Part shown: in pieces, positions 1 through 64,000 of the stretch
Position numbering within the stretch: the stretch's first letter is position 1
Layout of the letters: each line of letters opens with the position of its first letter
Source: Deltaproteobacteria bacterium HGW-Deltaproteobacteria-14
GTDB taxonomy: Bacteria > Myxococcota_A > UBA9042 > PHBI01
Assembly: GCA_002841945.1 (NCBI GenBank)
Contig: PHBI01000047.1
Location: 5,421 to 69,420 of the forward strand
Direction: 5' to 3'
DNA: 64,000 nucleotides
Position numbers and translations under genes: made by a program
The notes under the pieces: generated by a model
Databases searched by the model: none
Told to the model about the DNA's origin: nothing
What the model saw: the letters and a program-made list of their open reading frames with translations, nothing else

Positions 1-1322
1 CCCGCGCATAGCGCGCCGTGACACACCTCGTCGTAGGTGCACGGGTCGCCGTCGTCGCACTTGTCCCCCTCGGCGAGCGCCGTCCAGCCGAGCGGGTCGC
101 TCGCGGCGCGGCAGACGTCGCACGGCTGACCGGGGCGGGTGGCGCCGTCGGCGTAGCAGACGCCGTCGATGGTGCAGGCGTTGGTCGCGAGGCTCCAGCC
201 GTAGGGGTTGAGCAGCGGACGGCAGACCTGACAGGGGTCGAGGGGGTTGATGGCGTTCTCGCCGTGGCACGCGTTGTCGATGAGGCACGCGTTGGGCTTC
301 AGCGTCGCCTGGCAGGTGGAGGTCGCCGACACGCACACGTCGTCGGTGCACGGCAGCGCGTCGTCGCAGCTCCCCTCGTCGGTCGCGCCGTCGCAGTCCT
401 GGTCCACGCCGTCGCACACCTCCGCCGACGGCAGCGGGGCGTCGCAGTAGGCGACGAAGCTCGGGTCGCAGGCCAAGACCCCCGCGCACGTCCCGAACGC
501 GCTCTGACGCTCGCACGCGCTCGCGAGCAGGTTGTCGGTCGCGCCGTCGCAGTCGTCGTCGACGCCGTTGCAGGTCTCGGCGTCCGCCGCAGGGCCGTCG
601 CAGGGCGTCAGCCCCTCGGGGCCGCACGCGCGCGTCCCCGGGCAGGCGCCGTGCTCGTTGACGCGCTGGCACTCGGTCGAGAGCCCGAGGTCCGCCCACG
701 ACGTGCGGCAGGCGCAGCTGCCTCCGTCCGCTGGGACGCACTGCTTGGCGGTGGCGCCGCCGTCGACGGTCACGGTCGCGCACTGAAAGCCGGCCGGGCA
801 GGGCAGGTTGGCGCAGGACGACGCGCAGAAGCGCCCCTCGGCGGGATCCGTGGCCACGCAATAGGACGGCAGCGGGTCGAAGGGGTTCTGGCAGTCGGTG
901 TTCTCGTGGCAGGGTCGGCACAGGCGGGTGTGCCGCGGGACGCAGACGCTGATGACGTCGGGGCCGAAGGCGCCGCTCGTCAGGCAGTCGTAGCCGTCGG
1001 GGCAGGTCGTCACGCAGGTCCGCGTACACCCCGAGCCGTCCGGCCCCTCGATGCACAGCTCCGAGGCGCAGTCCTCGTTGCCGGCGCAGGCGCAGCCGAA
1101 GGTGCCCGGGCAGCCGGTCGGGAGCGTGTCGGGGGAGGCCGCGTCGCCGGCGGTGTCCTGGCCGGTGTCGGGAGACGTGGTGTCGGGCAGGAGCGTGTCG
1201 TTCGGCACGAACACCGAGTCGAAGCCGCCGCTGTCCGCGACGCCGTTCGTGTCCTCGCCGGGGCAGGCCGCGACGGCGGCGAAGAGGGCGACGAGCGCGA
1301 CGCGGCGGCGGGTGGTGTTCAT
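1..1322 (-). CDS. Cys-rich repeat lipoprotein (MopE-like putative metal-binding motifs); partial, continues past the window start
   Basis: Reverse-strand ATG at 1322 gives MNTTRRRVALVALFAAVAACPGE (signal peptide plus lipobox). Downstream are repeated C-x-G-x-D-x-D-C-D-G-x-x-D modules (CNGVDDDCDG, CDGVDQDCDG). I verified the reverse frame on 1021-1080 (NEDCASELCIEGPDGSGCTR). The + ORF 18..1991 is the antisense artefact. Confidence 0.6.
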   Translation of the reverse strand, partial: MNTTRRRVALVALFAAVAACPGEDTNGVADSGGFDSVFVPNDTLLPDTTSPDTGQDTAGDAASPDTLPTGCPGTFGCACAGNEDCASELCIEGPDGSGCTRTCVTTCPDGYDCLTSGAFGPDVISVCVPRHTRLCRPCHENTDCQNPFDPLPSYCVATDPAEGRFCASSCANLPCPAGFQCATVTVDGGATAKQCVPADGGSCACRTSWADLGLSTECQRVNEHGACPGTRACGPEGLTPCDGPAADAETCNGVDDDCDGATDNLLASACERQSAFGTCAGVLACDPSFVAYCDAPLPSAEVCDGVDQDCDGATDEGSCDDALPCTDDVCVSATSTCQATLKPNACLIDNACHGENAINPLDPCQVCRPLLNPYGWSLATNACTIDGVCYADGATRPGQPCDVCRAASDPLGWTALAEGDKCDDGDPCTYDEVCHGALCA

Positions 1323-1672
1323 GGCCAAGAGCTTAGGACCCGCCGCGAGACAAGTCGATCGCCGCGCCCGCGGATCCACCGCGCCGGACGACCCGCCGGC
1401 GACCTGGAAGACGCCCGGTCTGCCCGCGTCGTCGGCGCGCCGCCCGGCGCGCCGCCGCCTCGCCAAAGCAACCGGCTCGTTGCGCGGCGGGGCCTTCGGA
1501 GCGCTAGCGATCGCCGCTGGATCGCGGGGAGCCTGGTCGCGCCCCGCAGAATCGGGTGGAGCGGAGGCGCTCGGGCGACGACATCCAACATTGCGGTCCG
1601 ACCGCGCCCGGTTTACCAAGCCCACCGCGTGGGTCTCTCGCTCACCCCTCGGCGACTCAAGGACCTCGGATC

Positions 1673-3226
1673 ATGCGCTCTCTCCTCACCGCGCTCGCTC
1701 TCGCCGCCGCGCTCGGCGGCTGCATCACGTCGAGCCGCCCGCCGGCGACCCACGACAGCGGCGCGGGCCCCGACTCCGACGCGGCGGACGCGCGCGGCGA
1801 CGACCTCGACGCGACCGAGGACGTCCTGGCGGACGGCGGCGATGGCGCCACCGCGGGCGGTGGCGACATCGCCGGGGACACGCAGATCGTCGAGGACACG
1901 CAGATCGCCGAGGACACGCAGATCGCCGAGGACACGCAGATCGCCGAGGACACGCAGAACGCCGGGGACGCCGACGGCAAGGCGCCCGTAGACGTCGTCG
2001 CGGCCGACGACGGGCTGACCGGCGACGCCGCCCCGGGCGACGGTGGCCCGCTCGATGGCGGGCCGAGCGAGATCGACTGCGCCGGCCCCCCCTGCGCCCC
2101 CGGGGCGCTGATCGACGGCGAGTGCGCGCAGACCCCGGTCGGACGCCACGTCGCCCTCACCGGAGACTGGGTCTTCACCGCCACCGCGCTGGGCCCCGGG
2201 CCGGGGACGGTGATCGGCGTCGCCAAGGTCGGGGCGTTCGGGGACTGGGCCGCGCCCCCGTCCGCGCAGTCGGCCAGCGTGTTCGCGCCGGACTTCCCGC
2301 TCGCCGGTGACTGGTGCACGGCGCAGAGCGGCGCGGTGACGCTCGGGGTCGGCAATGACGTCGCGCTGTCCGGGCAGGTCGACGCAGGGGGGGAGCTCAT
2401 CGCCGGCGTCGATCCCAGCCGCGCGCTCTTGCTCGTCGCGATCAAGCGCGCCACCAGCGCTCCGGCGCTCGGCGCGCGCTACCGCCTCATCGGCCTGACG
2501 GCCGCTGTCGGCGGAGTGCTGACCGGGGTCTCGGGCTGGATCGGCTTCGACGACGCGGGGTGCGTCAGCGAGATGGACTACGCGACCGCGGAGACCGGGG
2601 CCATGAGCCGGCTCGGCGTCGGCCTCGACAACTGCGTCGTGGTCGGCTCGGACGGCGGGTTGACCCTCAACGGCGTCGAGGCGTCCAGCGGGGGGGACCT
2701 GATCGGGACCTGGCGCGGTCAGCTGGCCCCGAGCGGCGCGGTCGCCGTCTTGCACCGCAAGCTCGCGACCGCGGGCAGCTCCCTCTTCCCGGGCTTCCTC
2801 CTGCTCGTGCGCGAAGACAGCATCACCAGCTCCACCAAGCTCGAGGGCGAGTTCGCGCTGGCCGGCCTCGACGCCACCGCCAACGCGGACGCCCTGTGGG
2901 GGGACGCCGCGCTCGACTCCCAGGGGGGCGCCCTGGTCAGCGCGCTCCACGTCGCGCGCACGCAGCACGCAGACATCGACGCGGGCGGCGTCGTCGCGAC
3001 CGACTGGTACCAGGTGGGCCAGGGCAGCAACTTCGAGGGCGACGGGATGTACCGCCACCACGTCGCGGGCGGTGCGATCCTCGAGACGATGGCCGGGCAG
3101 GTCGGCCCCGTCGCGGGCGGCTCCAACCGCTTCCCCTGGCTCGCGGCCGTCGCGATCGCGACCGGCGGCCCGGTGAACGCGCCGCCGTCCCAGCCGACGC
3201 TGCTGCTCGCGATCCGCAAGCGCTGA
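1673..3226 (+). CDS. Hypothetical lipoprotein with a DTQIAE tandem-repeat N-terminal region
   Basis: ATG 1673 gives MRSLLTALALAAALGGC (lipobox). GC3 is high. There are 4-5 perfect 18-bp tandem repeats encoding (E)DTQIAE. The upstream part of ORF 1556 has no signal peptide and is not used. Confidence 0.6.
   Translation: MRSLLTALALAAALGGCITSSRPPATHDSGAGPDSDAADARGDDLDATEDVLADGGDGATAGGGDIAGDTQIVEDTQIAEDTQIAEDTQIAEDTQNAGDADGKAPVDVVAADDGLTGDAAPGDGGPLDGGPSEIDCAGPPCAPGALIDGECAQTPVGRHVALTGDWVFTATALGPGPGTVIGVAKVGAFGDWAAPPSAQSASVFAPDFPLAGDWCTAQSGAVTLGVGNDVALSGQVDAGGELIAGVDPSRALLLVAIKRATSAPALGARYRLIGLTAAVGGVLTGVSGWIGFDDAGCVSEMDYATAETGAMSRLGVGLDNCVVVGSDGGLTLNGVEASSGGDLIGTWRGQLAPSGAVAVLHRKLATAGSSLFPGFLLLVREDSITSSTKLEGEFALAGLDATANADALWGDAALDSQGGALVSALHVARTQHADIDAGGVVATDWYQVGQGSNFEGDGMYRHHVAGGAILETMAGQVGPVAGGSNRFPWLAAVAIATGGPVNAPPSQPTLLLAIRKR
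1875..1968 (+). repeat. 18-bp tandem repeat (gaggacacgcagatcgcc) x4-5 inside the lipoprotein gene
   Basis: Direct reading: gacacgcagatcgtcgag gacacgcagatcgccgag repeated. Confidence 0.8.
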
Positions 3227-3240
3227 GCCAAGCAACGGCA

Positions 3241-3340
3241 GGTGGTCGAGGACCGGACGGAGTCCGCAGCTGGTGGAGTGAGGGGCGACGCAGTCGCGCC
3301 TACCTCGGCCGCGGAGGACGCAGGTCTTCGACCGATACGT
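3241..3340 (-). repeat. Copy C of the ~100-bp dispersed repeat (inverted orientation, intergenic)
   Basis: The reverse complement aligns to 19171-19275 and 32592-32695 (gtatcggtcg..gacctgcgtcctccgcggccgag ... gcggactccgtccggtcc). Confidence 0.7.
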
Positions 3341-3404
3341 TGGGAACTGGGTCCGGCTTCGGCAAAAAATCACGAGCTCTGAGGGGTCGCTTCAAATCGT
3401 GACC

Positions 3405-3465
3405 ATTCGGTCGCGACATCTGTCGCGACGCGCGCCCCGCCGCGGTGTATGACTTCGGTCGCGCC
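3405..3465 (+). promoter_or_regulatory. Direct repeats of TTCGGTCGCG(AC) (3 copies, each containing palindromic TCGCGA) just upstream of the hydrolase gene; candidate operator
   Basis: attcggtcgcgacatctgtcgcgacg ... gacttcggtcgcgcc lies 40-100 bp upstream of ATG 3505. Confidence 0.3.
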
Positions 3466-3504
3466 GCGCTCTCGCGGCCGCCCGTCGCCACCGTCGAGGC
3501 CCCC

Positions 3505-6500
3505 ATGCGCCACCGCACGCTCGTCGCACTCGCGCTCCCGATGCTCGCCGCGGTCGTCGCGGGCGGCTGTGACTCGGCCACCTCCGCGCCCGCCGACACG
3601 AGCGGCGCCGCCGACACCGCCGCCCCGGACACCGCCGCCCCGGACGCCGTCGATCCGAGCCCGGGCCTCGGCGTCGACTACACGGCGACCGCCCCCGGCG
3701 CCACGCCCCGCTTCGCCCCCGACGCGCCCGACTGGATGGCGGTCGGCTGGCCCAGCGACCGCTACCTGCGGGACGGCCACCTCGATCTGTCCGCCTTTCG
3801 GGGGCTGAGCGGCGGGCTCTTCGAGACCTACCTCGACCTCGGCGAGCAGGTCCTCGACGGCTTCGGCCTCAACGGCGCCGTCTACTTCGAGCTCGACGGC
3901 GCCCTCGACGCCGCCACCCTGCCGACGCCGGAGGCGACGATGGGCGAGGCGGGCTACGTCCAGCTCGTCAACGCGACCGTCGGCAGCCCCCGCTTCGGCG
4001 AGCGCGTCCCGCTGCTCTTTCGCTGGTACGGCGGCGGCGCGGACGTCTACTACCGCGCGCACACCCTCGCCATGCGCCCGGTCTACGGCTTCCCCCTGGC
4101 CGAGCACGAGACCTACTGCGCCGTCGTGACCCGCGCGGTGCAGGACGCCGACGGGCGCTACCTGCAGGTCGCCCCCGCCTTCCTCGCCGCCCTCGCCGCC
4201 GACCCGGCGCTCGCGCCGCTGCGCGCCTGGCTCCCGACGAGCCCGCTGCGCGCCGATGATCTCGCGGTCGCGACCTGCTTCACCACCGCCGCGCCGACCG
4301 ACGAGCTGCGCCGCATCAGCGCCTGGATCACCGCCCACGACGCCCCCGAGGTCGACACCGTGAGCGAGCCCGGCGTCTTCGGCGAGCTCCAGGGGCTCTA
4401 CACCGCTCCCAACTTCCAGTCCGGCGCGAAGCCCTACGACAGCGACGGAGACGGCGCGATCCTGTTCGACGACGCCGGCGACCCCATCGTCCAGGAGCAG
4501 GAGCAGCTGCGCTTCTTGATGCTGTTGCCGCGGGACCGTCCGATGCCCGCCGGGGGCTGGCCGACGGTCATCTACGCCCACGGCACCGGGGGCGACTACG
4601 AGTCGTGCCGCGGCGTCTCCGGCGAGCTCAACGCCAGCGGCCTCGCCGCGCTGTGCATCGACGAGCCCCTCCACGGCCCGCGCGGGCCCGAGCTCGACTA
4701 CAACGGCCTCGTGCTCTTCAGCTTCAACTTCATCAACCCCGCCGCCGGCCGCTCCGCGTTTCGTCAGGCGGCCATCGACGTCCTCACGCTGTCGCACATG
4801 GTGGCCGCGGGCCGCTTCGACCTCCCGGCCGAGCGGGTGACCACCGGCGACCCGGTCCGCCTCGACCCCGATCGCATCTACTTCTTCGGGCACTCCCACG
4901 GCGGGCTCTCGGGCGCGCTCGCCTTCGCCGTCGACCCGCGCATCCGCGGCGGGATCCTCTCCGGGACCGCCGGCGTCCTGGTCGAGACGATCCTGCGGCG
5001 CAAGGACCCGGCCGACCTGGCCGCCCTGGTGCAAGGGCTCCTCGGTGTGGCGCCCGGCGACCTCGACAGCTTCCACCCCGCCATGACCCTCGTCCAGATG
5101 CTCGTGGACGAGACCGACCCCATCAACTACGGCCCTTACTGGCTCCACCCGGGCCCGGGCGGGCGGGCCAAGCACGTGCTGCTCACCGAGGGCACCGAGG
5201 ACGCCGACTCCCCCTCGGTCGGCACCGACGCCCTCGGCGCCGCCGCCGGCCTGCCGCTCGTCCTCCCGCTGGCCAAGGACAGCCCGGCCCACCGCCTGCG
5301 CGGGCTCGCGACGCTGACCCTGCCGGTCGCGCTGAACGCCCTCGCCCCCGACGGCCCGAGGACGGCGGCGATGAAGCAGTACCAGCACGGGACGCACTTC
5401 GTGGCCTTCGACGACCCCGAGGCTCGGGCGCTGTGGAACGAGCTCTTCCGCACCTTCGCGGCCGACGAGCCCCCGACCATCGGCCTCGGCGCTGCCGCCG
5501 TCCCCGCGCCGGCCACCACCTCCGCCGGGGACGCCTGTGACGACGTCCCCGCCATCGACGCCGCCGCCCTGCCGCTCGAGCTCCGCGGCAACACCTCGCT
5601 GGCCGGCGCCGACCTCGCGAGCGCCGGCGCGACCTGCGGCGACCGCGGCGCCGACGGCCGCGACCTGACCTGGCGCTTCACCGCGCCCGCGGACGGCCGC
5701 TATCGCTTCGCGCTGAGCCTCCCGCCGGCCATCGACGCGGACACGCCGCGCCTCGGGCCGGACCTGCTCTACCTCCTCGGCGCCGACTGCGACGCGGCGG
5801 GCTGCGTGGCCGCGCGCGCCGGCAGCGGCGCCCTCGACGTCGACCTCACCGGCGGCGACACCTACACCGTCGTCGTCGACGGCTCGGGCTGGGAGGCCAA
5901 GGGCCCCTTCGGGCTCACCGTCAGCCAGCGCTGTGCAGTGCAGGAGTGCGGGGAGCGCGAGTGCGGCGTCGTCGGCTGCGGAAGCTGCGGTGAATGCGGG
6001 AGCGGGTCATATTGCGATGCAGAAGGAAAGTGCCAGTCCGCCGGCCCCGGGGACACCTGCGCCGACCCCATCGAGGTCGCCGCGCTGCCCTTCACCCACA
6101 CCGGCGACACCGGGCGCTTTCATCACGACTACAGCTACACCGTGACCGACTGCCCGACCTTCCCGTTCCGCTTCGGCGCCGCCTCATCGGACGTCGTCTT
6201 TCACTTCACGGCGCCCAGCGCGGGGGTCTACACCGCCGCGCTGGCGCCCGGCTTCGACGGCAACCTGTTCGCCGTCACCGACTGCGCCGACATCGGCCAC
6301 AGCTGCCTCGGCGCCATCCGCAACGCCTACGGCGACGAGCGCCTGGCGCTGGCGCTGGGCGCCGGTGAGGGGGTCTTCGTCATCGCCCAGGGGGCCTTCA
6401 ACAACTCGAACCTGACCGGCCCGTACACGTTCCGGCTGACGAGCTGCGTGCCCGACTGCGCCGGCAAGAGCTGCGGGGACGACGGCTGCGGTGGCTCGTG

Positions 6501-8016
6501 CGGCCCGTGCGCGGCGACCGACAGCTGCGTCGAGGCGACGCGCTGCGGGCCCATCCCGAGCCTCTGCGAGCGCTCCGGCGCGTGCGAGGAGCTGCCGGGC
6601 AACACCTGCGCCTCCGCCATCCCGGTGGGCGCCCTCCCGTTCAGTGACAGCCGGGACACGGCGGACTTCACCAGCGAGTATGGCTACGGCGCCGGCTGGT
6701 GCCCGGGGGTCGACGCGACGTGGGGGTTCGCCGCGGCCGACGTCGCGTACGCGTTCACCGCGCCCACAGGAGGCCTCTATCGCTTCCAGCTCGCCACCGG
6801 CAGCGGGCTCGGGGCGTTCGACGCCAACCTCTACCTCGTCACCGACTGCGACGACGTGCGCGGCAGCTGCCTCGCCGCCGACGAGCGAGACCGGGACGAG
6901 CGCCTGTGGCGGCAGTTCTCCGCCGGCGAGAGCGCCTACCTCGTGGTCGACGGCTGGTCGAACGCGACGCCGCAGACGGGGAGCTACACGCTCAGTGTGT
7001 CGCAGTGCACACCGACGTGTGAGGACCGCGAGTGTGGGGGCGATGGCTGCATCGGGAGCTGCGGGGCGTGCGGCGCCAAGCAGGCCTGCAGCCAGGGGCG
7101 CTGCGTCGACGCCTTCGGCCTGCGCTGCGGCCAAGAGCGCGGGGTCGGCACCCTCCCGTGGAGCCACACGGACGACACCTCCAGCTGGGAGGACCGCGAG
7201 ACGAACACCTGCCCCGGCGCGCCGCCGAGCGGGGACGGGTCCAACGACGTCACCTATCAGTTCAAGGCGCCCAAGGCGGCCACGTACACGTTCCAGCTCG
7301 AGGCCGCGTTCGACGCGCAGCTCTACCTCGCCTCCGACTGCGCGGACGTTGCCGGGACGTGCCTCGCGACCGGGGGCAGCGTCCACCAGGTCGCGCTCGC
7401 CAAGGACGAGCTCGTCCGCGTCATCGTCGACGGCGCCCCGAGCGGCGGGGTCGCCAACGGCGGCTACACGCTGCGGGTGTCCGAGGCGTGCTCTCCCCGG
7501 TGCGACGGTCGCGCGTGCGGCGCCGATGGCTGTGGCGGGAGCTGTGGCGCGTGCCCGGCGCCGGCGGACATCTGCACCGGCGTCGGGGCCTGCCTCGACC
7601 CCACGAGCCTCGCGGGAAACACCTGCGAGGTCCCGTTCGCCATCGGTGCGCCGCCGTTCTCGGGCTCGGGGGACACGCGCGCGGCGTACAACCACTACGA
7701 CGTCCCGGCGAACGGGTGCGCTGGCTGGGTGCGCAAGGGGACCGGCTCGGCGGAGCAGGTCTGGCGGTTCACCGCGCCGGCGGCCGGGGACTATCGGATC
7801 GGCGTCGCGCCGGACGGCTGGGACGCGTTCGTGTACGTCGTCGCGGACTGCGCGGACCTCGGCGGGAGCTGCCTCGCGGCCTCGGATGGGCAGCGGGACG
7901 AGGCGCTTCGGGTGACCCTCGGCGCGGGCCAGGCGGTGTTCGTCGTGGTCGACGGTGAGGACGACGTCGTCGACGACGCGGGCGCGTATTCTCTGACGGT
8001 GACGCTGGCCCCCTGA
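3505..8016 (+). CDS. Secreted/lipoprotein alpha/beta-hydrolase (lipase/esterase-like GHSHGG nucleophile elbow) followed by 5 tandem modules of a Cys-rich knot (CxxxECGxxxCGxSCGxC) plus a pre-peptidase C-terminal (PPC)-like domain
   Basis: ATG 3505 gives MRHRTLVALALPMLAAVVAGGCDS (lipobox). The FFGHSHGGLSGALA motif is present. Five repeats each end in ...DCxDxxxSCLAA. GC3 is high throughout except one AT-rich patch at 6001-6050. Confidence 0.75.
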   Translation: MRHRTLVALALPMLAAVVAGGCDSATSAPADTSGAADTAAPDTAAPDAVDPSPGLGVDYTATAPGATPRFAPDAPDWMAVGWPSDRYLRDGHLDLSAFRGLSGGLFETYLDLGEQVLDGFGLNGAVYFELDGALDAATLPTPEATMGEAGYVQLVNATVGSPRFGERVPLLFRWYGGGADVYYRAHTLAMRPVYGFPLAEHETYCAVVTRAVQDADGRYLQVAPAFLAALAADPALAPLRAWLPTSPLRADDLAVATCFTTAAPTDELRRISAWITAHDAPEVDTVSEPGVFGELQGLYTAPNFQSGAKPYDSDGDGAILFDDAGDPIVQEQEQLRFLMLLPRDRPMPAGGWPTVIYAHGTGGDYESCRGVSGELNASGLAALCIDEPLHGPRGPELDYNGLVLFSFNFINPAAGRSAFRQAAIDVLTLSHMVAAGRFDLPAERVTTGDPVRLDPDRIYFFGHSHGGLSGALAFAVDPRIRGGILSGTAGVLVETILRRKDPADLAALVQGLLGVAPGDLDSFHPAMTLVQMLVDETDPINYGPYWLHPGPGGRAKHVLLTEGTEDADSPSVGTDALGAAAGLPLVLPLAKDSPAHRLRGLATLTLPVALNALAPDGPRTAAMKQYQHGTHFVAFDDPEARALWNELFRTFAADEPPTIGLGAAAVPAPATTSAGDACDDVPAIDAAALPLELRGNTSLAGADLASAGATCGDRGADGRDLTWRFTAPADGRYRFALSLPPAIDADTPRLGPDLLYLLGADCDAAGCVAARAGSGALDVDLTGGDTYTVVVDGSGWEAKGPFGLTVSQRCAVQECGERECGVVGCGSCGECGSGSYCDAEGKCQSAGPGDTCADPIEVAALPFTHTGDTGRFHHDYSYTVTDCPTFPFRFGAASSDVVFHFTAPSAGVYTAALAPGFDGNLFAVTDCADIGHSCLGAIRNAYGDERLALALGAGEGVFVIAQGAFNNSNLTGPYTFRLTSCVPDCAGKSCGDDGCGGSCGPCAATDSCVEATRCGPIPSLCERSGACEELPGNTCASAIPVGALPFSDSRDTADFTSEYGYGAGWCPGVDATWGFAAADVAYAFTAPTGGLYRFQLATGSGLGAFDANLYLVTDCDDVRGSCLAADERDRDERLWRQFSAGESAYLVVDGWSNATPQTGSYTLSVSQCTPTCEDRECGGDGCIGSCGACGAKQACSQGRCVDAFGLRCGQERGVGTLPWSHTDDTSSWEDRETNTCPGAPPSGDGSNDVTYQFKAPKAATYTFQLEAAFDAQLYLASDCADVAGTCLATGGSVHQVALAKDELVRVIVDGAPSGGVANGGYTLRVSEACSPRCDGRACGADGCGGSCGACPAPADICTGVGACLDPTSLAGNTCEVPFAIGAPPFSGSGDTRAAYNHYDVPANGCAGWVRKGTGSAEQVWRFTAPAAGDYRIGVAPDGWDAFVYVVADCADLGGSCLAASDGQRDEALRVTLGAGQAVFVVVDGEDDVVDDAGAYSLTVTLAP

Positions 8017-8143
8017 GGCGGGGGGCGTGCTGCTGGCCCAGCGAGCGCAGCGCCGCGAGCCCCGCGGGTTACAGGAAACGAGCGAAGAAACTTGTGGCGG
8101 TGCGCCAGTCGGCGAGTATGGTCCGCACTGCTCCGGAGGTCTC

Positions 8144-8341
8144 ATGTCGCTCGTCCACGCCGTCGTCCCCGCCGAACGCACCGTCGCGTCTCCCCGGCTC
8201 GAGGACCTGCGTCGGGTGGAGCGGCTCGACCGCTCGCGGCTCACCGTCGTGACGGACGGGCGCGACAACGTCGCGAACGCGACGAGCGGGTGGGCGGCGC
8301 GGTTGGCCCTGCGCGTGGCGAAGGACGGTCAGGTCGCCTGA
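8144..8341 (+). CDS. Small hypothetical protein (65 aa)
   Basis: ATG has GGAGG 7 nt upstream. GC3 is uniformly high. No recognisable domain. Confidence 0.35.
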   Translation: MSLVHAVVPAERTVASPRLEDLRRVERLDRSRLTVVTDGRDNVANATSGWAARLALRVAKDGQVA

Positions 8342-8400
8342 TTCGAGGCCGCCGGCGGTCGTCCCTTCGCCGACCCTGCCCGGGGCGTTCGCCGCCCGCT

Positions 8401-8417
8401 TGTGAACATCGTTCACC
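8401..8417. promoter_or_regulatory. Palindromic operator candidate TGTGAAC-ATC-GTTCAC, ~50 bp upstream of the hemerythrin gene
   Basis: 6-3-6 inverted repeat. A near-identical box occurs at 12101-12116. Confidence 0.45.
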
Positions 8418-8467
8418 GTTGGGCTTAGACGGGTGTAGACTGCTCCGCGATAGCAGCGGAGGCGGCC

Positions 8468-8902
8468 ATGACTACGACCAGAGACCGATTCACGGCGGAC
8501 CACAGGGCGCTCGAGGCGCAGCTCGAGGCGCTCGACAACGCCGTCGAGGGCGCGAACTTCCCGACCATCCAGGCCGCGTGGGCGCCCTTCGAGCGCGCGC
8601 TCCTCGAGCACCTCGAGGTCGAGGAGGCCGAGGCGTTGCCCGGCTTCGTGGCGGCCCACCCGGAGGCCGGCGAGGCCATTCGGGCGGACCACGCCGCCAT
8701 CCGCCGCTGGCTCGCCGAGCTCGGCGTCGCAGGCGATCTCCACACCCTGCGCAAGGACCGGCACGACGACTTCCTGGCGCTCCTGCGGGAGCACCGTGAG
8801 CGCGAGGAGGCGACGTTCTACCCATGGGTGGACGAGGCCCCGGAGGGGCTCGCCCGCAGGCTCCTGGCCGCGCTCCGACAGCGCCGCGGTGGTGGCGCCT
8901 GA
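8468..8902 (+). CDS. Hemerythrin HHE cation-binding domain protein
   Basis: 144 aa with H/E-rich motifs (DHRALEAQLEAL, EHLEVEEAEALPGF, HAAIRRWLAEL). High GC3. Confidence 0.65.
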   Translation: MTTTRDRFTADHRALEAQLEALDNAVEGANFPTIQAAWAPFERALLEHLEVEEAEALPGFVAAHPEAGEAIRADHAAIRRWLAELGVAGDLHTLRKDRHDDFLALLREHREREEATFYPWVDEAPEGLARRLLAALRQRRGGGA

Positions 8903-9143
8903 CGCCGCGGCGCCAGGGCGAGGGGGGGGCGGCCGCCGTGCGAAAAGTGAACGTCGATCAGCTTTTGTTTGTGCGGTGCACCTTCAGGAGGGCCAGATGA
9001 CCGTCCCCGCGCAGGTCGCTGGCGACGGTACGAAGCGTGACAGCAGGCCTGGGACTTGCTATCTGGATCGAGGTGCCGAAGTGGTGGCCACTCGCCCGGT
9101 GCCCCTCGAACGAACTCCTCAACGCCACAGATGGAAGCGCATC

Positions 9144-9551
9144 ATGCTCGTCCGTGACTACATGACCACCGACGTCGTCTTCGCGAACCTGCGCGACGGT
9201 CTGCACCAGACCCTCGTCAGGATGCACGAGCGCGGCATCCGGCACATGCCGGTCCTCGACGACCAGGAGCGCCTCGCGGGCTTCATCAGCGAGCGCGACC
9301 TGCGGCGCCCGGACTTCGTGGATCCCGACGAGAACCACGCGCGCCCCTTCGTGCTCGACGACTCGTTCAAGATCGAGCAGGCGATGACGATGGTGCCCGT
9401 GACCGTGGGGCCTGGAGACGACGTGCTGGTCGCGGTCGATCTCTTCATCGACCACCACTATGGCGCCCTGCCGGTGGTCGAGGGCGAGCGGGTGGTCGGG
9501 ATCCTCTCGACCATCGATCTGCTGCGGGCGGTTCGGAGACGGCTCCGCTGA
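9144..9551 (+). CDS. CBS-domain pair protein
   Basis: MLVRDYMTTDVVF...GIRHMPVLD...ALPVVEGERVVGILSTIDLL are typical CBS motifs. GC3 rises only from 9144, so the upstream part of ORF 8796 is rejected. Confidence 0.7.
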   Translation: MLVRDYMTTDVVFANLRDGLHQTLVRMHERGIRHMPVLDDQERLAGFISERDLRRPDFVDPDENHARPFVLDDSFKIEQAMTMVPVTVGPGDDVLVAVDLFIDHHYGALPVVEGERVVGILSTIDLLRAVRRRLR

Positions 9552-9624
9552 GGGCGACGGGCGAATCGTCGCGCGGCGCGACTGCAGTGCCCATTCGGGT
9601 GGAAAGCTGCCAGGGAAAGACGAC

Positions 9625-10278
9625 ATGAACAACGCCACGCCCCAGACCTGTCCTGTCACCGACCGTGGGCTGCACCTGCGGGCGGCGTGCCTCGCGTGTC
9701 ATGGCGTCCCGAACCACGGCCAGCGTCAGCTGGTCCGGGGGGACGTGCTCTTCATGCAGGGGGATCCGGCCGACCGGATCTTCGCGGTCGCGTCGGGGTG
9801 GCTTCGCGAGTACGTGCTCAACGCCGATGGCGGTCACGGCGGCGCGCGCATCGTCCACGCGGGGCAGATCGTCGGGCTCGAGGCCTTGGGCGGGGCGACC
9901 GGGGCGGTGTACGGGGTGACCGTGGACGCGCTGCGTCCGGCGAGCGTGTGCGCGATGCCGGCGAGCGGGGTGCGGTCGTGGCTGCGGGTGCGTCCGGACG
10001 ACGCGCTGGCGCTCGCCATCGCGACCGCCGAGGACCTGGCCGAGGTGCGCCAGCAGATGTTGGCCAACGCGACGCTCCCGGCCGAGGAGCGCGTCCTGGG
10101 GCTGGTGCGCGAGCTGGTGGGCGAGGGCGCGGGGGACGCGTGGGTGCGCCTGCCCGCCACCCGCGAGCAGCTGGGCGACGTCCTCGGGCTCACCCTCGAG
10201 ACGGTGTCGCGGATGATGCAGCGGCTCGCGTCGAAGGGGATCATCGAGGTCCGCGGGAGCCACGTCCGCTTCGTGTGA
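9625..10278 (+). CDS. Crp/Fnr-family transcriptional regulator (cNMP-binding domain plus C-terminal HTH)
   Basis: cNMP-binding-like core (FMQGDPADRIFAVASGW...GQIVGLEAL) and HTH (TREQLGDVLGLTLETVSRMMQRLASKGIIE). Confidence 0.75.
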   Translation: MNNATPQTCPVTDRGLHLRAACLACHGVPNHGQRQLVRGDVLFMQGDPADRIFAVASGWLREYVLNADGGHGGARIVHAGQIVGLEALGGATGAVYGVTVDALRPASVCAMPASGVRSWLRVRPDDALALAIATAEDLAEVRQQMLANATLPAEERVLGLVRELVGEGAGDAWVRLPATREQLGDVLGLTLETVSRMMQRLASKGIIEVRGSHVRFV

Positions 10279-10401
10279 CCCGCGCGGCGGGTGACGTTTT
10301 GGTTGGGCGGCGTCGCGGGTGTGGCGGCGGGGCGTGCACGCGACGTTCGCTGGGAGTAGACTGGCTCACCAGCCGTACGGCATGTGCCCCGGAGCCGAAC
10401 G

Positions 10402-11046
10402 ATGCCCGCCGAGACCACCGAGCCCCAGCTCTCCGAGCGGTTCGACCGCGCGTTGGAGTTCACCTCGCGCCTTCACCGTCGCCAGCTCCGCAAGGGGACG
10501 ACGGTGCCCTACGTGTCGCACCTGCTGGCCGTGGCCGGCATCGCGCTCGAGCACGGCGCCGACGAGGACACCGCCATCGCGGCGCTGCTGCACGACGCGG
10601 TGGAGGACCAGGGTGGGGCGAAGACCCTCGAGCACATCCGGCAGCGTTTCGGCGATCGGGTCGCCGGCATCGTGGCGGCGTGCTCGGACACCGACCGGAC
10701 GCCGAAGCCGCCGTGGCGCGTGCGCAAGGAGGCGTACCTCGAGCACCTCGCGGTGGAGCGGGACCACGCGGTGCTCCTCGTGAGCGCGTCGGATAAGCTG
10801 CACAACGCGCGGACCATCCTGGTCGACGCGCTGAGCCTCGGCGACGCCACCTGGCGGCGCTTCGCTGGCGGCAAGGAAGGATCGCTCTGGTATTACCGCT
10901 CGGTCGTCCGGACGCTGCGCGCGAACGCCGCCGCCCAGCGGTTCCCGCACCTCGTCGACGAGCTCGACCGGGTGGTGTCGCACCTCGTCGCCGTGGCCAA
11001 CGGCGCCAGCGCCGGTGACGGTCAGGCTTCGTCGTCGCCGGCGTAG
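10402..11046 (+). CDS. HD-domain phosphohydrolase, Rel/SpoT-type (small alarmone hydrolase-like)
   Basis: VSHLLAVAGIALEHGADEDTAIAALLHDAVED and FGDRVAGIVAACSD resemble the (p)ppGpp-hydrolase HD domain. Convergent 25-bp overlap with the WYL gene. Confidence 0.55.
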   Translation: MPAETTEPQLSERFDRALEFTSRLHRRQLRKGTTVPYVSHLLAVAGIALEHGADEDTAIAALLHDAVEDQGGAKTLEHIRQRFGDRVAGIVAACSDTDRTPKPPWRVRKEAYLEHLAVERDHAVLLVSASDKLHNARTILVDALSLGDATWRRFAGGKEGSLWYYRSVVRTLRANAAAQRFPHLVDELDRVVSHLVAVANGASAGDGQASSSPA

Positions 11047-12017
11047 CGTTCGACGGCGCGCGACAGCATCTCGCGAACCCGGCGGCGCAGCGACAGCGGG
11101 CGGATCACCTCGACCAGGTCGCCGAAGCTGAGGACCGGGGCGATCAGCTCGGGGCCGCTGGCCTCGAAGATGATGTCGCAGCCGCCGTCGTCGCGGAAGA
11201 TGACCTCCTGCTCGGCCATCCAGCGGCGCGCGGCGGCGTAGGGGCGGCCGCGGGCGTCGAAGCGCAGGTGCACGATCTCGGGCTTGGCGCCGTCGCTCGC
11301 GAGGCCGTACTGCGACGCCAGCAGGGGGCGCGGGTCGTACTCGCTCGGGCGCGGGTAGTCGAAGGCGGCGATCTCGGCGTGCACGACGAGCTCGCTCACG
11401 CGCTCGATGGCGTGGACCTCGTTGTGGCCGCGCTTGTGCGAGATCAGGTACAGCCCGCGCTTGTAGACCGCGATGGTGTAGGGGGCGACGCTCGTGAAGC
11501 GCAGGGTCTCGCCGGAGCGCGCGCGGTCGTAGGTGAAGCTGACGTAGTGGCCGGAGACGACGGCCTCGACGAGCTGCTGCACGATCTCCTTGTGCTGGCG
11601 ATAGTCCTTCTCGGGCTCGCGGACGTAGATGAACTTGCGGGCGAGGTCGCGCTCGGGGACGACCTCGCCGCCCATGGCCTCGAGCTGCCGGTCGAGGCGG
11701 GCGAAGGCGTCGCCGATGTCGGTGTCGCGGAGGAAGCTCTCGACGAGCTGGCGCCCGAAGAGCAGCGAGAGGCGCTCCTCGAGGCCGATGTCCATGCCGA
11801 GCTGCCGCCACGCCTCCTCGATGACCCACTCGCGGTCGCGGCCGTCGCCCTCGTGGTGCAGCGGGACGCCGTGGCGCTCGAGCGCCTTGAGGTCGTCGAG
11901 CGCCATCCGCGACGGCACCTCGAGGAGCTGCGTCACCTGGCGGGTCGAGATCCGTCCACGCCGCAGCAGGACCTGCAGGAGCCGGAGTCGGCGGGTCCAC
12001 GGATCTTCGACGGCCAT
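11022..12017 (-). CDS. WYL-domain transcriptional regulator (HTH + WYL)
   Basis: MAVEDPWTRRLRLLQVLLRRGRISTRQVTQLLEV (HTH) followed by ...YVSFTYDRARSGETLRFTSVAPYTIAVYKRGLYLISH (WYL-like). Divergent from recC. Confidence 0.65.
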   Translation of the reverse strand: MAVEDPWTRRLRLLQVLLRRGRISTRQVTQLLEVPSRMALDDLKALERHGVPLHHEGDGRDREWVIEEAWRQLGMDIGLEERLSLLFGRQLVESFLRDTDIGDAFARLDRQLEAMGGEVVPERDLARKFIYVREPEKDYRQHKEIVQQLVEAVVSGHYVSFTYDRARSGETLRFTSVAPYTIAVYKRGLYLISHKRGHNEVHAIERVSELVVHAEIAAFDYPRPSEYDPRPLLASQYGLASDGAKPEIVHLRFDARGRPYAAARRWMAEQEVIFRDDGGCDIIFEASGPELIAPVLSFGDLVEVIRPLSLRRRVREMLSRAVERYAGDDEA

Positions 12018-12100
12018 CGCACACCTCCCGCGGTCGTGACGTCGCAGTCTCCTGCGGTGGCCGCGGGTGCGCAAGCCTTCGCAGAGAGGTCGGGGGTGTG

Positions 12101-12116
12101 TGTGAACACTGTTCAT
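12101..12116. promoter_or_regulatory. Palindromic operator candidate TGTGAAC-ACT-GTTCAT in the WYL-recC divergent promoter region
   Basis: Same 6-3-6 architecture as 8401-8417. An adjacent GTTCAG half-site follows at 12120-12126. Confidence 0.45.
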
Positions 12117-12214
12117 CGCGTGTTCAGTACGCTCGCTGGGCCCACATCGTCGCTATGGTCGAGCGTCGGCCCGGTTGACGGGTTCTACACGCCGACGGAA
12201 GCTGCCGTGTCGCG

Positions 12215-15200
12215 ATGACCAAGCACCTGCACATCCACCGCTCGAACCGCGTCGAGGAGCTCGTGGCCGCCCTGGCCGCCATGCCCCCGGCCCTCGGCGA
12301 TCCGTTCGCCACGGAGCGGATCGCGGTCCAGAGCCGGGGGATAGAGGCGTGGCTCACGATGCGCTTGGCGGAGCACCGCGGGATCGCCGCCAACCTCGAG
12401 TTCACCTCACCCGACCGCCTCGTGGCGGCGGCCGTCGCCGGCGCCCTCGGTGACCGCGCCGACGCCACCGACGCGTGGGCTCCGGGGCGCCTCCGCTGGC
12501 GCGTCCTCGCGGCGCTCCCCGAGCACCTCGACCACCCCGCCCTCGGGACCCTGCGGCGCTACCTCGAGCAGCGCGACGGTGCCCCGCCCGAGCGGCGGCG
12601 CGTCACCCTGGCGACCCGGGTCGCCGAGGTGTTTCATCGCTACACCATCTACCGCCCGGACGTGGTCGCCGCCTGGGAGCGGGGGGAGGACGACGGCACC
12701 TGGCAGCCGCTGCTGTGGCGAGCGCTGGCGGCGGGGGTGCCCACTCGGCACCTCGGCCACCGCCTCGCGGCCTTCGTCGCCGCCGTGGACGCCGACGGGG
12801 AGGGCGCGCTGACCGGGGTGACCGGTCGGGTCGTGGTGTTCGGCGTCAACACCCTCCCGCCCCGCTACGTCGAGGCGCTCGGGGCCATCGCGCGCCACCG
12901 CGAGGTCCACCTCTTCTTGCCCTGCGCCTCGGCCGCCGGGCGCGAGCAGGACCGCCTCGTCGCCGCGGGCGAGAACCCACGCTTCCGAAACCCGCTGCTC
13001 GCCTCCTTCGATCGCCTCGGGAGCGACCTGCAGCGCCTCCTCGACGGGCTCGGCGGGCGACCGCGCTACCACGACCGCTTCGTCGCCCCGGGGGCCGAGA
13101 CCGCCCTCGCTGCACTGCAAGAAGACGTGCTCCTGCTGCGCGATCGCGGGGCGCCGAGCGCGCATCCTGAGAAAGACAAGCGACCTGAACCACTCGTGAT
13201 GGATGGCGAAGATCGCTCGGTGCAGGTCCATGTCTGCCATGGTGCAATGCGGCAGGTCGAGGTCCTCAGGGACACCCTGCTCGGCCTCTTCGCGGGGGAC
13301 GCGTCCCTCGAGCCGCGCGACGTCGTGGTCCTCACGCCCGACATCGACACCTTCGCGCCGCTGATCCACGCCGTGTTCGCCGACGGGGACTCCCCCGAAG
13401 GGGAGCGCGGCTTTCCGGCGCTGCACCAGGTCCACGACCTGAGCCTGCAGCGGGCGAACCCGTGGGCGGAGGCCTTCCTCGAGCTCCTCGATCTCGCGAC
13501 CGGGCGGCTGAAGGCGAGCACGGTGTTCGCGTTCCTGGCGCTGCCGCCCGTGCTCGACACCATCGGGATCGGCGCCGACGAGCTGGCGAAGGCGCGCACC
13601 TGGCTCGCGCAGGCGGGGGCGCGGTGGGGGCGCGACGCCGCGGACCGGGCGCGCCACGGGCAGCCCGAGGACCCGCTCCACACCTGGCGCTTCGCCTTCG
13701 AGCGGCTCCTGCTCGGGCACGCCCTGGCCAACGACGGCTTCCAGCGCTTCGCGGGGGTGAGCCCCTACGACGACATCGAGGGCAAGGACGCGCTGATCGC
13801 CGGGCAGGTCATCGACTACCTCGAGCGCCTCTTCGACACCCTCGACACCCTGCGCGAGCCGCGCACCCTGTCGGCGTGGCGCGATCGCTGCGCGGCGCTC
13901 GTCGCCGACCTCCTGGTCCACGACGACGACTCCGCCGGGCGGGCCAAGGCGATCCTCGACGTGCTCAACGACCTCGTCGCCGGGGCGGCGGACGCCGGCT
14001 ACGACGACCCGGTCGAGGTCGAGGCGCTCCGCGCGCTGCTCGACGCGCCGTTCAACGCGCGCCGGACCGCCGTGACCTTCCTGTCGGGGGGGATGACCTT
14101 CTGCACCATGGTGCCGATGCGCAGCCTGCCTTTCCGGGTCGTCTGCCTGCTCGGGATGGACGACAGCAGCTTCCCGCGCGGCGGCGCGGGGTTGGGCTTC
14201 GACCGGACGCGGATCGACGAGGCCCGAGTCGGCGACCGCGACGACCGCGCCGATGACCGTCAGGCCTTCCTCGAGACGCTGCTCTCGGCCCGCGATCACC
14301 TCGTGGTGACCTACAGCGGCCGGAGCCTCGGCGACAACCAGCAGACCCCACCGTGCGTGCCGCTGGCCGAGCTGCTGGCCGTGCTCGAGCGCGGGTTCCG
14401 AGGCGCCTGGCGCACCGAGCACCCGCTGTCGCCGTTCAGCCCGGCCAACTTCGGGGTCGGCGCCGACGGGGCCTCGCGGGAGGCGCTGTCCTTTGACCGG
14501 CGCTTCCTCGCCGGCGCGCGCCGGCTCCGCGGGCCCCGGGTCTCTCCGGCGCCGTTCTGCGACGGCACCCCGGTGCCGGCGCCCGCCGCGGGCGTGGTCC
14601 AGCTCACGGCCCTCGTGGCCTTCTTCAAGGACCCCACCGCCGCGTTCCTCAAGCAGCGCCTCGACGTCTCCCTCGACGAGCGCGACGACGAGATCGCCGA
14701 CCAGGCGCCGCTCGCGATGGACGGGCTCGGGCGCTGGGCGCTCGGCCGCGACCTGGTGCGCTGGCGCCTGCGCGGCGCTAGCGACGAGGAGGCGCGGGCG
14801 GCGGTGCTCGCGGATGGGCGCCTGCCGTCCGGCGCCCTGGCGCGCGCGCGGCTCGACGAGGTCGATCCGAAGGCGCGTCGCATCGCGCGCCGCGTCGCGG
14901 GGTTGCGCATGGGGGCGCGGCGGGTGGTGCCGATCGCGGTCGAGCTCGACGGCGTCGAGCTGCGCGGTCGCGTCGACGACGTGTTCGACCGGGGCCGCGT
15001 GGCCTTTCACCCCACCTCGGCCCGGGTGAAGCACCTGCTCGACGTCTGGATCCATCACCTCGCCCTCGGCGCCGTCGACGCCCTGCCGGACCAGTCGCAC
15101 CTGGTGGCCAGCAACGGGGTCTTCTCCTTCGCCAGGATCTCGCCAGAGCGCGCTCGCGACCTGCTCGGGCGGCTCGTCGCGCTCTACCGGCGGGGGATGA

Positions 15201-15457
15201 TGGCGCCGCTCCCGTTCGCGCCCGAGACCTCGGACGCTTGGCTGTGGGCGCGGCGCGGGAACAAGGGACCCGAGGCCTGCCGCTTCGAGGCGAAGAAGGC
15301 CTGGGTCACGTACTTCAGCAAGCGCGGCGAGGACGCCTCGCCCTCGGCGGCCCGCGTCTGGGGGGAGGAGCTGCTCTTCGAACACCCGGACTTCCCCGAG
15401 GTGTCGGCGGCGGTGCTCGAGCCGCTGCACGCCGCGAAGTCGAAGGTGCCGCTGTGA
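12215..15457 (+). CDS. recC: Exodeoxyribonuclease V gamma subunit RecC
   Basis: 1080 aa. N-terminus MTKHLHIHRSNRVEELVAAL is RecC-like. Followed by recB and recD with overlapping starts. Contains an AT-rich codon patch at 13160-13245. Confidence 0.85.
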   Translation: MTKHLHIHRSNRVEELVAALAAMPPALGDPFATERIAVQSRGIEAWLTMRLAEHRGIAANLEFTSPDRLVAAAVAGALGDRADATDAWAPGRLRWRVLAALPEHLDHPALGTLRRYLEQRDGAPPERRRVTLATRVAEVFHRYTIYRPDVVAAWERGEDDGTWQPLLWRALAAGVPTRHLGHRLAAFVAAVDADGEGALTGVTGRVVVFGVNTLPPRYVEALGAIARHREVHLFLPCASAAGREQDRLVAAGENPRFRNPLLASFDRLGSDLQRLLDGLGGRPRYHDRFVAPGAETALAALQEDVLLLRDRGAPSAHPEKDKRPEPLVMDGEDRSVQVHVCHGAMRQVEVLRDTLLGLFAGDASLEPRDVVVLTPDIDTFAPLIHAVFADGDSPEGERGFPALHQVHDLSLQRANPWAEAFLELLDLATGRLKASTVFAFLALPPVLDTIGIGADELAKARTWLAQAGARWGRDAADRARHGQPEDPLHTWRFAFERLLLGHALANDGFQRFAGVSPYDDIEGKDALIAGQVIDYLERLFDTLDTLREPRTLSAWRDRCAALVADLLVHDDDSAGRAKAILDVLNDLVAGAADAGYDDPVEVEALRALLDAPFNARRTAVTFLSGGMTFCTMVPMRSLPFRVVCLLGMDDSSFPRGGAGLGFDRTRIDEARVGDRDDRADDRQAFLETLLSARDHLVVTYSGRSLGDNQQTPPCVPLAELLAVLERGFRGAWRTEHPLSPFSPANFGVGADGASREALSFDRRFLAGARRLRGPRVSPAPFCDGTPVPAPAAGVVQLTALVAFFKDPTAAFLKQRLDVSLDERDDEIADQAPLAMDGLGRWALGRDLVRWRLRGASDEEARAAVLADGRLPSGALARARLDEVDPKARRIARRVAGLRMGARRVVPIAVELDGVELRGRVDDVFDRGRVAFHPTSARVKHLLDVWIHHLALGAVDALPDQSHLVASNGVFSFARISPERARDLLGRLVALYRRGMMAPLPFAPETSDAWLWARRGNKGPEACRFEAKKAWVTYFSKRGEDASPSAARVWGEELLFEHPDFPEVSAAVLEPLHAAKSKVPL

Positions 15458-18400
15458 GCGCCACCCGTGAGAGCGGGAGCCCGAGCTCCCGCCCCTTCGA
15501 CCCGCTCGGCCCCCTCGCGACCGGGGGCGTGCTGCTCGAGGCGAGCGCCGGGACCGGCAAGACGTGGAGCATCACGAGCCTCGTCCTGCGGCTCGTCGTC
15601 GAGGAGGACGTGCGCATCGAGAACGTCCTCGCGGTGACCTTCACCAACGCGGCGACCGCGGAGCTGCGGGCGCGCGTCTGGGACCGGCTCGACGAGGCGC
15701 TGCGGACGGTCGAGAGCTACTGGCGAGAGGATCCGAAGCCGGCGCCGGACGACGTGATCGGGCGGCTCGTCACGCTGGCGACCGGGGGGCTCGGCTTCGC
15801 CATCGTGCTCGGCCGCCTGCGCGCGGCGCTCGAGGGCTTCGACCGCGCGCAGATCTGGACGATCCACGGCTTCTGCCAGCGGATGCTGCAGCAGAACGCG
15901 CTCGCGAGCGGGGTCGCCTTCGACACCACCCTGGTCGAGGACGAGCGTGCGCTGGTCCGAGAGGTCGTCGAGGACTTCTGGCAGCGGGAGCTCTACGCGG
16001 CGACGCCGGCGACGCTGGCGCTGCTGACCGGCGTGGGCCTCGACCTCGACCGCGCGGTGAGCCTCGGCGACCTCGCGATCCGCCACCCCGACGCCGAGGT
16101 CGTGCCGGCCGAACCCGAGGCGCTGCCCCCCCCGGCGATGCCGAAGACGACGGCGGCGCGCGCCGCCCTCGAGCGGTTCTGGTGGAAGGACCGTCGCCGG
16201 GCGGTCGCCATCATCAAACAGGCGGCCGAGCAGGGCCTCTTGCACCGCCGCTTCCCCGTGGCCGAGCTCGACGGCGTCATGGACGTGGGCGACGCCGTCG
16301 TCCGCGGGGCGCTGGACCGGACGAGCTTCTTCAAGCTCCGCGTCCTCGACGGCGCGCGCCTCGCGAAGTCCATGGCCTCTGGCGGCGCCCCCCTCCGACA
16401 CCCGCTGTTCGACCTCGTGAGCGCCCTGCGCGCCGCCTGGATCGAGGAGATGCCGACGGCGGCCGACTACCTGCTGTCCTTTCGCTACCGCCTCATCGCG
16501 GAGGTGCGGGCGGCCGTCCGCCGGCGGCGCGAGGCCAGCGCCCAACGCTCCTTCGACGATCTCCTGCGGCTCTTGCGCGAGGCCCTCGAGGCGCCTGGCA
16601 CCGGCGCCGAGCTGGCCGCCTCCATCCGCAAGCAGTTCCGCGCGGTGCTCATCGACGAGTTCCAGGACACCGATCCGGTCCAGTGGGCGATCTTCGATGG
16701 CCTCTTCGTCGCACAGCCGCGGCACTGGCTCTACCTGATCGGGGATCCCAAGCAGGCGATCTATCGCTTTCGCGGCGCCGACATCGACACCTACCTCGCC
16801 GCCAAACGCGCCCTCGGCGGCCGCATCGAGACCCTCGCGCGGAGCTATCGAAGCGACGCGCGCCTCGTCCAGGCCCAGAACGTGCTGTTCGACACCGGCC
16901 CGGCCGCCTTCGCGACCCGGGGCATCGACTACGAGCGGGTCGCCGCCCAGCACGCTGACCGCGCCGAGGGGATCGGCGCCCCTCTGAGGCTCCTCTTTGT
17001 GCGTCGCAACAGGCACCGAGAGATCGACGCCAAGTGGCGCGACAACGAGCTCCCACGGCGGGTCGCCGCGGACATCGCTTCGCTCTTGCACAAGGGCGGG
17101 ACGCTGCGCGCGAAGGCGAGCGACGAGCCGCGCCCGGTGCGCCCGCGGGACTGCGCGGTGCTGGTGCGCACCAACCGCCAGGCGACGGCGATCCAGGACG
17201 CGCTCCGCGACGTCGGCGTCCCGAGCGTGCTCCACGGACCCGACAGCGTGTTCGGGACCGTGGAGGCGCAGGAGCTCGAGCGGCTGCTCGCGGCGATCCT
17301 CGAGCCCGCCCGCACCCGGCTCGCGCGGACGGCGCTGGCGACCGGGCTCCTCGGCGGGACCGCCGTGACGATCGCGGAGGCGGCGGCGGATCCCCAGCGC
17401 TGGGAGGCGTGGGTCGGCGAGCTCCGCGGGTGGCTGCGAGGGTGGCAGGAGCGTGGGGTCGTGCATCTGCTGCGGACCCTGGTCGCGGGCCGCCTCTCGG
17501 GGGTGCTCGCCCGGGTCGATGGCGAGCGCTGCATGGCGAACCTGCTGCACCTGACCGAGCTGCTCCACAACGCGGAGGTCGGCCTCGGGCTCGACCCGGC
17601 CGGGGTCCTCGAGTGGCTCCGGCGGGCGCGGCGAGACGCTGACGATGATGACGCGAGCGCGGCGCTGCGGCTCGAGAGCGACGCCGAGGCGGTCGAGATC
17701 GTCACCATCCACAAGAGCAAGGGGCTCGAGTACCCGCTGGTGTGGTGTCCATATCTGGGGTTGCCGGACAGCGGGCGCACACCACCGGCCTATCTCCACT
17801 TCCGCGACCCCGGGGATGACCACGGCGAGAAGCTCGACGTGGCCCCGGAGCGCCGCGAGTGGGCAGGTCACCAGCAGCTGGTGAGCTACGAGCTCGCCGC
17901 TGAGGGCCTGCGGCTCCTCTACGTCGCGCTGACCCGCGCCAAGCATCAGGTGACGGTCTGGTGGGGGGGCTTTCGGGACGCCCATCGCTCGCCGCTCTGG
18001 TACGCGCTCCACCGGGGCGCCGCGGAGGTCTTTGACGCGGAGGCGCTCGAGCGGTTTCGTGAGCGCACGGTCCGCGACGTCACCGATGACCAGCTGCTCG
18101 CCGAGCTGAGCACCCTCGCGACCCGCTCCGAGCACACGATCGCGGTGGTCGAGGACCTCCCGCGCGAGGTGCCTCGATACGAGGTGATCGCGCACAGCGA
18201 CGTGACCCTCGCGCCCCTCCGCTACGACCGGGCGACCCCGATCGAGAACGGGTGGCGCCGGACGAGCTTCACCGGGCTGACGCGCCACGTCGACTACCAC
18301 GTCGAGACGGCCCAGGCGGCCGAGGACGAGACGGCGCTCGAGGTCGACGAGGGCTCGAGCTCGCTCGCGGAGCTGGCGGTGACGCCGGTGACCTCGGTCC

Positions 18401-19296
18401 CCCTCGCGGACCTCCCGGGCGGGCGCGGGACCGGCAACTTCCTCCACGAGGTGCTCGAGCACGTGGACTTCCAGGGCAGCGCGGAGGCCCTGCGCGCGCT
18501 CGTGGTCGAGCGCCTCCCACGGCACGGCATCGACGAGGGGTGGGCGGAGCTGGTGACCGTCGGGCTCGGCGCCGCGCTGGGAACCCCGCTCCACGCCGGC
18601 GAGGGCGCCCCGTGCCTGGCCGATCTGCCGACCTCGCGGCGGCTCAACGAGCTCGGCTTCACCTTCCCCCTCGCCCACGGGGGGGGGACTGGAGCCGGGC
18701 GCGCGAGGCCGCGGCCGCTGTCGCCGGAGCGCCTCGCGGAGGTCTTCGCGCGCCACCCGGAGCCCGGGGTGCCGCGGGGCTGGATCGAGCGCCTCCGGGC
18801 GCTGTCGTTCCTACCGGCCCGGGGCTTCGTGACCGGCGCCATCGATCTCGTCTTCGAGGGTGAGGACGGTCGCTTCTACGTCGTCGACTACAAGTCGAAC
18901 CACCTCGGCGCGCGCCCGGCGGACTACGACACGGTGGGGATGGAGCGCGCGATGGCCGCGCACCACTACTTCCTCCAGTACCACCTCTACACGGTCGCGG
19001 CGGTGCGGTACCTGCGCACGCGGATCCCGGACTTCGCCTACGAGCGCCACTTCGGGGGCGTCTACTACCTGTTTCTGCGCGGCATGGCGCCGGGCCACCC
19101 GGCGGGCACCGGGGTGTTCGCCGCGACCCCGCCCGAGTCGCTGATCGCCGACCTGTCGGACGCCCTCGATGGACTCGTATCGGTCGCGGACCTACGTCCT
19201 CCGCGGCCGAGCGGCGCGGCCACGGTGGCTCCCACCGGGTCGCCAGGTACGGACTCCGGTCCACGACCCGCCGTGCCCGGGGGGGGCGAGCGATGA
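15454..19296 (+). CDS. recB: Exodeoxyribonuclease V beta subunit RecB (UvrD-type helicase + PD-(D/E)xK nuclease)
   Basis: GTG 15454 overlaps the recC stop (GTGA). Walker A LLEASAGTGKTW. C-terminal nuclease motif IDLVFEGEDGRFYVVDYKSN. The last ~35 aa are encoded by the dispersed repeat. Confidence 0.9.
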   Translation: MSATRESGSPSSRPFDPLGPLATGGVLLEASAGTGKTWSITSLVLRLVVEEDVRIENVLAVTFTNAATAELRARVWDRLDEALRTVESYWREDPKPAPDDVIGRLVTLATGGLGFAIVLGRLRAALEGFDRAQIWTIHGFCQRMLQQNALASGVAFDTTLVEDERALVREVVEDFWQRELYAATPATLALLTGVGLDLDRAVSLGDLAIRHPDAEVVPAEPEALPPPAMPKTTAARAALERFWWKDRRRAVAIIKQAAEQGLLHRRFPVAELDGVMDVGDAVVRGALDRTSFFKLRVLDGARLAKSMASGGAPLRHPLFDLVSALRAAWIEEMPTAADYLLSFRYRLIAEVRAAVRRRREASAQRSFDDLLRLLREALEAPGTGAELAASIRKQFRAVLIDEFQDTDPVQWAIFDGLFVAQPRHWLYLIGDPKQAIYRFRGADIDTYLAAKRALGGRIETLARSYRSDARLVQAQNVLFDTGPAAFATRGIDYERVAAQHADRAEGIGAPLRLLFVRRNRHREIDAKWRDNELPRRVAADIASLLHKGGTLRAKASDEPRPVRPRDCAVLVRTNRQATAIQDALRDVGVPSVLHGPDSVFGTVEAQELERLLAAILEPARTRLARTALATGLLGGTAVTIAEAAADPQRWEAWVGELRGWLRGWQERGVVHLLRTLVAGRLSGVLARVDGERCMANLLHLTELLHNAEVGLGLDPAGVLEWLRRARRDADDDDASAALRLESDAEAVEIVTIHKSKGLEYPLVWCPYLGLPDSGRTPPAYLHFRDPGDDHGEKLDVAPERREWAGHQQLVSYELAAEGLRLLYVALTRAKHQVTVWWGGFRDAHRSPLWYALHRGAAEVFDAEALERFRERTVRDVTDDQLLAELSTLATRSEHTIAVVEDLPREVPRYEVIAHSDVTLAPLRYDRATPIENGWRRTSFTGLTRHVDYHVETAQAAEDETALEVDEGSSSLAELAVTPVTSVPLADLPGGRGTGNFLHEVLEHVDFQGSAEALRALVVERLPRHGIDEGWAELVTVGLGAALGTPLHAGEGAPCLADLPTSRRLNELGFTFPLAHGGGTGAGRARPRPLSPERLAEVFARHPEPGVPRGWIERLRALSFLPARGFVTGAIDLVFEGEDGRFYVVDYKSNHLGARPADYDTVGMERAMAAHHYFLQYHLYTVAAVRYLRTRIPDFAYERHFGGVYYLFLRGMAPGHPAGTGVFAATPPESLIADLSDALDGLVSVADLRPPRPSGAATVAPTGSPGTDSGPRPAVPGGGER
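19171..19275 (+). repeat. Copy A of the ~100-bp dispersed repeat, occupying the 3' end of recB
   Basis: Aligns with 32592-32695 (same strand) and 3241-3340 (inverted). Confidence 0.7.
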
Positions 19297-21083
19297 GCGC
19301 GCTCGACGCCTTCGTGGCGGCGCGGATCCTCGACCCGCTGGCGGTGCAGTTCGCGCGCGCGATGGCGCGGCTCGTCGCCGAGCCCCCGGCGGACGCGGTG
19401 CTGCTCGGGCTGGCCGCGGCCAGCGCGGCGGTCAACCGCGGGCACGTCTGCTGCGCGCTCGCAGACGCCGCGTCGCTCTTGCCGCCGGACGTCGAGGGGG
19501 TCGGGGAGGCCGAGGTCGAGCCCCCCGCCTGGCCGGAGCTCGAGGCGTGGCGTGACGCGCTCGCGGCGAGCCCGCTCGTCGCCCTCGCGAGCGTAGCCGT
19601 GACGTCGTCGGCGCCCCTGGTCCTCGACGGCGAGCGCCTCTACCTCCACCGCTACTGGGAGTACGAGCGACGGCTCGCGGGGGCGCTGGCGAGGAGGGCG
19701 CGCGGCCTGGCCCCGGTGGTCGACGTGGCGCGGCTCGGCGCGGCCCTGGAGCGGCTCTTCCCGAGCCGCGGCGACGAGCCCGATCTGCAGCGCGAGGCTG
19801 CGCGGCGGGCGGTCGAGCGGCGTCTGGCCATCATCACCGGGGGGCCTGGCACCGGGAAGACGTCGACGGTGGTGCGGGTGCTCGCGGCGATCCTCGACCA
19901 GGCGCCCCACGCCCGGATCCAGCTCCTCGCGCCGACCGGCAAGGCGGCGGTGCGGATGAGCGAGGCGGTTCGGGAGGCCAAAGAGGACCGCGAGCGGCTC
20001 GACATCTCGGACGAGGTGCGCGCGCGCATCCCCGAGGAGGCGTCCACCATCCACCGCGCGCTCGGGTATCAGCCCGGCAGCCCCACGCGCTTCTTCCATG
20101 GCGAGGACTACCCGTTGCTCGCCGACGTCGTGGTCGTGGACGAGGCCTCGATGGTCGATCTCTCGCTGATGGCCAAGCTGGTGCTCGCCGTGCGCGAGGA
20201 CGCGCGGCTCGTGCTGCTGGGCGACAAGGACCAGCTCGCGAGTGTCGAGGCGGGCTATGTGCTCGGCGAGCTGTGCAAGAGCGACGTGCTGGCGCCGTGC
20301 CGGGTCGAGCTGCTCAAGAGCCACCGCTTCGACGGCGAGGGGGGGATCGGCTCCCTCGCCCGGGCCATCAACGCCGGAGACGCCGCCCGCACCTTGGAGA
20401 TCCTGCGGGACCCGGGCCAGCCCGAGGTGGTCCTGGTCGAGCCAGCCGCCCTCCTCGGCGACCTCGAAGCGCAGCTCCGGGACCTCGTGCTGCCGCACCT
20501 GCGCGCCCGGGTCCGCGCGTCGCGCTCACCCTCGGAGGCGCTCGCCGCCCTGGGCCGCTTTCAGGTGCTGACCGCGCACCGTCGCGGTCGCTTCGGGGCC
20601 GCGCTGTTGAACCAGGTGGCCGAGCGCTGGCTCGCCGCGTCCGGCGACGTCGTCCCCCACGACGCGGGCTACGCGGGCCAGCCGATCGTGGTGACCGTCA
20701 ACGATCGCGTGCTCCAGCTCTTCAACGGCGACACCGGGGTCGTGCTGCCGGACGCTGAGGGCCGGCTGCGGGCCTACCTCCCCGACACCCGCGACGGCGG
20801 GATCCGGAGCCTGACCCCGGCGCAGCTCCCCCCACACGAGACGTTCTACGCCACGACGGTCCACAAGGGGCAAGGGTCCGGCTATGACGAGGTGGTCGTG
20901 GTGCTGCCCACCGATCCCTCTCCCGTCGTGACCCGCGAGCTCCTCTACACCGCGGTCACTCGCGCGCGCCGAAAGGTGACGCTGGTCGGCACCGAGGCCG
21001 TGATGCGCCACGCGGTAGGGAGCCGCATCCTTCGTGCCTCCGGGCTGGCGGTCGCCCTCGGCCGCGATGGTGCTCTGGGGTGA
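19293..21083 (+). CDS. recD: Exodeoxyribonuclease V alpha subunit RecD
   Basis: ATGA overlap with the recB stop. Walker A ITGGPGTGKTST and Walker B VVVDEASMVD. C-terminus TTVHKGQGSGYDEVVVVLP...TAVTRARRKVTLVG. Confidence 0.9.
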   Translation: MSALDAFVAARILDPLAVQFARAMARLVAEPPADAVLLGLAAASAAVNRGHVCCALADAASLLPPDVEGVGEAEVEPPAWPELEAWRDALAASPLVALASVAVTSSAPLVLDGERLYLHRYWEYERRLAGALARRARGLAPVVDVARLGAALERLFPSRGDEPDLQREAARRAVERRLAIITGGPGTGKTSTVVRVLAAILDQAPHARIQLLAPTGKAAVRMSEAVREAKEDRERLDISDEVRARIPEEASTIHRALGYQPGSPTRFFHGEDYPLLADVVVVDEASMVDLSLMAKLVLAVREDARLVLLGDKDQLASVEAGYVLGELCKSDVLAPCRVELLKSHRFDGEGGIGSLARAINAGDAARTLEILRDPGQPEVVLVEPAALLGDLEAQLRDLVLPHLRARVRASRSPSEALAALGRFQVLTAHRRGRFGAALLNQVAERWLAASGDVVPHDAGYAGQPIVVTVNDRVLQLFNGDTGVVLPDAEGRLRAYLPDTRDGGIRSLTPAQLPPHETFYATTVHKGQGSGYDEVVVVLPTDPSPVVTRELLYTAVTRARRKVTLVGTEAVMRHAVGSRILRASGLAVALGRDGALG

Positions 21084-21211
21084 GCTCAGGACAACGTGGT
21101 CAGCTGCCGGTGGATCCGAGGCCCCCTGCGCACCGGCGTGCCTTCGTTCTCGAGGGCGCCCACGCGACGACGCCTCAAGCGGCGTCTCGAGGCCGCTGCT
21201 TCGATCGCGTC

Positions 21212-21231
21212 AATTAGAACGGGTCTAAATT
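21212..21231. promoter_or_regulatory. Inverted repeat AATTAGA-N5-TCTAAATT in the AT-rich island upstream of peroxiredoxin; candidate PerR/OxyR-type operator. A TTGACC -35-like hexamer lies at 21243.
   Basis: aattagaacgggtctaaatt lies ~140 bp upstream of the prx ATG in an otherwise GC-rich context. Confidence 0.35.
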
Positions 21232-21372
21232 TCGAACGACTGTTGACCCGCCGGACGGGGTCCGTAGAGGTAGGCGAGTCAAACACCCCTTCGGCGCGGC
21301 GGAGCTGAGGCTCGGCGCGAACAGTGCGCGCGGCGCGGCCGGAGGCAACCCGATGAACAGGAACACGAAGCG

Positions 21373-21897
21373 ATGATCTCGATCGGAAAGAAGTCCCCCG
21401 AGTGGAAGGCGACCGCCTACGTCAACGGCGAGCAGCAGACGATCTCGAGCGAGGACTACAAGGGCAAGTGGCACATCCTCTACTGGTACCCGTTGGACTT
21501 CACCTTCGTGTGCCCGACGGAGATCAAGGGCTTTCAGGCGCTGCTGAGCGACTTCGCCGATGACGGCGTGGCGATCATCGGCGCGAGCACCGACTCGTTC
21601 TTCAGCCACCAGGCCTGGTTCGCCGACCGCGAGACGTTCCCGCAGGAGATCACCCACCCGGTGATCGCCGACACGGCCCACGCGGTCTCGAAGGCGTTCG
21701 GCGTCCTCAAGAAGGACGAGGGCATCGCCTACCGCGCGACCGTGATCATCGATCCCGAGGGCGTCGTGCGGAGCGTGGCGGCCAACGACCTCAGCGTGGG
21801 TCGCAACCCGGAGGAGAGCCTCCGCACGGTGCAGGCGCTGCAGAGCGGCGGTCTGTGCGGCGTGAACTGGAAGAAGGGCGAGACCTTCGTCGGCTGA
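21373..21897 (+). CDS. 2-Cys peroxiredoxin (AhpC/Prx1 family)
   Basis: Peroxidatic-Cys motif DFTFVCPTEI and resolving Cys near the C-terminus (GGLCGVNW). 174 aa. Confidence 0.9.
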   Translation: MISIGKKSPEWKATAYVNGEQQTISSEDYKGKWHILYWYPLDFTFVCPTEIKGFQALLSDFADDGVAIIGASTDSFFSHQAWFADRETFPQEITHPVIADTAHAVSKAFGVLKKDEGIAYRATVIIDPEGVVRSVAANDLSVGRNPEESLRTVQALQSGGLCGVNWKKGETFVG

Positions 21898-21959
21898 TCG
21901 GGACCGGGGGAGGGCACACCCTCCCCCCACCCCTGGCACGAGGTTGGTGGAGGTGCGCG

Positions 21960-22308
21960 ATGGCTGAGCTGGAGCTGCTGGACGGTGAGACCTGGGAGGC
22001 GTTCACTCGCGAGTGATCTGATCGTCCTGATGCTGGGCAAGACCGACTGCGCCGCGTGCGACGCGCGGACCCAGGAGCTGACCGAGCTGCTCGCGGCGGG
22101 CGGCGCGCGCTTCGCCGGGGTGCGCTTCGGCAAGATCCTGCTCGACCAGCGGGGGCTGGCGTCGTTCAAGCGGGCCTACGGGCCGCTCCTCGCGAGCGCG
22201 ACGGACCTGCCCTACAACATCATCTTCAAGGGCGGCGAGCCGCAGAAGGCCTGGTTCGGCGGCGGCGCGCAGCGCCTCGAGAACCGGCGGGCGCACTTCA
22301 CGGGCTGA
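21960..22308 (+). pseudogene. Thioredoxin-fold protein (CAAC active site) interrupted by an apparent 1-nt insertion that creates an in-frame TGA at 22014
   Basis: A strong RBS (GGTGGAGG) and ATG 21960 give MAELELLDGETWEAFTRE, then a stop. The thioredoxin-like body (DLIVLMLGKTDCAACDAR...IIFKGGEPQ) continues in the +1 frame with high GC3. Deleting t22014 joins the two parts seamlessly. Confidence 0.5.
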
Positions 22309-23350
22309 GGGGGGCGGCGCTCGCGGGGAGGGTGGACTTCACCCCCTCCCGGGTCACGAAGATGGCGTCGACGCCGGGGGTCGCCCGGGCAAACGCCAGG
22401 CCACGCTCCGGCCCCATCACGAACAGCGCGGTCGCGAGGGCGTCGGCCATGGCGGCGTCACGGGTCAGCACCGTGACCGAGCCGTCGAAGTCGGGCGGGC
22501 GACCGGTGCGCGGGTCCAAGATGTGTCCCACGCTCTGGTCGCCGACCGTCCGCCGCCGCAGGTAGTTCCCCGAGGTGGCGACGGCGGCGTCGCGCACCTC
22601 GAAGCGGGTCGCGGTGAGGCGCGGGAGCCAGGGATCGGCGACGCGCACGACCCGGGCCGAGCCGTCGGCCGCCGGTCCCGAGCCGCGGAGGTCACCGCCG
22701 AGGTTGACGACCAGGCTGGCGTAGCCGCGGCGCCGAAGCTCGAGGTAGACCGCGTCGATGATCCAGCCCTTGGCGACGCCTCCGAGCCCGAGGCGCACGT
22801 CGGGCCGCGCGAAGCGGACCCCGGCGGCGTCGACGACGACGTGGCGCCAGCCGACCTGGGCGAGCGTGGCGGCGAGGGCGTCGGCGCTGGGCGGGCGGTC
22901 GGCGTCGGCCGCGCGGTCCCAGAGCGCGCCCAGCGGCAGCCAGGTCGGGTCGAAGGCGCCGTCGGTCGCTCGGGCGACCTCGAGCGCGCCGGTCAGCAGG
23001 CGCCGCAGGGGATCGGACACGGCCACCGTCTCGACCCCGGCCCGCTGGTTGAGGCGGCTCAGCTCGCTGTCGTTTCTCCACTCGGAGAAGACCGCCTCGA
23101 GCCGCTGACACAGCGCGTGGGCCGCGGCGATGTCGGCGCGCGCGCGGGCCTCGTCGCCCGGGCGGGCGAGCACCTCGACGGTCCAGCTGGTGCCGAGCTC
23201 GTGCCCCTCGTCGACGACGGCGACCCAGCTCCCACCGGCGTCCGGGACCGCCGCTCGAGTGGGGGAGGGGGCCGCGGCCGCCGCCGGCGTCGCCCGAACC
23301 GCGAGCAGCGCCGCCCAGACCGCGAGCGCCGCGCTCCGCTGCGCGCTCAC
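22298..23350 (-). CDS. apbE: FAD:protein FMN transferase (ApbE family), secreted
   Basis: GTG 23350 overlaps the stop of the upstream gene. Signal peptide SAQRSAALAVWAALLAVRA. ApbE-like core (GGVAKGWIIDAV...ATSGNY...DPRTG...AMADALATA). Confidence 0.8.
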   Translation of the reverse strand: MSAQRSAALAVWAALLAVRATPAAAAAPSPTRAAVPDAGGSWVAVVDEGHELGTSWTVEVLARPGDEARARADIAAAHALCQRLEAVFSEWRNDSELSRLNQRAGVETVAVSDPLRRLLTGALEVARATDGAFDPTWLPLGALWDRAADADRPPSADALAATLAQVGWRHVVVDAAGVRFARPDVRLGLGGVAKGWIIDAVYLELRRRGYASLVVNLGGDLRGSGPAADGSARVVRVADPWLPRLTATRFEVRDAAVATSGNYLRRRTVGDQSVGHILDPRTGRPPDFDGSVTVLTRDAAMADALATALFVMGPERGLAFARATPGVDAIFVTREGVKSTLPASAAPLSP

Positions 23351-24477
23351 CACACCGCCGACGCGCCGAGATTCGCGCCGACGGCGCTGATCCCGTCCGA
23401 CCGGAAGAAGGCGAACAGCGAGAGCCGGCCGAGCCACGCCCGCGCCAGATCGCCCCGCAGCGGGAACACGAGCATCATCCCGGGGCTGTGCATGGTCCAG
23501 GCGTCGAGGTCGAAGTCCTGGGTCTGGTAGGTCGCGTCCGCGGTCGGCCGCTCGCGAAACCACTTCGCGCGCGACTGGGTGGCGAAGCGATACCAGAAGC
23601 GCCAGCGGCTGGTCGCGCCGAGCGGGATCTCGACGCTCGGCTCGACGGCGCCGGAGACCACCCCCCAGTCGTCGCCGTAGAGCGAGCCGTCGAGCCCGAA
23701 TCCGAGCCCATGGCGCGGCGACCACCGGACGCGGCCGCTCACCTGGACGCGGTCGCGCTCGCGCGGGAGCTGCTCGAAGCCCAGATGCACCGGGGTCCCG
23801 ACGTCGTCGTAGAGCACGACGAAGTTGTAGGCGTCCTGCATGTCTCCGTCCTGGCGGGTGTACTGGACGCTCGCGTTGACCAGCCAGGACGGTGACAGGT
23901 TCTGTGTGAACGACAGGATCAGGTTGTGCGACCGCAGGTAGTCGAACGGCATGATCAGGTCGTCCCAGCGGCGTGGCTTCAGGATCCCGAGCCGAAAGCT
24001 GTAGGTCAGCGCCAGGATCGTGTCGCTGTCGGCGAGATCGAGCTGCCCGGTGAGGTCCGCGCCGAGGGACACGAAGCGCCGCTGGTGGTGGTAGTACAAC
24101 CCCGCGGTGAAGCTCGCCGGGCTTTCCGGCGGCGTGAAGCGGAGCGCCGCCTGCGCGTCGAGGGTCAGCACCTGTGACGACGCCTGGGTCGTCAACACCT
24201 GGTCGACGGTGTCGGGCAGGGGGCGGGTGTTCTCGTTGTCGATGAGGCTGCCGGCGACGTTCAGCGCCATCGCGAGGCTGTCGTCGAACGCGTAGTCGAG
24301 GGCCATGCGCAGCCCACCGTAGCGGAGCCCCTCGGCGCGCAGCGGCTGCCCGCCGTCGTCGTCCTGGGCCAGGGCGAAGATGTCGAGGGTCGCCACGCTC
24401 GACGCCGCGAGCGCGCGTGGAACGAGCCCCGTGAGGGCGACCGCCGCGACCGCCAGCGCGACTACTCGCACCCGCAT
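23347..24477 (-). CDS. DUF3570-family predicted outer-membrane beta-barrel protein
   Basis: Signal peptide MRVRVVALAVAAVALTGLVPRALA. Alternating aromatic/hydrophobic beta-strand pattern. C-terminal aromatic residue (W). Confidence 0.65.
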   Translation of the reverse strand: MRVRVVALAVAAVALTGLVPRALAASSVATLDIFALAQDDDGGQPLRAEGLRYGGLRMALDYAFDDSLAMALNVAGSLIDNENTRPLPDTVDQVLTTQASSQVLTLDAQAALRFTPPESPASFTAGLYYHHQRRFVSLGADLTGQLDLADSDTILALTYSFRLGILKPRRWDDLIMPFDYLRSHNLILSFTQNLSPSWLVNASVQYTRQDGDMQDAYNFVVLYDDVGTPVHLGFEQLPRERDRVQVSGRVRWSPRHGLGFGLDGSLYGDDWGVVSGAVEPSVEIPLGATSRWRFWYRFATQSRAKWFRERPTADATYQTQDFDLDAWTMHSPGMMLVFPLRGDLARAWLGRLSLFAFFRSDGISAVGANLGASAVW

Positions 24478-24686
24478 CCCCCCGCGGCCGACCTCCCGTA
24501 GCCCCCGAAGCCTCCCTCTCGGGCGCCCTCGGCCTTGGCCCGCAGATACTCGACGGTCGCGTCGGGCGCGAAGCCCATGCAGTGGTCGGAGAGCCGGCCG
24601 CGCTCATGGGGGCGGGTCGTGCTGCACCCCGCGACGCCGCAGGTCGCGCTGGCGAGGACGAGGACGAGGACGACGAGGGCGCGCAT
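24462..24686 (-). CDS. DUF4266-family small lipoprotein
   Basis: MRALVVLVLVLASATCGVAGCSTT (lipobox), ~74 aa, C-terminal GGCGCE. Overlaps the DUF3570 gene start by 16 bp. Confidence 0.6.
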   Translation of the reverse strand: MRALVVLVLVLASATCGVAGCSTTRPHERGRLSDHCMGFAPDATVEYLRAKAEGAREGGFGGYGRSAAGGCGCE

Positions 24687-24712
24687 GGGCCGGATCATGC
24701 CCGCCACCGTGG

Positions 24713-25243
24713 CTAGCAGCAAGCACGAGATGAGCGTGACAGCGTGTCCCAGGCCGCCAGGAACGTGAGCTCTGCCTCGAGCGCCGACCACGGCGCGATC
24801 ACCTCGCTGAGCGGCGCGACGGCGATCCCCCAGGTGGAGGCGTCGGTCCCCATCAGGTCGCGCGCCTCGGTCGCGAGCAGCACCGTGTCCGCGTGCTTCA
24901 CCGCGTCGGGCATCGGCCACGCCAGCCCGAAGCGCGCCGCGACGACGCGCATGAAGCGCTCCTCGACGACCTCGTAGTCCGGGAGCCGCCGCTTGAGGGG
25001 CCGCGGGACGTCGGCGAGGTACGCCTCGCTGGCGTCGTGCATCAGCCCCCATAGCGCGTGCTCCGCGGCGCCCGCGCGCGCTACGCGCACCGAGTGCTCC
25101 GCCACCGAGTAGAACGCCCGGCAGTGCCCGTTGAAGCGGCACAGCTGGCTCAGCGCGTGGGCGACGTCCTCGATCACCAGCGCCTCGGGATCGGGGTCGA
25201 GGGGGTCGATTCGCCGGCCGGTGTAGGTCTGGATCCAGCCCAT
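24713..25243 (-). CDS. HD-domain hydrolase (YfbR-like 5'-deoxynucleotidase family)
   Basis: MGWIQTYTGRRIDPL...VAEHSVRVA...GLMHDASEAYLADVP is an HD motif. The upstream extension of ORF 24713..25684 has poor GC3 and overlaps the neighbouring gene. Confidence 0.6.
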   Translation of the reverse strand: MGWIQTYTGRRIDPLDPDPEALVIEDVAHALSQLCRFNGHCRAFYSVAEHSVRVARAGAAEHALWGLMHDASEAYLADVPRPLKRRLPDYEVVEERFMRVVAARFGLAWPMPDAVKHADTVLLATEARDLMGTDASTWGIAVAPLSEVIAPWSALEAELTFLAAWDTLSRSSRACC

Positions 25244-25251
25244 CCTGTCGC

Positions 25252-26388
25252 TCACGGTGTCAGGGTCACGCCCGCCGGGAGGGGCCAGGTGTTGTGTGAC
25301 ACGCGGTCCGTTCCGCAGTGGGTCCCATCCCCGAGGGCCGTGGTCAGCACCAGGCGGCCACGGTCTGGCGCCATCACGACCTGCAGCACGCTCGGAGCGC
25401 TGAAGTCGGCGCACATCCCGTCGTCGCGGTCCTCCTTGCTGCACTTGGCGGTGACGAACGGGACCCGACCGAGCTCGAAGGACGCCTTGTTGTCCGGGGC
25501 GACGAGCCTGAAGGAGGCCACGCCCTTGGCGCCGACGGCGTCGATGAACCAGCCCTCGAGCGGCGCAGCGAGCATCACCGTCGGGGTGTGCGCGCGGATG
25601 CCCGAGGGTTGCTCCGCCGTCGCCGTGATCAGGTCCGCCGCGGGCGCGAACCCGTCGCGGCCGATCTTTGCGACCCACGCCCAAGCCTGGCGCGCCGTCG
25701 GCTCCGCGGCGGCGTCGGGATCGACGAGCACCTTGCCGGCCCCCGCGGCCAGGTCCGTCAGCGAGGCCACGCGCCCCTCGAGCCGGTCCGCGTCGCTGCA
25801 GCTGCCGATCTCGGCGGTCGTCACCAGGGCCACCTGGTCGCCCTTGAAGCCGACCACGCCGAGCAGGCCGATGAACCCGCAGCCGTCCGCGTCGGGGTGG
25901 GTGCCGCAGCGCCCGACCCGGGTGAGAATGCCGCGCTCGCTCTGGTCTACGGGCGCCAGCGCGCTCAGCAGATCCGCCGAGAGCACCCCGGCAGCGGGCA
26001 CCTCGACCCCGTACTCGTTGGTCGTGCGGCCGCCAGCCGCGCTGCCCGTGTCAGCCTCCCCAGCCGGGGCGGCCGCGGCGTCGGTCTCCCCCTCTGGAGC
26101 GGTCGCCACGTCGGCCTCGCCCTCGGGTGCGGTCACCGTATCGGCCACGCCCTCCGGTGCGGTCGGCGTGTCCGCCTCGCCCGCCGGCGCCGCCGCGTCC
26201 GCCGCCGCAGGCCCCTGTGCGAGCGCAACATCAGCGGTCGTGCTTGGGCCTGGTTCAGATTTTATTACAGATGGTTGCGTCGTTGATGGTGGCGGTTGCG
26301 ATGCATCATCCATGGTCGCCTTCTTGCCACCGCACGCCACGATCCCGAGCCCCGCGACGACCGCCATCCACCCGAGCACGCTCCGCAT
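25252..26388 (-). CDS. Hypothetical lipoprotein with TAPEGEAD 24-bp tandem repeats
   Basis: ATG 26388 gives MRSVLGWMAVVAGLGIVACGG (lipobox). Followed by a Pro/Ala/Glu-rich repeat region, then a Cys-containing globular domain. Confidence 0.55.
   Translation of the reverse strand: MRSVLGWMAVVAGLGIVACGGKKATMDDASQPPPSTTQPSVIKSEPGPSTTADVALAQGPAAADAAAPAGEADTPTAPEGVADTVTAPEGEADVATAPEGETDAAAAPAGEADTGSAAGGRTTNEYGVEVPAAGVLSADLLSALAPVDQSERGILTRVGRCGTHPDADGCGFIGLLGVVGFKGDQVALVTTAEIGSCSDADRLEGRVASLTDLAAGAGKVLVDPDAAAEPTARQAWAWVAKIGRDGFAPAADLITATAEQPSGIRAHTPTVMLAAPLEGWFIDAVGAKGVASFRLVAPDNKASFELGRVPFVTAKCSKEDRDDGMCADFSAPSVLQVVMAPDRGRLVLTTALGDGTHCGTDRVSHNTWPLPAGVTLTP
26030..26210 (-). repeat. Imperfect 24-bp tandem repeats encoding T(A/V)PEGEAD within the lipoprotein gene
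   Basis: Peptide repeats TAPEGVADTVTAPEGEADVATAPEGETD and the corresponding DNA periodicity. Confidence 0.5.
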
Positions 26389-26615
26389 ACGGCCTCCCGC
26401 GCCTGGCGCTCGCGTCTCGCGAGCCGCGCTGCGCGAGAGCCTACACCCGCTGTTCGCGCCCGCAAGGCCCTCGTGGGGTCCGGTCGGGCAACTGAACATC
26501 CGTAGGGCGCCTTCCCGCGGCGCGGACGTCGCTATGATGCCTCCATCCCGCGTCCACGTCCCCCGCCCCTCCTCGCCCCCCCGGCGCTCGCGGGGCGCTC
26601 ACCTCGGAGGCCCCG

Positions 26616-27422
26616 ATGAAGCACGACACCCGATGGTCCCGCGCGCACCGGCCCGCTCGGCACCTGCCCCTGTCGTCCGATCTCGCCGGCGCGACCTGCG
26701 CCGCGCTGGTGCCGGTCGCCAGCGACCCGGGCGTGGGCGAGGAGGTCGTGGTCGCCCTGCTCGCCGTCACCGAGGAGGAGGCGCGCCATCTGGCCGCGAC
26801 CGAGCCTTTCCGTGTCGGCGTGGTCGCCGGGCTGATCCCGACCGGGCACGGGCCGGTGCTCGGCGTGCTCTGGACGGTCGCGGATCCGGCGGGTGGCTGG
26901 GAGCCGTTGGTCGTGCACCAGTCGCTCCTCGACCCGGCCGACGCCACCGCCCTGGCCCCGTTCCGCCGCCTCGCCGCCCAGTCGTGCTGGCACCTCGCCG
27001 TCCTTGGCCCCGATCACGTCGTCCACCGCTGGGCCGCGCTCGACAACCACTTCGGCCTCGGCGAGTCCCTCGAGGCCTGCGTCGAGCTGGGGCGCGCCCT
27101 CGGGCCCACCGACATCGCCGCCGCGGCGCGCGCGATCGAGCGTCGCTGGACGCCCCTCGACGTCCTCGCGGCGCACGATCCACCGCCCGTCGCCGCCGGC
27201 CGCTTCCTGGTCGACGACCTCGTCGCGCTGCTCGCCCACGCCCTGACGCAGCGCGACCGCACCGCCGCCCGCGCCGTCGGCGCCGTCGCCAGCGCGCGGG
27301 GCGGCATGGCGGCGATGGAGCTCGTGCTCGCGACCTACCGGGCGCGCCTCGGTGGCGCTCGCGGGGCGGACCCGGATCGCCTGTCCCGCTGGTGGCGCGG
27401 GGTCGGTGGCTGGCGCGAGTGA
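26616..27422 (+). CDS. Hypothetical protein (268 aa)
   Basis: Long ORF with high GC3. No recognisable domain. Lies upstream of the vWA operon. Confidence 0.4.
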   Translation: MKHDTRWSRAHRPARHLPLSSDLAGATCAALVPVASDPGVGEEVVVALLAVTEEEARHLAATEPFRVGVVAGLIPTGHGPVLGVLWTVADPAGGWEPLVVHQSLLDPADATALAPFRRLAAQSCWHLAVLGPDHVVHRWAALDNHFGLGESLEACVELGRALGPTDIAAAARAIERRWTPLDVLAAHDPPPVAAGRFLVDDLVALLAHALTQRDRTAARAVGAVASARGGMAAMELVLATYRARLGGARGADPDRLSRWWRGVGGWRE

Positions 27423-27574
27423 TCACCGCGCGCCGTGTCCCGTGCGACACGCGGGCGTCCCACGAGGAACACGAGCCGCGCCGGCGCGCGCGAATATTGC
27501 GTTGAAATTAATGGAGTTTCTTGTGTGGCACGGGCCTTGCTTTGGAGGCCTCCGTACCCAACACGGAGGTCTCC

Positions 27575-28768
27575 ATGCTTTCCACCGCAGCGGTCGCCGA
27601 GCCCAGCGCTCCGCGGCCGACTCGTGAACGACGGGGCGCGCGACCCGCCGTGACCCGCCTGACCGTCGCGCTCCTCACCCTCGGCGTCGCGCTCTCGGTC
27701 CCGGCCGTCGCCAGCGCGCGCCCGACGGGCGTGCCCCGCATCGAGGTCGCGTTCGTGCTCGACGCGACCGGCTCGATGAGCCCCTGGATCGAGCAGGCGC
27801 GCCGCCGCATCACCGCCATCGCGACCGACCTCGCCACCGGCGAGCCCGCCCCGGAGGTCCGCTTCGGCCTCGTGGCGTACCGCGACACCTCGGACGACTT
27901 CGTGACCCGCGTCGATGACCTCACGCCGAACCTCGACAGCATCAAGGCCCAGCTCGACGCGACCCACGCGCAGGGGGGCGGCGACTACCCGGAGGCGGTG
28001 CTCGAGGCCCTCGAGGCTGGCGTCGTCCAGCTCCGCTGGACCCTCGACGACCCAGACGTCATCAAGCTCATCTACCTCGTCGGCGACGCGCCGCCCAACC
28101 ACCACCCCGACACCCCCGACGAGGACCGCGTCCTCGCCGAGGCGCTCGACCGCGGCATCGTCATCCACACCATCGCCTGCGGGAACATCAGCGACGGTGG
28201 CGAGGGCTTCTTCGAGCGCGTCGCCCGCATGAGCGAGGGCCGCCCGTTCCGCCTGCGGGACGCCGGCCCGCCCGAGGCGCGCTCCCCCGAGGCCGTCGCC
28301 GTGACCGCCGTCGGCGCCACCCGCACCACCAGCCTCGCCGCCGCAGTCAGCGGCTCTGCGCGCGCCTACTCCGGCAGCGTCGGCGTCGCCTACGCCGCCA
28401 AGCCTCGCCCGACGGTGGCCACCGCGCCCCTCGCCGTCCCGCCCGCCGCCGCGGCCGGCGCGAGCGGCCTCCTCGGCCCCCACGTGCGGGTCGTCCGCGA
28501 CGCCCGGGCCTGGTCCGATCTCTGGCTCGCCTTCACCAGCACCCGCGCCGGTGAGCCCCCCGCCGTCCCCGAGGTCGACTTCGAGCGCACCTGGGTGCTC
28601 GCCATCGGCGGCGGCGACGCCGGCCTCGAGCTCGCCCGGGTCGAGCAGGACGAGGGCGTCCGCTTCGCCGTCGTCCGCCCGACCGCCACGCCGGGCGTGC
28701 GCTTTCTCACCGTCCCCGCGGGCGACCCCATCGTCGCCGCCGCCGACTCCACCGGAGGTGCCAAGTGA
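27575..28768 (+). CDS. Secreted von Willebrand factor A (vWA) domain protein
   Basis: Signal peptide (possibly Tat: RERRGARPAVTRLTVALLTLGVALSVPAVASA). MIDAS motif VAFVLDATGSMS...GGDYPEA...YLVGDAPP. Confidence 0.7.
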   Translation: MLSTAAVAEPSAPRPTRERRGARPAVTRLTVALLTLGVALSVPAVASARPTGVPRIEVAFVLDATGSMSPWIEQARRRITAIATDLATGEPAPEVRFGLVAYRDTSDDFVTRVDDLTPNLDSIKAQLDATHAQGGGDYPEAVLEALEAGVVQLRWTLDDPDVIKLIYLVGDAPPNHHPDTPDEDRVLAEALDRGIVIHTIACGNISDGGEGFFERVARMSEGRPFRLRDAGPPEARSPEAVAVTAVGATRTTSLAAAVSGSARAYSGSVGVAYAAKPRPTVATAPLAVPPAAAAGASGLLGPHVRVVRDARAWSDLWLAFTSTRAGEPPAVPEVDFERTWVLAIGGGDAGLELARVEQDEGVRFAVVRPTATPGVRFLTVPAGDPIVAAADSTGGAK

Positions 28769-31074
28769 CTTCACGCCTGCTCCGCGGCGCGCTCGCCGCC
28801 GCGCTCTGCCTCGTCGCCACCCCGGCCCTGTCGGCCGGCTGGGCCACGGCGCCCGTCGGCCCGCTGCGCACCGCCTACACCCGGGTCGACGCCGTCATCG
28901 ACGGCGACACGGCGCGCACCACCGTCACCCAGGTCTTCGTCAACGACCTCGAGACCCCGGTCGAGGTGACCTACCGCTTCCCGCTGCCCGAGGACGCCAG
29001 CGTCACCGGCTTCGCCGACTGGCGCGACGGCCGCCGCCTCGAGGCGACCGTCGCCGGCAAGGAGGACGCCCGCGACGCCTACGAGGAGGCCGCCGCCGAG
29101 GGTCGCCCCGCCGCGCTGGCCGAGAAGGAGGCCAACGCCCGCTTCGTGATGCGGCTGTCGACGGTGCCCCCCCGGGGCGCCCGCCGGGTCGAGCTCACCT
29201 ACGTCCAGACGCTCTCGGCCCTCGGGGGCGAGCGCACCTGGGTCTTCCCGGCCGAGCGCGCCGGCGACGTCCCGCCGCCGACCGTCCTCGACGTCGACGT
29301 CACCCTCCGCAACGAGTCGCCGATCAAGGCCGTGCAGTCCCTCAACCACGGCGACGCCCGCGTCATCCCGCAGCGGGACGGCTCACGCCACGTGGCGCTG
29401 AGTCGCACCGGCGGCGGCCTCGGCTACGATCTCGTGCTGCGCTGGCGCGTCGAGACCGAGGCCATCGACCTGGCCGCCCGCGCCGTCCGCCCCGACGCCG
29501 ACCAGCCCGGCTACGTCGAGGCGCGCCTCAGCTTCGCGAGCGACCCCTACGACGCCCTGCGCCCGCCCCAGGACGTCGTCATCGTCCTCGACCGCTCGCT
29601 CTCGATGGCCGGCGCGCCCCTCGAGCGCGGCCGCGCCCTGGTCGAGGGGATCCTGGCCGAGCTCGCCCCCGAGGACCGCTTCTCCCTCATCACCTTCAAC
29701 GCCGGCGTGACCCCCATCGTCGGCGACCTCGCGCCGGCCGACGACGCCAACATCGACCTCGCCCAGGCCGGCCTCGACGACGTCCGCGCCGCCGGACGCT
29801 CCGATCTCCAGGCCGCCCTCGACGTCGCCGCCCACGTCCTGCGCGCGAGCAGCGCCGGGACGCTGGTCCTCGTGACCGACGGTCAGCCGACCGCCGGCGC
29901 CGGCTACACCCGCCTGCCGCTCGCCGCGGACCTCGCCGACTGGGTCGACCACCGCGTGGTCGTCGCCCACGCCAGCTACCCGTCGCGTCAGCCGGTCCTC
30001 GAGCAGCTCTTCCCCCAGGTCACCGTGCGCTACGTCCCCGACGGTGACGCCGGCGTCGACGCCATCGAGTCCCTCATCCGCCTCGTCGTCGCCCCGACCA
30101 TCGAGGACCTCTCGGTCGACCTCGACGGCGCCAACGTCTTCGCCCTCGAGGGCAAGGTCCCGGCGCGCCTCGCCGTCGGCGAGTACCTCCGTCTCCTCGC
30201 CCGCGCCGAGTCCGACGTCGTCGTGCGCGTCAGCGGCACGCTCCACGGCCGCCCGGTCCGCCTCGAGCGCGAGGTCGTGCTCCCCGCTGGCCCCGACGCG
30301 CGCGGCGACCGCGGCCTGCCGGTCGAGTGGGCGCGCCTGCGCGTGGCCGGCCTCGAGGCGCGCTTCGACGGCGCGGCCTACGACGAGCAGGAGGCCATCG
30401 AGGCGGAGATCCGGTCGCTCGGCGCCGCCTACCGCCTCGCCACGCGCTTCACGAGCTACGTCCTCACCGACTCCCTCGCCCCCGACCGCATCATGCCTGG
30501 CGACCCCGAGATCCGCGTCCACGCGCCCGCAACGGCGCTCGGCGTCCGCGCCGTCCTGCCGTGGGGCGAGGTCGTCGACTGTCACTGGCAGCAGGACGAG
30601 CAGCTCTGGCTCGGCCGCTTCCTCGTCCCCCGCGGCACTCCGGACGGGATGTACCGGATGCGGGTCTTCGTCGACGGGCAGGAGGGGACCGAGCTCCGCG
30701 GCACGCTCTTCTTCCGCGTCGACTCCGAGCCGCCGGAGTTCGAGCTGCTGATCGAGGGCGACGCGACCGTCGCCATGGCCGACACCCTGCGCGTCATCGC
30801 CCGCCCCAAGGACGGCGTGTACGAGGGCGAGGCGCTGCGGACGGTCGGCGACACCGTCGTCCGCGACAAGGTCGACCTCAAGCGCATCGTCGTGCAGCTC
30901 GGCGACCGCGAGTACCCGCTGACCCAGGTCGGCGACGGCGAGCTGTGGGCCGCCGACGTCCCCGTCGCCGTCGCGGCCGGGCGGCACGTCCTCAAGCTCG
31001 TGGCCGTGGACTACGCGCTCAACAGCACCGAGGCCACCCTCGCCATCGACGTCCACGCGGAGCGCACGCCGTGA
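28765..31074 (+). CDS. Secreted VIT (vault/inter-alpha-trypsin) + vWA domain protein
   Basis: ATGA overlap with the preceding gene. Signal peptide MTSRLLRGALAAALCLVATPALSA. VIT-like N-terminus (VEVTYRFPLPEDASVTGF). vWA motif VVIVLDRSLSMAG...LVTDGQPT. Confidence 0.75.
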   Translation: MTSRLLRGALAAALCLVATPALSAGWATAPVGPLRTAYTRVDAVIDGDTARTTVTQVFVNDLETPVEVTYRFPLPEDASVTGFADWRDGRRLEATVAGKEDARDAYEEAAAEGRPAALAEKEANARFVMRLSTVPPRGARRVELTYVQTLSALGGERTWVFPAERAGDVPPPTVLDVDVTLRNESPIKAVQSLNHGDARVIPQRDGSRHVALSRTGGGLGYDLVLRWRVETEAIDLAARAVRPDADQPGYVEARLSFASDPYDALRPPQDVVIVLDRSLSMAGAPLERGRALVEGILAELAPEDRFSLITFNAGVTPIVGDLAPADDANIDLAQAGLDDVRAAGRSDLQAALDVAAHVLRASSAGTLVLVTDGQPTAGAGYTRLPLAADLADWVDHRVVVAHASYPSRQPVLEQLFPQVTVRYVPDGDAGVDAIESLIRLVVAPTIEDLSVDLDGANVFALEGKVPARLAVGEYLRLLARAESDVVVRVSGTLHGRPVRLEREVVLPAGPDARGDRGLPVEWARLRVAGLEARFDGAAYDEQEAIEAEIRSLGAAYRLATRFTSYVLTDSLAPDRIMPGDPEIRVHAPATALGVRAVLPWGEVVDCHWQQDEQLWLGRFLVPRGTPDGMYRMRVFVDGQEGTELRGTLFFRVDSEPPEFELLIEGDATVAMADTLRVIARPKDGVYEGEALRTVGDTVVRDKVDLKRIVVQLGDREYPLTQVGDGELWAADVPVAVAAGRHVLKLVAVDYALNSTEATLAIDVHAERTP

Positions 31075-32738
31075 TCACCTGGCTCGCCGCCCTGCTGCTG
31101 ACCGCCGCCGTGGGCCCGCCCCCGGCGGCGACCCCGACCGCGCCTGGCGCCTGCCCGGTCCCCGAGGGGCCGGTCAGGGCGCGGACCGTCCTCGCCGACG
31201 GGACCGCGGTGGTCGCCCGCGACGGCGCCCTGCAGCTCGCGGACCGGCTCGTCACCGCCTGCGACGGGCTGCCCGATCCCTTCCCCATCAGCGTCGCCGC
31301 CTTCGAGGGCGAGCTGTGGGTGGGTTTCAGGGCGGCGGGCCTCTACCGCTTCGACGGGCACAGCTTCAGCCGCGCCGAGGGCCTCCCGGCGGACGCGGTC
31401 CGCGCGCTCGCCGCCGGGCCGGACGCCCTCTGGATCGGCACCGGCAAGAGCGGCCTGTGGCGCCTCAGCCGCGACGGCGCGCTCGCTCGCTTCGACCACC
31501 GCGTCCTCGGCCAGCAGGAGGTCTCGGCGCTGCTCCTCGACCGCAAGGGGGACCTCCAGGTCGGCGCCGGCATGTACGGCTGGTGGCGTGTGCGCCGCAA
31601 CAAGGCCACGCGCATCCAACGCAATATCTATGTCGGCTGCTTTGCTGCGATGCACGGCAAGGCGGTGCCGCTCTCCCCGGGCCCCGAGTGCGACCTCGGC
31701 GCCGCGACCTCGGCGTCCGGGCTGCCCTCGAGCCACGTCGCCGCGCTGACCTGGCACCGCGGGCGGCTCTACGTCGGGACCTTCGACCGCGGGCTGGCGG
31801 TGCAGGGCGCTGACGGGCGCTTCGCGGGCGTCGCCGGCGCGCCGCCCTTCGTCAACGCGCTGGTGTCCGACGGCGACACCCTGTGGATCGGGACCGCCAA
31901 GGGGCTCTGGCGGGCTCGCGGAGACGCCGCACCTCAGGCGACGCCCCTCGGGCTGCCCTCGGAGCACATCACCGGGCTCGCCGTCGCCCCCGACGGGACG
32001 CTGTGGCTCGCGACCGGACAGGGGCTCGCCGCGCGGGAGCCGGGCGGGCGGGTGCGCGTCCTCGGCGTGGCGGCCGGCCTGCCGTCGCGGCTCGTCTACG
32101 CCGTGGCGGTCGCCGAGGATGGCGCGGTCTGGGCCGGCACGGCCGGCGGCGCCGCCCGCTTCGGCTCCGAAGGCGTCCGGGTCTACACCCAGGTGAGCGG
32201 CGCCCTGACCCACGACTGGGTCAACGCGCTGCTGCCCGACGGCGACGACGGCGGCGTCCTCGCCGGCACCTACGACGCAGGCGTGGTGCGCCTGACCCCC
32301 GACGGGCACGGGGTGCCCCTCGCCGGGCTCGAGCACCTGTGGGTGAACCCCGGTGGGCTCACGCGGATCGGCTCCGGCGCGCTCGCGGTCGCGACCCTCG
32401 GAGACGGCCTCGCGATCGTGAACGCCGACGGCGGGAGGCTCGTCCGGGGCCTCCCGTCGGACGACGTGACGAGCGTGGTCCCGGCGGCGGAGGGGCTGTG
32501 GGTCGGCACCCGCGGCGGCCTGGTGCGGATCGGTTTCGCCACCGCCGGGCCCGCTTCGCGTCGGCCGGGGGGACCCTTTGGGGTGCGAAACGGTGTCGTA
32601 TCGGGCGCGGACCTGCGTCCGCCGCGGCCGACCGGCGGGGCCGCGGCGTGTCCCGACCGGTCGCGAGCTCCGGACTCCGGTCCGCGGCCTGCCGTTTCAG
32701 ACGCGACGCGACCTTGTGATAGCGTCGCTCCGCCATGA
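31071..32738 (+). CDS. Secreted two-component-regulator propeller (Reg_prop/Y_Y_Y-like) repeat protein with no kinase domain
   Basis: GTG 31071 overlaps the upstream stop (GTGA). Signal peptide. Repeated LWIGTxxGLxR / LWVGTxGGLVR blades. The last ~35 aa are encoded by the dispersed repeat. Confidence 0.65.
   Translation: MITWLAALLLTAAVGPPPAATPTAPGACPVPEGPVRARTVLADGTAVVARDGALQLADRLVTACDGLPDPFPISVAAFEGELWVGFRAAGLYRFDGHSFSRAEGLPADAVRALAAGPDALWIGTGKSGLWRLSRDGALARFDHRVLGQQEVSALLLDRKGDLQVGAGMYGWWRVRRNKATRIQRNIYVGCFAAMHGKAVPLSPGPECDLGAATSASGLPSSHVAALTWHRGRLYVGTFDRGLAVQGADGRFAGVAGAPPFVNALVSDGDTLWIGTAKGLWRARGDAAPQATPLGLPSEHITGLAVAPDGTLWLATGQGLAAREPGGRVRVLGVAAGLPSRLVYAVAVAEDGAVWAGTAGGAARFGSEGVRVYTQVSGALTHDWVNALLPDGDDGGVLAGTYDAGVVRLTPDGHGVPLAGLEHLWVNPGGLTRIGSGALAVATLGDGLAIVNADGGRLVRGLPSDDVTSVVPAAEGLWVGTRGGLVRIGFATAGPASRRPGGPFGVRNGVVSGADLRPPRPTGGAAACPDRSRAPDSGPRPAVSDATRPCDSVAPP
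32592..32695 (+). repeat. Copy B of the ~100-bp dispersed repeat at the 3' end of the propeller gene
   Basis: gtatcgggcgcggacctgcgtccgccgcggccg...ccggactccggtccgcggcctgcc, compared with copy A. Confidence 0.7.
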
Positions 32739-32968
32739 CGTATCAAGACGACCTCCGCGAGAAGCTGGCCGGCGACATCGACGTGACGACCTGGAGGGAG
32801 CTGCGCCCGCACGCCGCGCGTGGCGGCCAAGGTCGGCCTGTGGGCCGGGAGCGGGGCCCTCACCCGGCCCACCGCCGCGCAGCTCATCGCCTGGGAGCGC
32901 GCCCTCGACAAGCCCTTCGACTGCGTCGTGCTGTCGCCCTACGTCGTCGCGGCCGAGCGCCCGGAGTA
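32735..32968 (+). pseudogene. Small conserved-looking protein (~78 aa) with an apparent 1-nt frameshift near 32815
   Basis: ATG 32735 gives MTYQDDLREKLAGDIDVTTWRELRPHAA with high GC3. GC3 then collapses in this frame and continues in the +1 frame (VAAKVGLWAGSGALTRPTAAQLIAWERALDKPFDCVVLSPYVVAAERPE, stop 32968). Confidence 0.35.
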
Positions 32969-33004
32969 GCCATCCGGCCGGTGTCCTGATCCGAAGACGT
33001 ACGC

Positions 33005-33613
33005 CTAGAGCTCCCGCTGAATCCGCACCACCGCCCGCACCTGCCGCTCGAAGCCGGGGCACGCCCGCTGCCCGTTGACGTGCGGGCAGCCGGCGCAGCG
33101 GTCGACGGCGCCCACCCCGACCCGGCGCCGGGCGATGACCGCCGCGACCCACAGCGCCGGCCACGCCACGAGCCCCGGCCAGCCGACGAGCGCCGGCGCC
33201 GCCAGGGTCACGCCGGCGCAGACGCCGAGCCCCGCGCGCGAGAGATCGCGCCCGAGCCGCGATCTCACGCGGCCGTTGTGCAATGCGGAAAGAACGATCG
33301 CGCCCGCCGCGGCAACCGACGCCACGACAGCGCCACCCAACAAGGTGAGGGTGGCGGCTGTCGCTATCGCGATCGCGAAGGACACGGCCGTCCCTGCGGC
33401 CGCCGCGGCGCAGCTGCGGCACACGAAGACGTGGCCGAAGCGCAGCGTCTCCGCCCCGTAGCGATCGCACAGCGGCGCGTGCGCCCAGGCGTAGGGGTAG
33501 AAGTGGCGCGCCCACACCAGAAGCCGCCGCGCCGGCAGCCGCCAGCGCCGCGGGAGCAGGCGCACCAGCCCCCAGCGCGGCCGCGGGGCCGCTCGCTCGC
33601 CGGTCGGCGTCAC
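33005..33613 (-). CDS. Hypothetical integral membrane protein with Cys clusters (CxxC...CAGCPH)
   Basis: 202 aa with several hydrophobic segments. The start abuts the upstream YbjQ gene. Confidence 0.4.
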   Translation of the reverse strand: MTPTGERAAPRPRWGLVRLLPRRWRLPARRLLVWARHFYPYAWAHAPLCDRYGAETLRFGHVFVCRSCAAAAAGTAVSFAIAIATAATLTLLGGAVVASVAAAGAIVLSALHNGRVRSRLGRDLSRAGLGVCAGVTLAAPALVGWPGLVAWPALWVAAVIARRRVGVGAVDRCAGCPHVNGQRACPGFERQVRAVVRIQREL

Positions 33614-33620
33614 CCTCGGC

Positions 33621-33986
33621 TCAGGCCGCGGGCTCGACCACCACCGCGGTGCCGTATGCGACGATCTCGGCCATCCCCTGGGCGACCGTCGAGGTCCCGA
33701 AGCGCACCTCGACCACGGCGTTCGCCCCGATGGCGGCGGCCTTCTCCGACAGCCGGTCGACCGCCTGCTGGCGCGCCTCCTGGAGGAGCTCGGTGTAGCC
33801 CGAGACCTCGCCGCCGGTGATGTTCTTGCAGCCGGCGAGGAAGTCCTGGCCGATGTTCTTCGCGCGGACGGTGAGGCCCCACACGAGGCCCTTGTAGCCG
33901 ACCACCCGCTGCCCGGGGATGGTGCTCGTCGTCGCTACCATGATCCTGTCGCTCACGCCGCTGCCTCCTGTGTCGTCAGACGTCAT
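33621..33986 (-). CDS. YbjQ/UPF0145 family (putative heavy-metal-binding) protein
   Basis: IMVATTSTIPGQRVVGYKGLVWGLTVRAKNIGQDFLAGCKNITGGEVSGYTELLQEARQQAVDRL matches YbjQ-type proteins. Confidence 0.7.
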   Translation of the reverse strand: MTSDDTGGSGVSDRIMVATTSTIPGQRVVGYKGLVWGLTVRAKNIGQDFLAGCKNITGGEVSGYTELLQEARQQAVDRLSEKAAAIGANAVVEVRFGTSTVAQGMAEIVAYGTAVVVEPAA

Positions 33987-34200
33987 TGCCCGGCCCGAGC
34001 GAGCTCCCGCAGGTCGGGCATCGCTTCGCGCTCATCTGCTCGACCACGACGACCTCGCCGCAGCCCGGGCACTTGAACCGCTTCCGCGTCGAACGGGCCA
34101 TCCACCAGAAGAGCGCCAGCACGCCGGCGGCGCCGAGCGCCACCAAGACCAGCACCATCAGTCCGGGATCGCCCCCTACCATCTGCGCGATGCCATTCAC
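33976..34200 (-). CDS. Small membrane protein with C-terminal zinc ribbon (CPGCG...CPTCG)
   Basis: 74 aa: one TM segment, then CPGCGEVVVVEQMSAKRCPTCG. The stop overlaps the YbjQ start. Confidence 0.4.
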   Translation of the reverse strand: MNGIAQMVGGDPGLMVLVLVALGAAGVLALFWWMARSTRKRFKCPGCGEVVVVEQMSAKRCPTCGSSLGPGNDV

Positions 34201-34287
34201 CGAGGACCCTCCGGGTGTCCGAACCGCGCCATCATGCCCCGCGCCCAGCGATCCGACCAGCCGACCCGGAGAAGTCGGGCCTCCCGG

Positions 34288-37200
34288 TCACTTGCCGCGC
34301 GCGCCCTGGTCCTCGTCCTCGTCCGCGTCGGCTCCGCCGCGGCCCTCGCGCGCGCCCCGGATCAGCGCCGCCAGCTCCTCGACCGTCAGCGCGCGCGCCG
34401 CGTCCGTGCCCGCCAGAAGCGCCTCGGCGAGCTCCCGCTTCTCGTCGTGGAGCGCCATGATGCCCTCCTCGACCGTCCCCCGCGCCACCAGGCGGTACAC
34501 CGTCACCGGCTTGTCCTGCCCGATGCGGTGCGCCCGATCGGTCGCCTGGTCCTCGACCGCCGGGTTCCACCACGGATCGAGGTGGACGACGTAGTCCGCC
34601 GCGGTCAGGTTCAGCCCGGTGCCGCCGGCCTTGAGCGACAGCAGGAAGACGTCGCCGTCCCCCGCCTGGAAGGCGTCGACCTCGACGCGGCGCTGCGCCG
34701 CCGGCGTCTGACCGTCGAGATAACGCCAGCGCACCCCGGCCGCGTCGAGCGCCTGCCGCACCAGCGCGAGGAGCGTCGTGAACTGACTGAAGATCAGCGC
34801 CCGGTGACCCTCGTCCCGCAGCTCCGCGACGAGCTCGAGCAACACCGAGAGCTTGCTCGACTTCACCGCGGATGAAGCGTCGACGAGCCGCGGGTGACAC
34901 GCCAGCTGACGCAGCCGCGTGAGCGCCTGTAGCACCATGAAGCGCTGCTGCGGCGCCGCCTTGTCCTCGCCGCGGCCGATCCCCGCCAGGCTGTCCGCCG
35001 CCGCCGTCCGGAGCTCCTCGTAGAGCGCCCGCTCGGCGGCGGAGAGATCGACGTCCACACGCACGTCGGTGCGCGGGGGCAGCTCCTTGGCGACATCCCG
35101 CTTGAGCCGGCGCAGCACGAACGGCCGCACCAGCGCCGCCAGCGCTTCCCGCGCGTCCGCCCGCCCGAGCCGCTCGATCGGCACCGCGAACGACTCGCGG
35201 AACCCCCTCTTGCCGCCGAGCAGCCCCGGCGCGATGGCGCGGAACAGGCTCCATATCTCGCCGGTCCGGTTCTCGATCGGCGTCCCCGTGAGCGCCACGA
35301 CGAACCCGGCGTCGAGCCCGAAGACCGCCCGCGCCCGGAGCGTCTCCGGGTTCTTGATCGCCTGCGCCTCGTCGAGCACCACCGTCGTCCAGCGCCGCTC
35401 CTTGAGCGCCGTCGCGTAGCGCGCCACGAGGTCGTAGCTCGTCACGACGACGTCCCCGGCGCCGAGCTCCCCCTCGAGCAGGCCGACGTGCTGTGCGCCG
35501 CGAAAGAGGGACACCCGCAGCTCCGGCGCGAAGCGCTCGGCCTCGCGCTCCCAGTTGAAACCAAGCGACGTGGGCGCGACGACCAGCTGCGGCCCGTCCA
35601 TTCTGCGATGCAGCATGAGCGCCAGCGCCTGCACCGTCTTACCGAGCCCCATGTCGTCCGCGAGGCACGCCCCGGTCGACCAATGCGCCAGCCGCACCAG
35701 CCACTGAAACCCCTCGTGCTGGTAGTCGCGCAGCTCACCTCGGAGCCCGGCGGGCAGCGGCGCGGCGAGCCCCGATGCCTCTCGCAGCCGCGTCATGCGC
35801 TCGTACCACGCCGTGCTCCCCGAGACGTCAGCCCCCGCCTCCGCCAGCTCGGCCACCAGCGGCGCGGCGAGCGCCGTCAGCCGATCGTGGCTCGCGGTCG
35901 CCGCCAGGGCCTCGAGCTGTCGCCGCAGCTGGGCGTCCAGCGCCGCGAAGCTCCCGTTGTCGAGGCGCACGTAGCGTCGCCGCTCGCGCAGGGCGCGCAG
36001 GATCTCCCGCAGCGGGATGGTCCCGCCGTCCTCGCCCGTCGCCTCGCCCTCGAGGGTGAACCAGTCGCGGCCCCCACCTCCCTCGGCTCGGACCACCAGA
36101 TCCGAGCCGCGCACGGCCCGCCCGACGTGGTAGCGCTCGGTGCCGCCCCACTCGACCGGGATGTGCGCGTCGCGGGCGTTGTTCAGCACGTCGAGCACGT
36201 CGTCGACCGCGTCGAGCCCCCACTCGTGGCGCAGGCCATCGTCGTGTACCGGGAGCCCCAGCGCCGCGGCCGCCGCGCTCGCCGCCGCGAGCTCCGCCGG
36301 GAAGTCGCGCCTACAGTGAACGACCGCGTCGCCGCGTCGCGCCAGCAGCTTCTCGGGGCCCATCCCCGGGCTCTCCGACGCCCGCTCGACGAGCGGGCGG
36401 ACCACGAGCCGCGCGCTCACCGCGCCGTCCGCCGGCGCCTCGAGCTGCAGGATCGGCGCCGACGTCCCGTCGACCTCGTCGCCGGTTAGCGCCTCGGGGA
36501 CGTGCACCGGGACGTGGGCGCTGGCCTCGGTCAGGTAGCCGACCAGCTCAGGCAGCGCCTCCGCGGGCAGGTGGTCGCCGAGCGCCGTCCACGTCGTGAC
36601 CAGCGCCTCGGCCTCCGGCGGCACGGTGATCACGCGCAGGATCCCGCCCTCCTCGTCCGCCTCCACGGCGACCCCGAGGCGGGCGCGCCGCACCAGGTCC
36701 CGGGCCTCGTCGAGGGTCAGGAGCGCGCCGTCGAGCTCGAAGCCGAGCCGGACCCCGTCGCCGTCCTCGCGCACCGCCTGCACCAGCTCACTGCGACGCA
36801 CATTAACGGGCCGTGCCATGTTCGGATCGAGCATGACTCGTGGGTGGTGGACGAGATGCTGCACCGCACGATACGGCGCCCCGAGATCCTGGGCCGCGAG
36901 CTCCGCGAGGATGGCGGCGTCCGCCGGGTGGCGCCAGCGGCGCGGCTCCCGGGTCAGGCCGCTGATGGCGAGCTTGCGCACGACGAGCCCGCTGCCGGTC
37001 TTCTTGGGGCGCAAGAACACCGGCACGATCTCGAGCTCGTAGCGGGTGAGGCGGACGCGCCAGCCGAGCTCGCCCTCCTCGTTGCCGTGGACCAGCGGCG
37101 CCGGGGCCGCCTGGACGAGGTGCCGGCGCATCTGATCGAGGGCCCGGCGCCACGGCGGCGTCGCCAGCTCGGCCGCGAGCTGCGCGGCCTGCTCGGCCCA

Positions 37201-38196
37201 CTGTGGGCGCGTGAGCACGTCGAGCGCCAGCTCGAGCGCCTCGACCTGGTGAGCGTGGGGGATCTCGGTCTGGCCGGGGTCGATCTCCACCGGCCCGTCG
37301 CCCGGGTGAAGCAGGATCCGCAGCGACGACCCCATCCACACCGGGGGCAGCGTGGTGATCCCGAGCCCGGCGAGGGACTGCGGCGGCTCGACCCGGACCA
37401 CCATCGCTGGAGGCCAGGGTTCGATCGTGACGGTGGCCGGGCCGCGCGCCTCCGGCTCCCGCGCGCGGCCGTCCGCGCGCAGCACGCCGCGCAGGGCCGC
37501 GAGCTCCTCGACGTAGTGCTGCAGCCCGGGCGCGCTCGCCTCAGGCCAGCTCAGCGCCGCTTCCTCGGCCCGCCACGCCTCCGCGCGCGCCGCGCGACCG
37601 TTGAGGAAGTCGACGAGGTCGTCGACGAAGCGCTCGGGGACGTGGCTCCAGCGGGAGTCCGCGCCGAAGAACTCGGCGATGGGCAGCATGCGCCGGCGCA
37701 AGAAGTCGACCACCGCCTCGCGCGGCTCCGCGAGGAGCTGAGGGACGATGGCGACCGAGGCCGACAGCCAGTGGGTCACGCCGTGCGCCTCGGCCCAGGC
37801 GTAGACCTGCTGGCGCGGCAGCGAGCGGGCGAGGTGCGGCGCGTCGCGGTTCGGCCCGCGCCCCACGGGGAGCGCGGGGCTCGCCTTGGCGGCCGTCTTG
37901 CGCGACTCGAGCTGCGCGCGCAGCGTCACCAGCGCGCACACGATGTGTTTGCAGATCGCCGTGCGCCCGAGCGCGCAGCTGCAGTTCGCGACCAGCCGCG
38001 GGCCGCCGGCGATGGCGATGACCTTGTACTCGCCGTCGCTCGACCCGCCGACCGTGGCGTGCAGGACGCCGTCGGTCCCGATCTCGAGCGCGCTGCAGCG
38101 GCCGTCCTCGGCATAGCGCTGCCCGCGCTGGACGATCGCCGGGGGCGCGATCGACGCGATGTCACGCTGCATCAACCATTCGATGACCGATCCCAT
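34288..38196 (-). CDS. SNF2-family helicase with N-terminal SWIM zinc finger
   Basis: [25 protein letters not shown]2_N motifs ([10 protein letters not shown]...[14 protein letters not shown]...[10 protein letters not shown]). C-terminal helicase domain. Start MGSVIEWL has GGGGGAGG 6 nt upstream; the alternative start MTIDDPS at 38244 has no SD. Confidence 0.8.
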
Positions 38197-38382
38197 CGCA
38201 CCTCCCCCGGCGCAGGTGGTAGCAGATGGGTCGTCGATTGTCATGATGTGCCCGGCCGTCGGGCGCCGTCGGTGGGCTCGCGGGCGCGCCGGCGCCGGCG
38301 GAGCGCGGAGCTCGCGGGCTATTGTTTCGGTCCGGCGACTATGGGAGGGTCCCACGACCAGCATTCACCGGGAGCGAGGGGC

Positions 38383-40146
38383 ATGGGCTACGATCTCAAG
38401 ATCATCGGGGGCACGGTCGTCGACGGGACCGGCGCCCCGGCGCGGCGCGCGGACGTGGCCGTCGCGGATGGCCGTATCGTCGCCGTGGGCGAGTGCGCGG
38501 GCGGCGCGGCGCGCACGATCGACGCCGACGGCGCGCTGGTGACGCCGGGCTTCGTCGACATCCACACCCACTACGACGGGCAGATATCGTGGGACGACGA
38601 GCTCGCTCCGTCGTGCTTCCACGGCGTCACGACCGCGGTGATCGGCAACTGCGGCGTCGGCTTCGCCCCGTGTCGCGCCACGGACCGCGACCGCCTCGTC
38701 GATCTCATGCAGGGGGTCGAGGACATCCCCGGGACCGCGCTCAGCGAGGGGATCACCTGGGACTGGGAGAGCTTCCCGGAGTTCCTCGACGCCATCGACT
38801 CGCGCCCGCACACCATCGACTTCGGCGCCTACATCCCCCACGACGCGCTGCGCGTCTACGTCATGGGCGACCGCGCCGTGGCGGACGAGCAGGCCAACGA
38901 CGCCGACATCGCGACCATGCGGCGGCACGTGCGAGAGGCGCTCGAGGCGGGCGCCGTGGGCCTCGCCACCGGGCGCAGCGACAACCACCGCGCCGCCGAC
39001 GGGTCGTTCACGCCGGCCTCCGAGTCGAGCGTGCGCGAGCTGACCGGCCTCGCGAGCGCCCTCGACGGGCTCGGCCACGGCGTCCTGCAGGCGGTGAGCG
39101 ACTTCGACATCCGCCGTGGCAAGGCCGGCTTCGACGCCGAGTTCGACGTGCTCGAGGCGATGATGCGGGCCGCCCCGGGGCACGGCCTGAGCCTGTCATT
39201 GTTGCAGCGCGTCAAGGACACCGCCCAGTGGAAGCGGGTCATCCAGCGCGCCGAGGGTGCGGTCGCGAAGGGCCTGGATATGCGCCTTCAGGTGGGCGCT
39301 CGGGGCATCGGCGTGCTGCTCGGCCTCGAGGCGACCTTCCAGCCGTTCATGGGCTTCCCGAGCTACAAGTCGATCGCCCACCTGTCGCGGGCCGAGCGCG
39401 TCGCGGCGATGCGCGACCCGGCCTTCAAGGCGCGGCTCCTGAGCGAGAAGAGCGACCGCGTGGCCGGTGACGGCAGCAACATCCCCGCGCTCGCCGACGA
39501 CTTTTTGCAGAACCTCGACTTCGTCGCGATGCGGCTGTGGCGCCTGGGTGAGGACTTCAGCTACGAGCCCGACTCCCGCGACTCGGTGCTCGCGCAGGCG
39601 CTCGCGCGCAAGGTCTCGCCGCTCGAGGTCATCTACGAGGCGATGCTCGAGGACGACGGCCGTGAGCTGCTCTACTTCCCGATCTACAACTACATCGGGA
39701 TGAACCTCGACGTGGTCCACACCATGTTGACGCACCCCCTGGCGCTCAGCGGCCTGTCGGACGGCGGGGCGCACGTCGGCACCATCTGCGACGCGAGCTT
39801 CCCGACCTACATGCTCACCCACTGGGCGCGAGACCGGCACCGCGGGCCACAGCTCGGGCTCGAGCAGGTGGTGGAGATGCTGACCCGGCGCAACGCCGCC
39901 TGGGTGGGCATGCGCGACCGCGGGATCGTCGCGCCGGGGATGAAGGCCGACCTCAACGTCATCGACTTCGACCGCCTGCGCCTGCGCCGCCCGCGCCTCG
40001 TCGCGGACCTGCCGGCGGGCGGCAAGCGCCTGCTCCAGGACGCTGAGGGCTACCGGGCGACCATCGTCTCGGGCGAGGTCATCACCGTCGACGGCCAGCT
40101 GACGCAAGGGCGCCCCGGCCGCCTCGTGCGAGTCGGCCGAGCATGA
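38383..40146 (+). CDS. N-acyl-D-amino-acid deacylase (D-aminoacylase, amidohydrolase superfamily)
   Basis: [19 protein letters not shown]...[14 protein letters not shown]...[12 protein letters not shown]. The upstream 600 aa of ORF 36502..40146 are antisense to the SNF2 gene. Confidence 0.8.
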
Positions 40147-40215
40147 TCTCGGGTCGGGCCTGGCGGCGGCGGCCACGGTCCCTATCGTGACGGCCTATTG
40201 GAAGGAGCCACCACC

Positions 40216-40836
40216 GTGATCGACCTCTACAGCTTCCCCACGCCCAACGGAAAGAAGGTGTCCGTCGCGCTCGAGGAGCTCGAGCTCCCCTACCGCCCGC
40301 ACCGCGTCGACATCGAGAAGGGCGAGCAGTTCGCGCCTGACTTCCTCGCGATCAGCCCCAACAACAAGATCCCGGCCATCGTCGACCAGGACGGCCCGGG
40401 CGGGGAGCCCCTCGCGCTCTTCGAGTCCGGGGCCATCCTCTTGTACCTCGCCGAGAAGGCGGGGCGGCTCCTGCCGACGACCCCACGCGAGCGGCACGAG
40501 GTCGTCGCCTGGCTGATGTTCCAGGTCGGGGGCGTCGGGCCGATGTTCGGCCAGGCGAGTCACTTCACGCGCTTCGCGCCTGAGCAGGTGCCGTACGCCA
40601 TCGCGCGCTACACCGCCGAGGCCGAGCGCCTCCTCGGCGTGATGGACCGGCGCCTCGACGGCCGTGACTGGCTCGCCGGCGGCGCCTACTCGGTCGCGGA
40701 CATCGCGTCCTATTGCTGGGTCGCTGGCCACTCCGTGCGGACGGCGAACGCCGACCGCTGGCCGCACGTCGCGGCCTGGGTCGCCCGCATCGCCGCCCGC
40801 CCCGGGGTGCAGCGCGGGTGGAAGGTCTTGGCCTGA
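40216..40836 (+). CDS. Glutathione S-transferase family protein
   Basis: GTG 40216 follows GGAAGGAG. IDLYSFPTPNGKKVSVALEELELPY...FESGAILLYLAEK is a GST N-terminal fold. Confidence 0.8.
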   Translation: MIDLYSFPTPNGKKVSVALEELELPYRPHRVDIEKGEQFAPDFLAISPNNKIPAIVDQDGPGGEPLALFESGAILLYLAEKAGRLLPTTPRERHEVVAWLMFQVGGVGPMFGQASHFTRFAPEQVPYAIARYTAEAERLLGVMDRRLDGRDWLAGGAYSVADIASYCWVAGHSVRTANADRWPHVAAWVARIAARPGVQRGWKVLA

Positions 40837-40880
40837 GCCCGCCCGCGGGCGGGCGGGCAGGGATTGTCAACCTTGTTGAC
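40837..40880. terminator. Perfect GC palindrome (gcccgcccgcgggcgggcgggc) followed by a GTCAAC-CTT-GTTGAC 6-3-6 inverted repeat between the convergent GST and HTH genes
   Basis: Read directly from the sequence. A bidirectional terminator hairpin is plausible. The second palindrome has the same 6-3-6 architecture as the TGTGAAC boxes. Confidence 0.35.
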
Positions 40881-41289
40881 GCATCCCGGGGCGCGGTCTG
40901 GACGACGTCGCGATGGCCTTGAGCGGCGGCGATCCGCCAGCGTCAGTGTCGTGGCCGTTGACCCGGACGCCCAGCCAGGTCTCGGCCCACGAGACGGCCG
41001 AGGCCACGTCGGCCCCGTAGGCCACGACGACTCGGAGGAAGGCGTCGAGGGGGAACTTCGAGCGCCCGGTCGTCCAGCGGTAGGCCGCGGCGTAGCTCGC
41101 CCCGGTGATGGCGATGATGTCTTGAATCGTAGGCGGGGCGTCCGGGACGGCCATGATGTGCTCCACCGATTGCCCCTGTTGGAGCTTGTTGAGGGTCGCC
41201 TCCGGACGTCGCACACCCAGGCGGCGGAGCTCGCCGATGGCGGCGCTCCGCGAGAGTTGATGTTCCGTTCGAACGTTCAAGAAGCGCAT
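40867..41289 (-). CDS. Hypothetical HTH-containing protein (XRE-like motif)
   Basis: 140-aa ORF. IQDIIAITGASYAAAYRWTTGRSKFPLD resembles an XRE-type HTH. Adjacent to the tRNA-Thr flank. Confidence 0.3.
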   Translation of the reverse strand: MRFLNVRTEHQLSRSAAIGELRRLGVRRPEATLNKLQQGQSVEHIMAVPDAPPTIQDIIAITGASYAAAYRWTTGRSKFPLDAFLRVVVAYGADVASAVSWAETWLGVRVNGHDTDAGGSPPLKAIATSSRPRPGMRQQG

Positions 41290-41997
41290 TTTTTCGCTCC
41301 GGCCTGCCGGTTCACTGCGGGACGCGCGCCGAGAAGGCTAGCGTCGCTGTCTCTGTTGGCGACGCGCGCCACGGTCGCGAGCTATCCGCGGGACACGCCC
41401 TGCGACCGCGGGACCAGCTCGTCGTCGTGTCGGTAACTGCATTGCACCATCGCCGCTGCGTCAGGGGGACACCGACGCGTTCGATCTACAGGTCGGCGCG
41501 CTCACATGCGGTCGCGCCGCGACCGGATGGCACTGGAAAAGCAGGAAGCGTGCCATCTGTGCCACAGCGCGTCATGGCGCGTCGATCTCCCCCGAAGCCT
41601 GGCGCGAGCGCCGTTCACGCTCCCATCCGATTGACCGCGAGCGTGGCGGGGTGTCCGCGATTGCGGATTCTGGCCCGACCCTTGTCCGCTTTCCCGGACT
41701 AGTTTCGCCACCGCCTGGCCCGGTTCGCGTCTGGCCAGGCGGCCCTTTCGGGGCTTCCTTCGCGGGGTACGGGGCGCCGCCGGCGGTCGGTGCTCGGGAG
41801 ACTCGCCGCGATGGACGGCGCCGCGTACGGGACACGCGCGATCGCAGCTGGCTCGCCGCGTCCGCGTCCGCGATCCCGGATCGCGGATCTGGACGGATCC
41901 CGGACGCTGCTCGGCGAACGACCTGGCGAGGTCCTGGAGCCCATGTCCCAGGCCGTGTCGCGGCCGGAGCAGCCGCTCAGCTCCTCACATCGTCGCG

Positions 41998-42043
41998 CCC
42001 GAAAAGACGACGCCCGGTCGCAGTCGATCGCTGCAACCGGGCG
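41998..42043 (-). terminator. Intrinsic terminator of tRNA-Thr (minus strand)
   Basis: Hairpin cgcccggt...accgggcg followed by tcgtcttttc on the minus strand, immediately 3' of the tRNA. Confidence 0.55.
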
Positions 42044-42058
42044 TAATCTCGAGGCTTC

Positions 42059-42134
42059 TGGAGCCGACACGCGGACTTGAACCGCGGACCTGCTGATTAC
42101 GAATCAGCTGCTCTACCGACTGAGCTATGTCGGC
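42059..42134 (-). tRNA. tRNA-Thr (anticodon CGT) with encoded CCA
   Basis: Manual fold of the reverse strand: acceptor gccgaca/tgtcggc, D-arm gctc-agtcggta-gagc, anticodon stem gctga/tcagc with loop ttCGTaa, T-arm cgcgg-ttcaagt-ccgcg, discriminator t, then cca. Confidence 0.85.
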
Positions 42135-42281
42135 GCGACGGAGGCGGAGTATAGGGATGCGGGCCGCTTTGGCAAGCGGAATCGGCCCTGAACGGCGGGG
42201 GGACAGGGTCCCGTTGCCGCGACGCCCCGCGGGGTGCATCCTGGCGTCACGACTGACCCGTGAGCGCCGAAGGAGCCGCGG

Positions 42282-42722
42282 ATGACGCGCCGCATGATCG
42301 CCGCAGCAGCATGTTGCCTCCTGGTCCCGATGTTCGGGTGCGCGATGGCGTCCAACTCCGGCGTGGCCGCGGACGAGCGCCGCACCGTCGACGCCGATCC
42401 GGGGCGCCTCAGCGCCGAGCAGGCCCTCGCGCGTGTGCGCGCTGCGCTCGACGGCGTCGCCGAGGTCGCCTCCCTGCGGCGGCGGCTCGAGGAGTCGGGC
42501 GACGCCCTCGCCGTCATGCTCGAGGGGGACGCCGACCCGTCCACCGATCGCCCCCGCGTGTGGCAGGTCTACGTCGGCGAGTCGCACCCGGACCACCTCG
42601 TCCGGCTGTGGGCGTTCAACGTCGACGCCGTCACCGGGGCCATCTCGATAACCGACCCCGTCACCCTCGAGGACCTCCCCTACGACCTGTGGCGTCAGCG
42701 CCTGGCCCAGTCGCCGCCGTGA
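42282..42722 (+). CDS. Hypothetical lipoprotein (146 aa)
   Basis: MTRRMIAAAACCLLVPMFGCA (lipobox). High GC3. Confidence 0.5.
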   Translation: MTRRMIAAAACCLLVPMFGCAMASNSGVAADERRTVDADPGRLSAEQALARVRAALDGVAEVASLRRRLEESGDALAVMLEGDADPSTDRPRVWQVYVGESHPDHLVRLWAFNVDAVTGAISITDPVTLEDLPYDLWRQRLAQSPP

Positions 42723-43011
42723 AGCGGAGGTCGCGGGTGTCGGCCGCCGCCGCCGCCCGGGCCACGGCGAGCGCACCGGGCGCACCCCGCCGGGTCGCGC
42801 CGCCCGCGCGCGGGTCCTCCGGCCGCTTCCCTGGCCTCGGCGCCGTCCCCGTCGTACCCTCCTGGGACATCGATCCGGGGCCGACCTAGCGAGGCCCTGG
42901 GGCAGGGGCCCAGGCCGCGCAGCGGCCGGATCAGTCTCGCCGGGGCCCCAGTAAGCCGCAGCGCGGCGAGCGCTGCTCGAGGTGTCCTGGGGCATGTACA
43001 AAGGAGCAACC

Positions 43012-45705
43012 ATGCCGCGACCGTCTCTCGCCATCGCGCTCGCCCTCGCGACCACCGCCGCGGCTGCCTGCGGGGGCGCCGCCGGGGTCGGCGAGCAGCT
43101 CGACAGCGACGCGGACGTGGAGGTCGGCCTCGACACCGGCGTCCCGGACACCGCGGCGGTCGACAGCGCCGCCCCTGACACCGAGCCGGCCGACACCACG
43201 CCGCCCGGGCCTGGCGTCGTGATCGCCGAGCCGACCGGCGAGAGCATCATCGGCGGCCTGGTCCCGGTCGTGGTCGCGCCCACCGGGGGCGTCACCGAGC
43301 ACGTGCTCGACGGCGTCCGCGTCGACCGCGACGGCAGCACCATCTTTCGGGGCGCGCTGCTGCCCGACCGCTTCCTGCTCGACACCGGCTGGGGCGAGGC
43401 CGCCTCGGAGATGACCCTCGACGCCTACGCGGTCATCGACGGCGCCGCCCAGAGCGACACGGTCGACCTGACGGTGAACAACCGCCCGTACCAGTTCGTG
43501 TCGGTGACCGCGGACGAGACCGGCTACCGGGACGGCCAGACGATCGCGATCGAGGTGGTGTTGACCCACGTGGGCGCCGAGGTCACGGCGGACTTCAGCG
43601 CCATCGACAGCGCCTGGCACGCGGGCGCGGAGACCGTCACGGCGACCGGAGACGCCTCGTTTCGGGTGTCTTACCGCGTCGCCCCGAACAACGTCCGCCC
43701 CGACGGGCGCTACGTCATCCCCATCCGCGCCACGTACCCGGGCTGGGTCATCGAGCACGAGCGCCTCGCGGTGCGCCTGCTCAACAAGCCCGTGATGCCG
43801 GTCTCCGTGCCCGGGGCCATCGCGGTGCGCGCGGCGCGGCCGGTCCCGAGCGGCTGGGACGTGGCGCTGCCGACGCTCCAGGCGAACGGCACCATCGTCA
43901 CCGGCGGCACGCTGGCGCTCACCGTCGACTTCCGGGGCGTGGCCAAGCCCTCCGACGTCATCGGGATCGTCGTGGCCCTCGACGAGACCTTCGGCTACGT
44001 CCAGGTGCCGCTGCAGAACAGCGCGGGGCTCGAGGAGCTGCGCCTGTCGCTGCGCCAGTACCTCGCCGACGAGACCGTGCCGAGCGGGCTCACCCTGGCG
44101 GTCGCCCTCGTCGATCGCCGTGGCGCCGTGTCGAGCTACGTCACCAAGGCGCTCAACGTCCTGTCGGTCGGGGCCGGGGACCTCCAGATCAGCGTCGCCT
44201 GGGACTCTCCGACCGACGTCGACCTGCACGTGACCGGCCCCGGCACGACGCCCGGCTCAGAGTGCACCGTCTATTACGCCAACAAGACGTGCAGCTCCGG
44301 CGGTCAGATCGATCTGGACTCGAACCCGGCGTGCAACATCGACGGGATCAACAACGAGAACGTCTTCTGGGACACGTCGAAGGCCGCCCCCGGCGACTAC
44401 ACCGTCGAGCTGCGCTACTGGTCCGACTGCAGCTGCTGCTCGGCCCGCTACACCGTCTCGGTGGTGAGCTGCGGCGTCTCGGAGACCTTCGAGGGGATCC
44501 TGTCGCAGGGGACGAGCGGCGGGTCGTCGCCCAAGCGCCTCATCACGACCGTCTCGACCCGGGACTGCGGCCGGACGGTGCTCGGGCGCGTCCGCTACCA
44601 GGACCGGCTGGTCGACGCGACGGGGACCCACGGCTGGACCTGGCAGCCGGTGCGGCACGCGCTCGTCGAGGTCCGGCGGCAGGCGACGGACTTCGTCCTC
44701 GCGACCGGGCAGACCGACGCCGACGGCCGCTACCGCATCAACTACGCCAACGACGGCGATCACGCCGTCTACGTCGCGGTCGTCTCGAAGACCAACCCCC
44801 TCGATCCGGTGCGCGGCGTCGACGTGATGGACCAGCCGTACAGTCGCCTGAACTACGAGGTGCGCTCCGAGGTCTTCGACGACACGCCGGGGCCGAACGA
44901 CGACCGCACGCCGATCGTGGCCGACCTCGAGGTGGATGAGGTCGGCGGCTCGGGTGGGTTCAACATCCTCGATCAGCTGCTGAGCGGCTACGACCTCGTC
45001 AGGCGCATGACCGGACGGCAGCTCGGCGTGCTCCGCGCGTTCTGGACGACGGCGGAGGAGGGGCACGAGACCGCGTACTGCACCAAGGCGCTCTACGACG
45101 CCGACCAGTGTATCGAGCCGCGGAGCGTGACCATCCAGGGCTTCGAGGAAGACCCCGACCAGTTCGACGACCAGGTCATCCTGCGGGCGTTCTTCGGCTT
45201 CGCGCTCGACAAGGCGAGCCAGAACGACAGCCCAGGCGGGCCCGTGGACGGGCGCCGGGTCGACCCGCGGGTCGCGTGGGCCGAGGGGATCGCGACGTTC
45301 TTCGCCGCCGACGTGCTCGGGATCGCGAGCTACACCGACAGCCGGCCCCGGGGTGTCTACGGCGTGCGCGACCTGGAGACCCCGTGGTCGCCGTTCGCGC
45401 GCGGCACCGAGGCGGACGGGCGAGTGTCACCCGATCTCGTCGCGGCGGTGCTCAACGACCTCGCCGACGGCGTCGACGGTGAAGCCAGCGACCCGGTCAG
45501 CGGGGGGCGGCAGGGGATCTACGACGTCGTCTTCAACCGGCTCAAGACGTACAACCTGCCGGACCGGGGCCCCGAGGGGGTCGAACTCTACGACTTCCTC
45601 GACGGCTTCATCTGCCGCGGCTACGGCGCCGAGGCGACCCTCGCGCCGATCCTCGCAGAGCGGGACTATGCCTACGACTTCGACGCGCCGGTGAGCTGCC
45701 CCTGA
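43012..45705 (+). CDS. Large hypothetical lipoprotein (~900 aa) with a Cys-rich central domain
   Basis: AAAGGAG RBS precedes ATG 43012. MPRPSLAIALALATTAAAACGG (lipobox). High GC3 throughout. Confidence 0.65.
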   Translation: MPRPSLAIALALATTAAAACGGAAGVGEQLDSDADVEVGLDTGVPDTAAVDSAAPDTEPADTTPPGPGVVIAEPTGESIIGGLVPVVVAPTGGVTEHVLDGVRVDRDGSTIFRGALLPDRFLLDTGWGEAASEMTLDAYAVIDGAAQSDTVDLTVNNRPYQFVSVTADETGYRDGQTIAIEVVLTHVGAEVTADFSAIDSAWHAGAETVTATGDASFRVSYRVAPNNVRPDGRYVIPIRATYPGWVIEHERLAVRLLNKPVMPVSVPGAIAVRAARPVPSGWDVALPTLQANGTIVTGGTLALTVDFRGVAKPSDVIGIVVALDETFGYVQVPLQNSAGLEELRLSLRQYLADETVPSGLTLAVALVDRRGAVSSYVTKALNVLSVGAGDLQISVAWDSPTDVDLHVTGPGTTPGSECTVYYANKTCSSGGQIDLDSNPACNIDGINNENVFWDTSKAAPGDYTVELRYWSDCSCCSARYTVSVVSCGVSETFEGILSQGTSGGSSPKRLITTVSTRDCGRTVLGRVRYQDRLVDATGTHGWTWQPVRHALVEVRRQATDFVLATGQTDADGRYRINYANDGDHAVYVAVVSKTNPLDPVRGVDVMDQPYSRLNYEVRSEVFDDTPGPNDDRTPIVADLEVDEVGGSGGFNILDQLLSGYDLVRRMTGRQLGVLRAFWTTAEEGHETAYCTKALYDADQCIEPRSVTIQGFEEDPDQFDDQVILRAFFGFALDKASQNDSPGGPVDGRRVDPRVAWAEGIATFFAADVLGIASYTDSRPRGVYGVRDLETPWSPFARGTEADGRVSPDLVAAVLNDLADGVDGEASDPVSGGRQGIYDVVFNRLKTYNLPDRGPEGVELYDFLDGFICRGYGAEATLAPILAERDYAYDFDAPVSCP

Positions 45706-45733
45706 GCCGCGGCGGCCCCCCCTGCCGTCGGCG

Positions 45734-46978
45734 TCAGTTCGCGCAGCAGGGATCGGCGCAGCAGCCCTCGAGGGAGTAGCCGGCGGGGAGCGGCATGACG
45801 GCGCTGTCGGCGTTGCCGACCGAGACGATCACGCCGGCCGGGGTGTCGCGGAAGATCACCGGGTCCGACAGGCCGGGCAGCGTGCCGGTGCAGAGCTTGC
45901 CTTGGAGTGAGGCGACGCAGCTCCCGCCGACGCAGCTCGAGCAGGCCATCGTCGCCGCGAAGGTCTGGCGGTTGGTCGGGGTCGCGTACTCGGTTGTCAC
46001 GCCGCTGCCGGGCACGTTCAGCTGGTGCTGCGAGCAGACGAGCGCGCCGTCGGTGACGAGCGGCACCTCCCACTTCAGCCATGGCCAGGTCGCGCCCTCG
46101 GGGGTCTGGCCGTCCTGCCACGCGGTCTGGCTGGCGGAGGCCCGGCCCTTGAGCGTGCAGTCCGTCGTCGTGTCGCCCACGAAGCTCGCCATGTTGAGGC
46201 CGATCGCGGTGTTCCAGTAGCACTTCTCGTAGGGGGCGAGCTGCTCCGCGCCGCGGTAGGTCGCGACCTGATAGACGTGGGCGCCCGTCTGCCCGGTGTT
46301 GCCCGGGCCAGCGGTCGGCACGACCTGCGTGCTGGTCCCGTCGCTGCAGTCCACCTGGACGGTGTCGAGGTGGAGGACGGTCGAGGTGCCGTTGCCCGAG
46401 GTACACGCGAGGGCCATGATCACGGTCTTGTCGCGCTCGCCGTCGCTGTTGAAGAGGAACTGATCGACGCAGTCGAGCTTGGCCGAGCAGAAGACGTCGT
46501 CGAAGGTCACCGCGACGTCGAAGAAGCCCTGGTTGGCCTGACGGGCCAGCGTGATGTCGAAGGTGACCGGCGTGTCGGCGTCTGCGCGGCAGGTGGCGCC
46601 GCGCGTCAGCGGCCCGGGGTTGTCGTAGTCGAGGATCTCGGCGCCGCCCGCGGCGTAGAGGTGGGTCAGCTCCACGGTCACGGTGTTGGCCGGCTGGTCG
46701 GCGTCGCATGGACCGACGTAGCTCAGCGCGCCGCTGCCGTCGCCGTAGGCGGTCGACGTGACGTCACGCGTCCACACGATCTCCGCCGGATCGGCGCCGT
46801 TCCTCACGGTGATGGTGTAGGCGGCGTCCGCCACCGCGGGGAGGTCGAGCGGCGCGATCGCGATCGCCACGCGTGCGCCCGGGACGTCCAACGGCGTCGT
46901 CGTTCTCGCGCTACAGCCAACGACGAGAGCGGCCCCCAGCGCGACCGCGACCATGTTCTTCAGGAGATGGGTGGGCAT
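45734..46978 (-). CDS. Hypothetical Cys-rich lipoprotein
   Basis: MPTHLLKNMVAVALGAALVVGCS (lipobox). C-terminal CCADPCCAN. Many paired Cys. Confidence 0.55.
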   Translation of the reverse strand: MPTHLLKNMVAVALGAALVVGCSARTTTPLDVPGARVAIAIAPLDLPAVADAAYTITVRNGADPAEIVWTRDVTSTAYGDGSGALSYVGPCDADQPANTVTVELTHLYAAGGAEILDYDNPGPLTRGATCRADADTPVTFDITLARQANQGFFDVAVTFDDVFCSAKLDCVDQFLFNSDGERDKTVIMALACTSGNGTSTVLHLDTVQVDCSDGTSTQVVPTAGPGNTGQTGAHVYQVATYRGAEQLAPYEKCYWNTAIGLNMASFVGDTTTDCTLKGRASASQTAWQDGQTPEGATWPWLKWEVPLVTDGALVCSQHQLNVPGSGVTTEYATPTNRQTFAATMACSSCVGGSCVASLQGKLCTGTLPGLSDPVIFRDTPAGVIVSVGNADSAVMPLPAGYSLEGCCADPCCAN

Positions 46979-47092
46979 GTTCGGAGCATCGCACACCGCC
47001 GCCGCTATCTCCAAGTCTCGCGTCGTCGCCTCCGGGACAGCCACGCGCAGCGCCACCTTGCCCCCTGCGGCGCCGGGCGCTATGACACCGAC

Positions 47093-48328
47093 GTGGACCT
47101 ACTCCGCGACAATCGCATCCTGCTCGGCGTCTCCGGCGGCATCGCCGCGTACAAGGCGCCGGAGCTCGTCCGCCGCCTGCGCGACGCCGGCGCCGACGTC
47201 CACGTCGTGCTCACCGCGGCCGCCGCGCGCTTCGTCTCGCCGCTGTCGCTCGAGGTCGTCAGCGAGCACCCGGTCGGCGCCGACCTGTGGGCCCCGGGAC
47301 GCGACAGCCGCATCGTCCACACCGACGCTGGCAAGGACGCCGATCTGATCTTGCTCGCCCCCGCCACCGCCGACCTCATCGGGCGGATCCGCCACGGCCT
47401 CGCCGACGACCTGCTCGCCACCACCGTCATGGCGTGCCACACCCCGGTGCTCGTGTGTCCTTCGATGAACACCGAGATGCTCGCCAACCCCTTCGTGCGC
47501 GAGAACCTCGCGGCCCTGTCCGCTGATCCGCGCTACACCCTGCTCGAGCCCGGGGTGGGCTTGCTCGCGTGCGGGGTCCACGGTCCCGGGCGGCTGCCCG
47601 ATCCCCCAGAGATCATCGAGGCCGCCGCCGCCGTGCTGACGGCGAAGGACCTCGCAGGGGTCCGCGTGACGCTGAGCGCCGGACCGACGCGGGAGGCGAT
47701 CGATCCGGTGCGGTTCTTGTCCAACCGCTCCACCGGGACGATGGGCTTCGCCCTGGCCCGCGCCTTCGCCGCCGCTGGGGCCGAGGTGACCCTGGTGGCC
47801 GGGCCCGTCGCGCTCAGGACGCCGGTCGGGGTGGCCCGCCGGGTCGACGTCGTCACCGCGGCCGACCTGCTCGGCGCCGTCGAGCGCGCCTGGGAGGGCA
47901 CCGACGTCCTCGTCATGACCGCAGCGGTCGCCGACTTCCGCCCGACGACCGTGGCCGCCGACAAGCTGAAGAAGGGCGACCTCGGCGCCGCGACGAGCAT
48001 GCCGCTCGAGCGGACCGCGGACGTCCTCGCGACGATGACCGCCCGCCCGGGACGCGACCAGAAGCTCCTGATCGGCTTCGCCGCCGAGACCCGTGACGTC
48101 GAGGGCTACGCCCGGCGCAAGCTCGCCGCCAAAGGCCTCGACTGGATCGTCGCCAACGACGTCGCCGCCGAGGGGGTTGGATTCGGGCCCGGTGACAACG
48201 CCGCCGTCCTGATCGGCCGCGACGGCGCCGCCCACCCGTTCCCGCGCGCCTCCAAGGAGGCGCTCGCGACGCGCCTCGTCGCGGCGCTCGCGCCGACCCT
48301 CGCCGCGCGGTCGCGTCGCGATGGCTGA
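47093..48328 (+). CDS. coaBC: Bifunctional phosphopantothenoylcysteine decarboxylase / phosphopantothenate-cysteine ligase CoaBC
   Basis: N-terminal flavoprotein motif ILLGVSGGIAAYKAPELVRRL. CoaB domain (GTMGFALA...DVLVMTAAVADF...KKGDLG). GTG 47093 is the best start. Confidence 0.85.
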   Translation: MDLLRDNRILLGVSGGIAAYKAPELVRRLRDAGADVHVVLTAAAARFVSPLSLEVVSEHPVGADLWAPGRDSRIVHTDAGKDADLILLAPATADLIGRIRHGLADDLLATTVMACHTPVLVCPSMNTEMLANPFVRENLAALSADPRYTLLEPGVGLLACGVHGPGRLPDPPEIIEAAAAVLTAKDLAGVRVTLSAGPTREAIDPVRFLSNRSTGTMGFALARAFAAAGAEVTLVAGPVALRTPVGVARRVDVVTAADLLGAVERAWEGTDVLVMTAAVADFRPTTVAADKLKKGDLGAATSMPLERTADVLATMTARPGRDQKLLIGFAAETRDVEGYARRKLAAKGLDWIVANDVAAEGVGFGPGDNAAVLIGRDGAAHPFPRASKEALATRLVAALAPTLAARSRRDG

Positions 48329-49166
48329 GGCGCGCCCCGAGGTCGCGGCGGCGGTGGCCGGTCTCGCGGCGGATCTGCGCGAGTGGCTCGCGTGGGCCGA
48401 CGACACCGGGGCCCTCGAGGTGCCGGCGTTCGACGCGCCGCCGACCGCCGCTCCCGCGCGCGTAGCGCACTCGCGGCCGCAGACCGCGCCGGGCCAAGCG
48501 GCCGGCGGGTTCGCGCGCAGCGGTCCGAGCCCCGCCGTCGCCGGGGCGCCGCGCCCGGCCCAGCCGGGTCGCGCGCGGCTGGCTCAGGCGCCGGCTCGGG
48601 CCCCCGGCGCCCCGGACGAGAGCCTCGAGCAGGTCAGGGCCGAGCTCGGTGAGTGCGATCGCTGCCCGCTCCACGCCGGCCGCCGCAACATCGTCTTCGG
48701 CGTAGGGAGCCCGGTCGCCGAGCTGATGCTCATCGGTGAAGGCCCCGGCCAGCACGAGGACATGACCGGCGAGCCCTTCGTCGGCCGGTCCGGGCAGCTC
48801 CTCACGCGCATGCTCGGGGCCATCGGGTTCGAGCGCAGCGCGGTCTACATCGCCAACGTCGTAAAGTGCCGGCCGCCCGGAAACCGCGACCCGGAGCCGA
48901 ACGAGGTCGCGCGCTGCAGCCCCTTCCTGCACCGCCAGATCCAGGCCATTCGCCCACGCGTGATCATGACGCTCGGCCGTTTTGCGGCGCAAAACATCGT
49001 CGGCCGCGACGGCACCCTCGGGGAGCTCCGCCGTCAGCTCCACGCCTACCAGCAGATCCCGGTCGTGGTCAGCTACCACCCCTCCTATCTGCTCCGCACG
49101 CCAGCGGCGAAGCGCCAGGCGTGGGAGGATCTCCTCAAGGTTCGCGAGCTGTTGCGCGGCGTTTGA
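48321..49166 (+). CDS. Uracil-DNA glycosylase, family 4 (with N-terminal Ala/Pro-rich extension)
   Basis: ECDRCPLHAGRRNIVFGVGSPVAELMLIGEGPGQHEDMTGEPFVGRSGQLL is the family-4 UDG signature. The ATG overlaps the coaBC stop. Confidence 0.8.
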   Translation: MAEARPEVAAAVAGLAADLREWLAWADDTGALEVPAFDAPPTAAPARVAHSRPQTAPGQAAGGFARSGPSPAVAGAPRPAQPGRARLAQAPARAPGAPDESLEQVRAELGECDRCPLHAGRRNIVFGVGSPVAELMLIGEGPGQHEDMTGEPFVGRSGQLLTRMLGAIGFERSAVYIANVVKCRPPGNRDPEPNEVARCSPFLHRQIQAIRPRVIMTLGRFAAQNIVGRDGTLGELRRQLHAYQQIPVVVSYHPSYLLRTPAAKRQAWEDLLKVRELLRGV

Positions 49167-49503
49167 CCTCGAACGCGTCGGTTTCGACGGCTTCAATCTC
49201 GCGTCGAAACGCGACACTCCCGCGAACCCGTTGCGCGCCGCGGCCGTGAGGCCATCGCGGCGCGCATTGCCACCCTCGCGTCACACTCGGCAGTGTGCGT
49301 CGCAATATTGCGGGTCCGTGGGACCGGCGTGAGCGCCCCGAGCCTCCTCGACGACGCGCTCGCGGGGCCGCGAAGCGAGCTCCGCTCGACGATCGCGAAG
49401 CGCCCTGTCGACGGGTCGATACGACGACGCCCCGAGCGGAGAGTCCGCTCGAGGCGTCAATCACGGGGCCCAGGACACGCGTCCCGGGAGGACCGTGAGA
49501 TCC

Positions 49504-49776
49504 CTACAGGGAGTCCTTGAAGGTCGGGGCGGCCTTGAAGCCGACCGACTTCGACGCCGGGATCGTGATGGCGTCGCCGGTGCGGGGGTTGCGGCCCGCG
49601 CGCGCGCCGCGCTCCTTGACGTTGAAGGTGCCGAAGCCCGGGTACGAGAAGCGGCCGTCGGCCTTGATGGCGCCCGCGAGGGCGTCGAAGACGGCCTGGA
49701 CGACCTCGCCGGTCTCCTTCTTGGAGCGACCCTCGAGGGAACCGTGGACCTGATCGATGAGCTCAGCCTTGGTCAT
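49504..49776 (-). CDS. HU/IHF-family DNA-binding protein (copy 1)
   Basis: MTKAELIDQV...GFGTFNVKERGARAGRNPRTGDAITIPASKSVGFKA. RBS AGGGAGAG. Confidence 0.8.
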   Translation of the reverse strand: MTKAELIDQVHGSLEGRSKKETGEVVQAVFDALAGAIKADGRFSYPGFGTFNVKERGARAGRNPRTGDAITIPASKSVGFKAAPTFKDSL

Positions 49777-49861
49777 TCTAACTCTCCCTTGGTGTGGCCG
49801 CCGTGGCGACCGATAGATGCGTGGTCCCGGTGTCGCCACCCGGCGACCCCGGAGGAGCAGC

Positions 49862-50137
49862 CTACAGGGCGTCCTTGAACTGCGGCGCCGGCTTGAAGTT
49901 GACGCTCTTCGACTCGGCGATGGTCAGCGCCTCGCCGGTGCGGGGGTTGCGGCCCTGGCGGGCGGCGCGGGTCTTCACGGTGAAGGTCCCGAAGTCGGGG
50001 TAGGCGATACGGCCGTCGCGCTGGATGCCCGCGCCGAGGGCGTCGAAGACGGCCTGGACGGCCGCGCCGGTCTCCTTCTTGTTCAGCTTGCCGTCGAGCT
50101 TGCCGTGGACCTGATCGATGAGTTCAGCCTTGGTCAT
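49862..50137 (-). CDS. HU/IHF-family DNA-binding protein (copy 2, tandem paralogue)
   Basis: MTKAELIDQV...DFGTFTVKTRAARQGRNPRTGEALTIAESKSVNFKP. About 70% identical to copy 1. RBS AAGGGGAG. Confidence 0.8.
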   Translation of the reverse strand: MTKAELIDQVHGKLDGKLNKKETGAAVQAVFDALGAGIQRDGRIAYPDFGTFTVKTRAARQGRNPRTGEALTIAESKSVNFKPAPQFKDAL

Positions 50138-50437
50138 GACGCTCCCCTTGGGTGCTGGTGGACGAGTCCATCAAAAAAACACGAGCAGACGAATCACGAT
50201 CCGACACCTCGCCGGCTCGTGCCACATGCTTCAGGGCCAGGCTCCATGCGGTTGAGCGCTGTCCCCAAGTGCTTTTGGCGGCATCGTAGGGACGCGCGAT
50301 CTTCCTTGTCAACACCATTTCATCATCTGCAGCGCATGAAACAAGGGTGCGAAGCGTTTCACGAGGTATCTGTCATGAATGCAACATCAATAAAAACAGC
50401 CGGTTGTGTCAATTGTCGGTTGTCGGTCACCGCAACG

Positions 50438-50478
50438 CCAAAAAAGCGCTGAGGGACTGTTGGAAGGCGCCTCAGCGG
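50438..50478 (-). terminator. Rho-independent terminator (minus strand): GC hairpin gctgagg(cgccttccaacagtcc)cctcagc followed by TTTTTT
   Basis: Plus strand reads aaaaaagcgctgagggactgttggaaggcgcctcagc. No annotated minus-strand gene ends here, so the terminator is orphan. Confidence 0.5.
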
Positions 50479-50479
50479 C

Positions 50480-50700
50480 GAGTGAACGAGTATTCATCGC
50501 GCGCGCGACGATGGCGCGGGTGCGGAATCGGATCAGGCAGCAGGGTATAGACCGGTCGGTTAAAGTCCCGATGACCCCCGTGGTACAGGCGTGAACCGTT
50601 TTTCGCAGGAAGTGCCACCCCGGGTTCACCCTCTCGCTTGCGCTCCCGTGCGCCACCCCGGTCGTGTGACTTCAGGCTGGCGCGAGGCGGACGAACGCGA
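50480..50700 (-). ncRNA. Candidate small RNA (unknown family) in the AT-richer island, terminating at the orphan terminator
   Basis: ~550-bp non-coding island (50140-50715) of lowered GC between the divergent HU and queA genes. A minus-strand terminator has no upstream ORF of good coding quality. No match by eye to SRP, RNase P, tmRNA or 6S signatures. Confidence 0.25.
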
Positions 50701-50715
50701 TAGAGACCCCCCCGC

Positions 50716-51768
50716 ATGGAACTGGAGCTCACGGTATCGGACTTCCAATTCGACCTGCCGGCGTCCGCCATCGCTCAGGTCCCCGCCGCGTCGCGCGAGG
50801 GCGCGCGGATGATGGTGCTGCCGCGGGCGGGCGGCCCGGTGGAGCACGGCGCGATGTCGGATCTCGCCGACCGCCTGCGCGGCGACGAGCTGCTCGTCTT
50901 CAACGACACCCGGGTGGTGCGCGCGCGGCTGCGCGGGCACAAGGACAGCGGCGGGCGCGTGGAGCTGCTCGCGCTCGGGCCCGCGCCGGACGGTCGGAGC
51001 TTCACGGCGATGGCGAAGACGAGCAAGCCCCTGCGACCAGGTGGGAGCGTGCTCCTCGGCGCAGACGTCGCCCTCCGGGTCGTGGCCGCGCACGGCGCCG
51101 GCCGCTACACCGTCGCGCTCCCCGACGGGACGGCCGATCTGTGGTCGCTGCTCGAGGCGCATGGCGAGCTCCCGCTCCCACCTTATATAGAGCGACCGCA
51201 GGGACCGCTGCCCGCGGACGCCGAGCGCTACCAGACCGTCTTCGCCCGGCACCCCGGCGCGGTCGCCGCCCCGACCGCCGGGCTCCACTTCTCCGAGGCG
51301 CTCCTCGAGCGCCTCGCCGCGCGCGGCTGCGAGACCGCGCGGGTGACCCTCCACGTCGGCCCCGGGACCTTCTTGCCGGTGCGCGCCGAGCGCGTCGCGG
51401 AGCACACGATGCACGCCGAGCGCTACGTCATCGACGCCGACGCGGCGGACGCGATCGCCCGCGCGCGCGCCGCCGGCCGCCCGATCCTCGCCGTCGGCAC
51501 CACCGTGGTCCGCGCCCTCGAGGCGTCCGCCGAGCGGCACCACGGCGAGGTGGTTGCCGAGGCGGCGGAGACCGCCATCTTCATTCGCCCGGGGCGGCCC
51601 CTGCGCGTCGTCGACCAGCTGGTCACGAACTTCCACCTGCCGGGGTCGACGCTCTTGATGCTCGTCTCGGCCTTCGTCGGCCGCGAGCGGGTGCTGGCCG
51701 CCTATCAGGAGGCCGTCGCGCGCGGGTACCGCTTCTACAGCTACGGGGACGGGATGTGGATCCGATGA
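50716..51768 (+). CDS. queA: S-adenosylmethionine:tRNA ribosyltransferase-isomerase QueA
   Basis: MELELTVSDFQFDLPASAIAQVPAASREGARMMVL...YQTVFA is a QueA signature. Followed by tgt. Confidence 0.9.
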   Translation: MELELTVSDFQFDLPASAIAQVPAASREGARMMVLPRAGGPVEHGAMSDLADRLRGDELLVFNDTRVVRARLRGHKDSGGRVELLALGPAPDGRSFTAMAKTSKPLRPGGSVLLGADVALRVVAAHGAGRYTVALPDGTADLWSLLEAHGELPLPPYIERPQGPLPADAERYQTVFARHPGAVAAPTAGLHFSEALLERLAARGCETARVTLHVGPGTFLPVRAERVAEHTMHAERYVIDADAADAIARARAAGRPILAVGTTVVRALEASAERHHGEVVAEAAETAIFIRPGRPLRVVDQLVTNFHLPGSTLLMLVSAFVGRERVLAAYQEAVARGYRFYSYGDGMWIR

Positions 51769-52910
51769 CGCGCTTTCGCTTCGAGCTGCTCGGCGACGAC
51801 GGCGCCACCGCCGCGCGCCTCGGGCGCCTCCATACCGCCCACGGCACCGTCGAGACCCCGGTCTTCATGCCGGTCGGCACCCTCGGCACGGTCAAGGGGC
51901 TCACCCCGGCGCAGCTCGAGGACATCGGCGCCCGCATCATCCTCGGCAACACCTACCACCTCTACCTGCGCCCGGGGATGGACGTCGTGCGCGCCCTCGG
52001 CGGCCTCCACCGGATGGCCGCCTGGCCCCACCCGATCCTCACCGACAGCGGCGGGTTCCAGGTCTTCAGCCTGCGGCACCGCGCCCGCATCGAGGAGCAC
52101 GGCGTCACCTTCGCGTCCCACATCGACGGCAGCCCGCATCTCCTGACCCCCGAGGACGCCATCGGCATCCAGGAGACCCTGGGCAGCGACATCATGATGG
52201 CCTTCGACGAGTGCCCGCCGGCCGGGGCGCCGGTCGGCGCGGTCAACCGCGCGATGGAGCGCACCTCGCGGTGGGCGCGTCGCTGCATCGCCGCGCGCAC
52301 CCGCGAGGACAACGCTCTGTTCGGCATCGTTCAGGGGGGCGTCGACGGCGAGCTGCGCCGCCGCTCGGCCGCCGACCTGACGACGCTCCCCTTCGAGGGG
52401 TTCGCCCTCGGCGGGCTGAGCGTCGGCGAGGCCCGCGAGGCGACCTGGGAGAGCGTCGCCGCCGCGGCGCCGCTGCTGCCGACGGCCAAGCCCCGCTACC
52501 TGATGGGGGTCGGCACCCCGGAGGATCTGCTCGTCTGCGTGGGCCTCGGCGTCGACATGTTCGACTGCGTGCTGCCGACCCGCCACGCCCGCAACGCCCG
52601 CATCATGACCGCCGACGGCGACTTCAACCTGCGCAACGCCAAGTACCGCCTCGACGACCGGCCGCTCGACCCGACCTGCGGCTGCTACTGCTGCACGAAC
52701 TTCAGCCGCGGCTACCTGCGCCACCTCCACAAGTCGAACGAGGTCCTCTTCAACACCCTCGCGAGCCTCCACAACGTCTACTACCTCATCGACCTGATGC
52801 GCGGGGCGCGGGCGGCGATCGCCACGGGATCGTACGCCGCCTACAAACGCGAGCTGCTCGCCCGACGGGCCTTGGGGGCCGCTCCGGCGCAGGACGCGGC
52901 CGCGCCCTGA
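51765..52910 (+). CDS. tgt: Queuine tRNA-ribosyltransferase Tgt
   Basis: ATGA overlap with queA. TAHGTVETPVFMPVGT...ILGNTYHL...DECP... and a Zn-site CxCxxC...H near the C-terminus. Confidence 0.9.
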   Translation: MTRFRFELLGDDGATAARLGRLHTAHGTVETPVFMPVGTLGTVKGLTPAQLEDIGARIILGNTYHLYLRPGMDVVRALGGLHRMAAWPHPILTDSGGFQVFSLRHRARIEEHGVTFASHIDGSPHLLTPEDAIGIQETLGSDIMMAFDECPPAGAPVGAVNRAMERTSRWARRCIAARTREDNALFGIVQGGVDGELRRRSAADLTTLPFEGFALGGLSVGEAREATWESVAAAAPLLPTAKPRYLMGVGTPEDLLVCVGLGVDMFDCVLPTRHARNARIMTADGDFNLRNAKYRLDDRPLDPTCGCYCCTNFSRGYLRHLHKSNEVLFNTLASLHNVYYLIDLMRGARAAIATGSYAAYKRELLARRALGAAPAQDAAAP

Positions 52911-53066
52911 GCGGGGCCGCAAAGGTCTTGGTTGACCGCGTAAGGGCCATTTGTTATGCGTACCTGCCCGCGAGGCCCGGGCGATTCGTGTTTTTCTATT
53001 AATTCCGCCGGGTTGCCGGTTCGTTCGCGCCCACGGAGGCCGCTGTTGGATCGCCTGTACGACTTC

Positions 53067-53462
53067 ATGATCCTCGCTCAAGGCGCCCCAGGCGCCGCGC
53101 CGGCCGGTCCCGCCGCGGGCGGAGCCCCCGCGGGTGGCGGTGCCGTCGGGCAGCCGGCGTGCGGCGGAGGCGAGCAGCTCCTGTTCATGCTGGGGATGCT
53201 GGTCCTCTTCTACTTCCTCCTGATCCGGCCCCAGCAGAAGCGCGCCAAGCAGCACCGCGAGCTCATCGGCGCGCTCAAGCGCGGCGACAGCGTCATCACG
53301 TCGAGCGGGATCTTCGGCCGCATCGTCGAGATCGACGGCAACGCGATGACCCTCGAGATCGGGAAGAACACCCAGATCAAGATTCTGAAGTCGTACGTCG
53401 CGGGCATCGCGAACACCGACACCGAGAGCACCCTCGCCAAGGGACCGCAGGCCGGTACCTGA
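53067..53462 (+). CDS. yajC: Preprotein translocase subunit YajC
   Basis: LLFMLGMLVLFYFLLIRPQQKRAKQHRELIGALKRGDSVITSSGIFGRIVEI is the YajC signature. Canonical queA-tgt-yajC-secDF order. Confidence 0.8.
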   Translation: MILAQGAPGAAPAGPAAGGAPAGGGAVGQPACGGGEQLLFMLGMLVLFYFLLIRPQQKRAKQHRELIGALKRGDSVITSSGIFGRIVEIDGNAMTLEIGKNTQIKILKSYVAGIANTDTESTLAKGPQAGT

Positions 53463-53547
53463 GCGCTCGCGTCTCGTACACCGCCGACCTCCCGCCATCT
53501 AGCACTCGCCGGCGGGGGTCGGCTTCCTCTTCAAGGAGCCCCAAGGC

Positions 53548-55350
53548 ATGAACAAGAAGCGCAACTGGCGCGCGATCTTCACATGGGCGCTGTTCGTCTT
53601 CTCGGTGATCTACACGCTGCCGTCGGTCATCGACGTGCCGTCGTGGTACCCGTTCTCGAAGTCGCTCCGCGGCGGCCTCGACCTCCAGGGCGGCCTCGAG
53701 CTGCGCTACACGGTCGACTGGAAGCACGCGGTCGAGGACGCAGGTCGCAAGGTCGGAGACTCGGTCCGCACCCGCATCGTCGAAGAGCTCGCCAAGGCTG
53801 ACAACAAGAACGTCGCCGACCTCGACCGCGCCGCCTTCGACACCTATGGAAAGCGGATCCAGTTCGAGACGACGGACATCAGCGTGGTCCGCGTGACCTT
53901 CGCCGACGATCAGGCCGCCGGTCTCTTCGACGCCGAGGTCCTCCGCGGCATCGACGATCGCTACGAGATCTCCTCGGCAGGGAACCGGGCCTACGACCTG
54001 ATCCTCCCCGACAAGCAGGTCGTGACGATCCAAAACCAGATCGTGCGCGAGACCCGCGACAACATCGAGAAGCGCGTGGAGGCGATGGGCCTCCTCGACC
54101 CGGACGTCCGCATCGCGGGCGACTCGGACATTTCGGTGCAGATCCCGGGCGTCGGCAAGCAGCAGATGGACCTCGTGCGACAGCACCTGGGCCGGACGGC
54201 GCAGCTGACGATGCGCTTCGTCGACCGCGCCGGGACCTTCTTCAAGGACCAGGCCGCCGCCGTCGAGGCCTACAAGAAGGCCCACCCCGAGGACGGCGAG
54301 ACGCTGCAGATCGGGGGCGCGAACAGCGCCACCGGCTTCTTCGTCCGGGCCGAGACCAAGAGCGGGCTCGTCAAGTTCATCCGCACCCTCGAGATCCCGT
54401 CCGGCCACATGATCGGCTACGAGTTCATCGAGGACTTCGCCCGCGACGGCAGCCGCAGCGACTGGTACTGGCGCACCCAGTACCTGTTCGACAAGGTCGA
54501 GGTCACCGGTCAGAACCTCGCCCGCGCCCGCGCCAGCTACGACGAGAAGAACCAGCCCGTGGTGCTCCTCGACTTCAACAGCGAGGGCGCGCGGCTGTTC
54601 GCCGACGCCACCGGCAACAACGTCAAGGAGTACCTGGCCATCCTCCTCGACGACGACGTCGCCTCGGCCCCGCAGATCGAAGAGAAGATCGCCGGCGGCC
54701 GCGCCCGCATCACCGTCGGTCGGGGCGGCAACGTCACCCAGATGGTGCAGGAGGCCCGCGCGCTGTCGCAGGTCCTCAACCAGGGCGCCTACCAGGCCCC
54801 GGTCTACAAGGTACACGACAACGAGGTCGGGCCCAGCCTGGGGCACGACTCGGTCAACGCCGGCATCGTGGCGCTCTCGGTCGGCTTCGCGCTGGTCGTG
54901 GCCTTCATGATCCTCTACTACCGCGTCTCGGGTCTCATCGCCGTGACGGTGCTCCTCTTCAACATGCTGCTCATCACCACCATCCTGGTGAGCTTCAACA
55001 CGGCGCTGACCCTGCCGGGCATCGCGGGCATCATCCTCACGATCGGTATGGCGGTGGACGCCAACATCATCATCTTCGAGCGCATACGCGAGGAGCTGGT
55101 CGCCGGGCGAACCCCGCGGGCCGCGGTCGACGCCGGATACAGCAAGGCGCTCTCCGCCATCCTCGACGCCAACATCACGACGGCGCTCGCGGGCTTCATC
55201 CTGCTGAACTACACCAGCGGGACCATCCGAAACTTCGCCGTGACGCTGCTTATCGGCATCGTCAGCTCGGTCTTCACCGCGGTCGTCGTCGCCCGCATGC
55301 TCTTCAATTACTGGCTGAACTCCAAGAAGCCCACCGAGCTCTCCATCTGA
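53548..55350 (+). CDS. secD: Protein translocase subunit SecD
   Basis: 600 aa. C-terminal TM bundle with LTLPGIAGIILTIGMAVDANIIIFERIREE. Confidence 0.9.
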   Translation: MNKKRNWRAIFTWALFVFSVIYTLPSVIDVPSWYPFSKSLRGGLDLQGGLELRYTVDWKHAVEDAGRKVGDSVRTRIVEELAKADNKNVADLDRAAFDTYGKRIQFETTDISVVRVTFADDQAAGLFDAEVLRGIDDRYEISSAGNRAYDLILPDKQVVTIQNQIVRETRDNIEKRVEAMGLLDPDVRIAGDSDISVQIPGVGKQQMDLVRQHLGRTAQLTMRFVDRAGTFFKDQAAAVEAYKKAHPEDGETLQIGGANSATGFFVRAETKSGLVKFIRTLEIPSGHMIGYEFIEDFARDGSRSDWYWRTQYLFDKVEVTGQNLARARASYDEKNQPVVLLDFNSEGARLFADATGNNVKEYLAILLDDDVASAPQIEEKIAGGRARITVGRGGNVTQMVQEARALSQVLNQGAYQAPVYKVHDNEVGPSLGHDSVNAGIVALSVGFALVVAFMILYYRVSGLIAVTVLLFNMLLITTILVSFNTALTLPGIAGIILTIGMAVDANIIIFERIREELVAGRTPRAAVDAGYSKALSAILDANITTALAGFILLNYTSGTIRNFAVTLLIGIVSSVFTAVVVARMLFNYWLNSKKPTELSI

Positions 55351-55359
55351 GGTGCACCG

Positions 55360-56820
55360 ATGAAGTTCATTCCGGACGACATCAATATCGACTTCATGGG
55401 TGCGCGGAAGAAGGCTTTCGTCTTCTCGGGCGTGCTCATCGCGGCCAGCCTCGTCGGGCTGTTCGCGTTCGGACTCAACCAAGGCATCGACTTCAAGGGC
55501 GGTAGCGCCGTTGTAGCGAGCTTCGAACAAGGCAGCGTCAGCGATCGCGGCAAGATCGGGGACTCGGTCAGCGCGCTGCTCGCCAGCGAGCTCGGCAACG
55601 CCGACAGCGAGGTCACGGTCCAGGACTTCTCGACCGGCGTCGGCAGCGAGATCACGACCTGCAAGGACGTGCCGCAAGCCGCTGGCCCCGCCAAGCGCGA
55701 GTGTACGACCCGCGACGTCGATCGCTTCCTGATCTACACCGAGATCACGACGCTCATCGTCCCGGACAAGCGGGCGGCCATCGTCAAGGCGATCCAGGAC
55801 AAGTACGGCGCGGAGACCCGGGTCCAGAGCCGCGAGGACTCGGACACCTTCTACCTGTACTTCGCCGGCGACGCCGACATCCTGACCCGCGAGGGCGACC
55901 TCAAGGCGCTCTTCAAGTCCCTCGGCTACGAGCACATCACGGCCACGTCGAACTACGAGCAGCAGCTCGAGGTCGACTTCCTCCGCGCGCAGGACCTGGC
56001 CCGCCAGGACGCCCGCGCCACCGGAGGGGACGACGCCAACGCCGAGGAGGTCTCGGCCGGGCCGAGCCAGGCCGAGTACGAGGCGAAGAAGCAGCAGGAG
56101 CTCGTCGGCAAGACCGACAAGAACTTCACGGTCAACGTCGAGGAGCTGCGCGGGGTCGTCGAGGCCCGGCTGCTGGCCGACTTCCCCGGGTCGTTCATCA
56201 CCGTCGAGAGCTCGATGAGCGTCTCACCGTCGGTCGGTAAGGACCTCTTCAACAACGGCCTGCTGGCGCTCCTCTACGCCATCATCGGCATCCTGATCTA
56301 CATCACGGTGCGCTTCGACTTCCGCTACGCTCCGGGCGCCGTCGCGGCCCTCGTCCACGACGTCATCATCACGATGGGCTTCTTCGCGGTGCTCCAGGTG
56401 AAGTTCTCGCTGCCCATCATCGCGGCGCTCCTCACCATCATCGGCTACTCGCTCAACGACACCATCGTGGTGATGGACCGCGTCCGCGAGACCTTCGAGA
56501 CCTACCGCGGTCAGGGGATGCTCAAGCTCCTCAACCGCGCCATCAACAACACCCTGTCCCGCACGACCCTCACCTCGGCCACGACCCTGTTTTCGGTCAT
56601 CGCCATCCTGGTGTTCGGCGGCGGTCAGATCCGCGACTTCGCCCTGGCGCTGTTCATCGGCATCACCATCGGGACGTACTCCTCCGTCTACATCGCGAGC
56701 CCGCTCGTGTTCTACATGGACCAGTACCTCGAGCGCCGCAACGCGCATCAGAAGGAAGACTCCCGCTCGGGCAACAACAAGCCCGGCGACAAGTCGAACC
56801 GCGCGAAGGCCGCGGTATGA
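55360..56820 (+). CDS. secF: Protein translocase subunit SecF (long form)
   Basis: IDFKGGS... and a C-terminal TM region GYSLNDTIVVMDRVRE. 486 aa with a periplasmic insert. Confidence 0.9.
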   Translation: MKFIPDDINIDFMGARKKAFVFSGVLIAASLVGLFAFGLNQGIDFKGGSAVVASFEQGSVSDRGKIGDSVSALLASELGNADSEVTVQDFSTGVGSEITTCKDVPQAAGPAKRECTTRDVDRFLIYTEITTLIVPDKRAAIVKAIQDKYGAETRVQSREDSDTFYLYFAGDADILTREGDLKALFKSLGYEHITATSNYEQQLEVDFLRAQDLARQDARATGGDDANAEEVSAGPSQAEYEAKKQQELVGKTDKNFTVNVEELRGVVEARLLADFPGSFITVESSMSVSPSVGKDLFNNGLLALLYAIIGILIYITVRFDFRYAPGAVAALVHDVIITMGFFAVLQVKFSLPIIAALLTIIGYSLNDTIVVMDRVRETFETYRGQGMLKLLNRAINNTLSRTTLTSATTLFSVIAILVFGGGQIRDFALALFIGITIGTYSSVYIASPLVFYMDQYLERRNAHQKEDSRSGNNKPGDKSNRAKAAV

Positions 56821-56895
56821 GCGCGTGACCGAGCGAGGCGCCTGCGGGCGCCTCGCTCGTTTTGACGCACTGCACAAGGGCGGGGGTTTTCTACG

Positions 56896-58638
56896 GTGAG
56901 CGCCAAGATCCCGGTCATCTGGGAGATGCGTCAGCCGGACCCCTCGCAAGTGCGCATGCTAGCGAGGGAGCTCCGCGTGACCGAGCTCGTCGCGTCGCTG
57001 CTCGTCAACCGGGGCCTCGCCGACCTCGCCGAGGCGCGCGCGTTCTTGTCGCCGCGGCTCGGCGCGTTGCCCGACCCGTTCGCGATGAAGGGCATGGAGC
57101 GCGCGGTGGACCGCATCATCGGGGCGCTCGACCGACGCGAGACGATCTGCGTCTGGGGGGACTACGACGTCGACGGGGTGACCTCGGCGGCCCAGCTGAT
57201 CGCGTTCTTCCGGGCGATCGGGGTGGCCGTCCGCAACGTCGTCCCCGACCGCTTCACCGAGGGCTACGGGCTCAACGCGGCGGGGGTCGCGGCGGCCGCC
57301 CAGGCGGGCGCGACCCTCATCATCACGGTCGACTGCGGCATCTCCAACGCCGCCGAGGTCGACGTCGCGTGCGACAACGGCGCCGACGTCATCATCGTGG
57401 ACCACCACCAGGTGCCCGCGACCCTGCCGCGGGCCCACGCCATCTTGAACCCGATGCAGGCGGACTGCGGCTACCCGGACAAGCGCCTCGCGGCGTGCGG
57501 GGTGACCTGGGTCCTGCTCATCGCGCTGCGGTCGCGGCTGCGCGAGCGGGGGTGGTTTCGCGCCCGGGCCGAGCCCGATCTGCGCGACTTCCTCGACCTC
57601 ACCGCCATCGGGACCGTGGCGGACATGGTGCCGCTCATCGGGGTCAACCGCATCATCACGAGCGCCGGGCTCGCGCGCGTGGCGGCGTCGACGCGCCCGG
57701 GGGTGCGGGCGCTGTGCCAGGTCGCCGCCATCCGGCCGGAGCGGGTCAGCGCGGGGGCGGTGGGGTTTCACCTCGGCCCGCGCATCAACGCCGCCGGGCG
57801 GATGGCCCACGCGAGCGCCGGGGTCGCGCTGATGACCACCGAGGACGTGGCCGAGGCGGCGCAGATCGCCGCCGGTGTGGACGCCTACAACCTCGAGCGG
57901 CGGCAGGTCCAGGAGGAGATCTTCCAGGAGGCGGTGCGGCTCGTCGAGGAGGCCGGGGACCCCGGCGCCCGGCGCTCGATCGTGCTCGCGCGGCCCGGCT
58001 GGCACAGCGGGGTGCTCGGTATCGTCGCGTCGAAGCTGGTCGAGCGCTTCCACCGGCCGACCGTGCTGCTGTCCGTCGAGGACGGCCTCGCGAAGGGCTC
58101 GGCGCGCTCGATCAAGGGCTTCCGGCTGGTGGCCCACCTCGAGCTGCTCGCCGAGCACCTCGTGAAGTACGGCGGTCACGATCACGCGGCGGGCATGACC
58201 CTCGAGGTCGGGCGCGTCGACGCCTTCGCCGCGGCGTTCGAGGCGGCGGCGCGGGCGGCGCTCGACGACGCGCACCTGACGCGGCGGCTGCGGCTCGACT
58301 CCGAGGTCCCGCTCGAGTGGCTGTGCGACGCGCTCTACGAGGACACGCGGCGCCTCGCGCCCTACGGGCAGGGCAACCCCGAGCCGACCTTCCTGGCGCG
58401 CGGGGCGTACGTCTTCGAGGCCCGCCTGGTTGGCGAGGATCGGCGCCACGTCAAGCTGCGCTTCGACGGCGGGGCGGGGCGCGCGATCGACGCTATCGCC
58501 TTCGGTCAGGCGGCGGACTGCCCGGCGCCTGGCGATCGCGTCGATCTCGCCTGGATCCCGGAGCTCAACGTGTTCCGTGGGGAGGCGAAGCTCGAGGCGC
58601 GGGTCAAGGCCATGCGCCCTTCGACTCCAGCCGGGTGA
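56896..58638 (+). CDS. recJ: Single-stranded-DNA-specific exonuclease RecJ
   Basis: DHH motifs (ICVWGDYDVDGVTSAA, IITVDCG, IIVDHHQ) plus DHHA1 and an OB-fold C-terminus. Confidence 0.85.
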   Translation: MSAKIPVIWEMRQPDPSQVRMLARELRVTELVASLLVNRGLADLAEARAFLSPRLGALPDPFAMKGMERAVDRIIGALDRRETICVWGDYDVDGVTSAAQLIAFFRAIGVAVRNVVPDRFTEGYGLNAAGVAAAAQAGATLIITVDCGISNAAEVDVACDNGADVIIVDHHQVPATLPRAHAILNPMQADCGYPDKRLAACGVTWVLLIALRSRLRERGWFRARAEPDLRDFLDLTAIGTVADMVPLIGVNRIITSAGLARVAASTRPGVRALCQVAAIRPERVSAGAVGFHLGPRINAAGRMAHASAGVALMTTEDVAEAAQIAAGVDAYNLERRQVQEEIFQEAVRLVEEAGDPGARRSIVLARPGWHSGVLGIVASKLVERFHRPTVLLSVEDGLAKGSARSIKGFRLVAHLELLAEHLVKYGGHDHAAGMTLEVGRVDAFAAAFEAAARAALDDAHLTRRLRLDSEVPLEWLCDALYEDTRRLAPYGQGNPEPTFLARGAYVFEARLVGEDRRHVKLRFDGGAGRAIDAIAFGQAADCPAPGDRVDLAWIPELNVFRGEAKLEARVKAMRPSTPAG

Positions 58639-58693
58639 GCGATTGAGCCGTGCTGACGGAAGTGTTAACCCTGAGCAGCAACGGGAGGGACAC

Positions 58694-59392
58694 GTGAACA
58701 AGGTCTACGCGAACGCGGCCGCGGCCATCTTCGACCTCGCTGACGGGGCGACGCTGATGAGTGGCGGGTTCGGCCTGTGCGGCAACCCCGAGAACCTCAT
58801 CCAGGCGCTCCACGATAGAGGCAGCAAGGACCTCGTCGTCATCTCGAACAACTGCGGGATCGACGACAAGGGGCTCGGGATCCTGCTACAGGCGCGCCAG
58901 ATCCGGAAGATGATCTCGAGCTACGTCGGCGAGAACAAGAACTTCGAGCAGCAGTTTCTCAGCGGCGAGCTCGAGGTGGATCTGGTCCCCCAGGGCACCC
59001 TGGCGGAGCGCATCCGCGCGGGGGGCGCCGGAATCCCTGCCTTCTTCACGCCGACGGGCTTCGGGACGGTGGTCGCTGACGGCAAGGAGACGCGGGTCCT
59101 CGATGGCGTCCCGTGCGTGCTCGAGACCGCGCTGAAGGCCGACTTCGCCTTCGTGAAGGCGTGGAAGGGCGACACCCACGGCAACCTCGTCTACCGGGCG
59201 ACCGCGCGCAACTTCAACCCGATGATGGCGACGGCCGCGCGGGTGACCATCGCCGAGGTCGAGGAGCTCGTGCCCGCCGGCGAGCTCGACCCGGACATGA
59301 TCCACACCCCGGGCATCTACGTGCAGCGCATCTTCACGGGTGTCGACTACGAGAAGCCCATCGAGCAGCGCACCCTGCGGCCGCGGGCGTAA
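58694..59392 (+). CDS. 3-oxoacid CoA-transferase subunit A
   Basis: GTG 58694 follows GGGAGGGA. DGATLMSGGFGLCGNPENLI...ENKNFEQQ...ELVPQGTLAERIRAGGAGIPAFFT are CoA-transferase family I A-subunit motifs. Confidence 0.85.
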   Translation: MNKVYANAAAAIFDLADGATLMSGGFGLCGNPENLIQALHDRGSKDLVVISNNCGIDDKGLGILLQARQIRKMISSYVGENKNFEQQFLSGELEVDLVPQGTLAERIRAGGAGIPAFFTPTGFGTVVADGKETRVLDGVPCVLETALKADFAFVKAWKGDTHGNLVYRATARNFNPMMATAARVTIAEVEELVPAGELDPDMIHTPGIYVQRIFTGVDYEKPIEQRTLRPRA

Positions 59393-59589
59393 CGGCGAGC
59401 GCGACAAGGGGTGAGGGCAAAACAAGATGACCAACCTACCTTTGGATCCGACGCCGCCTGCGCGCCTTCGAAAAGCTCGGAAGGCGCCCGGCCTGCCTTC
59501 GTTTTCGATGACACACAGGCGCCGCCGCCTCCTTTGGCATCTCGGCCATCCCATTTCGACCTCACCCCCAACCTAGGGAGGAACAATAC

Positions 59590-60258
59590 ATGGCGTTGTC
59601 ACGCGAGCAGATCGTCAAGCGCGTCGCCCAGGAGCTCGAGGACGGGTTCTACGTGAACCTCGGGATCGGGATGCCCACGATGGTGGCCAACCACATCCCC
59701 GACGGCGTGCAGGTCGTCCTCCACTCGGAGAACGGCCTCCTCGGCATCGGGCCGTTCCCCTACGAGGGGGACGAGGACCCCGATCTCATCAACGCCGGCA
59801 AGCAGACGGTCACGACGCTTCCCGGGTCGAGCTTCTTCTCGAGCGCGGAGTCCTTCGCGATGATCCGCGGGGGGCACATCGATCTGGCCATCCTCGGGGC
59901 GATGCAGGTCAGCGAGCAGGGGGATCTCGCCAACTGGATGATCCCCGGCAAGATGGTCAAGGGCATGGGCGGGGCCATGGACCTGGTCGCCGGCGCGCGG
60001 CGGGTCATCGTCATCATGAGCCACACCGCCAAGGGGGACGTGCCGAAGCTGCTGCGCGAGTGCGACCTGCCGCTCACCGGCCGCGGCTGCGTCGACCACG
60101 TCCTGACCGAGCTCGGCTGGTTCGACGTGGTCGCCGACGGTGACGCGAAGAAGCTCGTCCTGTCGGAGATCGCGCCGGGCGAGACGGTCGAGGGCGTCCG
60201 GCGCGTCACCGGCGCGCGCTTCGAGGTGGCGGCCGACCTCCGGACGATCGAGGCCTGA
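59590..60258 (+). CDS. 3-oxoacid CoA-transferase subunit B
   Basis: [17 protein letters not shown]...SENG (catalytic Glu region) ...[14 protein letters not shown]...GMGGAMDLV. Confidence 0.85.
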
Positions 60259-60365
60259 GCCCGCCGCTGTCGACAGGGCCGCCGCCGGTCGCGGGATCGC
60301 TCGGCGCATGGCTCCGCGCGCTCCTCGAGCCGCGCGCCCCGGGGGCCGGCCCCGACGCGCCGCGG

Positions 60366-61271
60366 GTGAAGCCGCTGGCGCTGCTGCTCATGCTGGGGCT
60401 GATCGCGCTGCAGGTGAAGGCGCGCTACGACTGGGGCTTTCTCCACGACAAGCAGTGGCAGGGGCTCCACATCCTGCTCGGCTTCGCGATGTGCTTTGGG
60501 GTGCTGGCGCTCTTTCACGGGCCGTCGCTGCTCGCGCGCATCACCCGCCGGACGTGGCTCGTGCTCGGCTCGGCGACCGGCCTGTTCCTGCTGTTCTGGT
60601 ACTTCGGTCGGATGGACGCCTACGGCCGCTACTGGCACGCGATCATCCCCCACGACGGCCCCTGGGCGCCGCTCTACGCCTTCATGTACTTCGCGCTGTG
60701 TGCGGTGCTCTTTCGGCTCGTGATGCCGTTCATGGGGGCACGCTGGCTGCTCGGGATGCGTCCGGGGGAGCTCGGCCTGCGCGCGTCGCACAACCCGCAC
60801 CCGCCGACCGTCCGGCGGGTCTGGATCGTCTACCTGCTGCTGTTCCTCGGGGTGCTCCCCTTCGTCATCAAGGTCTCGTTCACGGCGGCGTTTCAGGCGA
60901 AGTACCCGATGTGTCGCGACATCGTGTCGCCCGAGGGCGGGATTGCGTTCAGCCACTTCATCGTCTACCAGGCCTTCTACCTGCTGGTCTTCATCTCGGG
61001 AGAGAGCTTCTGGCGCGGCTACCTCACCTTCGGCCTCGAGCGCGACCTCGGGCTCTACGGCCTGGTCCTGATGGTCGTGCCGTACGTCACCGGGCACTTC
61101 GGCAAGCCGTTCCCGGAGACCCTCGGCGCCATCGCGGCCGGGATGACGCTCGGGTTCCTGGCGCTCAAGCACCGCTCGATGTGGCTCGGGGTGGCGGTCC
61201 ACTACGCCGTGGCGCTGTCGATGGATCTCCTGTCGATCCGCGCCAACGGCTTCGTCATCTACCCGGGCTGA
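60366..61271 (+). CDS. CPBP-family intramembrane metalloprotease (CAAX protease/Abi-like)
   Basis: Multiple TM helices. Motif-1-like GESFWRGYL, plus FxxxH and HYAVAL. Confidence 0.7.
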   Translation: MKPLALLLMLGLIALQVKARYDWGFLHDKQWQGLHILLGFAMCFGVLALFHGPSLLARITRRTWLVLGSATGLFLLFWYFGRMDAYGRYWHAIIPHDGPWAPLYAFMYFALCAVLFRLVMPFMGARWLLGMRPGELGLRASHNPHPPTVRRVWIVYLLLFLGVLPFVIKVSFTAAFQAKYPMCRDIVSPEGGIAFSHFIVYQAFYLLVFISGESFWRGYLTFGLERDLGLYGLVLMVVPYVTGHFGKPFPETLGAIAAGMTLGFLALKHRSMWLGVAVHYAVALSMDLLSIRANGFVIYPG

Positions 61272-61284
61272 GGGCGGCACGAGC

Positions 61285-61728
61285 ATGAGCCGGGTCATGG
61301 GCATCGACTTCGGGGAGGCGCGCATCGGCGTGGCGCTGAGCGATCCGACGCGGACGCTGGCGACGCCGCTCACGACGGTCCACGAGAAGGACAAGGGGCT
61401 CCAGATCAGGCGCGTCGCGGCGCTGGCCAGCGAGCATGAGGTCGCGCAGATCGTCGTCGGCATCCCCTACCGACTCGACGGCTCCGTCGGCGACATGGCG
61501 GAGATGGCCGAGAAGTTCGCGGCGAAGCTCGAGGCGACGGTCGGCCTCCCGGTCGCGCGCTGGGACGAGCGCTTCTCCTCGGTCACCGCCGAGGACGCGC
61601 TGCGGGTGGCCGACGGCGGCCGCCGGAAGAAGAGGAAGGGGCAGCACGACAAGGGGCGCATCGACCAGGCGGCGGCCGCGGTGCTGCTACAGGAGTGGCT
61701 CGACGGCGCCGCCCGGAGCGGGGCGTGA
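61285..61728 (+). CDS. ruvX: Holliday-junction resolvase-like RuvX (YqgF)
   Basis: MGIDFGEARIGVALSD...HEVAQIVVGIPYRLDGS...SSVTAE is the YqgF family signature. Confidence 0.85.
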   Translation: MSRVMGIDFGEARIGVALSDPTRTLATPLTTVHEKDKGLQIRRVAALASEHEVAQIVVGIPYRLDGSVGDMAEMAEKFAAKLEATVGLPVARWDERFSSVTAEDALRVADGGRRKKRKGQHDKGRIDQAAAAVLLQEWLDGAARSGA

Positions 61729-62837
61729 GCGCGGCGCGCGCGGGGCGGGGCGCACCGCTGGCCAAGGCGCCGCGGCGGGGGCTGTGGCGGGCGGGGGTGC
61801 TGCTCGTGCTGCTGGGGCTCGTGGTGTTCGCCGGGGTGGCTTACCTCCAGGTGACGGCGCGCCCCGACGGCAACCCGGCGACGGTCGACGTGCAGATCCC
61901 GCGCGGCGCGTCGCGCGACGCGGTGGTGCGGCTCATCGAGGGCGCTCACCTGACCGAGCACCCGACGGCGCTCGACTGGGTGCTGAAGCTCTCGGGGGCC
62001 TACGCGAAGGTGCAGGCCGGCGTGTACACCTTCCCGGGGAACGCCGACGCGCTGAAGATCGCCGACGTCCTGAAGCTGCCGCCGGCGCCGGCCTCGCAGC
62101 TGTCGCTGACGCTCATCCCGGGGGAGACCGTGTGGGAGGCCGCCGACCGCGTCGCGGCGTTGGGGATCGGCAGCGCCGACGCGGTGGTCGCGCTGGCCGC
62201 CGACCACGGCCGGGTGGCCGGTCTCGGCGTGCCGGTCGGGCCGCCGCGGGACCCTCGCCCGGACGGCGTGGGACAGACCTACCTCGAGGGGTTCCTGTTC
62301 CCCGAGACCTACTTCTTGGACGTGGACGCGACGGCGACGGACGCCGTCGAGCGCGCCGTGGCTCACTTCGCGACGGTGTGGGAGCGGCTGCGGACGCGGT
62401 GGCGGAGCGATCTGCTCGCGGTGCGTGCGCGCTACCACCTGAGCGAGCTCGACCTCGTCACGATGGCGTCCCTCGTCGAGGCCGAGGCCCAGGACCCGGG
62501 CGAGGCCGCGCGGATCGCAGGGGTCTTCTACAACCGCCTCGAGAAGGGGATGCGCCTGCAGACGGACCCGACGCTGATGTACCGGTCGGACCGGCAGGGG
62601 AGGGCGCCCACGAAGGCGGACCGCCTCGACGCGACGAACCCGTACAACACCTACGCGATCCCGGGGCTCCCCCCCGGGCCCATCTGCAGCCCGGGTGAGG
62701 GCGCGCTCGTCGCGGCGCTGCGCCCCGAGCGCCACGACCTGCTCTACTTCGTTGCGATGCGGGATGGCACCGGCCGACACGCGTTCGCCAAGACGCTTCA
62801 GGATCATAACGCGAACGTCGACCGCTACCTGAAGTGA
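61725..62837 (+). CDS. mltG: Endolytic murein transglycosylase MltG (YceG family)
   Basis: GTGA overlap with ruvX. N-terminal TM segment. C-terminal YNTYAIPGLPPGPICSPGEGALVAAL is a YceG signature. Confidence 0.85.
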   Translation: MSAARAGRGAPLAKAPRRGLWRAGVLLVLLGLVVFAGVAYLQVTARPDGNPATVDVQIPRGASRDAVVRLIEGAHLTEHPTALDWVLKLSGAYAKVQAGVYTFPGNADALKIADVLKLPPAPASQLSLTLIPGETVWEAADRVAALGIGSADAVVALAADHGRVAGLGVPVGPPRDPRPDGVGQTYLEGFLFPETYFLDVDATATDAVERAVAHFATVWERLRTRWRSDLLAVRARYHLSELDLVTMASLVEAEAQDPGEAARIAGVFYNRLEKGMRLQTDPTLMYRSDRQGRAPTKADRLDATNPYNTYAIPGLPPGPICSPGEGALVAALRPERHDLLYFVAMRDGTGRHAFAKTLQDHNANVDRYLK

Positions 62838-62953
62838 TTCATGTTGCGATGCAGCGGGCGCGTCACGGGGCGGCGATCCCGAGATCGCCCCTCGCTGCGG
62901 CGCGAACGTCGGAAACACCCGAGAATCCGAGGAATACGGCGCGCCTCGTTGCT

Positions 62954-62982
62954 TGACACGGCGCGTCGTGGATCCGTAGACT
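62954..62982 (+). promoter_or_regulatory. Sigma-70-like promoter TTGACA-17-TAGACT upstream of the lipoprotein gene
   Basis: ttgacacggcgcgtcgtggatccgtagact lies ~150 bp upstream of ATG 63130. Confidence 0.4.
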
Positions 62983-63129
62983 CCGCGCCGATTTCAGGCC
63001 CACAGCGTCGCGTCGAGAGTCAGCCACCTGGGCGCTCGTGCGCTTGCGATGGGGACCCGATTTTCGGCATTCTGGCGCGGGTGCAAGCGCGCGCCGGACG
63101 CACCCGCATCACGCAGGACGAGGTTGGAG

Positions 63130-64000
63130 ATGCTCCGCAAGATCGCACTGTTCACGCTCTCGACGTTGGCCGTGGGGCTCATCGCCTGCGGGGATGACAC
63201 CAGCGGGACCACCGACACGGGCGTCGACGCCATCTTCCCCGACGTGATCGGTGGGGACACCGTCAACCTCCCCGACACCAACCAGATCGCCGCCGTGCGC
63301 CGCCTCGAGTTCGAGCAGGCGTTCGGTGACGACCAGATCGCGTGCAAGGGCACCGACCACTGCACCATCTCGATCTCGTACACCGAGCGCCGGACGCTGA
63401 AGGTCCTCTACACCGAGGACGGCGCCGCCACCCCGGGGCAGGTGGTGAAGTTCGCGCTCGAGAACGACGCCGACAACCTCGGCTTCCTCAACACGCTCTC
63501 GAGCGTGACCGACGAGCTCGGGGTCGGGCAGGTCGAGACGAAGTCGCGGGACTCCCACGTGGGTCAGTTCGGCGTGAAGGCGTTCATCGAGAACTCCGAC
63601 ATCCCGGCGCTCCACTTCGACGTGGTGGTGACGCCCAAGGGGCAGGTGCCGCTCACGGTCATCGGCACCTACGCGGGGAGCCGCCCGGTCGGCAACTACA
63701 GCGTCTGGCTCTACAAGCAGAACACGGCGGGCGTCCCGAGCTGCGCGAACCTCCTCGACCTCTTCGAGAACGCCACGGCGGCGCAGTCCAAGGACAACAT
63801 CCAGCTGACCCAGTCGGCGAAGTTCCCCGCCTTCGACAACCTCGAGACCGAGACCCCGCAGAAGTACACGATCTTCCTCTTCTCGAAGAACCAGAACGAC
63901 GCCATCCAGGCGTGGGGCTGCAACGACACCCAGGGCATCGTCGAGTACGCCAAGTCGACGACGGTCGAGGTCGAGCTCATCGACCGCGCGCCGGTCTACG
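63130..64000 (+). CDS. Hypothetical lipoprotein (partial, continues past the window end)
   Basis: ATG 63130 gives MLRKIALFTLSTLAVGLIACGDD (lipobox). High GC3 to the window end. Confidence 0.5.
   Translation, partial: MLRKIALFTLSTLAVGLIACGDDTSGTTDTGVDAIFPDVIGGDTVNLPDTNQIAAVRRLEFEQAFGDDQIACKGTDHCTISISYTERRTLKVLYTEDGAATPGQVVKFALENDADNLGFLNTLSSVTDELGVGQVETKSRDSHVGQFGVKAFIENSDIPALHFDVVVTPKGQVPLTVIGTYAGSRPVGNYSVWLYKQNTAGVPSCANLLDLFENATAAQSKDNIQLTQSAKFPAFDNLETETPQKYTIFLFSKNQNDAIQAWGCNDTQGIVEYAKSTTVEVELIDRAPVY

Follow-up and report, generated by a model that had tools for sequence, protein, structure and literature searches.

A WYL-domain protein as the probable local regulator of recCBD, with a conserved 10-bp box, in an uncultured myxobacterium

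WYL-domain transcription factors are already known to control adnAB, recJ and defence operons, so a WYL regulator of recBCD would not constitute a new category. DriD of Caulobacter crescentus, a wHTH-WYL-WCX activator of an SOS-independent damage response, has its operators in -35-less promoters, identically spaced from the -10, and its regulon includes the recombination nuclease gene recJ (PMC13004042); its site is a 21-bp pseudo-palindrome (ATACGAC-N7-GTCGTAT) and its regulon is dispersed. SiwR, a WYL activator of Mycobacterium smegmatis, is a homodimer encoded divergently from its target operon, with its operator in a short intergenic promoter that has a -26-type element (PMC10693628); this site is a 19-bp palindrome between -35 and -10, and the targets are DinB-like genes, not recBCD. 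Strictly dependent on the mycobacterial WYL heterodimer PafBC is adnAB, which encodes a double-strand-break end-resection helicase-nuclease (PMC8682763); PafBC is encoded at the proteasome locus and governs a regulon of ~150 genes through an asymmetric motif upstream of the -10, near -26. CapW and BrxR are wHTH-WYL-WCX repressors of adjacent phage-defence operons, and ssDNA releases CapW (PMC11662680, PMC9122601); their operators are palindromic and lie over the promoter.

To this set we compare a locus in a 64-kb window (the whole stretch of DNA analysed) from the MAG 'Deltaproteobacteria bacterium HGW-Deltaproteobacteria-14' (Myxococcota), an uncultured myxobacterium; all loci compared are likewise contigs from uncultured organisms. 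The genes recC (12215-15457, + strand), recB (15454-19296, +; its GTG start overlaps the recC stop) and recD (19293-21083, +) form a single operon with overlapping start and stop codons. All three subunits of RecBCD (exodeoxyribonuclease V) exceed their NCBIfam equivalog cut-offs (TIGR01450, 816 bits, cut-off 583; TIGR00609, 778 bits, cut-off 696; TIGR01447, 494 bits, cut-off 310), and the PD-(D/E)XK nuclease domain is present in RecB. On the opposite strand lies the gene for a 331-aa wHTH-WYL-WCX transcription regulator (11022-12017, -), whose start at 12017 was set by alignment of 19 homologues. Its WYL domain (PF13280; 30.6 bits, cut-off 21.8, residues 144-209) and its C-terminal WCX dimerisation domain (PF25583; 42.7 bits, cut-off 23.9, residues 248-321), which aligns with that of DriD, both score above the Pfam cut-offs. 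A Pfam profile search gave no HTH match for the window regulator itself; positions 4-53 of the family profile match the HTH of PafBC (6sj9), one homologue (P0008) has a weak HTH_11 match, and the helices RRLxLLxxL...RRxALxDLxxL are conserved across the family. Together with the hemerythrin, CBS, Crp/Fnr-family and HD_4 (SpoT-type hydrolase) proteins, which domain searches also confirm in the window, these Pfam and NCBIfam matches bear out the gene calls of the preliminary description of this DNA.

The closest solved structure to the regulator is DriD, which has the same domain order and matches the WYL-WCX part at E 1e-16; PADLOC places the protein in generic WYL models only. Among the residues with which DriD contacts ssDNA, the equivalents of Y168 and Y192 are invariant in the family alignment; K202, R204, W206 and R207 are not kept, which makes the ligand of the regulator uncertain. 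The R207 position is Ala in every family member, and other basic residues (KRG of YKRGLY) are invariant.

The preliminary description had proposed looking for the WYL-recC arrangement in relatives, and the divergent layout recurs in four lineages: the window, L007, L001/L016 and L011, whose WYL proteins are 94%, 79% and 78% identical to that of the window, respectively. These four lineages are closely related, so their synteny is by itself weak evidence. More distant WYL homologues adjoin other helicase-nuclease operons, including an AddAB-like pair, which argues for a genuine regulatory link. Specifically, a 48%-identical homologue is divergent from an AddB/AddA-like pair (a PD-(D/E)XK protein followed by a UvrD-helicase/PD-(D/E)XK protein), and others lie directly upstream of a pPIWI-RE operon or of an operon with a UvrD/GajB-like helicase.

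Between the WYL gene and recC we found a 10-bp box, TGTTCAGTAC (12121-12130, +), which we propose as the operator of the WYL protein. The box is invariant at 10 of 10 positions in the four recC lineages, compared with 55-73% identity over the whole surrounding intergenic DNA. It corresponds to what had been described as a GTTCAG half-site adjacent to a palindrome (GTTCAG itself is at 12122-12127). There is a single exact copy in the 64-kb window, where the sole 1-mismatch copy lies inside a coding region, and over the window and the ~330 kb of loci scanned exact copies are restricted to the flanks of WYL genes. The variant TGWWCAGTNC adjoins WYL homologues in 11 independent loci, in all of which it separates the WYL gene from its neighbour and faces the neighbour, whether divergent or tandem (recCBD, the AddAB-like pair, the pPIWI-RE operon and others). 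A -10-like hexamer follows the box at 23-24 nt in all 11 loci and reads TAnnnT in 10 of them and CATGCT in L014; by our own estimate, the chance frequency of box plus spacing is ~2e-5 per locus. No box was found beside the WYL gene in four clade members (L008/L013, L018, L019 and L017). In every recC locus the hexamer lies 23 nt past the box, in the window as TATGGT (12154-12159, +), the putative -10 of a box-dependent recC promoter, P1. In the box loci inspected, no -35-like (TTGACA-like) hexamer occurs at the -35 position; there is a weak GCTGG at about -31 to -27 that recalls the -26-type element of SiwR. By comparative sequence analysis alone, the box thus behaves across the 11 WYL loci as a cognate operator at a fixed distance from the -10 would.

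Judged from the sequence, the combination of box, spacing and missing -35 is the DriD/SiwR-type geometry of WYL activators. Based on the observed domain content, synteny, box conservation and fixed spacing between box and -10, we consider it probable that the 331-aa protein is the local regulator of the divergent recCBD operon and acts through TGTTCAGTAC; its binding, direction of action and ligand are what we infer. The WYL protein would bind the box, located at about -45 to -36 of a promoter with a -10 but without a -35, and would most likely activate by assisting RNA polymerase in engaging this incomplete promoter, in the manner of DriD, SiwR and PafBC. The trigger would be a nucleic-acid-type ligand that signals DNA damage or invasion and is bound by the WYL domain. 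In Myxococcus xanthus, RecD protein is up after mitomycin C (PMC12288472). Counting against the proposal, the sites of WYL dimers characterised so far are (pseudo)palindromes of 19-21 bp, whereas the strongly conserved part here is a 10-bp asymmetric box. Unlike the DriD regulon, the proposed target is the divergent neighbour, an arrangement shared with SiwR, whose gene likewise lies beside the target operon. PafBC resembles the present case as a WYL factor that drives an end-resection helicase-nuclease through an asymmetric motif, but the regulator here comes from one gene, its proposed target is local and the box lies at about -40.

Downstream of P1, the block CCGGTTGACGGG (12171-12182, +) is identical at 11-12 of 12 positions in every relative. 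TTGACG (12175-12180) and GAAGCT (12198-12203), spaced 17-18 nt in the recC relatives (GAAGCT or GAAGTT), possibly form a second, box-independent promoter, which may provide basal recBCD. For the regulator's own promoter we infer a putative -35 (TTGCGC, 12069-12074, -) and -10 (GAGACT, 12046-12051, -). All four recC-type loci retain the -10 at a distance of exactly 17 nt from a -35-like TTGCnn, and the TTGC core and 17-nt spacing are invariant in the window, L007, L001 and L011. This would be an ordinary weak promoter, and expression of the regulator is probably constitutive.

The same box could also serve a repressor, in that a WYL protein of the CapW/BrxR type would occupy it and release the promoter on ligand binding. 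Five homologues (L010, L014, L015, L022 and L023) show the CapW/BrxR layout, directly upstream of and co-directional with the neighbouring operon, which is defence-like in L010, L014 and L015 (pPIWI-RE, a Cas3-HD-like gene and a GajB-like helicase) and, in L022 and L023, truncated at the contig end. However, the box is located further upstream than the -35 position and not over -35/-10 or the start site, promoters without a -35 would be weak unaided, and the closest solved relative, DriD, is an activator. We consider repression unlikely, and activation by the WYL protein remains our preferred reading.

Because the box resembles the half-site of the M. xanthus SOS box, LexA is the main rival to the WYL protein: this lineage's LexA would bind the box, and perhaps the palindromes described below, and would control recCBD and the remaining operons beside WYL genes as normal members of the SOS response, with the WYL gene as a mere neighbour. 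In M. xanthus the SOS box has the consensus CTRHAMRYBYGTTCAGS, with ...GTGTTCAGG at recN as an example (PMC9705874), and its half-site GTTCAG is identical to the core of the WYL box. At the non-recC loci, the box forms the right arm of an imperfect palindrome, nAAC-N4-GTTCAG. By our count, the 17-mer ending in the box matches this consensus, which is that of M. xanthus, at 13 of 17 positions in the window, 14 of 17 in L001 and 11-14 of 17 at loci beyond the window. RecD and two WYL proteins also rise in an M. xanthus lexA mutant (PMC12288472). Against LexA, the recC loci match the left half of the consensus poorly, GTTCAG is followed by T and not S, and the box carries a GT(A/G)C extension. 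It lies upstream of the core promoter rather than over it, and the fixed 23-24 nt to the -10 together with the missing -35 suit an RNA polymerase-contacting activator, not a repressor with variable operator positions. The box also accompanies WYL genes into at least five unrelated gene contexts, in both orientations. As for the palindromes, the preliminary description had noted that their 3-nt spacer differs from the Cheo-type GAAC-N4-GTTC; this holds at all sites, which do not fit an SOS consensus with a 4-nt spacer. Neither lexA nor recA occurs in the window or in the loci retrieved for comparison. Overall, we regard the LexA explanation as quite improbable and retain the WYL protein as the factor acting at the box.

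RecBCD is usually taken to be constitutively expressed, which is the classic view from Escherichia coli. If there is a dedicated sensor-regulator beside recBCD, some bacteria would adjust expression of their main double-strand-break and anti-phage nuclease to need, and a common box ahead of AddAB-like and defence operons would tie repair to immunity via one regulator family. Speculatively, and with rather little confidence, we suggest that a small Myxococcota WYL clade, the 10-bp box and the -35-less promoter make up a portable 'inducible promoter cassette' placed by evolution before genes for the end processing of double-strand breaks (RecBCD, AddAB-like) and for anti-phage nucleases (pPIWI-RE, GajB-like). 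RecBCD would then share its inducing nucleic-acid signal with defence systems, possibly a ligand other than the ssDNA of DriD, and the extra TGTTCA palindromes of the window would extend the circuit to hemerythrin. For regulon mapping in Myxococcota genomes, the pattern TGWWCAGTNC-N23-24-TANNNT can be used as a search query.

The preliminary description had instead read a palindrome, TGTGAAC-N3-GTTCA, as the WYL operator, with copies at hemerythrin, CBS and recBCD defining one oxidative/DNA-damage regulon. The palindromes at 8401, 8947 and 12101 are all present as described, as is the GTTCAG half-site. All three are intergenic and lie within 3.7 kb, which is above chance, and a repeat search grouped them independently as one family (D16). 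Allowing up to 1 mismatch, GTGAACNNNGTTCAC occurs at 2 sites against 0.09 expected (0 of 100 shuffles reach 2), and for TGAACNNNGWTCA there were 3 distinct sites against 0.05 expected; since these patterns were derived from their own sites, the true significance is modest (~P 0.01-0.05 for a second near-perfect intergenic copy). The recC copy, TGTGAAC-ACT-GTTCAT (TGTGAACACTGTTCAT, 12101-12116), lies 4 bp upstream of the box and upstream of both inferred core promoters; its half-site TGTTCA equals the core of the box, its location is maintained, and three of the four lineages retain TGA-N7-TCA. Its conservation, however, equals the intergenic background (7 of 16 columns invariant against a background of 36%; 62-69% identity to relatives against 55-73% for the whole intergenic region). 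In L007 the recognition helix of the WYL protein is near-identical, with one substitution just before the helix, yet the palindrome reads GCGAATGGGATTCAT (62%) beside a box conserved at 10 of 10 positions. At the seven non-recC WYL loci with a box, no copy of the palindrome was found beside the WYL gene.

The remaining two copies are largely lacking in relatives of the same synteny. The hemerythrin-upstream copy, TGTGAAC-ATC-GTTCAC (TGTGAACATCGTTCAC, 8401-8416), is 52 nt upstream of the hemerythrin start codon (ATG, 8468) and overlaps the place where the -35 matching a TAGACT -10 (8436-8441) would lie. The gene is absent from L007 and L001, and L020 (hemerythrin 69% identical, same synteny) keeps the -10 but not the palindrome. 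The degenerate copy upstream of CBS, GTGAACGTCGATCAG (8947-8961), is ~75 nt upstream of a conserved CBS promoter (GTGACA 9037-9042, TATCTG 9060-9065) and is kept in L007 alone, as ATGAACCTCGATCAT, being absent in L001, L011 and L020; the CBS-Fnr-HD operon and ahpC have conserved promoters of their own. As the box is conserved and the palindrome copies are not, these data point to a local WYL-to-recCBD module and not to a coherent oxidative/DNA-damage regulon. The proposed control of recBCD by the WYL protein is thus supported, by synteny, the DriD-like protein and the box, but not with the palindrome as operator. A palindrome-defined regulon of hemerythrin, CBS, Crp and alarmone hydrolase now appears very doubtful.

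Alternatively, the palindromes could belong to a nearby FNR/FixK-like regulator (~9625-10278, 2 kb away), thereby linking hemerythrin, recC/WYL and the operon of the regulator itself to oxygen or redox, with the WYL box as a separate element. This regulator lies in the same cluster, is kept in the recC lineages (78-91% identical), and combines an ETVSR helix of the FNR type with a Cys cluster at its N-terminus. Relative to the inferred start, the centre of the hemerythrin palindrome falls at about -39/-40, near a class II position, and TGTGA is a Crp-type half-site. Crp/Fnr operators, however, are TGA-N6-TCA, whereas all three palindromes are TGA-N7-TCA with an odd centre; no TTGAT-N4-ATCAA occurs at up to 2 mismatches in 8000-12400, and the sites are not kept in L001, L011 and L020 although the regulator is. 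We therefore consider this assignment highly improbable. With the WYL protein acting at the conserved box as the preferred reading, the hemerythrin and CBS palindromes are not demonstrably part of the WYL system, and the recC palindrome, which shares the TGTTCA core with the box, may be an auxiliary or second site in the lineage of the window rather than a conserved operator.

The ORF at 11022-12017 (minus strand) carries WYL and WCX domains, as found by domain search; at its N-terminal end it aligns to the PafBC HTH, and the WYL-WCX part finds DriD as its best match among solved structures (E 1e-16). The protein is 100% identical to one from HGW-Deltaproteobacteria-14, a Myxococcota MAG of 73% GC. 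The WYL clade is small: a word-indexed search with the protein returned 19 homologues, 26 representative clusters were found at E<=1e-30 among 1.84 billion proteins, and scans with the WYL alignment yielded five loci in genomes and two in metagenomes. We rejected an N-terminal extension of the protein from the ATG at 12116, since it is in frame in the window only and the homologues start at the equivalent of 12017. The TCAT at 12113-12116, which reads ATGA on the minus strand, does not vary among the four recC-type loci.

The sequences and gene calls of the preliminary description agree with our coordinates and with domain and equivalog searches: recC, recB and recD pass NCBIfam equivalog cut-offs, and the hemerythrin, CBS, Crp/Fnr-family and HD_4 (SpoT-type hydrolase) proteins were confirmed in the window. 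The divergent WYL/recCBD arrangement recurs in L007 (94% WYL identity), L001/L002/L016 (79%) and L011 (78%), where HD, FNR-like and CBS genes flank its other side. Because these lineages are close relatives, their synteny alone says little, and the contexts of distant homologues are more telling. One of these (P0014, 48% identical) lies divergently next to an AddB/AddA-like helicase-nuclease pair, another (P0015, 48%) has a pPIWI-RE operon just downstream, and a third (P0009, 55%) has a TPR gene and a NIF phosphatase on its divergent side; the L015 homologue lies upstream of an operon with a GajB-like UvrD helicase, and that of L014 precedes a weak Cas3-HD-like gene. The regulator joins the known class of WYL damage and defence regulators, with a well-defined and testable predicted operator and promoter.

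When all loci were aligned in the direction of the gene neighbouring the WYL gene, we found a 10-bp box of the general form TGWWCAGTNC. It reads TGTTCAGTAC in the window, L007, L001, L011 and L003, and TGTTCAGTGC in L010, L014 and L015, with variants in L023 (TGTTCAGTCC), L005 (TGAACAGTAC) and L022 (TGAACAGTGC). A -10-like hexamer follows 23 or 24 nt after the box in 11 out of 11 loci (TATGGT three times, and TAGGGT, TAAAAT, TATGTT, TACGGT, TACCTT, TACCAT, TATCAT and CATGCT), and none of these 11 has a TTGACA-like hexamer at the -35 position. Downstream of the -10 come a Shine-Dalgarno sequence and the neighbour's start codon (in L010, the ATG directly). The DNA that separates the WYL gene from its neighbour holds the box in divergent and tandem layouts alike; in the latter, the WYL stop codon is within a few to ~40 nt of the start of the box. 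By our estimate, the box with this spacing and a TAnnnT hexamer would occur by chance at ~2e-5 per 300-bp intergenic region. The only exact copy in the window is at 12121-12130, and it is this copy that the preliminary description listed as a GTTCAG half-site next to a palindrome. The sole one-mismatch copy (36180) lies inside a gene, has no -10 and was rejected. An alternative-sigma promoter was also rejected, because 23 nt exceeds the spacing of a -35/-10 pair and the -10 belongs to the sigma70 type. Inspection found no conserved DriD-like 7-N7-7 partner half-site, and in the homologue alignment the box variants and the residues of the recognition helix showed no clear covariation. In 6-7 of the 11 loci we observe a weakly conserved GCTGG at box +14 to +18 (window 12135-12139). 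Relative to the box-dependent promoters it lies at ~-31 to -27, and it recalls the -26 element in PafBC/SiwR promoters. LexA would be an unlikely binder of the box: the M. xanthus SOS box CTRHAMRYBYGTTCAGS (PMC9705874) has GTTCAG in common with it, and nAAC-N4-GTTCAG is seen in non-recC loci, but the box keeps a fixed spacing to the -10, lies upstream of the core promoter and co-migrates with WYL genes into unrelated contexts. Neither lexA nor recA, from which the lineage's SOS box might be read, occurs in the window or the fetched loci.

Conservation allowed us to predict the anatomy of the WYL-recC intergenic region (12018-12214). On the minus strand, the regulator would have a -35 TTGCGC (12069-12074) and, after a 17-nt spacer, a -10 GAGACT (12046-12051), followed by the Shine-Dalgarno sequence GGGAGG (12024-12029) and a start at ATG 12017. 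The box (12121-12130), on the plus strand, would occupy ~-45 to -36 of a proposed recC promoter, P1, with a putative -10 TATGGT (12154-12159). In a four-way alignment of this region (window, L007, L001 and L011), the box is invariant at 10/10 columns and the P1 -10 at 5/6, and so is a block between this -10 and the recC start, CCGGTTGACGGG (12171-12182), at 13/14. This block may represent the -35 of a second, box-independent promoter, P2 (TTGACG 12175-12180, 17 nt, GAAGCT 12198-12203, near the recC ATG at 12215), or an operator, or a 5'UTR element.

The preliminary description had instead placed regulation in a palindrome shared by recC (TGTGAACACTGTTCAT, 12101-12116, followed by GTTCAG at 12122-12127), hemerythrin (TGTGAACATCGTTCAC, 8401-8416, with the ATG 52 nt further) and CBS (GTGAACGTCGATCAG, 8947-8961). 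Two sites match with at most one mismatch (0.09 expected), there are three distinct TGAACNNNGWTCA sites (0.05 expected), and a repeat search puts all three palindromes in one family, D16; the counts are above chance, and their true significance is modest because the patterns had been built on these very sites. Their flanks are unrelated, and we rejected a mobile (REP-like) origin. In the four-way alignment only 7/16 palindrome columns are invariant, compared with 36% for the whole intergenic region; pairwise identity is 62% (L007), 69% (L001) and 62% (L011) for the palindrome and 73%, 55% and 56% for the whole region. The palindrome reads GCGAATGGGATTCAT in L007, where the recognition helix is nearly the same as in the window. 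These values rule out the palindrome as a conserved operator. It is centred at ~-57 from the P1 start and ~-70 from the regulator start, and therefore lies outside both core promoters. Since 3/4 recC lineages retain its position and a loose TGA-N7-TCA, an auxiliary role is possible. RNA elements are excluded as an explanation: no Rfam match was found at E<=1 in 7900-12400, and the palindrome lies outside both predicted transcripts.

The hemerythrin and CBS copies were likewise ruled out as conserved sites by comparison with L007, L001, L011 and L020. L007 and L001 lack the hemerythrin gene, and in them CBS comes directly after a 65-aa gene; L020 has the order 65aa-hemerythrin-CBS-Fnr (hemerythrin 69% identical) and keeps the hemerythrin promoter -10 (TGTAGAAT) but not the palindrome. 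The CBS-upstream copy is kept in L007 only. These comparisons lend no support to the suggested shared-palindrome regulon of hemerythrin, CBS, Crp and alarmone hydrolase. The CBS / FNR-FixK-like / HD operon has its own sigma70-type promoter (GTGACA 9037-9042, 17 nt, TATCTG 9060-9065), which is conserved in five lineages. Judging by its N-terminal cluster C-x13-C-x2-C and its ETVSR helix, the FNR-like protein (~9625-10278) may be an Fe-S sensor of oxygen or redox state. These two features would also make it a candidate binder of the palindromes, a reading that we consider highly improbable, given that such a protein is expected on TGA-N6-TCA, whereas the palindromes are TGA-N7-TCA, and that no FNR box was found near these genes. 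The ~65-aa gene (~8144-8341), which matches no Pfam family, precedes hemerythrin/CBS and is conserved in the window, L007, L001 and L020.

Together, the comparative evidence supports the proposed WYL-recBCD regulatory link, acting through the box and not the palindrome. Binding by the WYL protein, the sign of control and the signal are what we infer from these comparisons. The box geometry is that of DriD, for which cryo-EM and promoter alignments showed that the conserved site keeps a constant distance to the -10 in promoters without a -35 (PMC13004042), and the layout is close to that of SiwR, which lies beside its target operon and binds that operon's promoter (PMC10693628). As to break-resection machines, adnAB is PafBC-dependent (PMC8682763), and M. 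xanthus RecD protein increases after mitomycin C (PMC12288472). A CapW/BrxR-type repressor (PMC11662680, PMC9122601) is a possible alternative; on the strength of the DriD-type geometry and the SiwR, PafBC-adnAB and RecD precedents, we favour a ligand-activated activator that would work on P1, with P2 supplying basal recCBD expression. The ligand is uncertain: among the residues with which DriD contacts ssDNA (PMC9186387), two tyrosines are invariant in the WYL homologues and K202, R204, W206 and R207 are not kept.

Several further observations concern the homologous loci and the rest of the window. The L005 island is defence-like, with a second WYL-domain protein, a PDDEXK_11 protein, an ADP-ribosylglycohydrolase and an N6/N4 methyltransferase gene; a second box-like site, TGTACAGTAC (L005 14537-14546), is preceded by GAAC-N4 and lies just upstream of the Shine-Dalgarno sequence and ATG of the methyltransferase gene. 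L008 (~3000-3040) and L013 (~9040-9080) have 54%-identical WYL homologues without the box and share another conserved segment, ACAATGTAATTGTCTGTAATCGC.GTTCAC, which precedes a TIG/FG-GAP/lectin gene of >3500 aa. In L017, a 41-nt unit that contains an inverted repeat stands in 7.5 head-to-tail copies (8995-9299, 97% matches), which start directly after a distant WYL homologue (30% identical). The window also encodes a 1358-aa SNF2-family helicase (34288-38364, minus strand), a UDG-superfamily glycosylase (48213-49166) and, directly after secDF, recJ (56866-58638); their upstream regions contain neither box nor palindrome. In the window, as in L007 and L001, recD is followed in the same direction by a peroxiredoxin (AhpC/TSA) gene, ahpC (21373-21897). 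A conserved promoter of its own (TTGACC ... TAGAGG) lies behind a palindrome that is likewise conserved, TTAGAA-cgg-GTCTAA (palindrome and promoter at 21214-21228 and 21243-21270), and that a peroxide-type regulator probably uses as its operator.

Follow-up and report, generated by a model that had tools for sequence, protein, structure and literature searches.

A palindromic dispersed repeat of about 100 nucleotides at gene 3′ ends in an uncultured deltaproteobacterium

Introduction

In the 64,000-nt stretch of DNA analysed here (the window), which derives from the deltaproteobacterium HGW-Deltaproteobacteria-14, the gene recB does not end where RecB proteins usually end, and the DNA that extends it recurs at other genes. 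This raises the questions whether the extension belongs to the protein or is a nucleotide element that happens to be translated, how such an element reached the ends of several genes, and why it is found there. A preliminary description of the window had proposed three copies of about 100 nt, read through as C-terminal tails in two genes, and had considered a coupling or terminator-attenuator module as well as a mobile insertion tolerated only at such sites.

Copies of the repeat

All three proposed copies are present in the window, with slightly corrected coordinates. With the core bounded by CGTATC and GCCGT, they are as follows.

Copy A: 19176-19274, + strand; 99-nt core within recB at its 3′ end; translation of 19177-19275 gives the 33 residues VSVADLRPPRPSGAATVAPTGSPGTDSGPRPAV
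Copy B: 32597-32695, + strand; 99-nt core within a propeller (Reg_prop) gene at its 3′ end; translation of 32598-32696 gives the 33 residues VSGADLRPPRPTGGAAACPDRSRAPDSGPRPAV
Copy C: 3235-3339, - strand; 105-nt core, intergenic and in the opposite orientation, with a 6-nt insertion in the 3′ arm

A gap-free repeat search paired 19175-19274 (copy A) with 32596-32695 (copy B) at 82% identity over 100 nt, and it also matched their first 35-36 nt to 3304-3339 on the other strand with 89-92% identity. A degenerate core of 35 nt, CGTATCGGNCGNNGACCTNCGTCCNCCGCGGCCGA, occurs three times in the window and in none of 100 shuffled sequences. A profile HMM search with nhmmer recovered the window copies with E-values of 1e-24 to 1e-25, and both this search and an unfiltered covariance model yield A, B and C only. 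Since the covariance model, run with filters off, gives these copies 79-93 bits and the next match in the window 17 bits, the window contains exactly three copies.

Further copies were found in JGI metagenomes, in which the pattern of the 5′ arm matched four short contigs, all from sample Ga0210044, carrying five copies. These loci lie at a nuoJ-nuoK junction, on the 3′ side of a BamB-like gene, upstream of rpsT, and beside a kinase fragment.

L003: metagenomic copy at the nuoJ-nuoK junction; 99 nt, within the nuoJ open reading frame (ORF)
L004: metagenomic copy in the opposite orientation, antisense to and just downstream of the BamB-like gene, starting about 2 nt past a stop codon
L001 and L002: metagenomic copies at intergenic loci, 100 nt each; L002 is a tandem array of 159 nt that also contains a second repeated module

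The 5′-arm pattern had no match in 185,579 GTDB species genomes. A looser, gapped pattern returned ten loci from the GTDB genomes, all of which are no better than chance when scored with nhmmer; at L010, for example, the match falls in a gene with BNR/Asp-box repeats, in which codons for ASSADG...TDSG fit the pattern accidentally. The element was not found in viral contigs or plasmids either, and about 15 kb of additional flank around the window contains no further copy, which leaves three copies in about 79 kb. The recB/propeller locus is present in three other metagenome assemblies, and the four assemblies are essentially identical and represent the same strain. In NCBI, the propeller protein is entered as a hypothetical protein. 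The named organisms with the nearest RecB relatives by score include a Polyangiaceae MAG. The known copies number only eight, so that both their abundance per genome and the bias towards 3′ ends are poorly sampled.

The preliminary description had named local duplication of three copies as an outcome that would undo its interpretation. An origin of the three copies by local segmental duplication or gene conversion fits their confinement to 79 kb and the lack of copies in public reference genomes, but it is extremely improbable: the similarity stops at the borders of the element with unrelated sequences on either side, one of the three copies is inverted, and the other metagenome contains five copies at different loci, which already refute such an origin. 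Thus, the element is a dispersed repeat that occurs between unrelated flanks, in both orientations and in two organisms.

Position at gene ends

The genes and structures around the window copies are listed below.

recB: 15454-19296, + strand; 1280 amino acids; homology ends with ...ALDGL (19176), followed by 33 element codons and PGGGER before the stop codon
recD: 19293-21083, + strand; its ATG overlaps the recB stop codon (ATGA), 18 nt past copy A
Propeller (Reg_prop) gene: 31071-32738, + strand; the ORF runs through copy B to an ATGA at 32735-32738
Lipoprotein gene with DTQIAE repeats: 1673-3226, + strand; its stop codon immediately precedes copy C
Extended hairpin around copy C: 3222-3362, + strand; predicted fold in the sense of the lipoprotein mRNA

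Copy A lies 6 codons before the recB stop codon, and the G-rich ribosome-binding region of recD is located between the copy and the recD start codon. Copy B lies 13 codons before the stop codon of the propeller gene, which belongs to an operon encoding a VWA protein, a VIT-VWA protein, the propeller protein and a DUF2288 protein, all junctions of which are 4-nt overlaps. The metagenomic copy L003 is found 10 codons before the nuoJ stop codon, which itself overlaps the GTG of nuoK. Accordingly, all copies within ORFs fall in the last 50 codons. Each window copy had been thought to end within a few nucleotides of the next start codon; the actual distances are 18 nt for copy A and 39 nt for copy B. 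Copy C begins 8 nt past the stop codon of the lipoprotein gene.

In total, a stop codon is found no more than about 40 nt away at five of the seven loci. With about 50 genes in 64 kb, only some 6% of positions lie as close as this (at most 40 nt from a stop codon), so the clustering at stop codons is real. It is predicted alike by filtering through purifying selection and by active targeting.

Nucleotide element or protein module

The three copies within ORFs, A, B and L003, are all 99 nt long, are read in the same frame (VSVxDLRPPRP) and preserve the overlap between the host gene's stop codon and the start codon that follows. The proposed in-frame read-through as a C-terminal tail is therefore borne out for both A and B, which share the frame and contribute 33 amino acids each (VSVADLRPPRP...DSGPRPAV in A and VVSGADLRPPRP...DSGPRPAV in B). 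Independent gene calls on the three other assemblies likewise place the element inside recB and the propeller gene. A frame shared by three copies has a probability of about 1 in 9 by chance. Of the peptides encoded by the three forward frames, the one in the shared frame carries the least charge, so that selection for harmlessness of the tail would be a sufficient explanation.

Taken by itself, the use of one frame and of exactly 33 codons in all three in-ORF copies could indicate a genuine protein module, that is, a proline-rich C-terminal peptide common to RecB, the propeller protein and NuoJ. The remaining observations speak against such a module. Copy C lies between two called genes and contains a TAG in the frame used by A and B, L004 is antisense to a real gene, and the two arms of L001 and L002 are in different frames because these copies are 100 nt long. 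A profile of the tail, searched against 5.8 billion proteins, gave seven candidates sharing words with it, none of them significant, and an exhaustive hmmsearch of 1.84 billion representatives gave no match. A concatenated six-frame peptide query had the two window proteins among the matches listed, and the rest was low-complexity noise. No protein family thus emerged from the profile searches.

The tail had been placed beyond the apparent end of the RecB nuclease domain. In agreement with this placement, the sequence of the E. coli RecB structure aligns up to ALDGL, which corresponds to residue 1175 of 1180, so that five residues remain. An alignment of RecB relatives had been suggested as a test of the extension. 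The tail is absent from all of the 120 best C-terminal relatives of RecB (at most about 55% identical), which end 0-25 residues past the ...ALSxxLxG helix. Removal of the 33 element codons from recB leaves ...ALDGL-PGGGER and the stop codon, an ordinary RecB end.

Codon composition points in the same direction. The GC content at third codon positions (GC3) is 0.70 in copy A and 0.94 in the body of recB; for copy B and the body of the propeller gene the values are 0.76 and 0.95. In recB, the GC3 profile falls from 1.0/0.9 to 0.55, sharply at the border of the element. In the propeller gene and nuoJ, the fall starts 15-20 codons before the element, and these ORFs may read through former spacer ahead of it. 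The pairing covariation described below is, in addition, a signal of nucleic acid and not of protein. For practical purposes, the protein module is refuted. The repeat is a nucleotide-level element of the MITE/REP kind, as the preliminary description had held, with a codon composition like that of non-coding DNA.

A conserved long hairpin

In an alignment of the seven full copies, the unit consists of two conserved arms of 34 nt around a spacer of 39-41 nt, which differs almost completely between copies. The 5′ arm, CGTATCGGTCGNNGACCTGCGTCCTCCGCGGCCG, and the 3′ arm, CAGCTGCGGACTCCGGTCNNCGACCTGCCGT, are both invariant or nearly so. RNAalifold predicts a single long hairpin with 34 pairs for this alignment. 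On this structure, 88% of the cells are paired, whereas sliding the partners by 1-3 columns leaves only 35-43% paired. The covariance analysis of all copies that had been recommended supports the fold: nine pairs have changes on both sides, and the covariation score of 0.216, compared to 0.09, is reached by none of 500 shuffles. The two NN positions of the arms covary exactly (AG/CT, AC/GT, GA/TC, CG/CG). In C, L001 and L002 the stem extends outward via pairs resembling GAAGC/GCTTC, and the pairing is imperfect right up to the ends of the element. Thus, the element is one long imperfect hairpin in which the variable spacer maintains its pairing through compensatory changes, and because the spacer stays paired, the whole unit of about 100 nt folds as a hairpin in single-stranded DNA or RNA. 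Template switching, however, can produce compensatory changes in DNA palindromes even without selection.

The preliminary description had instead emphasized two short hairpins. Hairpins of the form GGAC-CTGC-GTCC and GGAC-TCCG-GTCC, with stems of 4 bp, can indeed form in A and B, and also in L002. The small hairpin of the 3′ arm is broken in L001, L003 and L004, in which its variable bases engage in pairs with the opposite arm, and the conserved fold is the long-range pairing between the 5′ arm and the 3′ arm.

The apex sequences define subfamilies, with L001 resembling L004 and L002 resembling L003, which suggests copying from different masters. The idea that the apex acts as a guide RNA matching the flanks, in the manner of bridge RNAs or IS605, was rejected, as the longest words shared between apex and flanks do not exceed those in shuffled sequences.

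The two strands of the element do not fold equally well. The reverse complement folds 8-15 kcal/mol better in five of the seven copies (-468 versus -414 kcal/mol in total), and its alignment contains 11 G-U cells compared to 3 A-C cells. An asymmetry of this kind is expected for a single-stranded molecule. It is a weak hint that the constraint acts on one particular strand in single-stranded form, as DNA or as RNA; it is weak, and the ratio of 11 to 3 is not independent evidence, because the copies are few and related. The unpaired nucleotides of the internal loops are invariant. Invariant internal loops and a better fold of the reverse strand are also compatible with a selected RNA function.

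Candidate roles of the hairpin

Intrinsic terminators combine a GC-rich hairpin with a U-tract behind it. No terminator-like or promoter-like consensus and no U-tract were found at A, B or C on either strand, and the terminator and promoter readings were rejected on these grounds for the three copies. The terminator part of the role suggested for the element is thus not supported. A search with Rfam 15 brought only a tRNA in the window to its gathering score, and nothing relevant was obtained for the copies at E-values up to 1-5.

An RNA function need not involve termination. For some copies of REP, ERIC and Correia elements, effects on mRNA protection, processing or expression have been shown. 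The element described here could accordingly be a selected cis-acting RNA hairpin that protects against 3′-exonucleases, serves as a processing site or tunes expression at operon junctions, in which case its position at gene ends would reflect function and not mere tolerance. Besides the proximity of five of the seven loci to a stop codon (about 40 nt or less), this explanation can draw on the covarying stems with their invariant internal loops, on the better fold of the reverse strand in five of seven copies with its 11 G-U and 3 A-C cells, and on copy C. The extended hairpin around this copy, in the sense of the lipoprotein mRNA, has a predicted energy of -75.9 kcal/mol (z -4.65), starts at the stop codon with the UGA included in its base, and is followed by an A-run and not a U-run. 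However, the element occurs in both orientations relative to transcription, so that sequence-specific RNA loops cannot be identical in all copies, and the in-ORF window copies A and B fold no better than shuffled sequences (z -1.3 to -2.4). The lack of a U-tract and of an Rfam family also speaks against an RNA function. The strand asymmetry would be equally expected if the element were transposed as single-stranded DNA, and the 11:3 count stems from few, related copies. A selected RNA hairpin is regarded as rather unlikely.

Less probable still is a strand-specific structured module that is actively targeted to stop-proximal DNA by a single-strand recombinase or is kept for its influence on mRNA fate. 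This idea starts from the invariant loops, the hypervariable paired apex and the 99-nt stop-free design. It would place the stabler orientation in 3′ untranslated regions and the weaker one within the final codons of genes in operons; there, ribosomes would melt the in-ORF hairpin and translational coupling would be preserved.

The attC recombination sites of integrons are likewise single-stranded hairpins whose centre varies and which lie at the 3′ ends of gene cassettes, and the element resembles them as an imperfect palindrome of about 100 nt with conserved ends, a variable paired centre, a location at gene 3′ ends and strand asymmetry. Sites of the attC type are defined by R″/R′ core sites (RYYYAAC ... 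GTTRRRY), a cassette context and an integron integrase. The ends of the element lack RYYYAAC/GTTRRRY cores, and only copy C has a chance-like ...CCCAAC and GTTGCTT. Its neighbours are housekeeping operons (recBCD, nuo and the VWA operon) and not cassettes, the copies are 13-16 kb apart, and an integrase is absent from the window and its flanks. An attC-type site is consequently very improbable.

Proposed origin and persistence

The preferred explanation, which is considered likely on the whole, is that the copies represent a new family of palindromic dispersed repeats of the REPIN/RPE type that is probably non-autonomous and mobile and that survives only at permissive gene ends. Among the roles that had been suggested, a mobile insertion tolerated only at gene ends fits the data best. 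The element would spread, or would once have spread, as a non-autonomous mobile element, presumably mobilized by a single-strand enzyme of the HUH/Y1 type (RAYT or IS200/IS605-like) encoded elsewhere in the genome. An enzyme of this type is indicated because neither target-site duplications nor sharp terminal inverted repeats were observed. The persisting copies would be those that landed in permissive places, either just past stop codons or in dispensable last codons. In the latter case, the 99-nt stop-free unit (33 codons) would preserve both the reading frame and the stop/start overlap, and the host protein would then carry an insert of 33 residues as a proline/arginine-rich tail.

Some observations count against this explanation. 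There is no relevant type of transposase in the 79 kb, with no Y1_Tnp among the gene calls or Pfam matches in this region (about 79 kb). A comparison of the four assemblies revealed neither an empty site nor an excision product, and the element is not polymorphic for presence or absence among them. Mobile genes in the vicinity are limited to an IS21 and a fragment of a group II intron maturase, both of which are unrelated to the element. A link to the neighbouring IS21 (L020, 17610-19896) was discarded, as it consisted of just a 22.7-bit chance match inside istA.

Classical MITEs are deletion derivatives of DDE insertion sequences and have terminal inverted repeats, a target-site duplication and a parent insertion sequence that shares their ends. 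Upon inspection, no flanking direct repeat was found at any of the seven copies, and with this lack of a target-site duplication and its imperfectly paired ends the element does not have the termini of a classical MITE.

Comparison with known repeat families

REPINs, which occur in Pseudomonas fluorescens SBW25 and other genomes with RAYTs, typically have a cognate RAYT gene, which encodes a Y1/HUH transposase and is usually flanked by the repeats, and they reach tens to hundreds of copies per genome. Each of their arms is in itself a REP, a short and stable palindrome. They have conserved ends and a less conserved spacer, of which the length and the capacity to form a hairpin matter; compensatory changes are common, an alternative fold with two small hairpins exists, and ordered tandem clusters occur occasionally (PMC3116915). 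In layout, the element agrees with this description in nearly every respect. The element shares with them inverted conserved ends, a spacer of fixed length, a long hairpin with compensatory changes, ordered tandem clusters (here L002) and the lack of a target duplication. The alternative 'clover' fold, in which both arms form a small hairpin (GGAC-NNNN-GTCC), may also be adopted by some of its copies, but these hairpins have stems of just 4 bp and are lost in others. A further difference is that the element is found within ORFs in several cases, while descriptions of REPINs place them outside genes. Its host is an uncultured deltaproteobacterium with 72% GC.

The known REP superfamilies are defined by GTAG or CGTC tetranucleotide tags, located at the outer end of each REP (PMC3733652). 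These tags are absent from the element, each of the seven full copies of which reads CGTATCGG at the 5′ end and CCTGCCGT at the 3′ end. Because the tags are absent, the element is filed as a new REPIN/RPE-like family and not as a member of a named one. REPs are mostly located less than 20 bp from the 3′ ends of ORFs, a minority of them lies inside ORFs and encodes 20-30 amino acids, and DNA repair genes including recBCD are recurrent hosts, with REPs carried by recB of Xanthomonas (PMC3733652). The 3′-proximal and intragenic siting and the use of recB as a host are thus common to the element and to GTAG/CGTC REPs; these REPs are tagged palindromes or dimers of 20-40 bp, in contrast to the untagged unit of 99-105 nt, and the sequences are unrelated.

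For insertion in frame, the classic example is provided by the Rickettsia palindromic elements (RPE-1 and related; Ogata et al. 2000/2002, as cited in PMC10969869). According to this secondary account, RPEs are palindromes of about 100-150 bp that are found in frame in unrelated housekeeping genes, with one preferred frame and a tolerated peptide, and in these respects they resemble the element. RPEs, in AT-rich reduced genomes, occupy internal surface loops in addition to termini, unlike the element, whose in-ORF copies are restricted to the last 50 codons and whose other copies are extragenic. The siting at gene ends had been considered unusual, a view that does not hold given the published REPs near 3′ ends and in recBCD genes (PMC3733652) and the in-frame RPEs as summarized in PMC10969869. 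The match to RPEs concerns the behaviour of A, B and L003 only; similarity in sequence is not expected, and no homology is claimed.

ERIC/IRU and Correia elements are palindromic MITEs of enterobacteria and Neisseria, respectively, of about 100-150 bp, which are co-transcribed and sometimes intragenic and which can alter mRNA stability in an orientation-dependent manner. The element resembles them as an imperfect palindrome in the range of about 100-150 bp. In Correia elements, the terminal inverted repeats are defined and accompanied by a TA duplication, whereas the element lacks a duplication, and it has no similarity to either family.

Implications

The element is not a new kind of thing, since the phenomenon is already known from other bacteria. 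Specific to this case are the host lineage, the untagged repeat, the neat stop-free unit of 99 nt and the preserved stop/start overlaps. To our knowledge, no such repeat family has been described in this deltaproteobacterial, probably myxobacterial, lineage, and the finding extends 'coding palindromes' of the REPIN/RPE type to a high-GC uncultured member of it. As stop codons are so rare in a high-GC genome, insertions near gene ends are almost always read through.

For annotation, this means that about 33 spurious-looking residues are added to RecB, the propeller protein and NuoJ, and that the element seeds long false ORFs, such as an antisense ORF of 479 amino acids in L004. A complete genome would make the element a small system in which it could be asked whether repeats are targeted to gene ends or merely filtered there, and the same system could be used to ask which enzyme moves repeats that do not carry a GTAG tag.

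Arrangement of the repeat in metagenomic contigs

Five further copies of the ~100-nt hairpin-forming element are carried by short contigs of metagenome Ga0210044. In two of these contigs, L001 and L002, a second repeated module, TCAGTTCTCCACCGCGCTGCGCGCGACCCACGGTCACGAAGCTGCGGCGC, is located immediately 5' of the element (L002 1520-1808 and L001 1-270). Module and element together make up 159-nt units that are repeated in tandem in intergenic regions and resemble the ordered clusters of REPINs or BIMEs. The module was not found in a search of the window. A CAGTTC remnant is present 5' of both the intergenic copy of the window (copy C) and the copy in contig L004. In the nuo operon of contig L003, the NuoI-like ferredoxin subunit encoded 5' of nuoJ (L003 46-555) has a ~110-aa Ala/Lys/Glu-rich C-terminal extension, a further unusual tail besides that of nuoJ.

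Other repeats, RNA genes and mobile elements

Further repeats occur in protein-coding regions of the window, in which a single RNA gene was found. Mobile elements were identified in assemblies extending past its left (L024) and right (L020) ends.

Repeats, RNA gene and mobile elements in and around the window
Window 1850-1987: six 18-nt tandem units, DTQIAE repeats of the lipoprotein N-terminal region
Window 6250-7882: four repeat copies, ~500 nt apart, inside a 1523-aa secreted protein
Window 42059-42134, minus strand: tRNA-Thr (CGT)
Window 49503-50081: 221-nt direct repeat, 79% identity
L024 2456-3382: gene with a group II intron maturase domain (GIIM only), ~7 kb beyond the left window end
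L020 17610-19896: IS21 (istA/istB), ~3 kb right of the window

The repeats of the secreted protein, which has a weak PPC-domain match, encode (F/W)D..LY.V.DC.D...C motifs, and the 221-nt direct repeat is located in the region of two neighbouring minus-strand genes of the Bac_DNA_binding (HU-like) type (window ~49590-50137). With the GIIM gene on the left and IS21 on the right, the region is thus bordered by mobile elements. Both are unrelated to the element.

Assembly differences at the window locus

At 32822|32823 of the window, precisely where the ENA contig terminates, 68 additional bases are present in the Logan assembly of this locus (L018). Because these bases are missing, the DUF2288 gene located 3' of copy B is frameshifted in the window, its product continuing as Arg-rich junk past ...ELRPHAAR. 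The junction is probably a mis-join of the MAG contig. The JGI assembly and the window differ by a 6-nt indel (GCGCCC) in recC (window 14579-14584), a strain polymorphism that keeps the reading frame.

The element as a source of false open reading frames

One reading frame starts inside the element itself.

Reading frame starting in the element
L004 17-1456, plus strand: 479-aa ORF (MVSSGIVSVGDLRPPRP...), antisense across a real BamB-like gene

This ORF exemplifies how the stop-free repeat can give rise to spurious gene calls where GC content is high.

Follow-up and report, generated by a model that had tools for sequence, protein, structure and literature searches.

The locus analyzed here raises the question of whether four neighboring genes, encoding a DUF4266 lipoprotein, a DUF3570 protein, an ApbE flavin transferase and a protein with a thioredoxin fold, form a single functional unit and, if not, which of them belong together and what the ApbE enzyme would modify. 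The genes lie in a stretch of 64,000 nucleotides, which we call the window. Three of them form a tightly packed trio:

24462..24698, minus strand: DUF4266 small lipoprotein, 78 aa (Pfam PF14086), with an alternative ATG start at 24686
23347..24477, minus strand: DUF3570 outer-membrane beta-barrel, 376 aa, which carries a signal peptide and ends in Trp; predicted ApbE substrate
22298..23353, minus strand: ApbE FAD:protein FMN transferase, 350/351 aa, with alternative starts at 23350 or at a GTG at 23353

All three proteins score above the Pfam gathering thresholds. HMM searches support the family assignments that the original prediction had made for DUF4266 (32.9 bits, cut-off 27) and DUF3570 (PF12094, 47.7 bits, cut-off 25), where the latter match is confined to residues 185-324, in the C-terminal part of the protein. 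ApbE matches PF02424 over its full length (positions 1-266 of 266) with 240.6 bits against a cut-off of 25.6, and also matches the NCBIfam ApbE model (E 6.6e-32, 110.7 bits), under that model's 498-bit equivalog cut-off. Its signal peptide is of the Sec type and contains no lipobox, and we therefore predict a periplasmic location for ApbE. L015, a low-coverage long-read contig in which ApbE is fragmented, was not informative. The coordinates also agree with the arrangement proposed previously for the minus-strand trio, in which the DUF4266 and DUF3570 genes overlap by 16 bp, and the DUF3570 and ApbE genes by 4 bp (GTGA); the second overlap becomes 7 bp if ApbE starts at the upstream GTG. All three reading frames are intact, with their coupled overlaps, in the window and in the related loci L001 and L006, and dN/dS is 0.16-0.41 across the three genes (0.16-0.41 for DUF4266, approximately 0.3 for DUF3570 and 0.30-0.35 for ApbE). 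As the DNA is 73% GC, a scan of the locus for promoters and terminators was not informative.

The module itself has already been published and is not new. Clusters of ApbE, DUF3570, DUF4266 and a thioredoxin-like protein were described by Méheust et al. 2021 (eLife 10:e66878, PMC8238504), with 227 clusters that include DsbD and 316 that do not. The earlier statement that the DUF4266-DUF3570-ApbE association recurs was therefore correct. By contrast, the module's substrate, which had been taken to be unknown, is not: experiments with the Chlorobium luteolum pair have shown that ApbE flavinylates the cognate DUF3570 protein at [S/T]GA[S/T] sites (PMC8238504). The present locus resembles the published clusters in combining ApbE, DUF3570 and DUF4266 in one tightly coupled operon, in the secretion signals of its proteins and in the C-terminal CXC of DUF4266. 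However, it differs from them in its candidate flavinylation site and in its lack of a thiol-reducing partner, as described below. We conclude that the locus is probably a reduced, three-gene, non-canonical variant of the system for extracytosolic flavinylation that was published for ApbE, DUF3570 and DUF4266. The main value of our analysis is thus corrective, in that the substrate is known and the neighboring thioredoxin is part of a different system.

According to profile comparisons, the DUF3570 protein belongs to a divergent subfamily that is found mainly in Myxococcota MAGs. This subfamily is set apart by a gap in scores, as approximately 45 representatives have E < 1e-55, and canonical DUF3570 proteins follow only at approximately 1e-18. 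Homology to the canonical proteins, and hence to a family flavinylated in experiments, extends over the full length (hhalign probability 100%, E 1.5e-71). One other protein, P0049 (7223 aa), gave 22 "matches" to profile positions 59-117, but this adhesin-like protein has Thr/Ser-rich repeats, and we rejected the matches as a compositional artefact. The AF2 model of the DUF3570 protein (pLDDT 93.6) is all-beta, with 16 long strands and a loop hairpin, and its Foldseek matches are barrels of the OccK, FadL, BcsC and OmpG types (E 1e-7 to 1e-9). The protein therefore combines a signal peptide (judged by eye), a closed all-beta barrel and a C-terminal aromatic residue, in this case an invariant Trp, as is characteristic of outer-membrane beta-barrels. 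The barrel nature and membrane location of DUF3570 are not discussed in the open-access literature that we searched.

Canonical DUF3570 proteins have two [S/T]GA[S/T] sites. Neither is present in our protein, and the motif does not occur in any of the approximately 45 subfamily representatives. At the first site, the subfamily has an unrelated conserved sequence in its place. At the second, the alignment places a single, altered site:

24178..24192, minus strand: candidate flavinylation site T-T-Q-A-S, residues 96-100, with Ser100 as the predicted FMN acceptor

In the AF2 model, this site sits in loop 82-101, a long connection from strand 3 to strand 4, and T97, Q98 and S100 are invariant across a clade of nine members. 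In the wider subfamily, the acceptor is Ser or Thr in every row of the alignment that covers the site (Ser in at least 90%) and lies within T-[S/Q]-A-S, while the Ala at -1 is kept in most rows. The T-T-Q-A-S site lacks the Asp that canonical sites have at -6 and has one at -8 instead. In another ApbE substrate, approximately 50% of flavinylation remains when G is mutated to A, and changing D to A makes little difference (PMC12052999). The motif D-x-x-[ST]-G-A-[ST], which had been suggested as a means of identifying the substrate, is absent from the DUF3570 protein and from all 34 window proteins, and the shorter [ST]GA[ST], as a sign of alternative ApbE substrates, likewise does not occur in these 34. 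We infer from the conserved site that proteins of this subfamily are probably flavinylated, with Ser100 most likely the FMN acceptor in the protein studied here.

A different explanation is that the DUF3570 subfamily is no longer flavinylated, such that ApbE modifies a substrate elsewhere or traffics flavin, and the barrel is a plain channel or scaffold. This would fit the absence of [S/T]GA[S/T] throughout the subfamily and the replacement of the first site, and it could be added that Gln at the Gly position has no experimental precedent and that the Pfam model covers the C-terminal part only. However, canonical DUF3570 members also use Ser, Ala or Gln at the "G" position, and both T-S-A-S and S-Q-A-S occur among them. 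The persistence of the Ser/Thr acceptor and its preceding Ala is also difficult to reconcile with a lost function, as are the translational coupling of ApbE to DUF3570, the purifying selection on ApbE, the fusion of ApbE to the module's reductase in relatives (see below) and the lack of any other motif-bearing protein in the window. We therefore regard this explanation as rather unlikely. What is new, in any case, is a coherent DUF3570 subfamily that keeps ApbE under selection without the canonical motif, and for this reason it is a useful test case for the sequence specificity of ApbE enzymes. If Ser100 is indeed flavinylated, the T-[S/Q]-A-S site would widen the range of sequences that these enzymes accept.

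The second departure from the published clusters is that the window contains neither a periplasmic thioredoxin-like gene nor DsbD. A thioredoxin-like protein (PF13899) is present in 183 of 285 DsbD clusters (PMC8238504), so it is a typical component but not an obligatory one. Among relatives of our locus, the module's true thioredoxin-like partner is a TlpA/ResA-like protein with a signal peptide. Its gene is located inside the operon, between DUF3570 and ApbE, in L003 and L011, and its domain is fused to ApbE in L013 and L014. It should be noted that our search of GTDB representatives with the 9-sequence alignment yielded three loci, making for a small census of operon architectures, and that five subfamily loci were inspected outside the clade. 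In the 64-kb window, tblastn with the L003 protein finds no TlpA-like gene, and DUF3570 and ApbE overlap directly. Neither DsbD nor TlpA is matched among the 26 window ORFs that we scanned with Pfam, which are not an exhaustive set, or among precomputed Pfam calls for approximately 20 kb (about 8-10 kb on either side of the gene). These comparisons indicate that the periplasmic TlpA/ResA-like reductase has been lost from the module in this clade. With no DsbD found in the window, the source of electrons must be encoded at some other place in the genome. It is also new that one clade of the subfamily lacks a reductase that its relatives even fuse to ApbE; thiol input is therefore not strictly required in cis. 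We also considered an upstream 371-aa Cys-rich lipoprotein as a replacement redox partner, but rejected it because it is absent from L001.

Two genes on the opposite strand remain to be assigned:

21373..21897, plus strand: 174-aa typical 2-Cys (AhpC/Prx1-type) peroxiredoxin, Pfam AhpC-TSA 123.4 bits
21960..22308, plus strand: thioredoxin-fold gene (CAAC), cytoplasmic, with a frameshift caused by one inserted nucleotide at 22005

The AhpC-TSA score bears out the peroxiredoxin that had been proposed to flank the module. Against TIGR03137, the AhpC equivalog model, this protein scores 156.5 bits, below the cut-off of 272, and on these scores it is an AhpC-TSA family member and not an AhpC equivalog. 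As for the thioredoxin-fold gene, an AF2 model of an intact orthologue has a pLDDT of 96.1, and the top 50 PDB matches that Foldseek shows for it are almost all thioredoxins or derived designs and fusions (TM 0.62-0.77), the best of them being classical thioredoxins throughout (TM 0.7-0.77). C30, C33 and L83-P84 are invariant in the family, which fits a cis-Pro loop and a CxxC at the start of helix 2. In all five distant genomes sampled, the gene immediately upstream of a member of this family encodes a 174-aa AhpC-type peroxiredoxin, and none of these five loci has ApbE or DUF3570 nearby. The peroxiredoxin in the window is 72-75% identical to those that precede the thioredoxin-fold gene in L007, L008 and L009. 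This conserved neighborhood assigns the CAAC thioredoxin to the adjacent peroxiredoxin, separately from the ApbE module, as part of an AhpC-linked, Pfam-less thioredoxin family that is widespread and unnamed.

Systems in which a typical 2-Cys peroxiredoxin is served by a dedicated thioredoxin-type reductant are familiar, e.g., AhpC/Trx1 of Helicobacter. The neighboring pair resembles them in that its first gene encodes an AhpC-TSA peroxiredoxin, which contains FVCPTE and a resolving Cys near the C-terminus, and its second gene a thioredoxin-fold protein with CxxC, and in that the two genes form a conserved unit. It differs in that the thioredoxin-fold protein has no Pfam or NCBIfam match, has C-x-A-C rather than CGPC, and is encoded by a pseudogene in the window. 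We propose that the CAAC thioredoxin would reduce the adjacent 2-Cys peroxiredoxin in the cytoplasm, and that the copy in the window was probably inactivated recently.

The frameshift might instead be an assembly or sequencing error, with the gene being intact in the organism. The source is a metagenome-assembled genome, and once the frame is corrected, dN/dS relative to L001 is 0.25, with no other signs of long-term decay; in addition, a GTG at 21985 could give a truncated product of 107 aa. However, the extra A at 22005, which is apparent from a DNA alignment with the intact 115-aa orthologue in L001, is also present in two other assemblies (L004 and L005), so that three assemblies, one of them a MEGAHIT-style re-assembly, carry the identical insertion. 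Position 22005 is outside any homopolymer, and a nearly invariant Trp has been replaced (W36R). The gene is, moreover, entirely absent from L006, a 95%-identical sister contig in which the module is intact. An error thus seems improbable to us, and we prefer the explanation that the gene is a recent pseudogene.

It could also be supposed that the module itself is decaying after the loss of the TlpA-like protein and is functionally dead in this clade. The lost in-operon gene and the decay of the neighboring thioredoxin-fold gene are compatible with this scenario, but it is very improbable in view of the three intact reading frames, their coupled overlaps in three loci and their dN/dS values. 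Least tenable of all is the original prediction that the convergent CAAC gene is a fourth component of a DUF4266/DUF3570/ApbE/thioredoxin module: its frameshift and thioredoxin fold with CxxC were correctly recognized, the published module includes a thioredoxin-like protein, and the gene does adjoin ApbE, with 3' ends overlapping by 11 bp and the same adjacency in L001, but its product lacks a signal peptide although the module works outside the cytoplasm, has no Pfam match even at E <= 10 whereas genuine partners match PF13899 or Redoxin/AhpC-TSA, belongs to a family that follows peroxiredoxins instead, differs from the secreted TlpA-like protein that relatives encode inside the operon or fuse to ApbE, and is frameshifted or deleted where the module is intact.

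Drawing on what the genes encode and how they are arranged, and on the fold models, the state of the motif and the neighborhoods presented above, we propose a mechanism for the three-gene system. ApbE would be exported by Sec to the periplasm and would use FAD to link FMN covalently to a Ser of DUF3570, by analogy with the Chlorobium luteolum pair. The DUF3570 protein would then be assembled as an outer-membrane beta-barrel of approximately 16 strands, with Ser100, on its long conserved loop, as the putative acceptor. Beta-barrels of this kind have a standard topology in which the N-terminus is in the periplasm. If this applies here, the face that the acceptor loop shares with the remaining long conserved loops would be lumenal or extracellular, and the flavin would accordingly sit in or on the barrel.

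The DUF4266 lipoprotein might provide the remaining step. Its sequence, read directly, contains a lipobox, VAGC, followed by STTR. Further on, it has an internal Cys within DHCM, and it ends in GGCGCE, which includes the CXC; this pattern of cysteines is kept in the L001 and L003 orthologues. Given its outer-membrane-type Ser at +2, the conservation of its internal Cys and its terminal C-G-C, DUF4266 is a likely periplasm-side redox partner of the barrel, where the basis for pairing the two is their operon linkage. Together, DUF3570, DUF4266 and ApbE would constitute an electron relay of thiols and flavin located at the outer membrane.

The confident barrel model, with its acceptor loop on the predicted non-periplasmic face, is likewise new and suggests that a flavin might carry electrons across the outer membrane. 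DUF3570 barrels, the single-site variant described here among them, with covalent FMN on a conserved loop folded into the barrel, could then constitute, together with DUF4266, a flavin-based trans-outer-membrane conduit, or "porin-flavoprotein", but this suggestion is speculative and we consider it doubtful. The likeness to the MtrAB and PioAB porin-cytochrome conduits is by analogy alone: each would comprise an outer-membrane barrel, a redox cofactor and a periplasm-side partner. There is no relationship specific to sequence or fold, the strands number approximately 16 rather than 26, and the cofactor would be a covalent FMN on the barrel's own loop instead of a threaded haem protein.

Finally, the gene on the other side of the module had been proposed to encode an HD hydrolase:

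24713..25243, minus strand: HD-like cytoplasmic protein, 176 aa, separated by 14 bp from DUF4266, which is downstream on this strand

An H..HD..D pattern is visible on inspection, whereas the Pfam match is sub-threshold (YfbR-like, E 0.016). The orthologues detected by tblastn, in L001, L006 and L010, are confined to the close clade, and the same search gives none in L011 or L003. The flanking genes had been taken to suggest a redox context, but their synteny with the module is limited to close relatives and does not amount to a conserved association. Within this clade, the HD-like gene may be co-transcribed with DUF4266.

At the DUF4266-DUF3570-ApbE locus, a known flavinylation system is present in a reduced form with divergent motifs. 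The original prediction described three packed minus-strand genes with overlaps of 16 bp (DUF4266/DUF3570) and 4 bp (DUF3570/ApbE), and this observation is confirmed by the coordinates of the open reading frames; the interpretation attached to it is partly supported. The second overlap reads GTGA and grows to 7 bp with an upstream GTG start. The genes concerned are:

24462-24698, minus: DUF4266 lipoprotein, 78 aa, second ATG at 24686 (Pfam, 32.9 bits)
23347-24477, minus: DUF3570 protein, 376 aa (Pfam, 47.7 bits)
22298-23350 or 23353, minus: ApbE, 350 or 351 aa (Pfam, 240.6 bits)
21960-22308, plus: CAAC thioredoxin-fold gene, convergent with ApbE
21373-21897, plus: peroxiredoxin, forming a pair with the thioredoxin-fold gene

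All three module proteins exceed the Pfam gathering thresholds, so the proposed DUF4266 and DUF3570 assignments hold. The Pfam match of DUF3570 is confined to residues 185-324; in a profile-profile comparison, its subfamily aligns with canonical DUF3570 over the full length (probability 100%, E 1.5e-71). The three genes are under purifying selection (dN/dS 0.16-0.41), and the GC content of the window is 73%. Its DUF3570 protein has a 100% identical counterpart in the MAG Deltaproteobacteria bacterium HGW-Deltaproteobacteria-14, and close relatives are Myxococcota/Deltaproteobacteria MAGs.

In a survey of the neighbourhoods of "orphan" apbE genes, Méheust et al. (2021) reported gene clusters in which ApbE and DUF3570 occur together with DUF4266 and a thioredoxin-like protein (PF13899), 227 of them with DsbD and 316 without, and remarked on a C-terminal CXC in DUF4266 (PMC8238504). 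In Chlorobium luteolum, co-expression and Ser-to-Ala mutants showed that the cognate ApbE attaches flavin to DUF3570 at two [S/T]GA[S/T] sites (PMC8238504). Therefore, the recurrent association described in the original prediction is real, and its statement that the substrate is unknown is out of date.

The DUF3570 of the window belongs to a divergent subfamily. An exhaustive profile search recovers about 45 representatives at E < 1e-55, and canonical DUF3570s follow only at about 1e-18. (A 7223-aa Thr/Ser-rich repeat protein of the representative library, P0049, gave 22 partial matches at profile positions 59-117, which we rejected as a compositional artefact of adhesin-like repeats.) No subfamily representative contains [S/T]GA[S/T]. 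Canonical DUF3570s have D-x-v-[ST]-[SAG]-A-S at site 1, a position occupied in the subfamily by another, conserved sequence, and [ST]-[GS]-A-[ST] at site 2. For most of the subfamily, site 2 is T-S-A-S; the window clade has T-T-Q-A-S instead. The acceptor position of site 2 is Ser or Thr in all subfamily rows that span it, and a few canonical members have S-Q-A-S there. In a 2025 review, the flavinylation motif is D-x-x-[S/T]-G-A-[S/T]; replacing its Gly by Ala is reported to halve flavinylation, and replacing its Asp by Ala to make little difference (PMC12052999). The proposed motif search did not identify a substrate: the canonical motif is found neither in DUF3570 nor in any of 34 window proteins.

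The AF2 model of DUF3570 (pLDDT 93.6) shows an all-beta barrel built from 16 long strands, one of its loops containing a short hairpin; in the PDB it matches outer-membrane barrels of a generic kind (OccK, FadL, BcsC, OmpG). A signal peptide is recognisable by eye, and the C-terminal Trp is invariant; we found no discussion of DUF3570 as a barrel in the searchable literature. In the model, T-T-Q-A-S sits in a 20-residue loop that joins strands 3 and 4. Outer-membrane barrels usually have a periplasmic N-terminus. Given this topology, the T-T-Q-A-S loop and the long conserved loops 41-50, 167-178, 211-239 and 302-326 would lie on the non-periplasmic face. The high conservation of the long loops suggests that they pack into the barrel lumen.

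It might seem that the adjacent CAAC gene supplies the module's thioredoxin, as the original prediction had it. However, the CAAC protein lacks a signal peptide, and its gene goes with the peroxiredoxin rather than with the ApbE module. The widespread family (about 115 aa, C-x-A-C, conserved signature LMLGKSDCxAC...LP) comprises at least 184 clusters at 90% identity and has no Pfam or NCBIfam model. Five distant genomes, drawn from Planctomycetota, Myxococcota, Binatia and others, were sampled for it (L007, L008, L009, L016 and L017; around 3350-5370). In all five, the gene immediately follows one for a 174-aa 2-Cys AhpC-TSA peroxiredoxin (72-75% identical to that of the window in L007, L008 and L009) in the same direction, with spacing from a 4-bp overlap to a 123-bp gap (<=4 bp in four), and neither ApbE nor DUF3570 is nearby. 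The family is probably a dedicated peroxiredoxin reductant, and the pair beside the module is unrelated to it. In two of these loci (L009, 5353-6669; L016, 4359-5675), a 438-aa FAD-dependent oxidoreductase with FAD_binding_3/Trp_halogenase-like matches follows the pair in the same direction; it could act as the reductase that recycles the thioredoxin-fold protein.

Because the CAAC protein lacks a Pfam match even at E <= 10, its fold is not demonstrable from sequence. The predicted thioredoxin fold is nevertheless borne out by the AF2 model of the intact family (pLDDT 96.1), for which every one of the top matches in the PDB is a classical thioredoxin (TM 0.7-0.77). The suspected frameshift is also real: compared with the intact 115-aa orthologue of L001, a 74%-identical relative, a single A is inserted at 22005 of the window, and two further assemblies share the identical frameshift. 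The window protein also carries Arg at a nearly invariant Trp (W36R). The 3' ends of the CAAC and ApbE genes overlap by 11 bp (22298-22308), with no space between them for a terminator; their L001 counterparts are 106 bp apart. In L006, a locus whose DUF3570 is 95% identical, the gene is entirely missing and the ApbE and AhpC stops are 20 bp apart. The window copy is a decaying pseudogene, and its corrected dN/dS of 0.25 against L001 indicates that inactivation was recent.

The module's own thioredoxin is instead a TlpA/ResA-like secreted protein, carried by subfamily relatives outside the window clade in two arrangements. In L003/L012 (50% identity) and L011 (65% identity), its gene separates DUF3570 from ApbE; in two other relatives, its domain is fused to the ApbE N-terminus directly downstream of DUF4266-DUF3570:

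L013, 7146-8543: TlpA/ResA-like redoxin-ApbE fusion, 465 aa
L014, 7119-8495: TlpA/ResA-like redoxin-ApbE fusion, 458 aa

These natural fusions are a Rosetta-stone link between a thiol reductase and the flavin transferase. The TlpA/ResA-like gene is missing from the module in the window, L001 and L006, no homologue occurs across the whole 64-kb window, and DsbD was not found among the window ORFs scanned. The window clade has lost the module's own thioredoxin.

From the published system and sequence features, we infer as the most likely mechanism that periplasmic ApbE would flavinylate Ser100 of DUF3570 ahead of barrel assembly. Carrying its FMN, the barrel would then join the CXC lipoprotein DUF4266 in a thiol/flavin relay at the outer membrane, fed by the TlpA-like reductase in relatives and by DsbD in many published clusters. 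In the window clade, the input of such a relay is not encoded in cis.

Several flanking genes were also noted. On the strand of DUF4266, 14 bp upstream of that gene, lies the gene for an HD-like 176-aa protein (24713-25243, minus) with an H..HD..D pattern, whose only match is a sub-threshold YfbR-like one. This gene keeps its DUF4266-adjacent position in L001, L006 and L010, and not in more distant relatives. Another 8 bp upstream of it lies a gene for a 371-aa Cys-rich predicted lipoprotein (25252-26367, minus) that has no Pfam or NCBIfam match, contains an Ala/Pro/Glu-rich repeated linker (APEGEAD-like units), and is found in L006 and missing from L001. Upstream of the peroxiredoxin is a RecC-RecB-RecD-type helicase/nuclease operon (12179-21083, plus), a synteny common to L001 and L004. 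The opposite flank of the module has a VWA / VIT-VWA / Reg_prop-like gene trio (27521-32741, plus), which is syntenic in L001, L004 and L006.

Follow-up and report, generated by a model that had tools for sequence, protein, structure and literature searches.

The genes g2, g3 and g4, which lie one after another on the plus strand of a 64-kb window (the whole stretch of DNA that was analyzed), form a single translationally coupled operon, sigma-54-dependent by prediction, for three proteins with export leaders. These are a vWA protein with a putative PrcB_C-like C-terminal domain (g2), a VIT-vWA protein that is a true ITIH homologue (g3), and a stand-alone Reg_prop beta-propeller (g4). All 23 of the related loci compared, from Myxococcota MAGs, keep the three genes in identical order, and we strongly infer that the g3–g4 pair is the ancestral core. 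The cassette represents a variation, not described before, on known vWA adhesion modules. Together its products may form an extracytoplasmic, metal-ion (MIDAS)-dependent binding or matrix complex, a reading that we hold to be plausible, if somewhat short of probable.

Organization and predicted control of the operon

The GC3 frame plot backs the four plus-strand genes (g1–g4) that the earlier note had placed here. The trio comprises g2 (27575–28768; CVU56_11655, PKN locus; GC3 frame and Pfam), g3 (28765–31074; 769 aa, PKN57293.1, CVU56_11660; Pfam, profile and AF2) and g4 (31071–32738; 555 aa, CVU56_11665; Pfam and profile against the PDB). The likely start of g2 is the ATG at 27575, with GGAGG ahead of it; the resulting 397-aa product equals the public gene call and has an identical protein in NCBI. 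As claimed before, the three consecutive genes overlap by 4 bp at both junctions, where a GTG start meets the stop of the gene upstream; the first overlap, at 28765, had been given as ATGA and in fact reads GTGA, as does the second at 31071. Overlaps of 4 bp also occur at the g2–g3 junction in 20 of 23 other loci and at the g3–g4 junction in 16 of 24, and a Shine-Dalgarno core lies inside the upstream gene in 20/23 loci for g3 and 18/23 for g4. The earlier view that the three proteins are exported and that their genes are translationally coupled is supported. The 268-aa product of g1 matches no Pfam family, in keeping with its description as a domain-less ORF ahead of the trio, but it is not conserved with g2-g3-g4; g1 is an orphan that stands outside the unit.

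A sigma-54 (-24/-12) promoter, TGGCACgggccTTGCT (= TGGCACGGGCCTTGCT), is predicted on the plus strand at 27526–27541, 34 nt before the g2 start codon. It fits TGGCAC-N5-TTGCT with the -24 GG and -12 GC correctly spaced, and it is the one exact match to TGGCAC-N5-TTGC in the whole 64-kb window. An equivalent GG-N10-GC lies upstream of g2 in 21 of 23 loci, and the promoter score is at least 12 in 17/23, against 0.03 expected per 380-nt window. The element also precedes two versions of the cassette that have only two genes (L026 and L028), and a search for a sigma-70-like promoter between 26300 and 33700 found none. Because gene order, overlaps, embedded Shine-Dalgarno sites and promoter recur in independent genomes, this layout is not due to chance. 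The conserved promoter further implies that transcription would need an AAA+ enhancer-binding protein encoded elsewhere. Neither a GAFTGA protein nor rpoN was found in the window, and a bEBP lies close to the cassette in only one of 29 loci (L013). The statement that the operon has no ATPase partner is therefore true of the neighborhood, while an unlinked AAA+ activator is to be expected.

The vWA protein g2

The leader of g2 was read heuristically from sequence as a signal peptide of residues 1–48 (27575–27718), ending in AVASA before RP. A short hydrophobic leader ending in AxA was seen in 21 of 21 full-length g2 orthologues, and the orthologues of g3 and g4 likewise all begin with leaders of the Sec type. 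The proposal that each gene has its own signal peptide holds, with three leaders of the Sec type; the suggestion that the first might be a Tat signal is not supported, because its RR is absent from orthologues and the leaders are ordinary Sec leaders. The vWA domain (residues 55–227; 27737–28255) is delimited by Pfam (VWA_4 7e-13, VWA 1.5e-6), alignment invariants and AF2 secondary structure. In the AF2 model (pLDDT 79), Foldseek matches it best to integrin beta-I and further vWA domains (E 6e-10). The MIDAS-type motif, D63-A-T65-G-S67, is invariant in 22 orthologues, which agrees with the earlier description of an intact MIDAS except that the motif is D-x-T-x-S, with Thr in place of Ser at T65.

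g2 has a C-terminal alpha/beta domain at residues ~297–390 (28463–28744). Scanned directly with Pfam, g2 and 16 orthologues gave no match for it, and a PDB sequence search gave none either. A profile of the domain retrieves 367 proteins from 1.8 billion representatives; of 20 sampled, 11 match Pfam PrcB_C (PF14343), nine of them above the curated cut-off, and four of the others have the same vWA architecture as g2. In three of three single-domain proteins checked, the PrcB_C match falls inside the profile-matched stretch. These data indicate that the domain is a divergent, putative relative of PrcB_C at the superfamily level only, connected through intermediate sequences.

The ITIH-like protein g3

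Three lines of evidence agree with the architecture of inter-alpha-trypsin-inhibitor heavy chains proposed for the 769-aa g3. Pfam finds VIT (7.5e-28, 97 bits) along with VWA_2/VWA/VWA_3; a profile against PDB sequences matches ITIH4 (5.1e-48), ITIH1 (2.3e-34) and PARP4 (4.6e-32); and the AF2 model (pLDDT 81) has ITIH1 (6FPY) as its top Foldseek match, with E 1.2e-31 over 595 columns. An N-terminal VIT domain precedes a hybrid domain into which the vWA domain is inserted, the arrangement of the VIT-vWA/ITI heavy-chain superfamily. The MIDAS is canonical (D276-x-S278-x-S280, T371, D372), and among 17 sequences D276, S278, S280 and D372 are invariant and T371 is found in at least 90%. Judged by its residues the site is intact, and metal binding is predicted.

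The alignment to ITIH stops at about residue 577. A P-G-D-P-E motif (residues 578–582; 30496–30510) marks the junction between the ITIH-like core and the first of two tandem Ig-like beta-sandwich domains (residues ~582–764; 30508–31056), for which AF2 places strands at 582–664 and 668–764 and Pfam gives a weak Big_13 match. A second family signature, W-L-G-R-F-L-V-P-R, lies within the Ig-like domains. PGDPE is invariant in alignment A1. It is found in 60 of 75 g3 homologues (P0001–P0058, P0062 and P0065) and in the VIT-vWA protein of L028, with a propeller partner beside every PGDPE-bearing homologue whose neighborhood was examined. The remaining 15, which are more distant VIT-vWA proteins, do not have the motif, and the single one of these examined (P0064) has no propeller partner. 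Correspondingly, the C-terminal module of PGDPE and WLGRFLVPR is present in all propeller-partnered VIT-vWA proteins examined and in 0/15 of the more distant ones. Invariant as it is, GDPE is not position-equivalent to the DPHFII cleavage/ester site of ITIH, and Pfam scans of g3 gave no match to ITI_HC_C, the C-terminal propeptide of ITIH1-3. Two exposed linkers, 375–383 and 570–579, are of low confidence in the AF2 model. Lipoboxes in the g3 proteins of L018–L020 suggest that g3 is a lipoprotein in one sub-clade.

The propeller g4 and its pairing with g3

The earlier assignments of VIT and Reg_prop domains are both borne out by Pfam, the latter with 5e-23 (78.7 bits against a cut-off of 20.4) in g4. 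A g4 profile matches the PDB entries BT4663 4A2L (2.8e-41), 3V9F (7.7e-33), 3OTT (1.1e-24) and PorZ 5M11 (2e-5). A self-derived repeat HMM resolves about 10 Reg_prop-type repeats at residues 73–489 (31287–32537), nine strong and one or two weak, with a period of ~40 aa, and this region is conserved in 24 orthologues. Downstream of the leader, Cys28 and Cys64 are invariant. A second conserved pair consists of Cys207, present in at least 90%, and a preceding Cys (in GCF) read from the alignment. The low-complexity C-terminal tail (residues ~490–555; 32538–32735) is not conserved; orthologues stop at ~490, and the GC3 signal fades past ~32450. g4 had been described as a Reg_prop/Y_Y_Y-type propeller standing alone without a kinase. 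The propeller part of this description stands, but Pfam and sequence inspection of g4 found no Y_Y_Y domain, HisKA, HATPase or TM segment, so that it lacks the make-up of an HTCS periplasmic domain. A solitary propeller also has a precedent in PorZ (PMC8545088). More distant g4 homologues do carry HisKA_3/HATPase or GGDEF domains.

The cassette was found in Kofleriaceae, Polyangiaceae, Nannocystaceae, Bradymonadia and other Myxococcota MAGs, every carrier being an uncultured MAG. g3 identity across the 23 loci is 36–89%, and the flanks are unrelated from locus to locus. Conservation of the triplet as a unit, a point on which the earlier note had staked its proposal, thus extends to all main-clade loci, although the deeper conserved core is the VIT-vWA and propeller pair. 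g3 and g4 occur without g2 in three lineages (L026, L028 and the P0255 contig), with a TPR gene in place of g2 in L030, and in reversed order in L031. In two Polyangiaceae MAGs (L019 and L020) they are fused in frame as single ORFs of 1207 and 1212 aa, which retain the mature Cys-motif N-terminus of g4 and lose its signal peptide. We strongly infer from these gene arrangements, and from the C-terminal module that goes with a propeller partner, that g3 and g4 would form an obligate stoichiometric complex; there is an equally strong case that g2 is a third subunit added by the main Myxococcota clade.

Comparison with known systems

g3 is homologous over about 550 residues to ITIH1-4, VWA5A, PARP4 and Vwa1. 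With ITIH it shares the VIT beta-sandwich, the hybrid domain with inserted vWA, the helical bundle and the return strand, together with export and an intact MIDAS. Identity is only ~18%, however, and g3, which has neither the ITI_HC_C propeptide nor the DPHFII site, adds the two Ig-like domains, the invariant PGDPE and a dedicated Reg_prop partner in its own operon. Equivalents of bikunin and TSG-6 are absent from the cassette. In the heavy chain HC1, which stabilizes hyaluronan matrix, the vWA and hybrid domains are arranged much as in beta-integrin and the MIDAS is functional; ITI heavy chains are ester-linked to chondroitin sulfate through their C termini (PMC7170535). Dictyostelium Vwa1 likewise works together with a beta-propeller, that of the WD40 F-box protein FbxwD (PMC10539598). 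By analogy of architecture, the cassette resembles an integrin headpiece, with the same parts list of a propeller, a vWA set within a hybrid domain (g3) and a free-standing vWA (g2), all extracytoplasmic and with MIDAS motifs. The integrin propeller is of the FG-GAP rather than the Reg_prop type, and the parts of the cassette are separate, soluble or lipid-anchored, and without TM tails.

Like g4, PorZ of the type IX secretion attachment complex (5M11) is a kinase-less Reg_prop-type propeller; it is the glycan-binding subunit of a surface protein complex, binding A-LPS and presenting it to PorU (PMC8545088). BT4663 propellers bind disaccharides (PMC5121618). Proteins of the BT4663/PorZ type have two 7-bladed propellers, whereas g4 packs about 10 repeats into some 460 residues, lacks a Y_Y_Y or CTD domain, TM segment and kinase, and carries conserved disulfide cysteines; its partner, unlike that of PorZ, is a VIT-vWA protein and not a sortase. 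Among envelope adhesins of Myxococcus, CglB and CglD are integrin-like (PMC9946355; bioRxiv 10.1101/2023.10.19.562135), but each of these is a lone lipoprotein linked to the Glt gliding machine, without a VIT domain or a Reg_prop partner, and neither was retrieved among homologues in the g2 and g3 searches. PrcB of the Treponema denticola dentilisin system (PrcB-PrcA-PrtP) is likewise encoded at the head of an operon of three genes whose products form a protein complex in the envelope, and PrtP both binds and requires it (PMC8167434). The putative kinship of the g2 C-terminal domain with PrcB_C is at the superfamily level, and g2 has an N-terminal vWA, is not a lipoprotein, and has no PrtP-like protease or PrcA encoded with it. 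Proteases are suggested just as much as glycans or matrix, by the PrcB_C link of g2 and by the precedent of ITIH4. As to the unit as a whole, described earlier as not a named system, a name for it was found in no paper or family library.

Proposed function and alternatives

Homology, and homology only, places a putative MIDAS-dependent binding module in the cell envelope or extracellular matrix. Under a specific condition the operon would be turned on by an enhancer-binding protein encoded elsewhere, and the products of g2, g3 and g4 would leave via Sec, as their predicted leaders suggest. The g4 propeller probably recognizes a glycan, as in Bacteroides hybrid sensors and PorZ, although glycan binding is not assured because Reg_prop propellers also mediate protein-protein contacts. 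Like those of ITI heavy chains and integrins, the two MIDAS sites, in g2 and g3, may bind acidic ligands carried by proteins or polymers. MIDAS capture combined with glycan recognition would allow tethering or cross-linking of envelope or matrix material, prey or substrate surfaces. No glycan-synthesis, ligand or other matrix gene is consistently linked across loci, glycosyl-transferase or hydrolase neighbors being seen only at L028 and L030. Between the two roles first proposed, adhesion/complex assembly is strengthened by the natural g3–g4 fusions, while signaling has no support, the unit having no output domain, TM segment or linked regulator.

The cassette could instead control a secreted myxobacterial protease by inhibiting, storing or positioning it, which we regard as unlikely though worth serious consideration. 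g3 would serve as an ITIH4-like bait that, after cleavage, holds the protease via its vWA MIDAS, the PrcB_C-like domain of g2 would bind or stabilize a subtilisin-type protease as PrcB does with PrtP (PMC8167434), and the propeller would be a scaffold. ITIH4, the best PDB sequence match of g3, is indeed a MIDAS-dependent inhibitor triggered by cleavage (PMC7793589), g3 has the two exposed, low-confidence linkers, and an S8 peptidase adjoins a distant VIT-vWA pair in L029. Against this, neither the window nor any of 25 loci (0/25) has a linked protease gene, several lineages do without g2, PrcB_C is a small, widespread domain without an assigned biochemical role, and the reading leaves a Reg_prop propeller without a role. 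Improbable to a greater degree is an extracytoplasmic co-sensor, in which the propeller and vWA proteins bind an environmental ligand and signal to a membrane kinase or anti-sigma factor encoded elsewhere, which would then control genes at other sites; this corresponds to the signaling device of the earlier note. Reg_prop is best known as the sensor of hybrid kinases and GGDEF proteins, domains that distant g4 homologues carry; FecR domains are fused to the distant VIT-vWA relatives P0071 and P0075, and the operon's own control is predicted to be enhancer-dependent. Yet g2, g3 and g4 all lack a TM segment, Y_Y_Y and output domain, no nearby kinase, anti-sigma factor or regulator is conserved (the bEBP of L013 being one case in 29), and the fusion partner of the propeller is a vWA protein and not a transducer.

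The conserved PGDPE invites a further reading, ITI-like covalent coupling, in which g3 is cut between Gly-Asp and Pro (D580–P581) and the Asp carboxyl then forms an ester with a polysaccharide that the propeller presents; we think this quite improbable. The parallels are the Asp-chondroitin ester of ITI heavy chains (PMC7170535) and PorZ handing A-LPS to PorU (PMC8545088). The motif's invariance and its presence in all propeller-partnered VIT-vWA proteins examined would fit, as would its place in a low-confidence linker after the ITIH-like core, two residues past the end of the ITIH1 alignment, and other bacterial VIT-vWA families are, by their NCBIfam names, sortase or exosortase substrates and so covalently anchored. 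The ITIH cleavage site, however, lies about 40–60 residues further along ITIH1, PGDPE may simply be the first strand of an Ig-like domain or a propeller-binding surface, cleavage would free both of the well-conserved Ig domains, along with the entire propeller in L019 and L020, and no transferase is encoded. Its fullest form, a prokaryotic ITI counterpart in which autocleaved g3 is esterified to a specific envelope or matrix polysaccharide captured by the propeller, to give protein-polysaccharide cross-links of the matrix, is slightly less probable again. vWA proteins of bacteria are usually accompanied by partners such as MoxR, Bat, TerY-type or sortase proteins, and the cassette might accordingly be an incomplete or degenerate member of such a system (MoxR-vWA, Bat, TerY or a sortase/exosortase adhesin) with its partners elsewhere. 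This we judge very improbable. g3 resembles the exported VIT + vWA proteins of TIGR03788 (marine proteobacterial sortase target) and TIGR04477 (XrtN-sorted), but its 154 bits against TIGR03788 are far under the cut-off of 552, and against TIGR04477 it scores 12.8 (cut-off 250). It ends in ...AIDVHAERTP, with neither an LPXTG nor a PEP-CTERM sorting signal, and in place of a nearby sortase or exosortase it has a propeller partner. MoxR-vWA, BatA-E and TerY systems share vWA/MIDAS, but no MoxR (AAA_3), Bat protein, DUF58, TerY-type kinase, phosphatase, sortase or exosortase was found in the 64-kb window or within ±10 kb of 25 loci, as the earlier note had claimed for MoxR, Bat and TerY-type partners. 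MoxR and TerY systems are moreover cytoplasmic, in contrast to the exported g2–g4 proteins, and PADLOC defense-system models match none of g1–g4.

Implications

VIT-vWA proteins such as ITI heavy chains, VWA5A and PARP4 are medically important and obscure in mechanism. A bacterial g3 with a genetically defined, sometimes fused g4 offers a simple two-protein system for questions of VIT/hybrid/vWA binding, and the cassette adds a second kinase-less role for Reg_prop, PorZ being the first. With a protease as its ligand, the module would represent a new class of protease regulator in bacteria. If the ligand is a matrix polysaccharide, the parallel with heavy-chain–hyaluronan matrices would be of evolutionary interest; and should the improbable ITI counterpart prove true, heavy-chain–glycan chemistry would originate as early as bacteria, with a multicellular-type matrix in myxobacteria. 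Myxococcota are known for multicellular behavior that depends on matrix, and in several families of this largely uncultured phylum there recurs a compact, putatively sigma-54-controlled envelope module.

Gene content of the flagged interval

The window has a G+C content of ~74%, and raw ORF lists are therefore crowded with spurious frames. A third-position GC (GC3) frame plot was used to resolve the flagged interval, and four plus-strand genes were retained: g1 (26616-27422), g2 (27575-28768), g3 (28765-31074), and g4 (31071-32738). The ATG of g2 follows a GGAGG, with an alternative TTG upstream at 27521. Identical public entries exist for all four (CVU56_11650, CVU56_11655, CVU56_11660, and CVU56_11665 of the MAG HGW-Deltaproteobacteria-14). 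NCBI labels the proteins of the unit “hypothetical” or “VWA domain-containing”, and JGI applies a generic vWA name, “Ca-activated chloride channel family protein”. The g2-g3 and g3-g4 junctions are each a 4-bp GTGA overlap; the earlier note was correct on both overlaps but had read the first, at 28765, as ATGA.

The surrounding genes are diverse. A very large ORF (3445-8016; 1523 aa, GC3 0.95) has no annotation apart from a weak match to PPC (pre-peptidase C-terminal). It precedes a small-regulator cluster (9460-12116) with a Crp/cNMP-binding gene (9460-10278), an HD_4 phosphohydrolase (10384-11046), and a minus-strand WYL-WCX transcription factor (11022-12116) that abuts recC. The recC-recB-recD operon (12215-21083) encodes an Exonuc_V_gamma/RecC_C protein, a UvrD-type helicase (1280 aa), and a RecD-like protein (596 aa), and is followed by an AhpC/TSA gene (21373-21897). 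A divergent five-gene run on the minus strand (22298-26499) encodes an ApbE flavin transferase, DUF3570 and DUF4266 proteins, and two family-less proteins (176 aa and 378-415 aa); at least some of these are envelope proteins, and the run is unlinked to the g2-g3-g4 cassette in other genomes. Further downstream lies a minus-strand SNF2-family helicase (34288-38364; 1358 aa) with a weak bacterial SNF2_assoc region. The plus-strand ORF listed over it at 36502-40146 is real only from ~38400 on, as an amidohydrolase.

The three-gene cassette is conserved and autonomous

A search of one genome per GTDB species, using the two g3 peptides of highest conservation, retrieved 25 loci. All are in MAGs of Kofleriaceae, Polyangiaceae, Nannocystaceae, Bradymonadia, or unclassified Myxococcota, and all carriers of the cassette are uncultured. 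The same two-peptide retrieval is suggestive of its absence from cultured species. Named homologues likewise come from Myxococcota or “Deltaproteobacteria” MAGs, save a few of the most distant matches. Wherever g3 is 36-89% identical by tblastn of the window proteins (23 of 23 loci, a few cut by contig ends), g2, g3, and g4 are adjacent, in the same order, and on the same strand, so the triplet is indeed kept as a unit in other genomes. A 4-bp start/stop overlap is also seen at g2-g3 in 20 of 23 other loci and at g3-g4 in 16 of 24, with remaining spacings of -1 to +6 nt. The 3′ end of the gene before g3 holds a Shine-Dalgarno core in 20/23 loci, and that of the gene before g4 does so in 18/23. 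Read from sequence, these recurrent overlaps with embedded Shine-Dalgarno cores are a signature of translational coupling, which would provide equimolar synthesis.

All-against-all clustering of flanking ORFs across the 25 loci found no further gene common to more than six. The flanks hold sub-clade synteny alone (an acyl-CoA dehydrogenase-like gene in six loci, an ABC transporter in five), and four annotated neighbourhoods differ entirely in their housekeeping genes (Suf, DapAB, and glyoxalase among them). These unrelated flanks indicate that the cassette is autonomous.

Two neighbouring genes were considered as members and rejected. The upstream 268-aa ORF, g1 (PKN57291.1), is as domain-less as the earlier note described, with no family match in Pfam, NCBIfam, or PADLOC and no signal peptide. 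Its GC3 is strongly coding, but it is an orphan beside the cassette: no tblastn match lies outside the window's own contigs, clustering at 90% leaves it a singleton, and every orthologous locus lacks it. Downstream, a DUF2288 gene (32735-33040), whose start overlaps the g4 stop by ATGA, is not kept beside the cassette elsewhere. Compared with Logan contig L002, with which it is otherwise identical, the window lacks 68 bp between 32822 and 32823, which leaves this copy frameshifted (an 84-aa ORF vs 100 aa) and explains an odd switch in the frame plot.

g3 is an ITIH-like protein and g4 a Reg_prop propeller

Pfam matches on g3 comprise VIT (7.5e-28), VWA_2/VWA/VWA_3, and a weak Big_13 at the C terminus. 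A g3 family profile run against PDB sequences matches ITIH4 (5.1e-48), ITIH1 (2.3e-34), and PARP4 (4.6e-32) over residues 31-577. The best PDB match of an AF2 model built from a 17-sequence alignment (pLDDT 81) is human ITI heavy chain 1 (6FPY; E 1.2e-31, 595 columns). Pfam, the family profile, and Foldseek thus all bear out the VIT + vWA assignment. The order of elements in g3 (VIT sandwich, hybrid half, vWA, hybrid half, helices, return strand) is that published for HC1 (PMC7170535; PMC10539598), and g3 differs from ITIH proteins in carrying two additional Ig-like sandwiches at ~582-764. The MIDAS residues D276, S278, S280, and D372 are invariant, and T371 is conserved in at least 90% of sequences.

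For g4, Pfam detects Reg_prop (5e-23) with ~10 repeats; the Y_Y_Y domain also proposed for it is absent. Among solved structures, g4 is closest to periplasmic domains that sense glycans in hybrid kinases of Bacteroides, namely 4A2L (2.8e-41), 3V9F, and 3OTT, and PorZ (5M11) is a weak match (2e-5). Two cysteines, Cys28 and Cys64, are invariant, and a further conserved pair comprises Cys207 (at least 90%) and a cysteine within GCF identified from the alignment. Cys28 was considered as a lipobox cysteine and rejected, as the preceding residues are variable and non-lipobox; Cys28/Cys64 are read as a disulfide pair. Together with the Sec leader, the cysteine pairs argue for an oxidising, extracytoplasmic location. 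The final ~65 residues of g4 are not conserved.

g3 and g4 form the core of the unit

Distant g4 homologues (33-35% identity) lie directly 3′ of a VIT-vWA gene (836-839 aa) with a 4-bp overlap; these pairs have no g2-like gene and a PBP-family gene upstream instead. Locus L026 (g3 28% identical) contains the pair only, L030 has a TPR gene in place of g2, and in L031 the order is swapped, with the propeller gene upstream. The two genes are fused in L019 and L020, both Polyangiaceae MAGs, into one ORF of 1207 aa (L019, 6844-10467) or 1212 aa (L020), ordered VIT, vWA, Ig, Ig, linker, mature g4 N terminus with the conserved Cys...Cys, and propeller. The g4 signal peptide is gone from these ORFs, as expected of a genuine fusion. 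That the two genes stay together through changes of order, changes of partner, and fusion strongly supports g3 and g4 acting as one physical entity. The proposed vWA, VIT-vWA, and propeller unit therefore stands in 23/23 related loci, but not as a ternary core, since the g3-g4 pair occurs without g2.

An invariant PGDPE motif (g3 residues 578-582) and the following Ig-like domain (W-L-G-R-F-L-V-P-R) are found in 60 of 75 retrieved g3 homologues and in the VIT-vWA protein of L028. PGDPE-bearing proteins have a propeller partner in every neighbourhood examined. None of the remaining 15 VIT-vWA proteins, which are more distant, has the motif, and P0064, the one of these examined, has no partner. 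By these sequence comparisons, the PGDPE/Ig signature goes together with propeller partnership. A distant locus, L029 (7001-11292; 26% identity), encodes two tandem VIT-vWA paralogues with FlgD_ig C termini, adjoining a 1175-aa S8 peptidase and an ECF sigma factor, with neither propeller nor PGDPE.

g2 combines a vWA domain with a probable PrcB_C-like domain

g2 comprises a Sec leader, a vWA domain (Pfam VWA_4/VWA) with an invariant D-A-T-G-S-M, a disordered linker, and a compact alpha/beta domain. The C-terminal domain has no direct Pfam (E up to 10) or PDB-sequence match and was resolved only by running its profile against 1.8 billion representatives and then submitting the matches to Pfam. 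The profile matched 367 proteins. Among 20 sampled, 11 match Pfam PrcB_C (9 above the curated cut-off) and 4 more share the g2 architecture; in three single-domain proteins checked, the PrcB_C match falls inside the stretch hit by the profile. These searches indicate that g2 is a vWA protein with a divergent, probably PrcB_C-like domain, a kinship at superfamily level.

The operon has a conserved sigma-54 promoter

The 152-nt g1-g2 gap holds TGGCACgggccTTGCT at 27526-27541, a textbook sigma-54 -24/-12 element and the sole exact match to TGGCAC-N5-TTGC in the 64 kb. This -24 GG/-12 GC element upstream of the first gene is kept across loci: the best 16-mer within 380 nt upstream of g2 retains both GG and GC in 21/23 orthologous loci and scores at least 12 (of 13.5) in 17/23, vs 0.03 expected per such window from a background of all loci on both strands. 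The two-gene cassettes L026 and L028 have perfect copies too. No sigma-70-like promoter was found around the operon, and Rfam returned no RNA element matches. The sole terminator-like match in the region (27520-27534) coincides with the promoter and is probably a scan artefact.

The conserved promoter implies that the operon needs RpoN and an AAA+ enhancer-binding protein (bEBP). No bEBP is encoded in the 64-kb window, and one lies close by in only 1 of 29 loci: in L013, a minus-strand GAFTGA-type bEBP directly downstream of the cassette (~14665) represents a candidate cognate activator family. The earlier statement that the unit has no ATPase partner thus holds for its neighbourhood but not for its regulation.

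Export

Judged heuristically from sequence, g2, g3, and g4 each carry a putative Sec-type leader, in agreement with the earlier proposal of one signal peptide per gene. Tat export of g2 is not supported, as the RR of the window leader is not conserved in orthologues. No cassette protein of the window has a lipobox. The g3 proteins of L018-L020 do (LASC, VSAC, and TSGC), indicating a membrane-tethered complex in that clade.

Proposed function

Sequence comparison establishes a cassette conserved as a unit, with a sigma-54 operon, coupled translation, Sec-type leaders, natural fusions of g3 and g4, and homology to ITIH, Reg_prop, and PrcB_C. From this we infer that g3 and g4 form an obligate complex that g2 joins in most Myxococcota. 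By homology, it would be a binding module that depends on metal ions. HC1 interacts with proteins in a cation-dependent manner through its MIDAS, and it stabilises a polysaccharide matrix (PMC7170535). The entry faces of the BT4663 propellers are where disaccharides bind (PMC5121618). PorZ, a relative that lacks a kinase, binds A-LPS through its anionic polysaccharide, which it presents at the cell surface to a partner protein (PMC8545088). The alpha-I integrin headpiece has the same parts list (propeller, hybrid-inserted vWA, and free vWA), an analogy at the level of architecture only. In the proposed model, the propeller would supply glycan recognition, and the two MIDAS sites would capture acidic ligands. 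Such an envelope or matrix complex is the reading that we tentatively favour, by homology. Carbohydrate genes directly downstream of two variant cassettes (GT2 and Wzy_C after the pair in L028, 8594-14916; GH1 and GH76/CBM6/CBM35 after the TPR version in L030, 8077-12383) are a weak hint of a glycan link.

The main rival, control of a protease by the complex, draws on both ITIH4, a MIDAS-dependent, cleavage-triggered protease inhibitor (PMC7793589), and PrcB, which binds and stabilises the subtilisin PrtP (PMC8167434). With no linked protease in any locus and g2 dispensable, we consider it unlikely. A sensor role, as might be read from the hybrid-kinase relatives of g4, is more doubtful still, any transducer being missing. 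An attractive but highly improbable alternative is a covalent “bacterial ITI” mechanism acting through the invariant Gly-Asp-Pro; alignment places the motif off the ITIH site, and GDPE was accordingly rejected as an ITIH cleavage site and kept as a low-probability reading.

Relation to known systems

The defining partner or signal of MoxR-vWA, Bat, TerY, sortase-target, and defence systems was sought and none was found; for MoxR/Bat/TerY-type partners, the absence noted earlier extends across the window and the neighbours in 25 loci. PADLOC gave no defence-system match for g1-g4, and the cassette is distinct from CglB and CglD. Full-text literature searches for the domain combination returned no description, consistent with a module that has no name. 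In kind, the unit would be an extracytoplasmic vWA/MIDAS binding complex. Each part comes from a known family. The novelty lies in their combination as a cassette, with a Reg_prop protein dedicated to a bacterial ITIH homologue, a lineage-specific third subunit, and a sigma-54 promoter conserved across loci. Apart from its proposed function, the module is solidly supported as real and conserved, and its link to ITIH biology can be tested.
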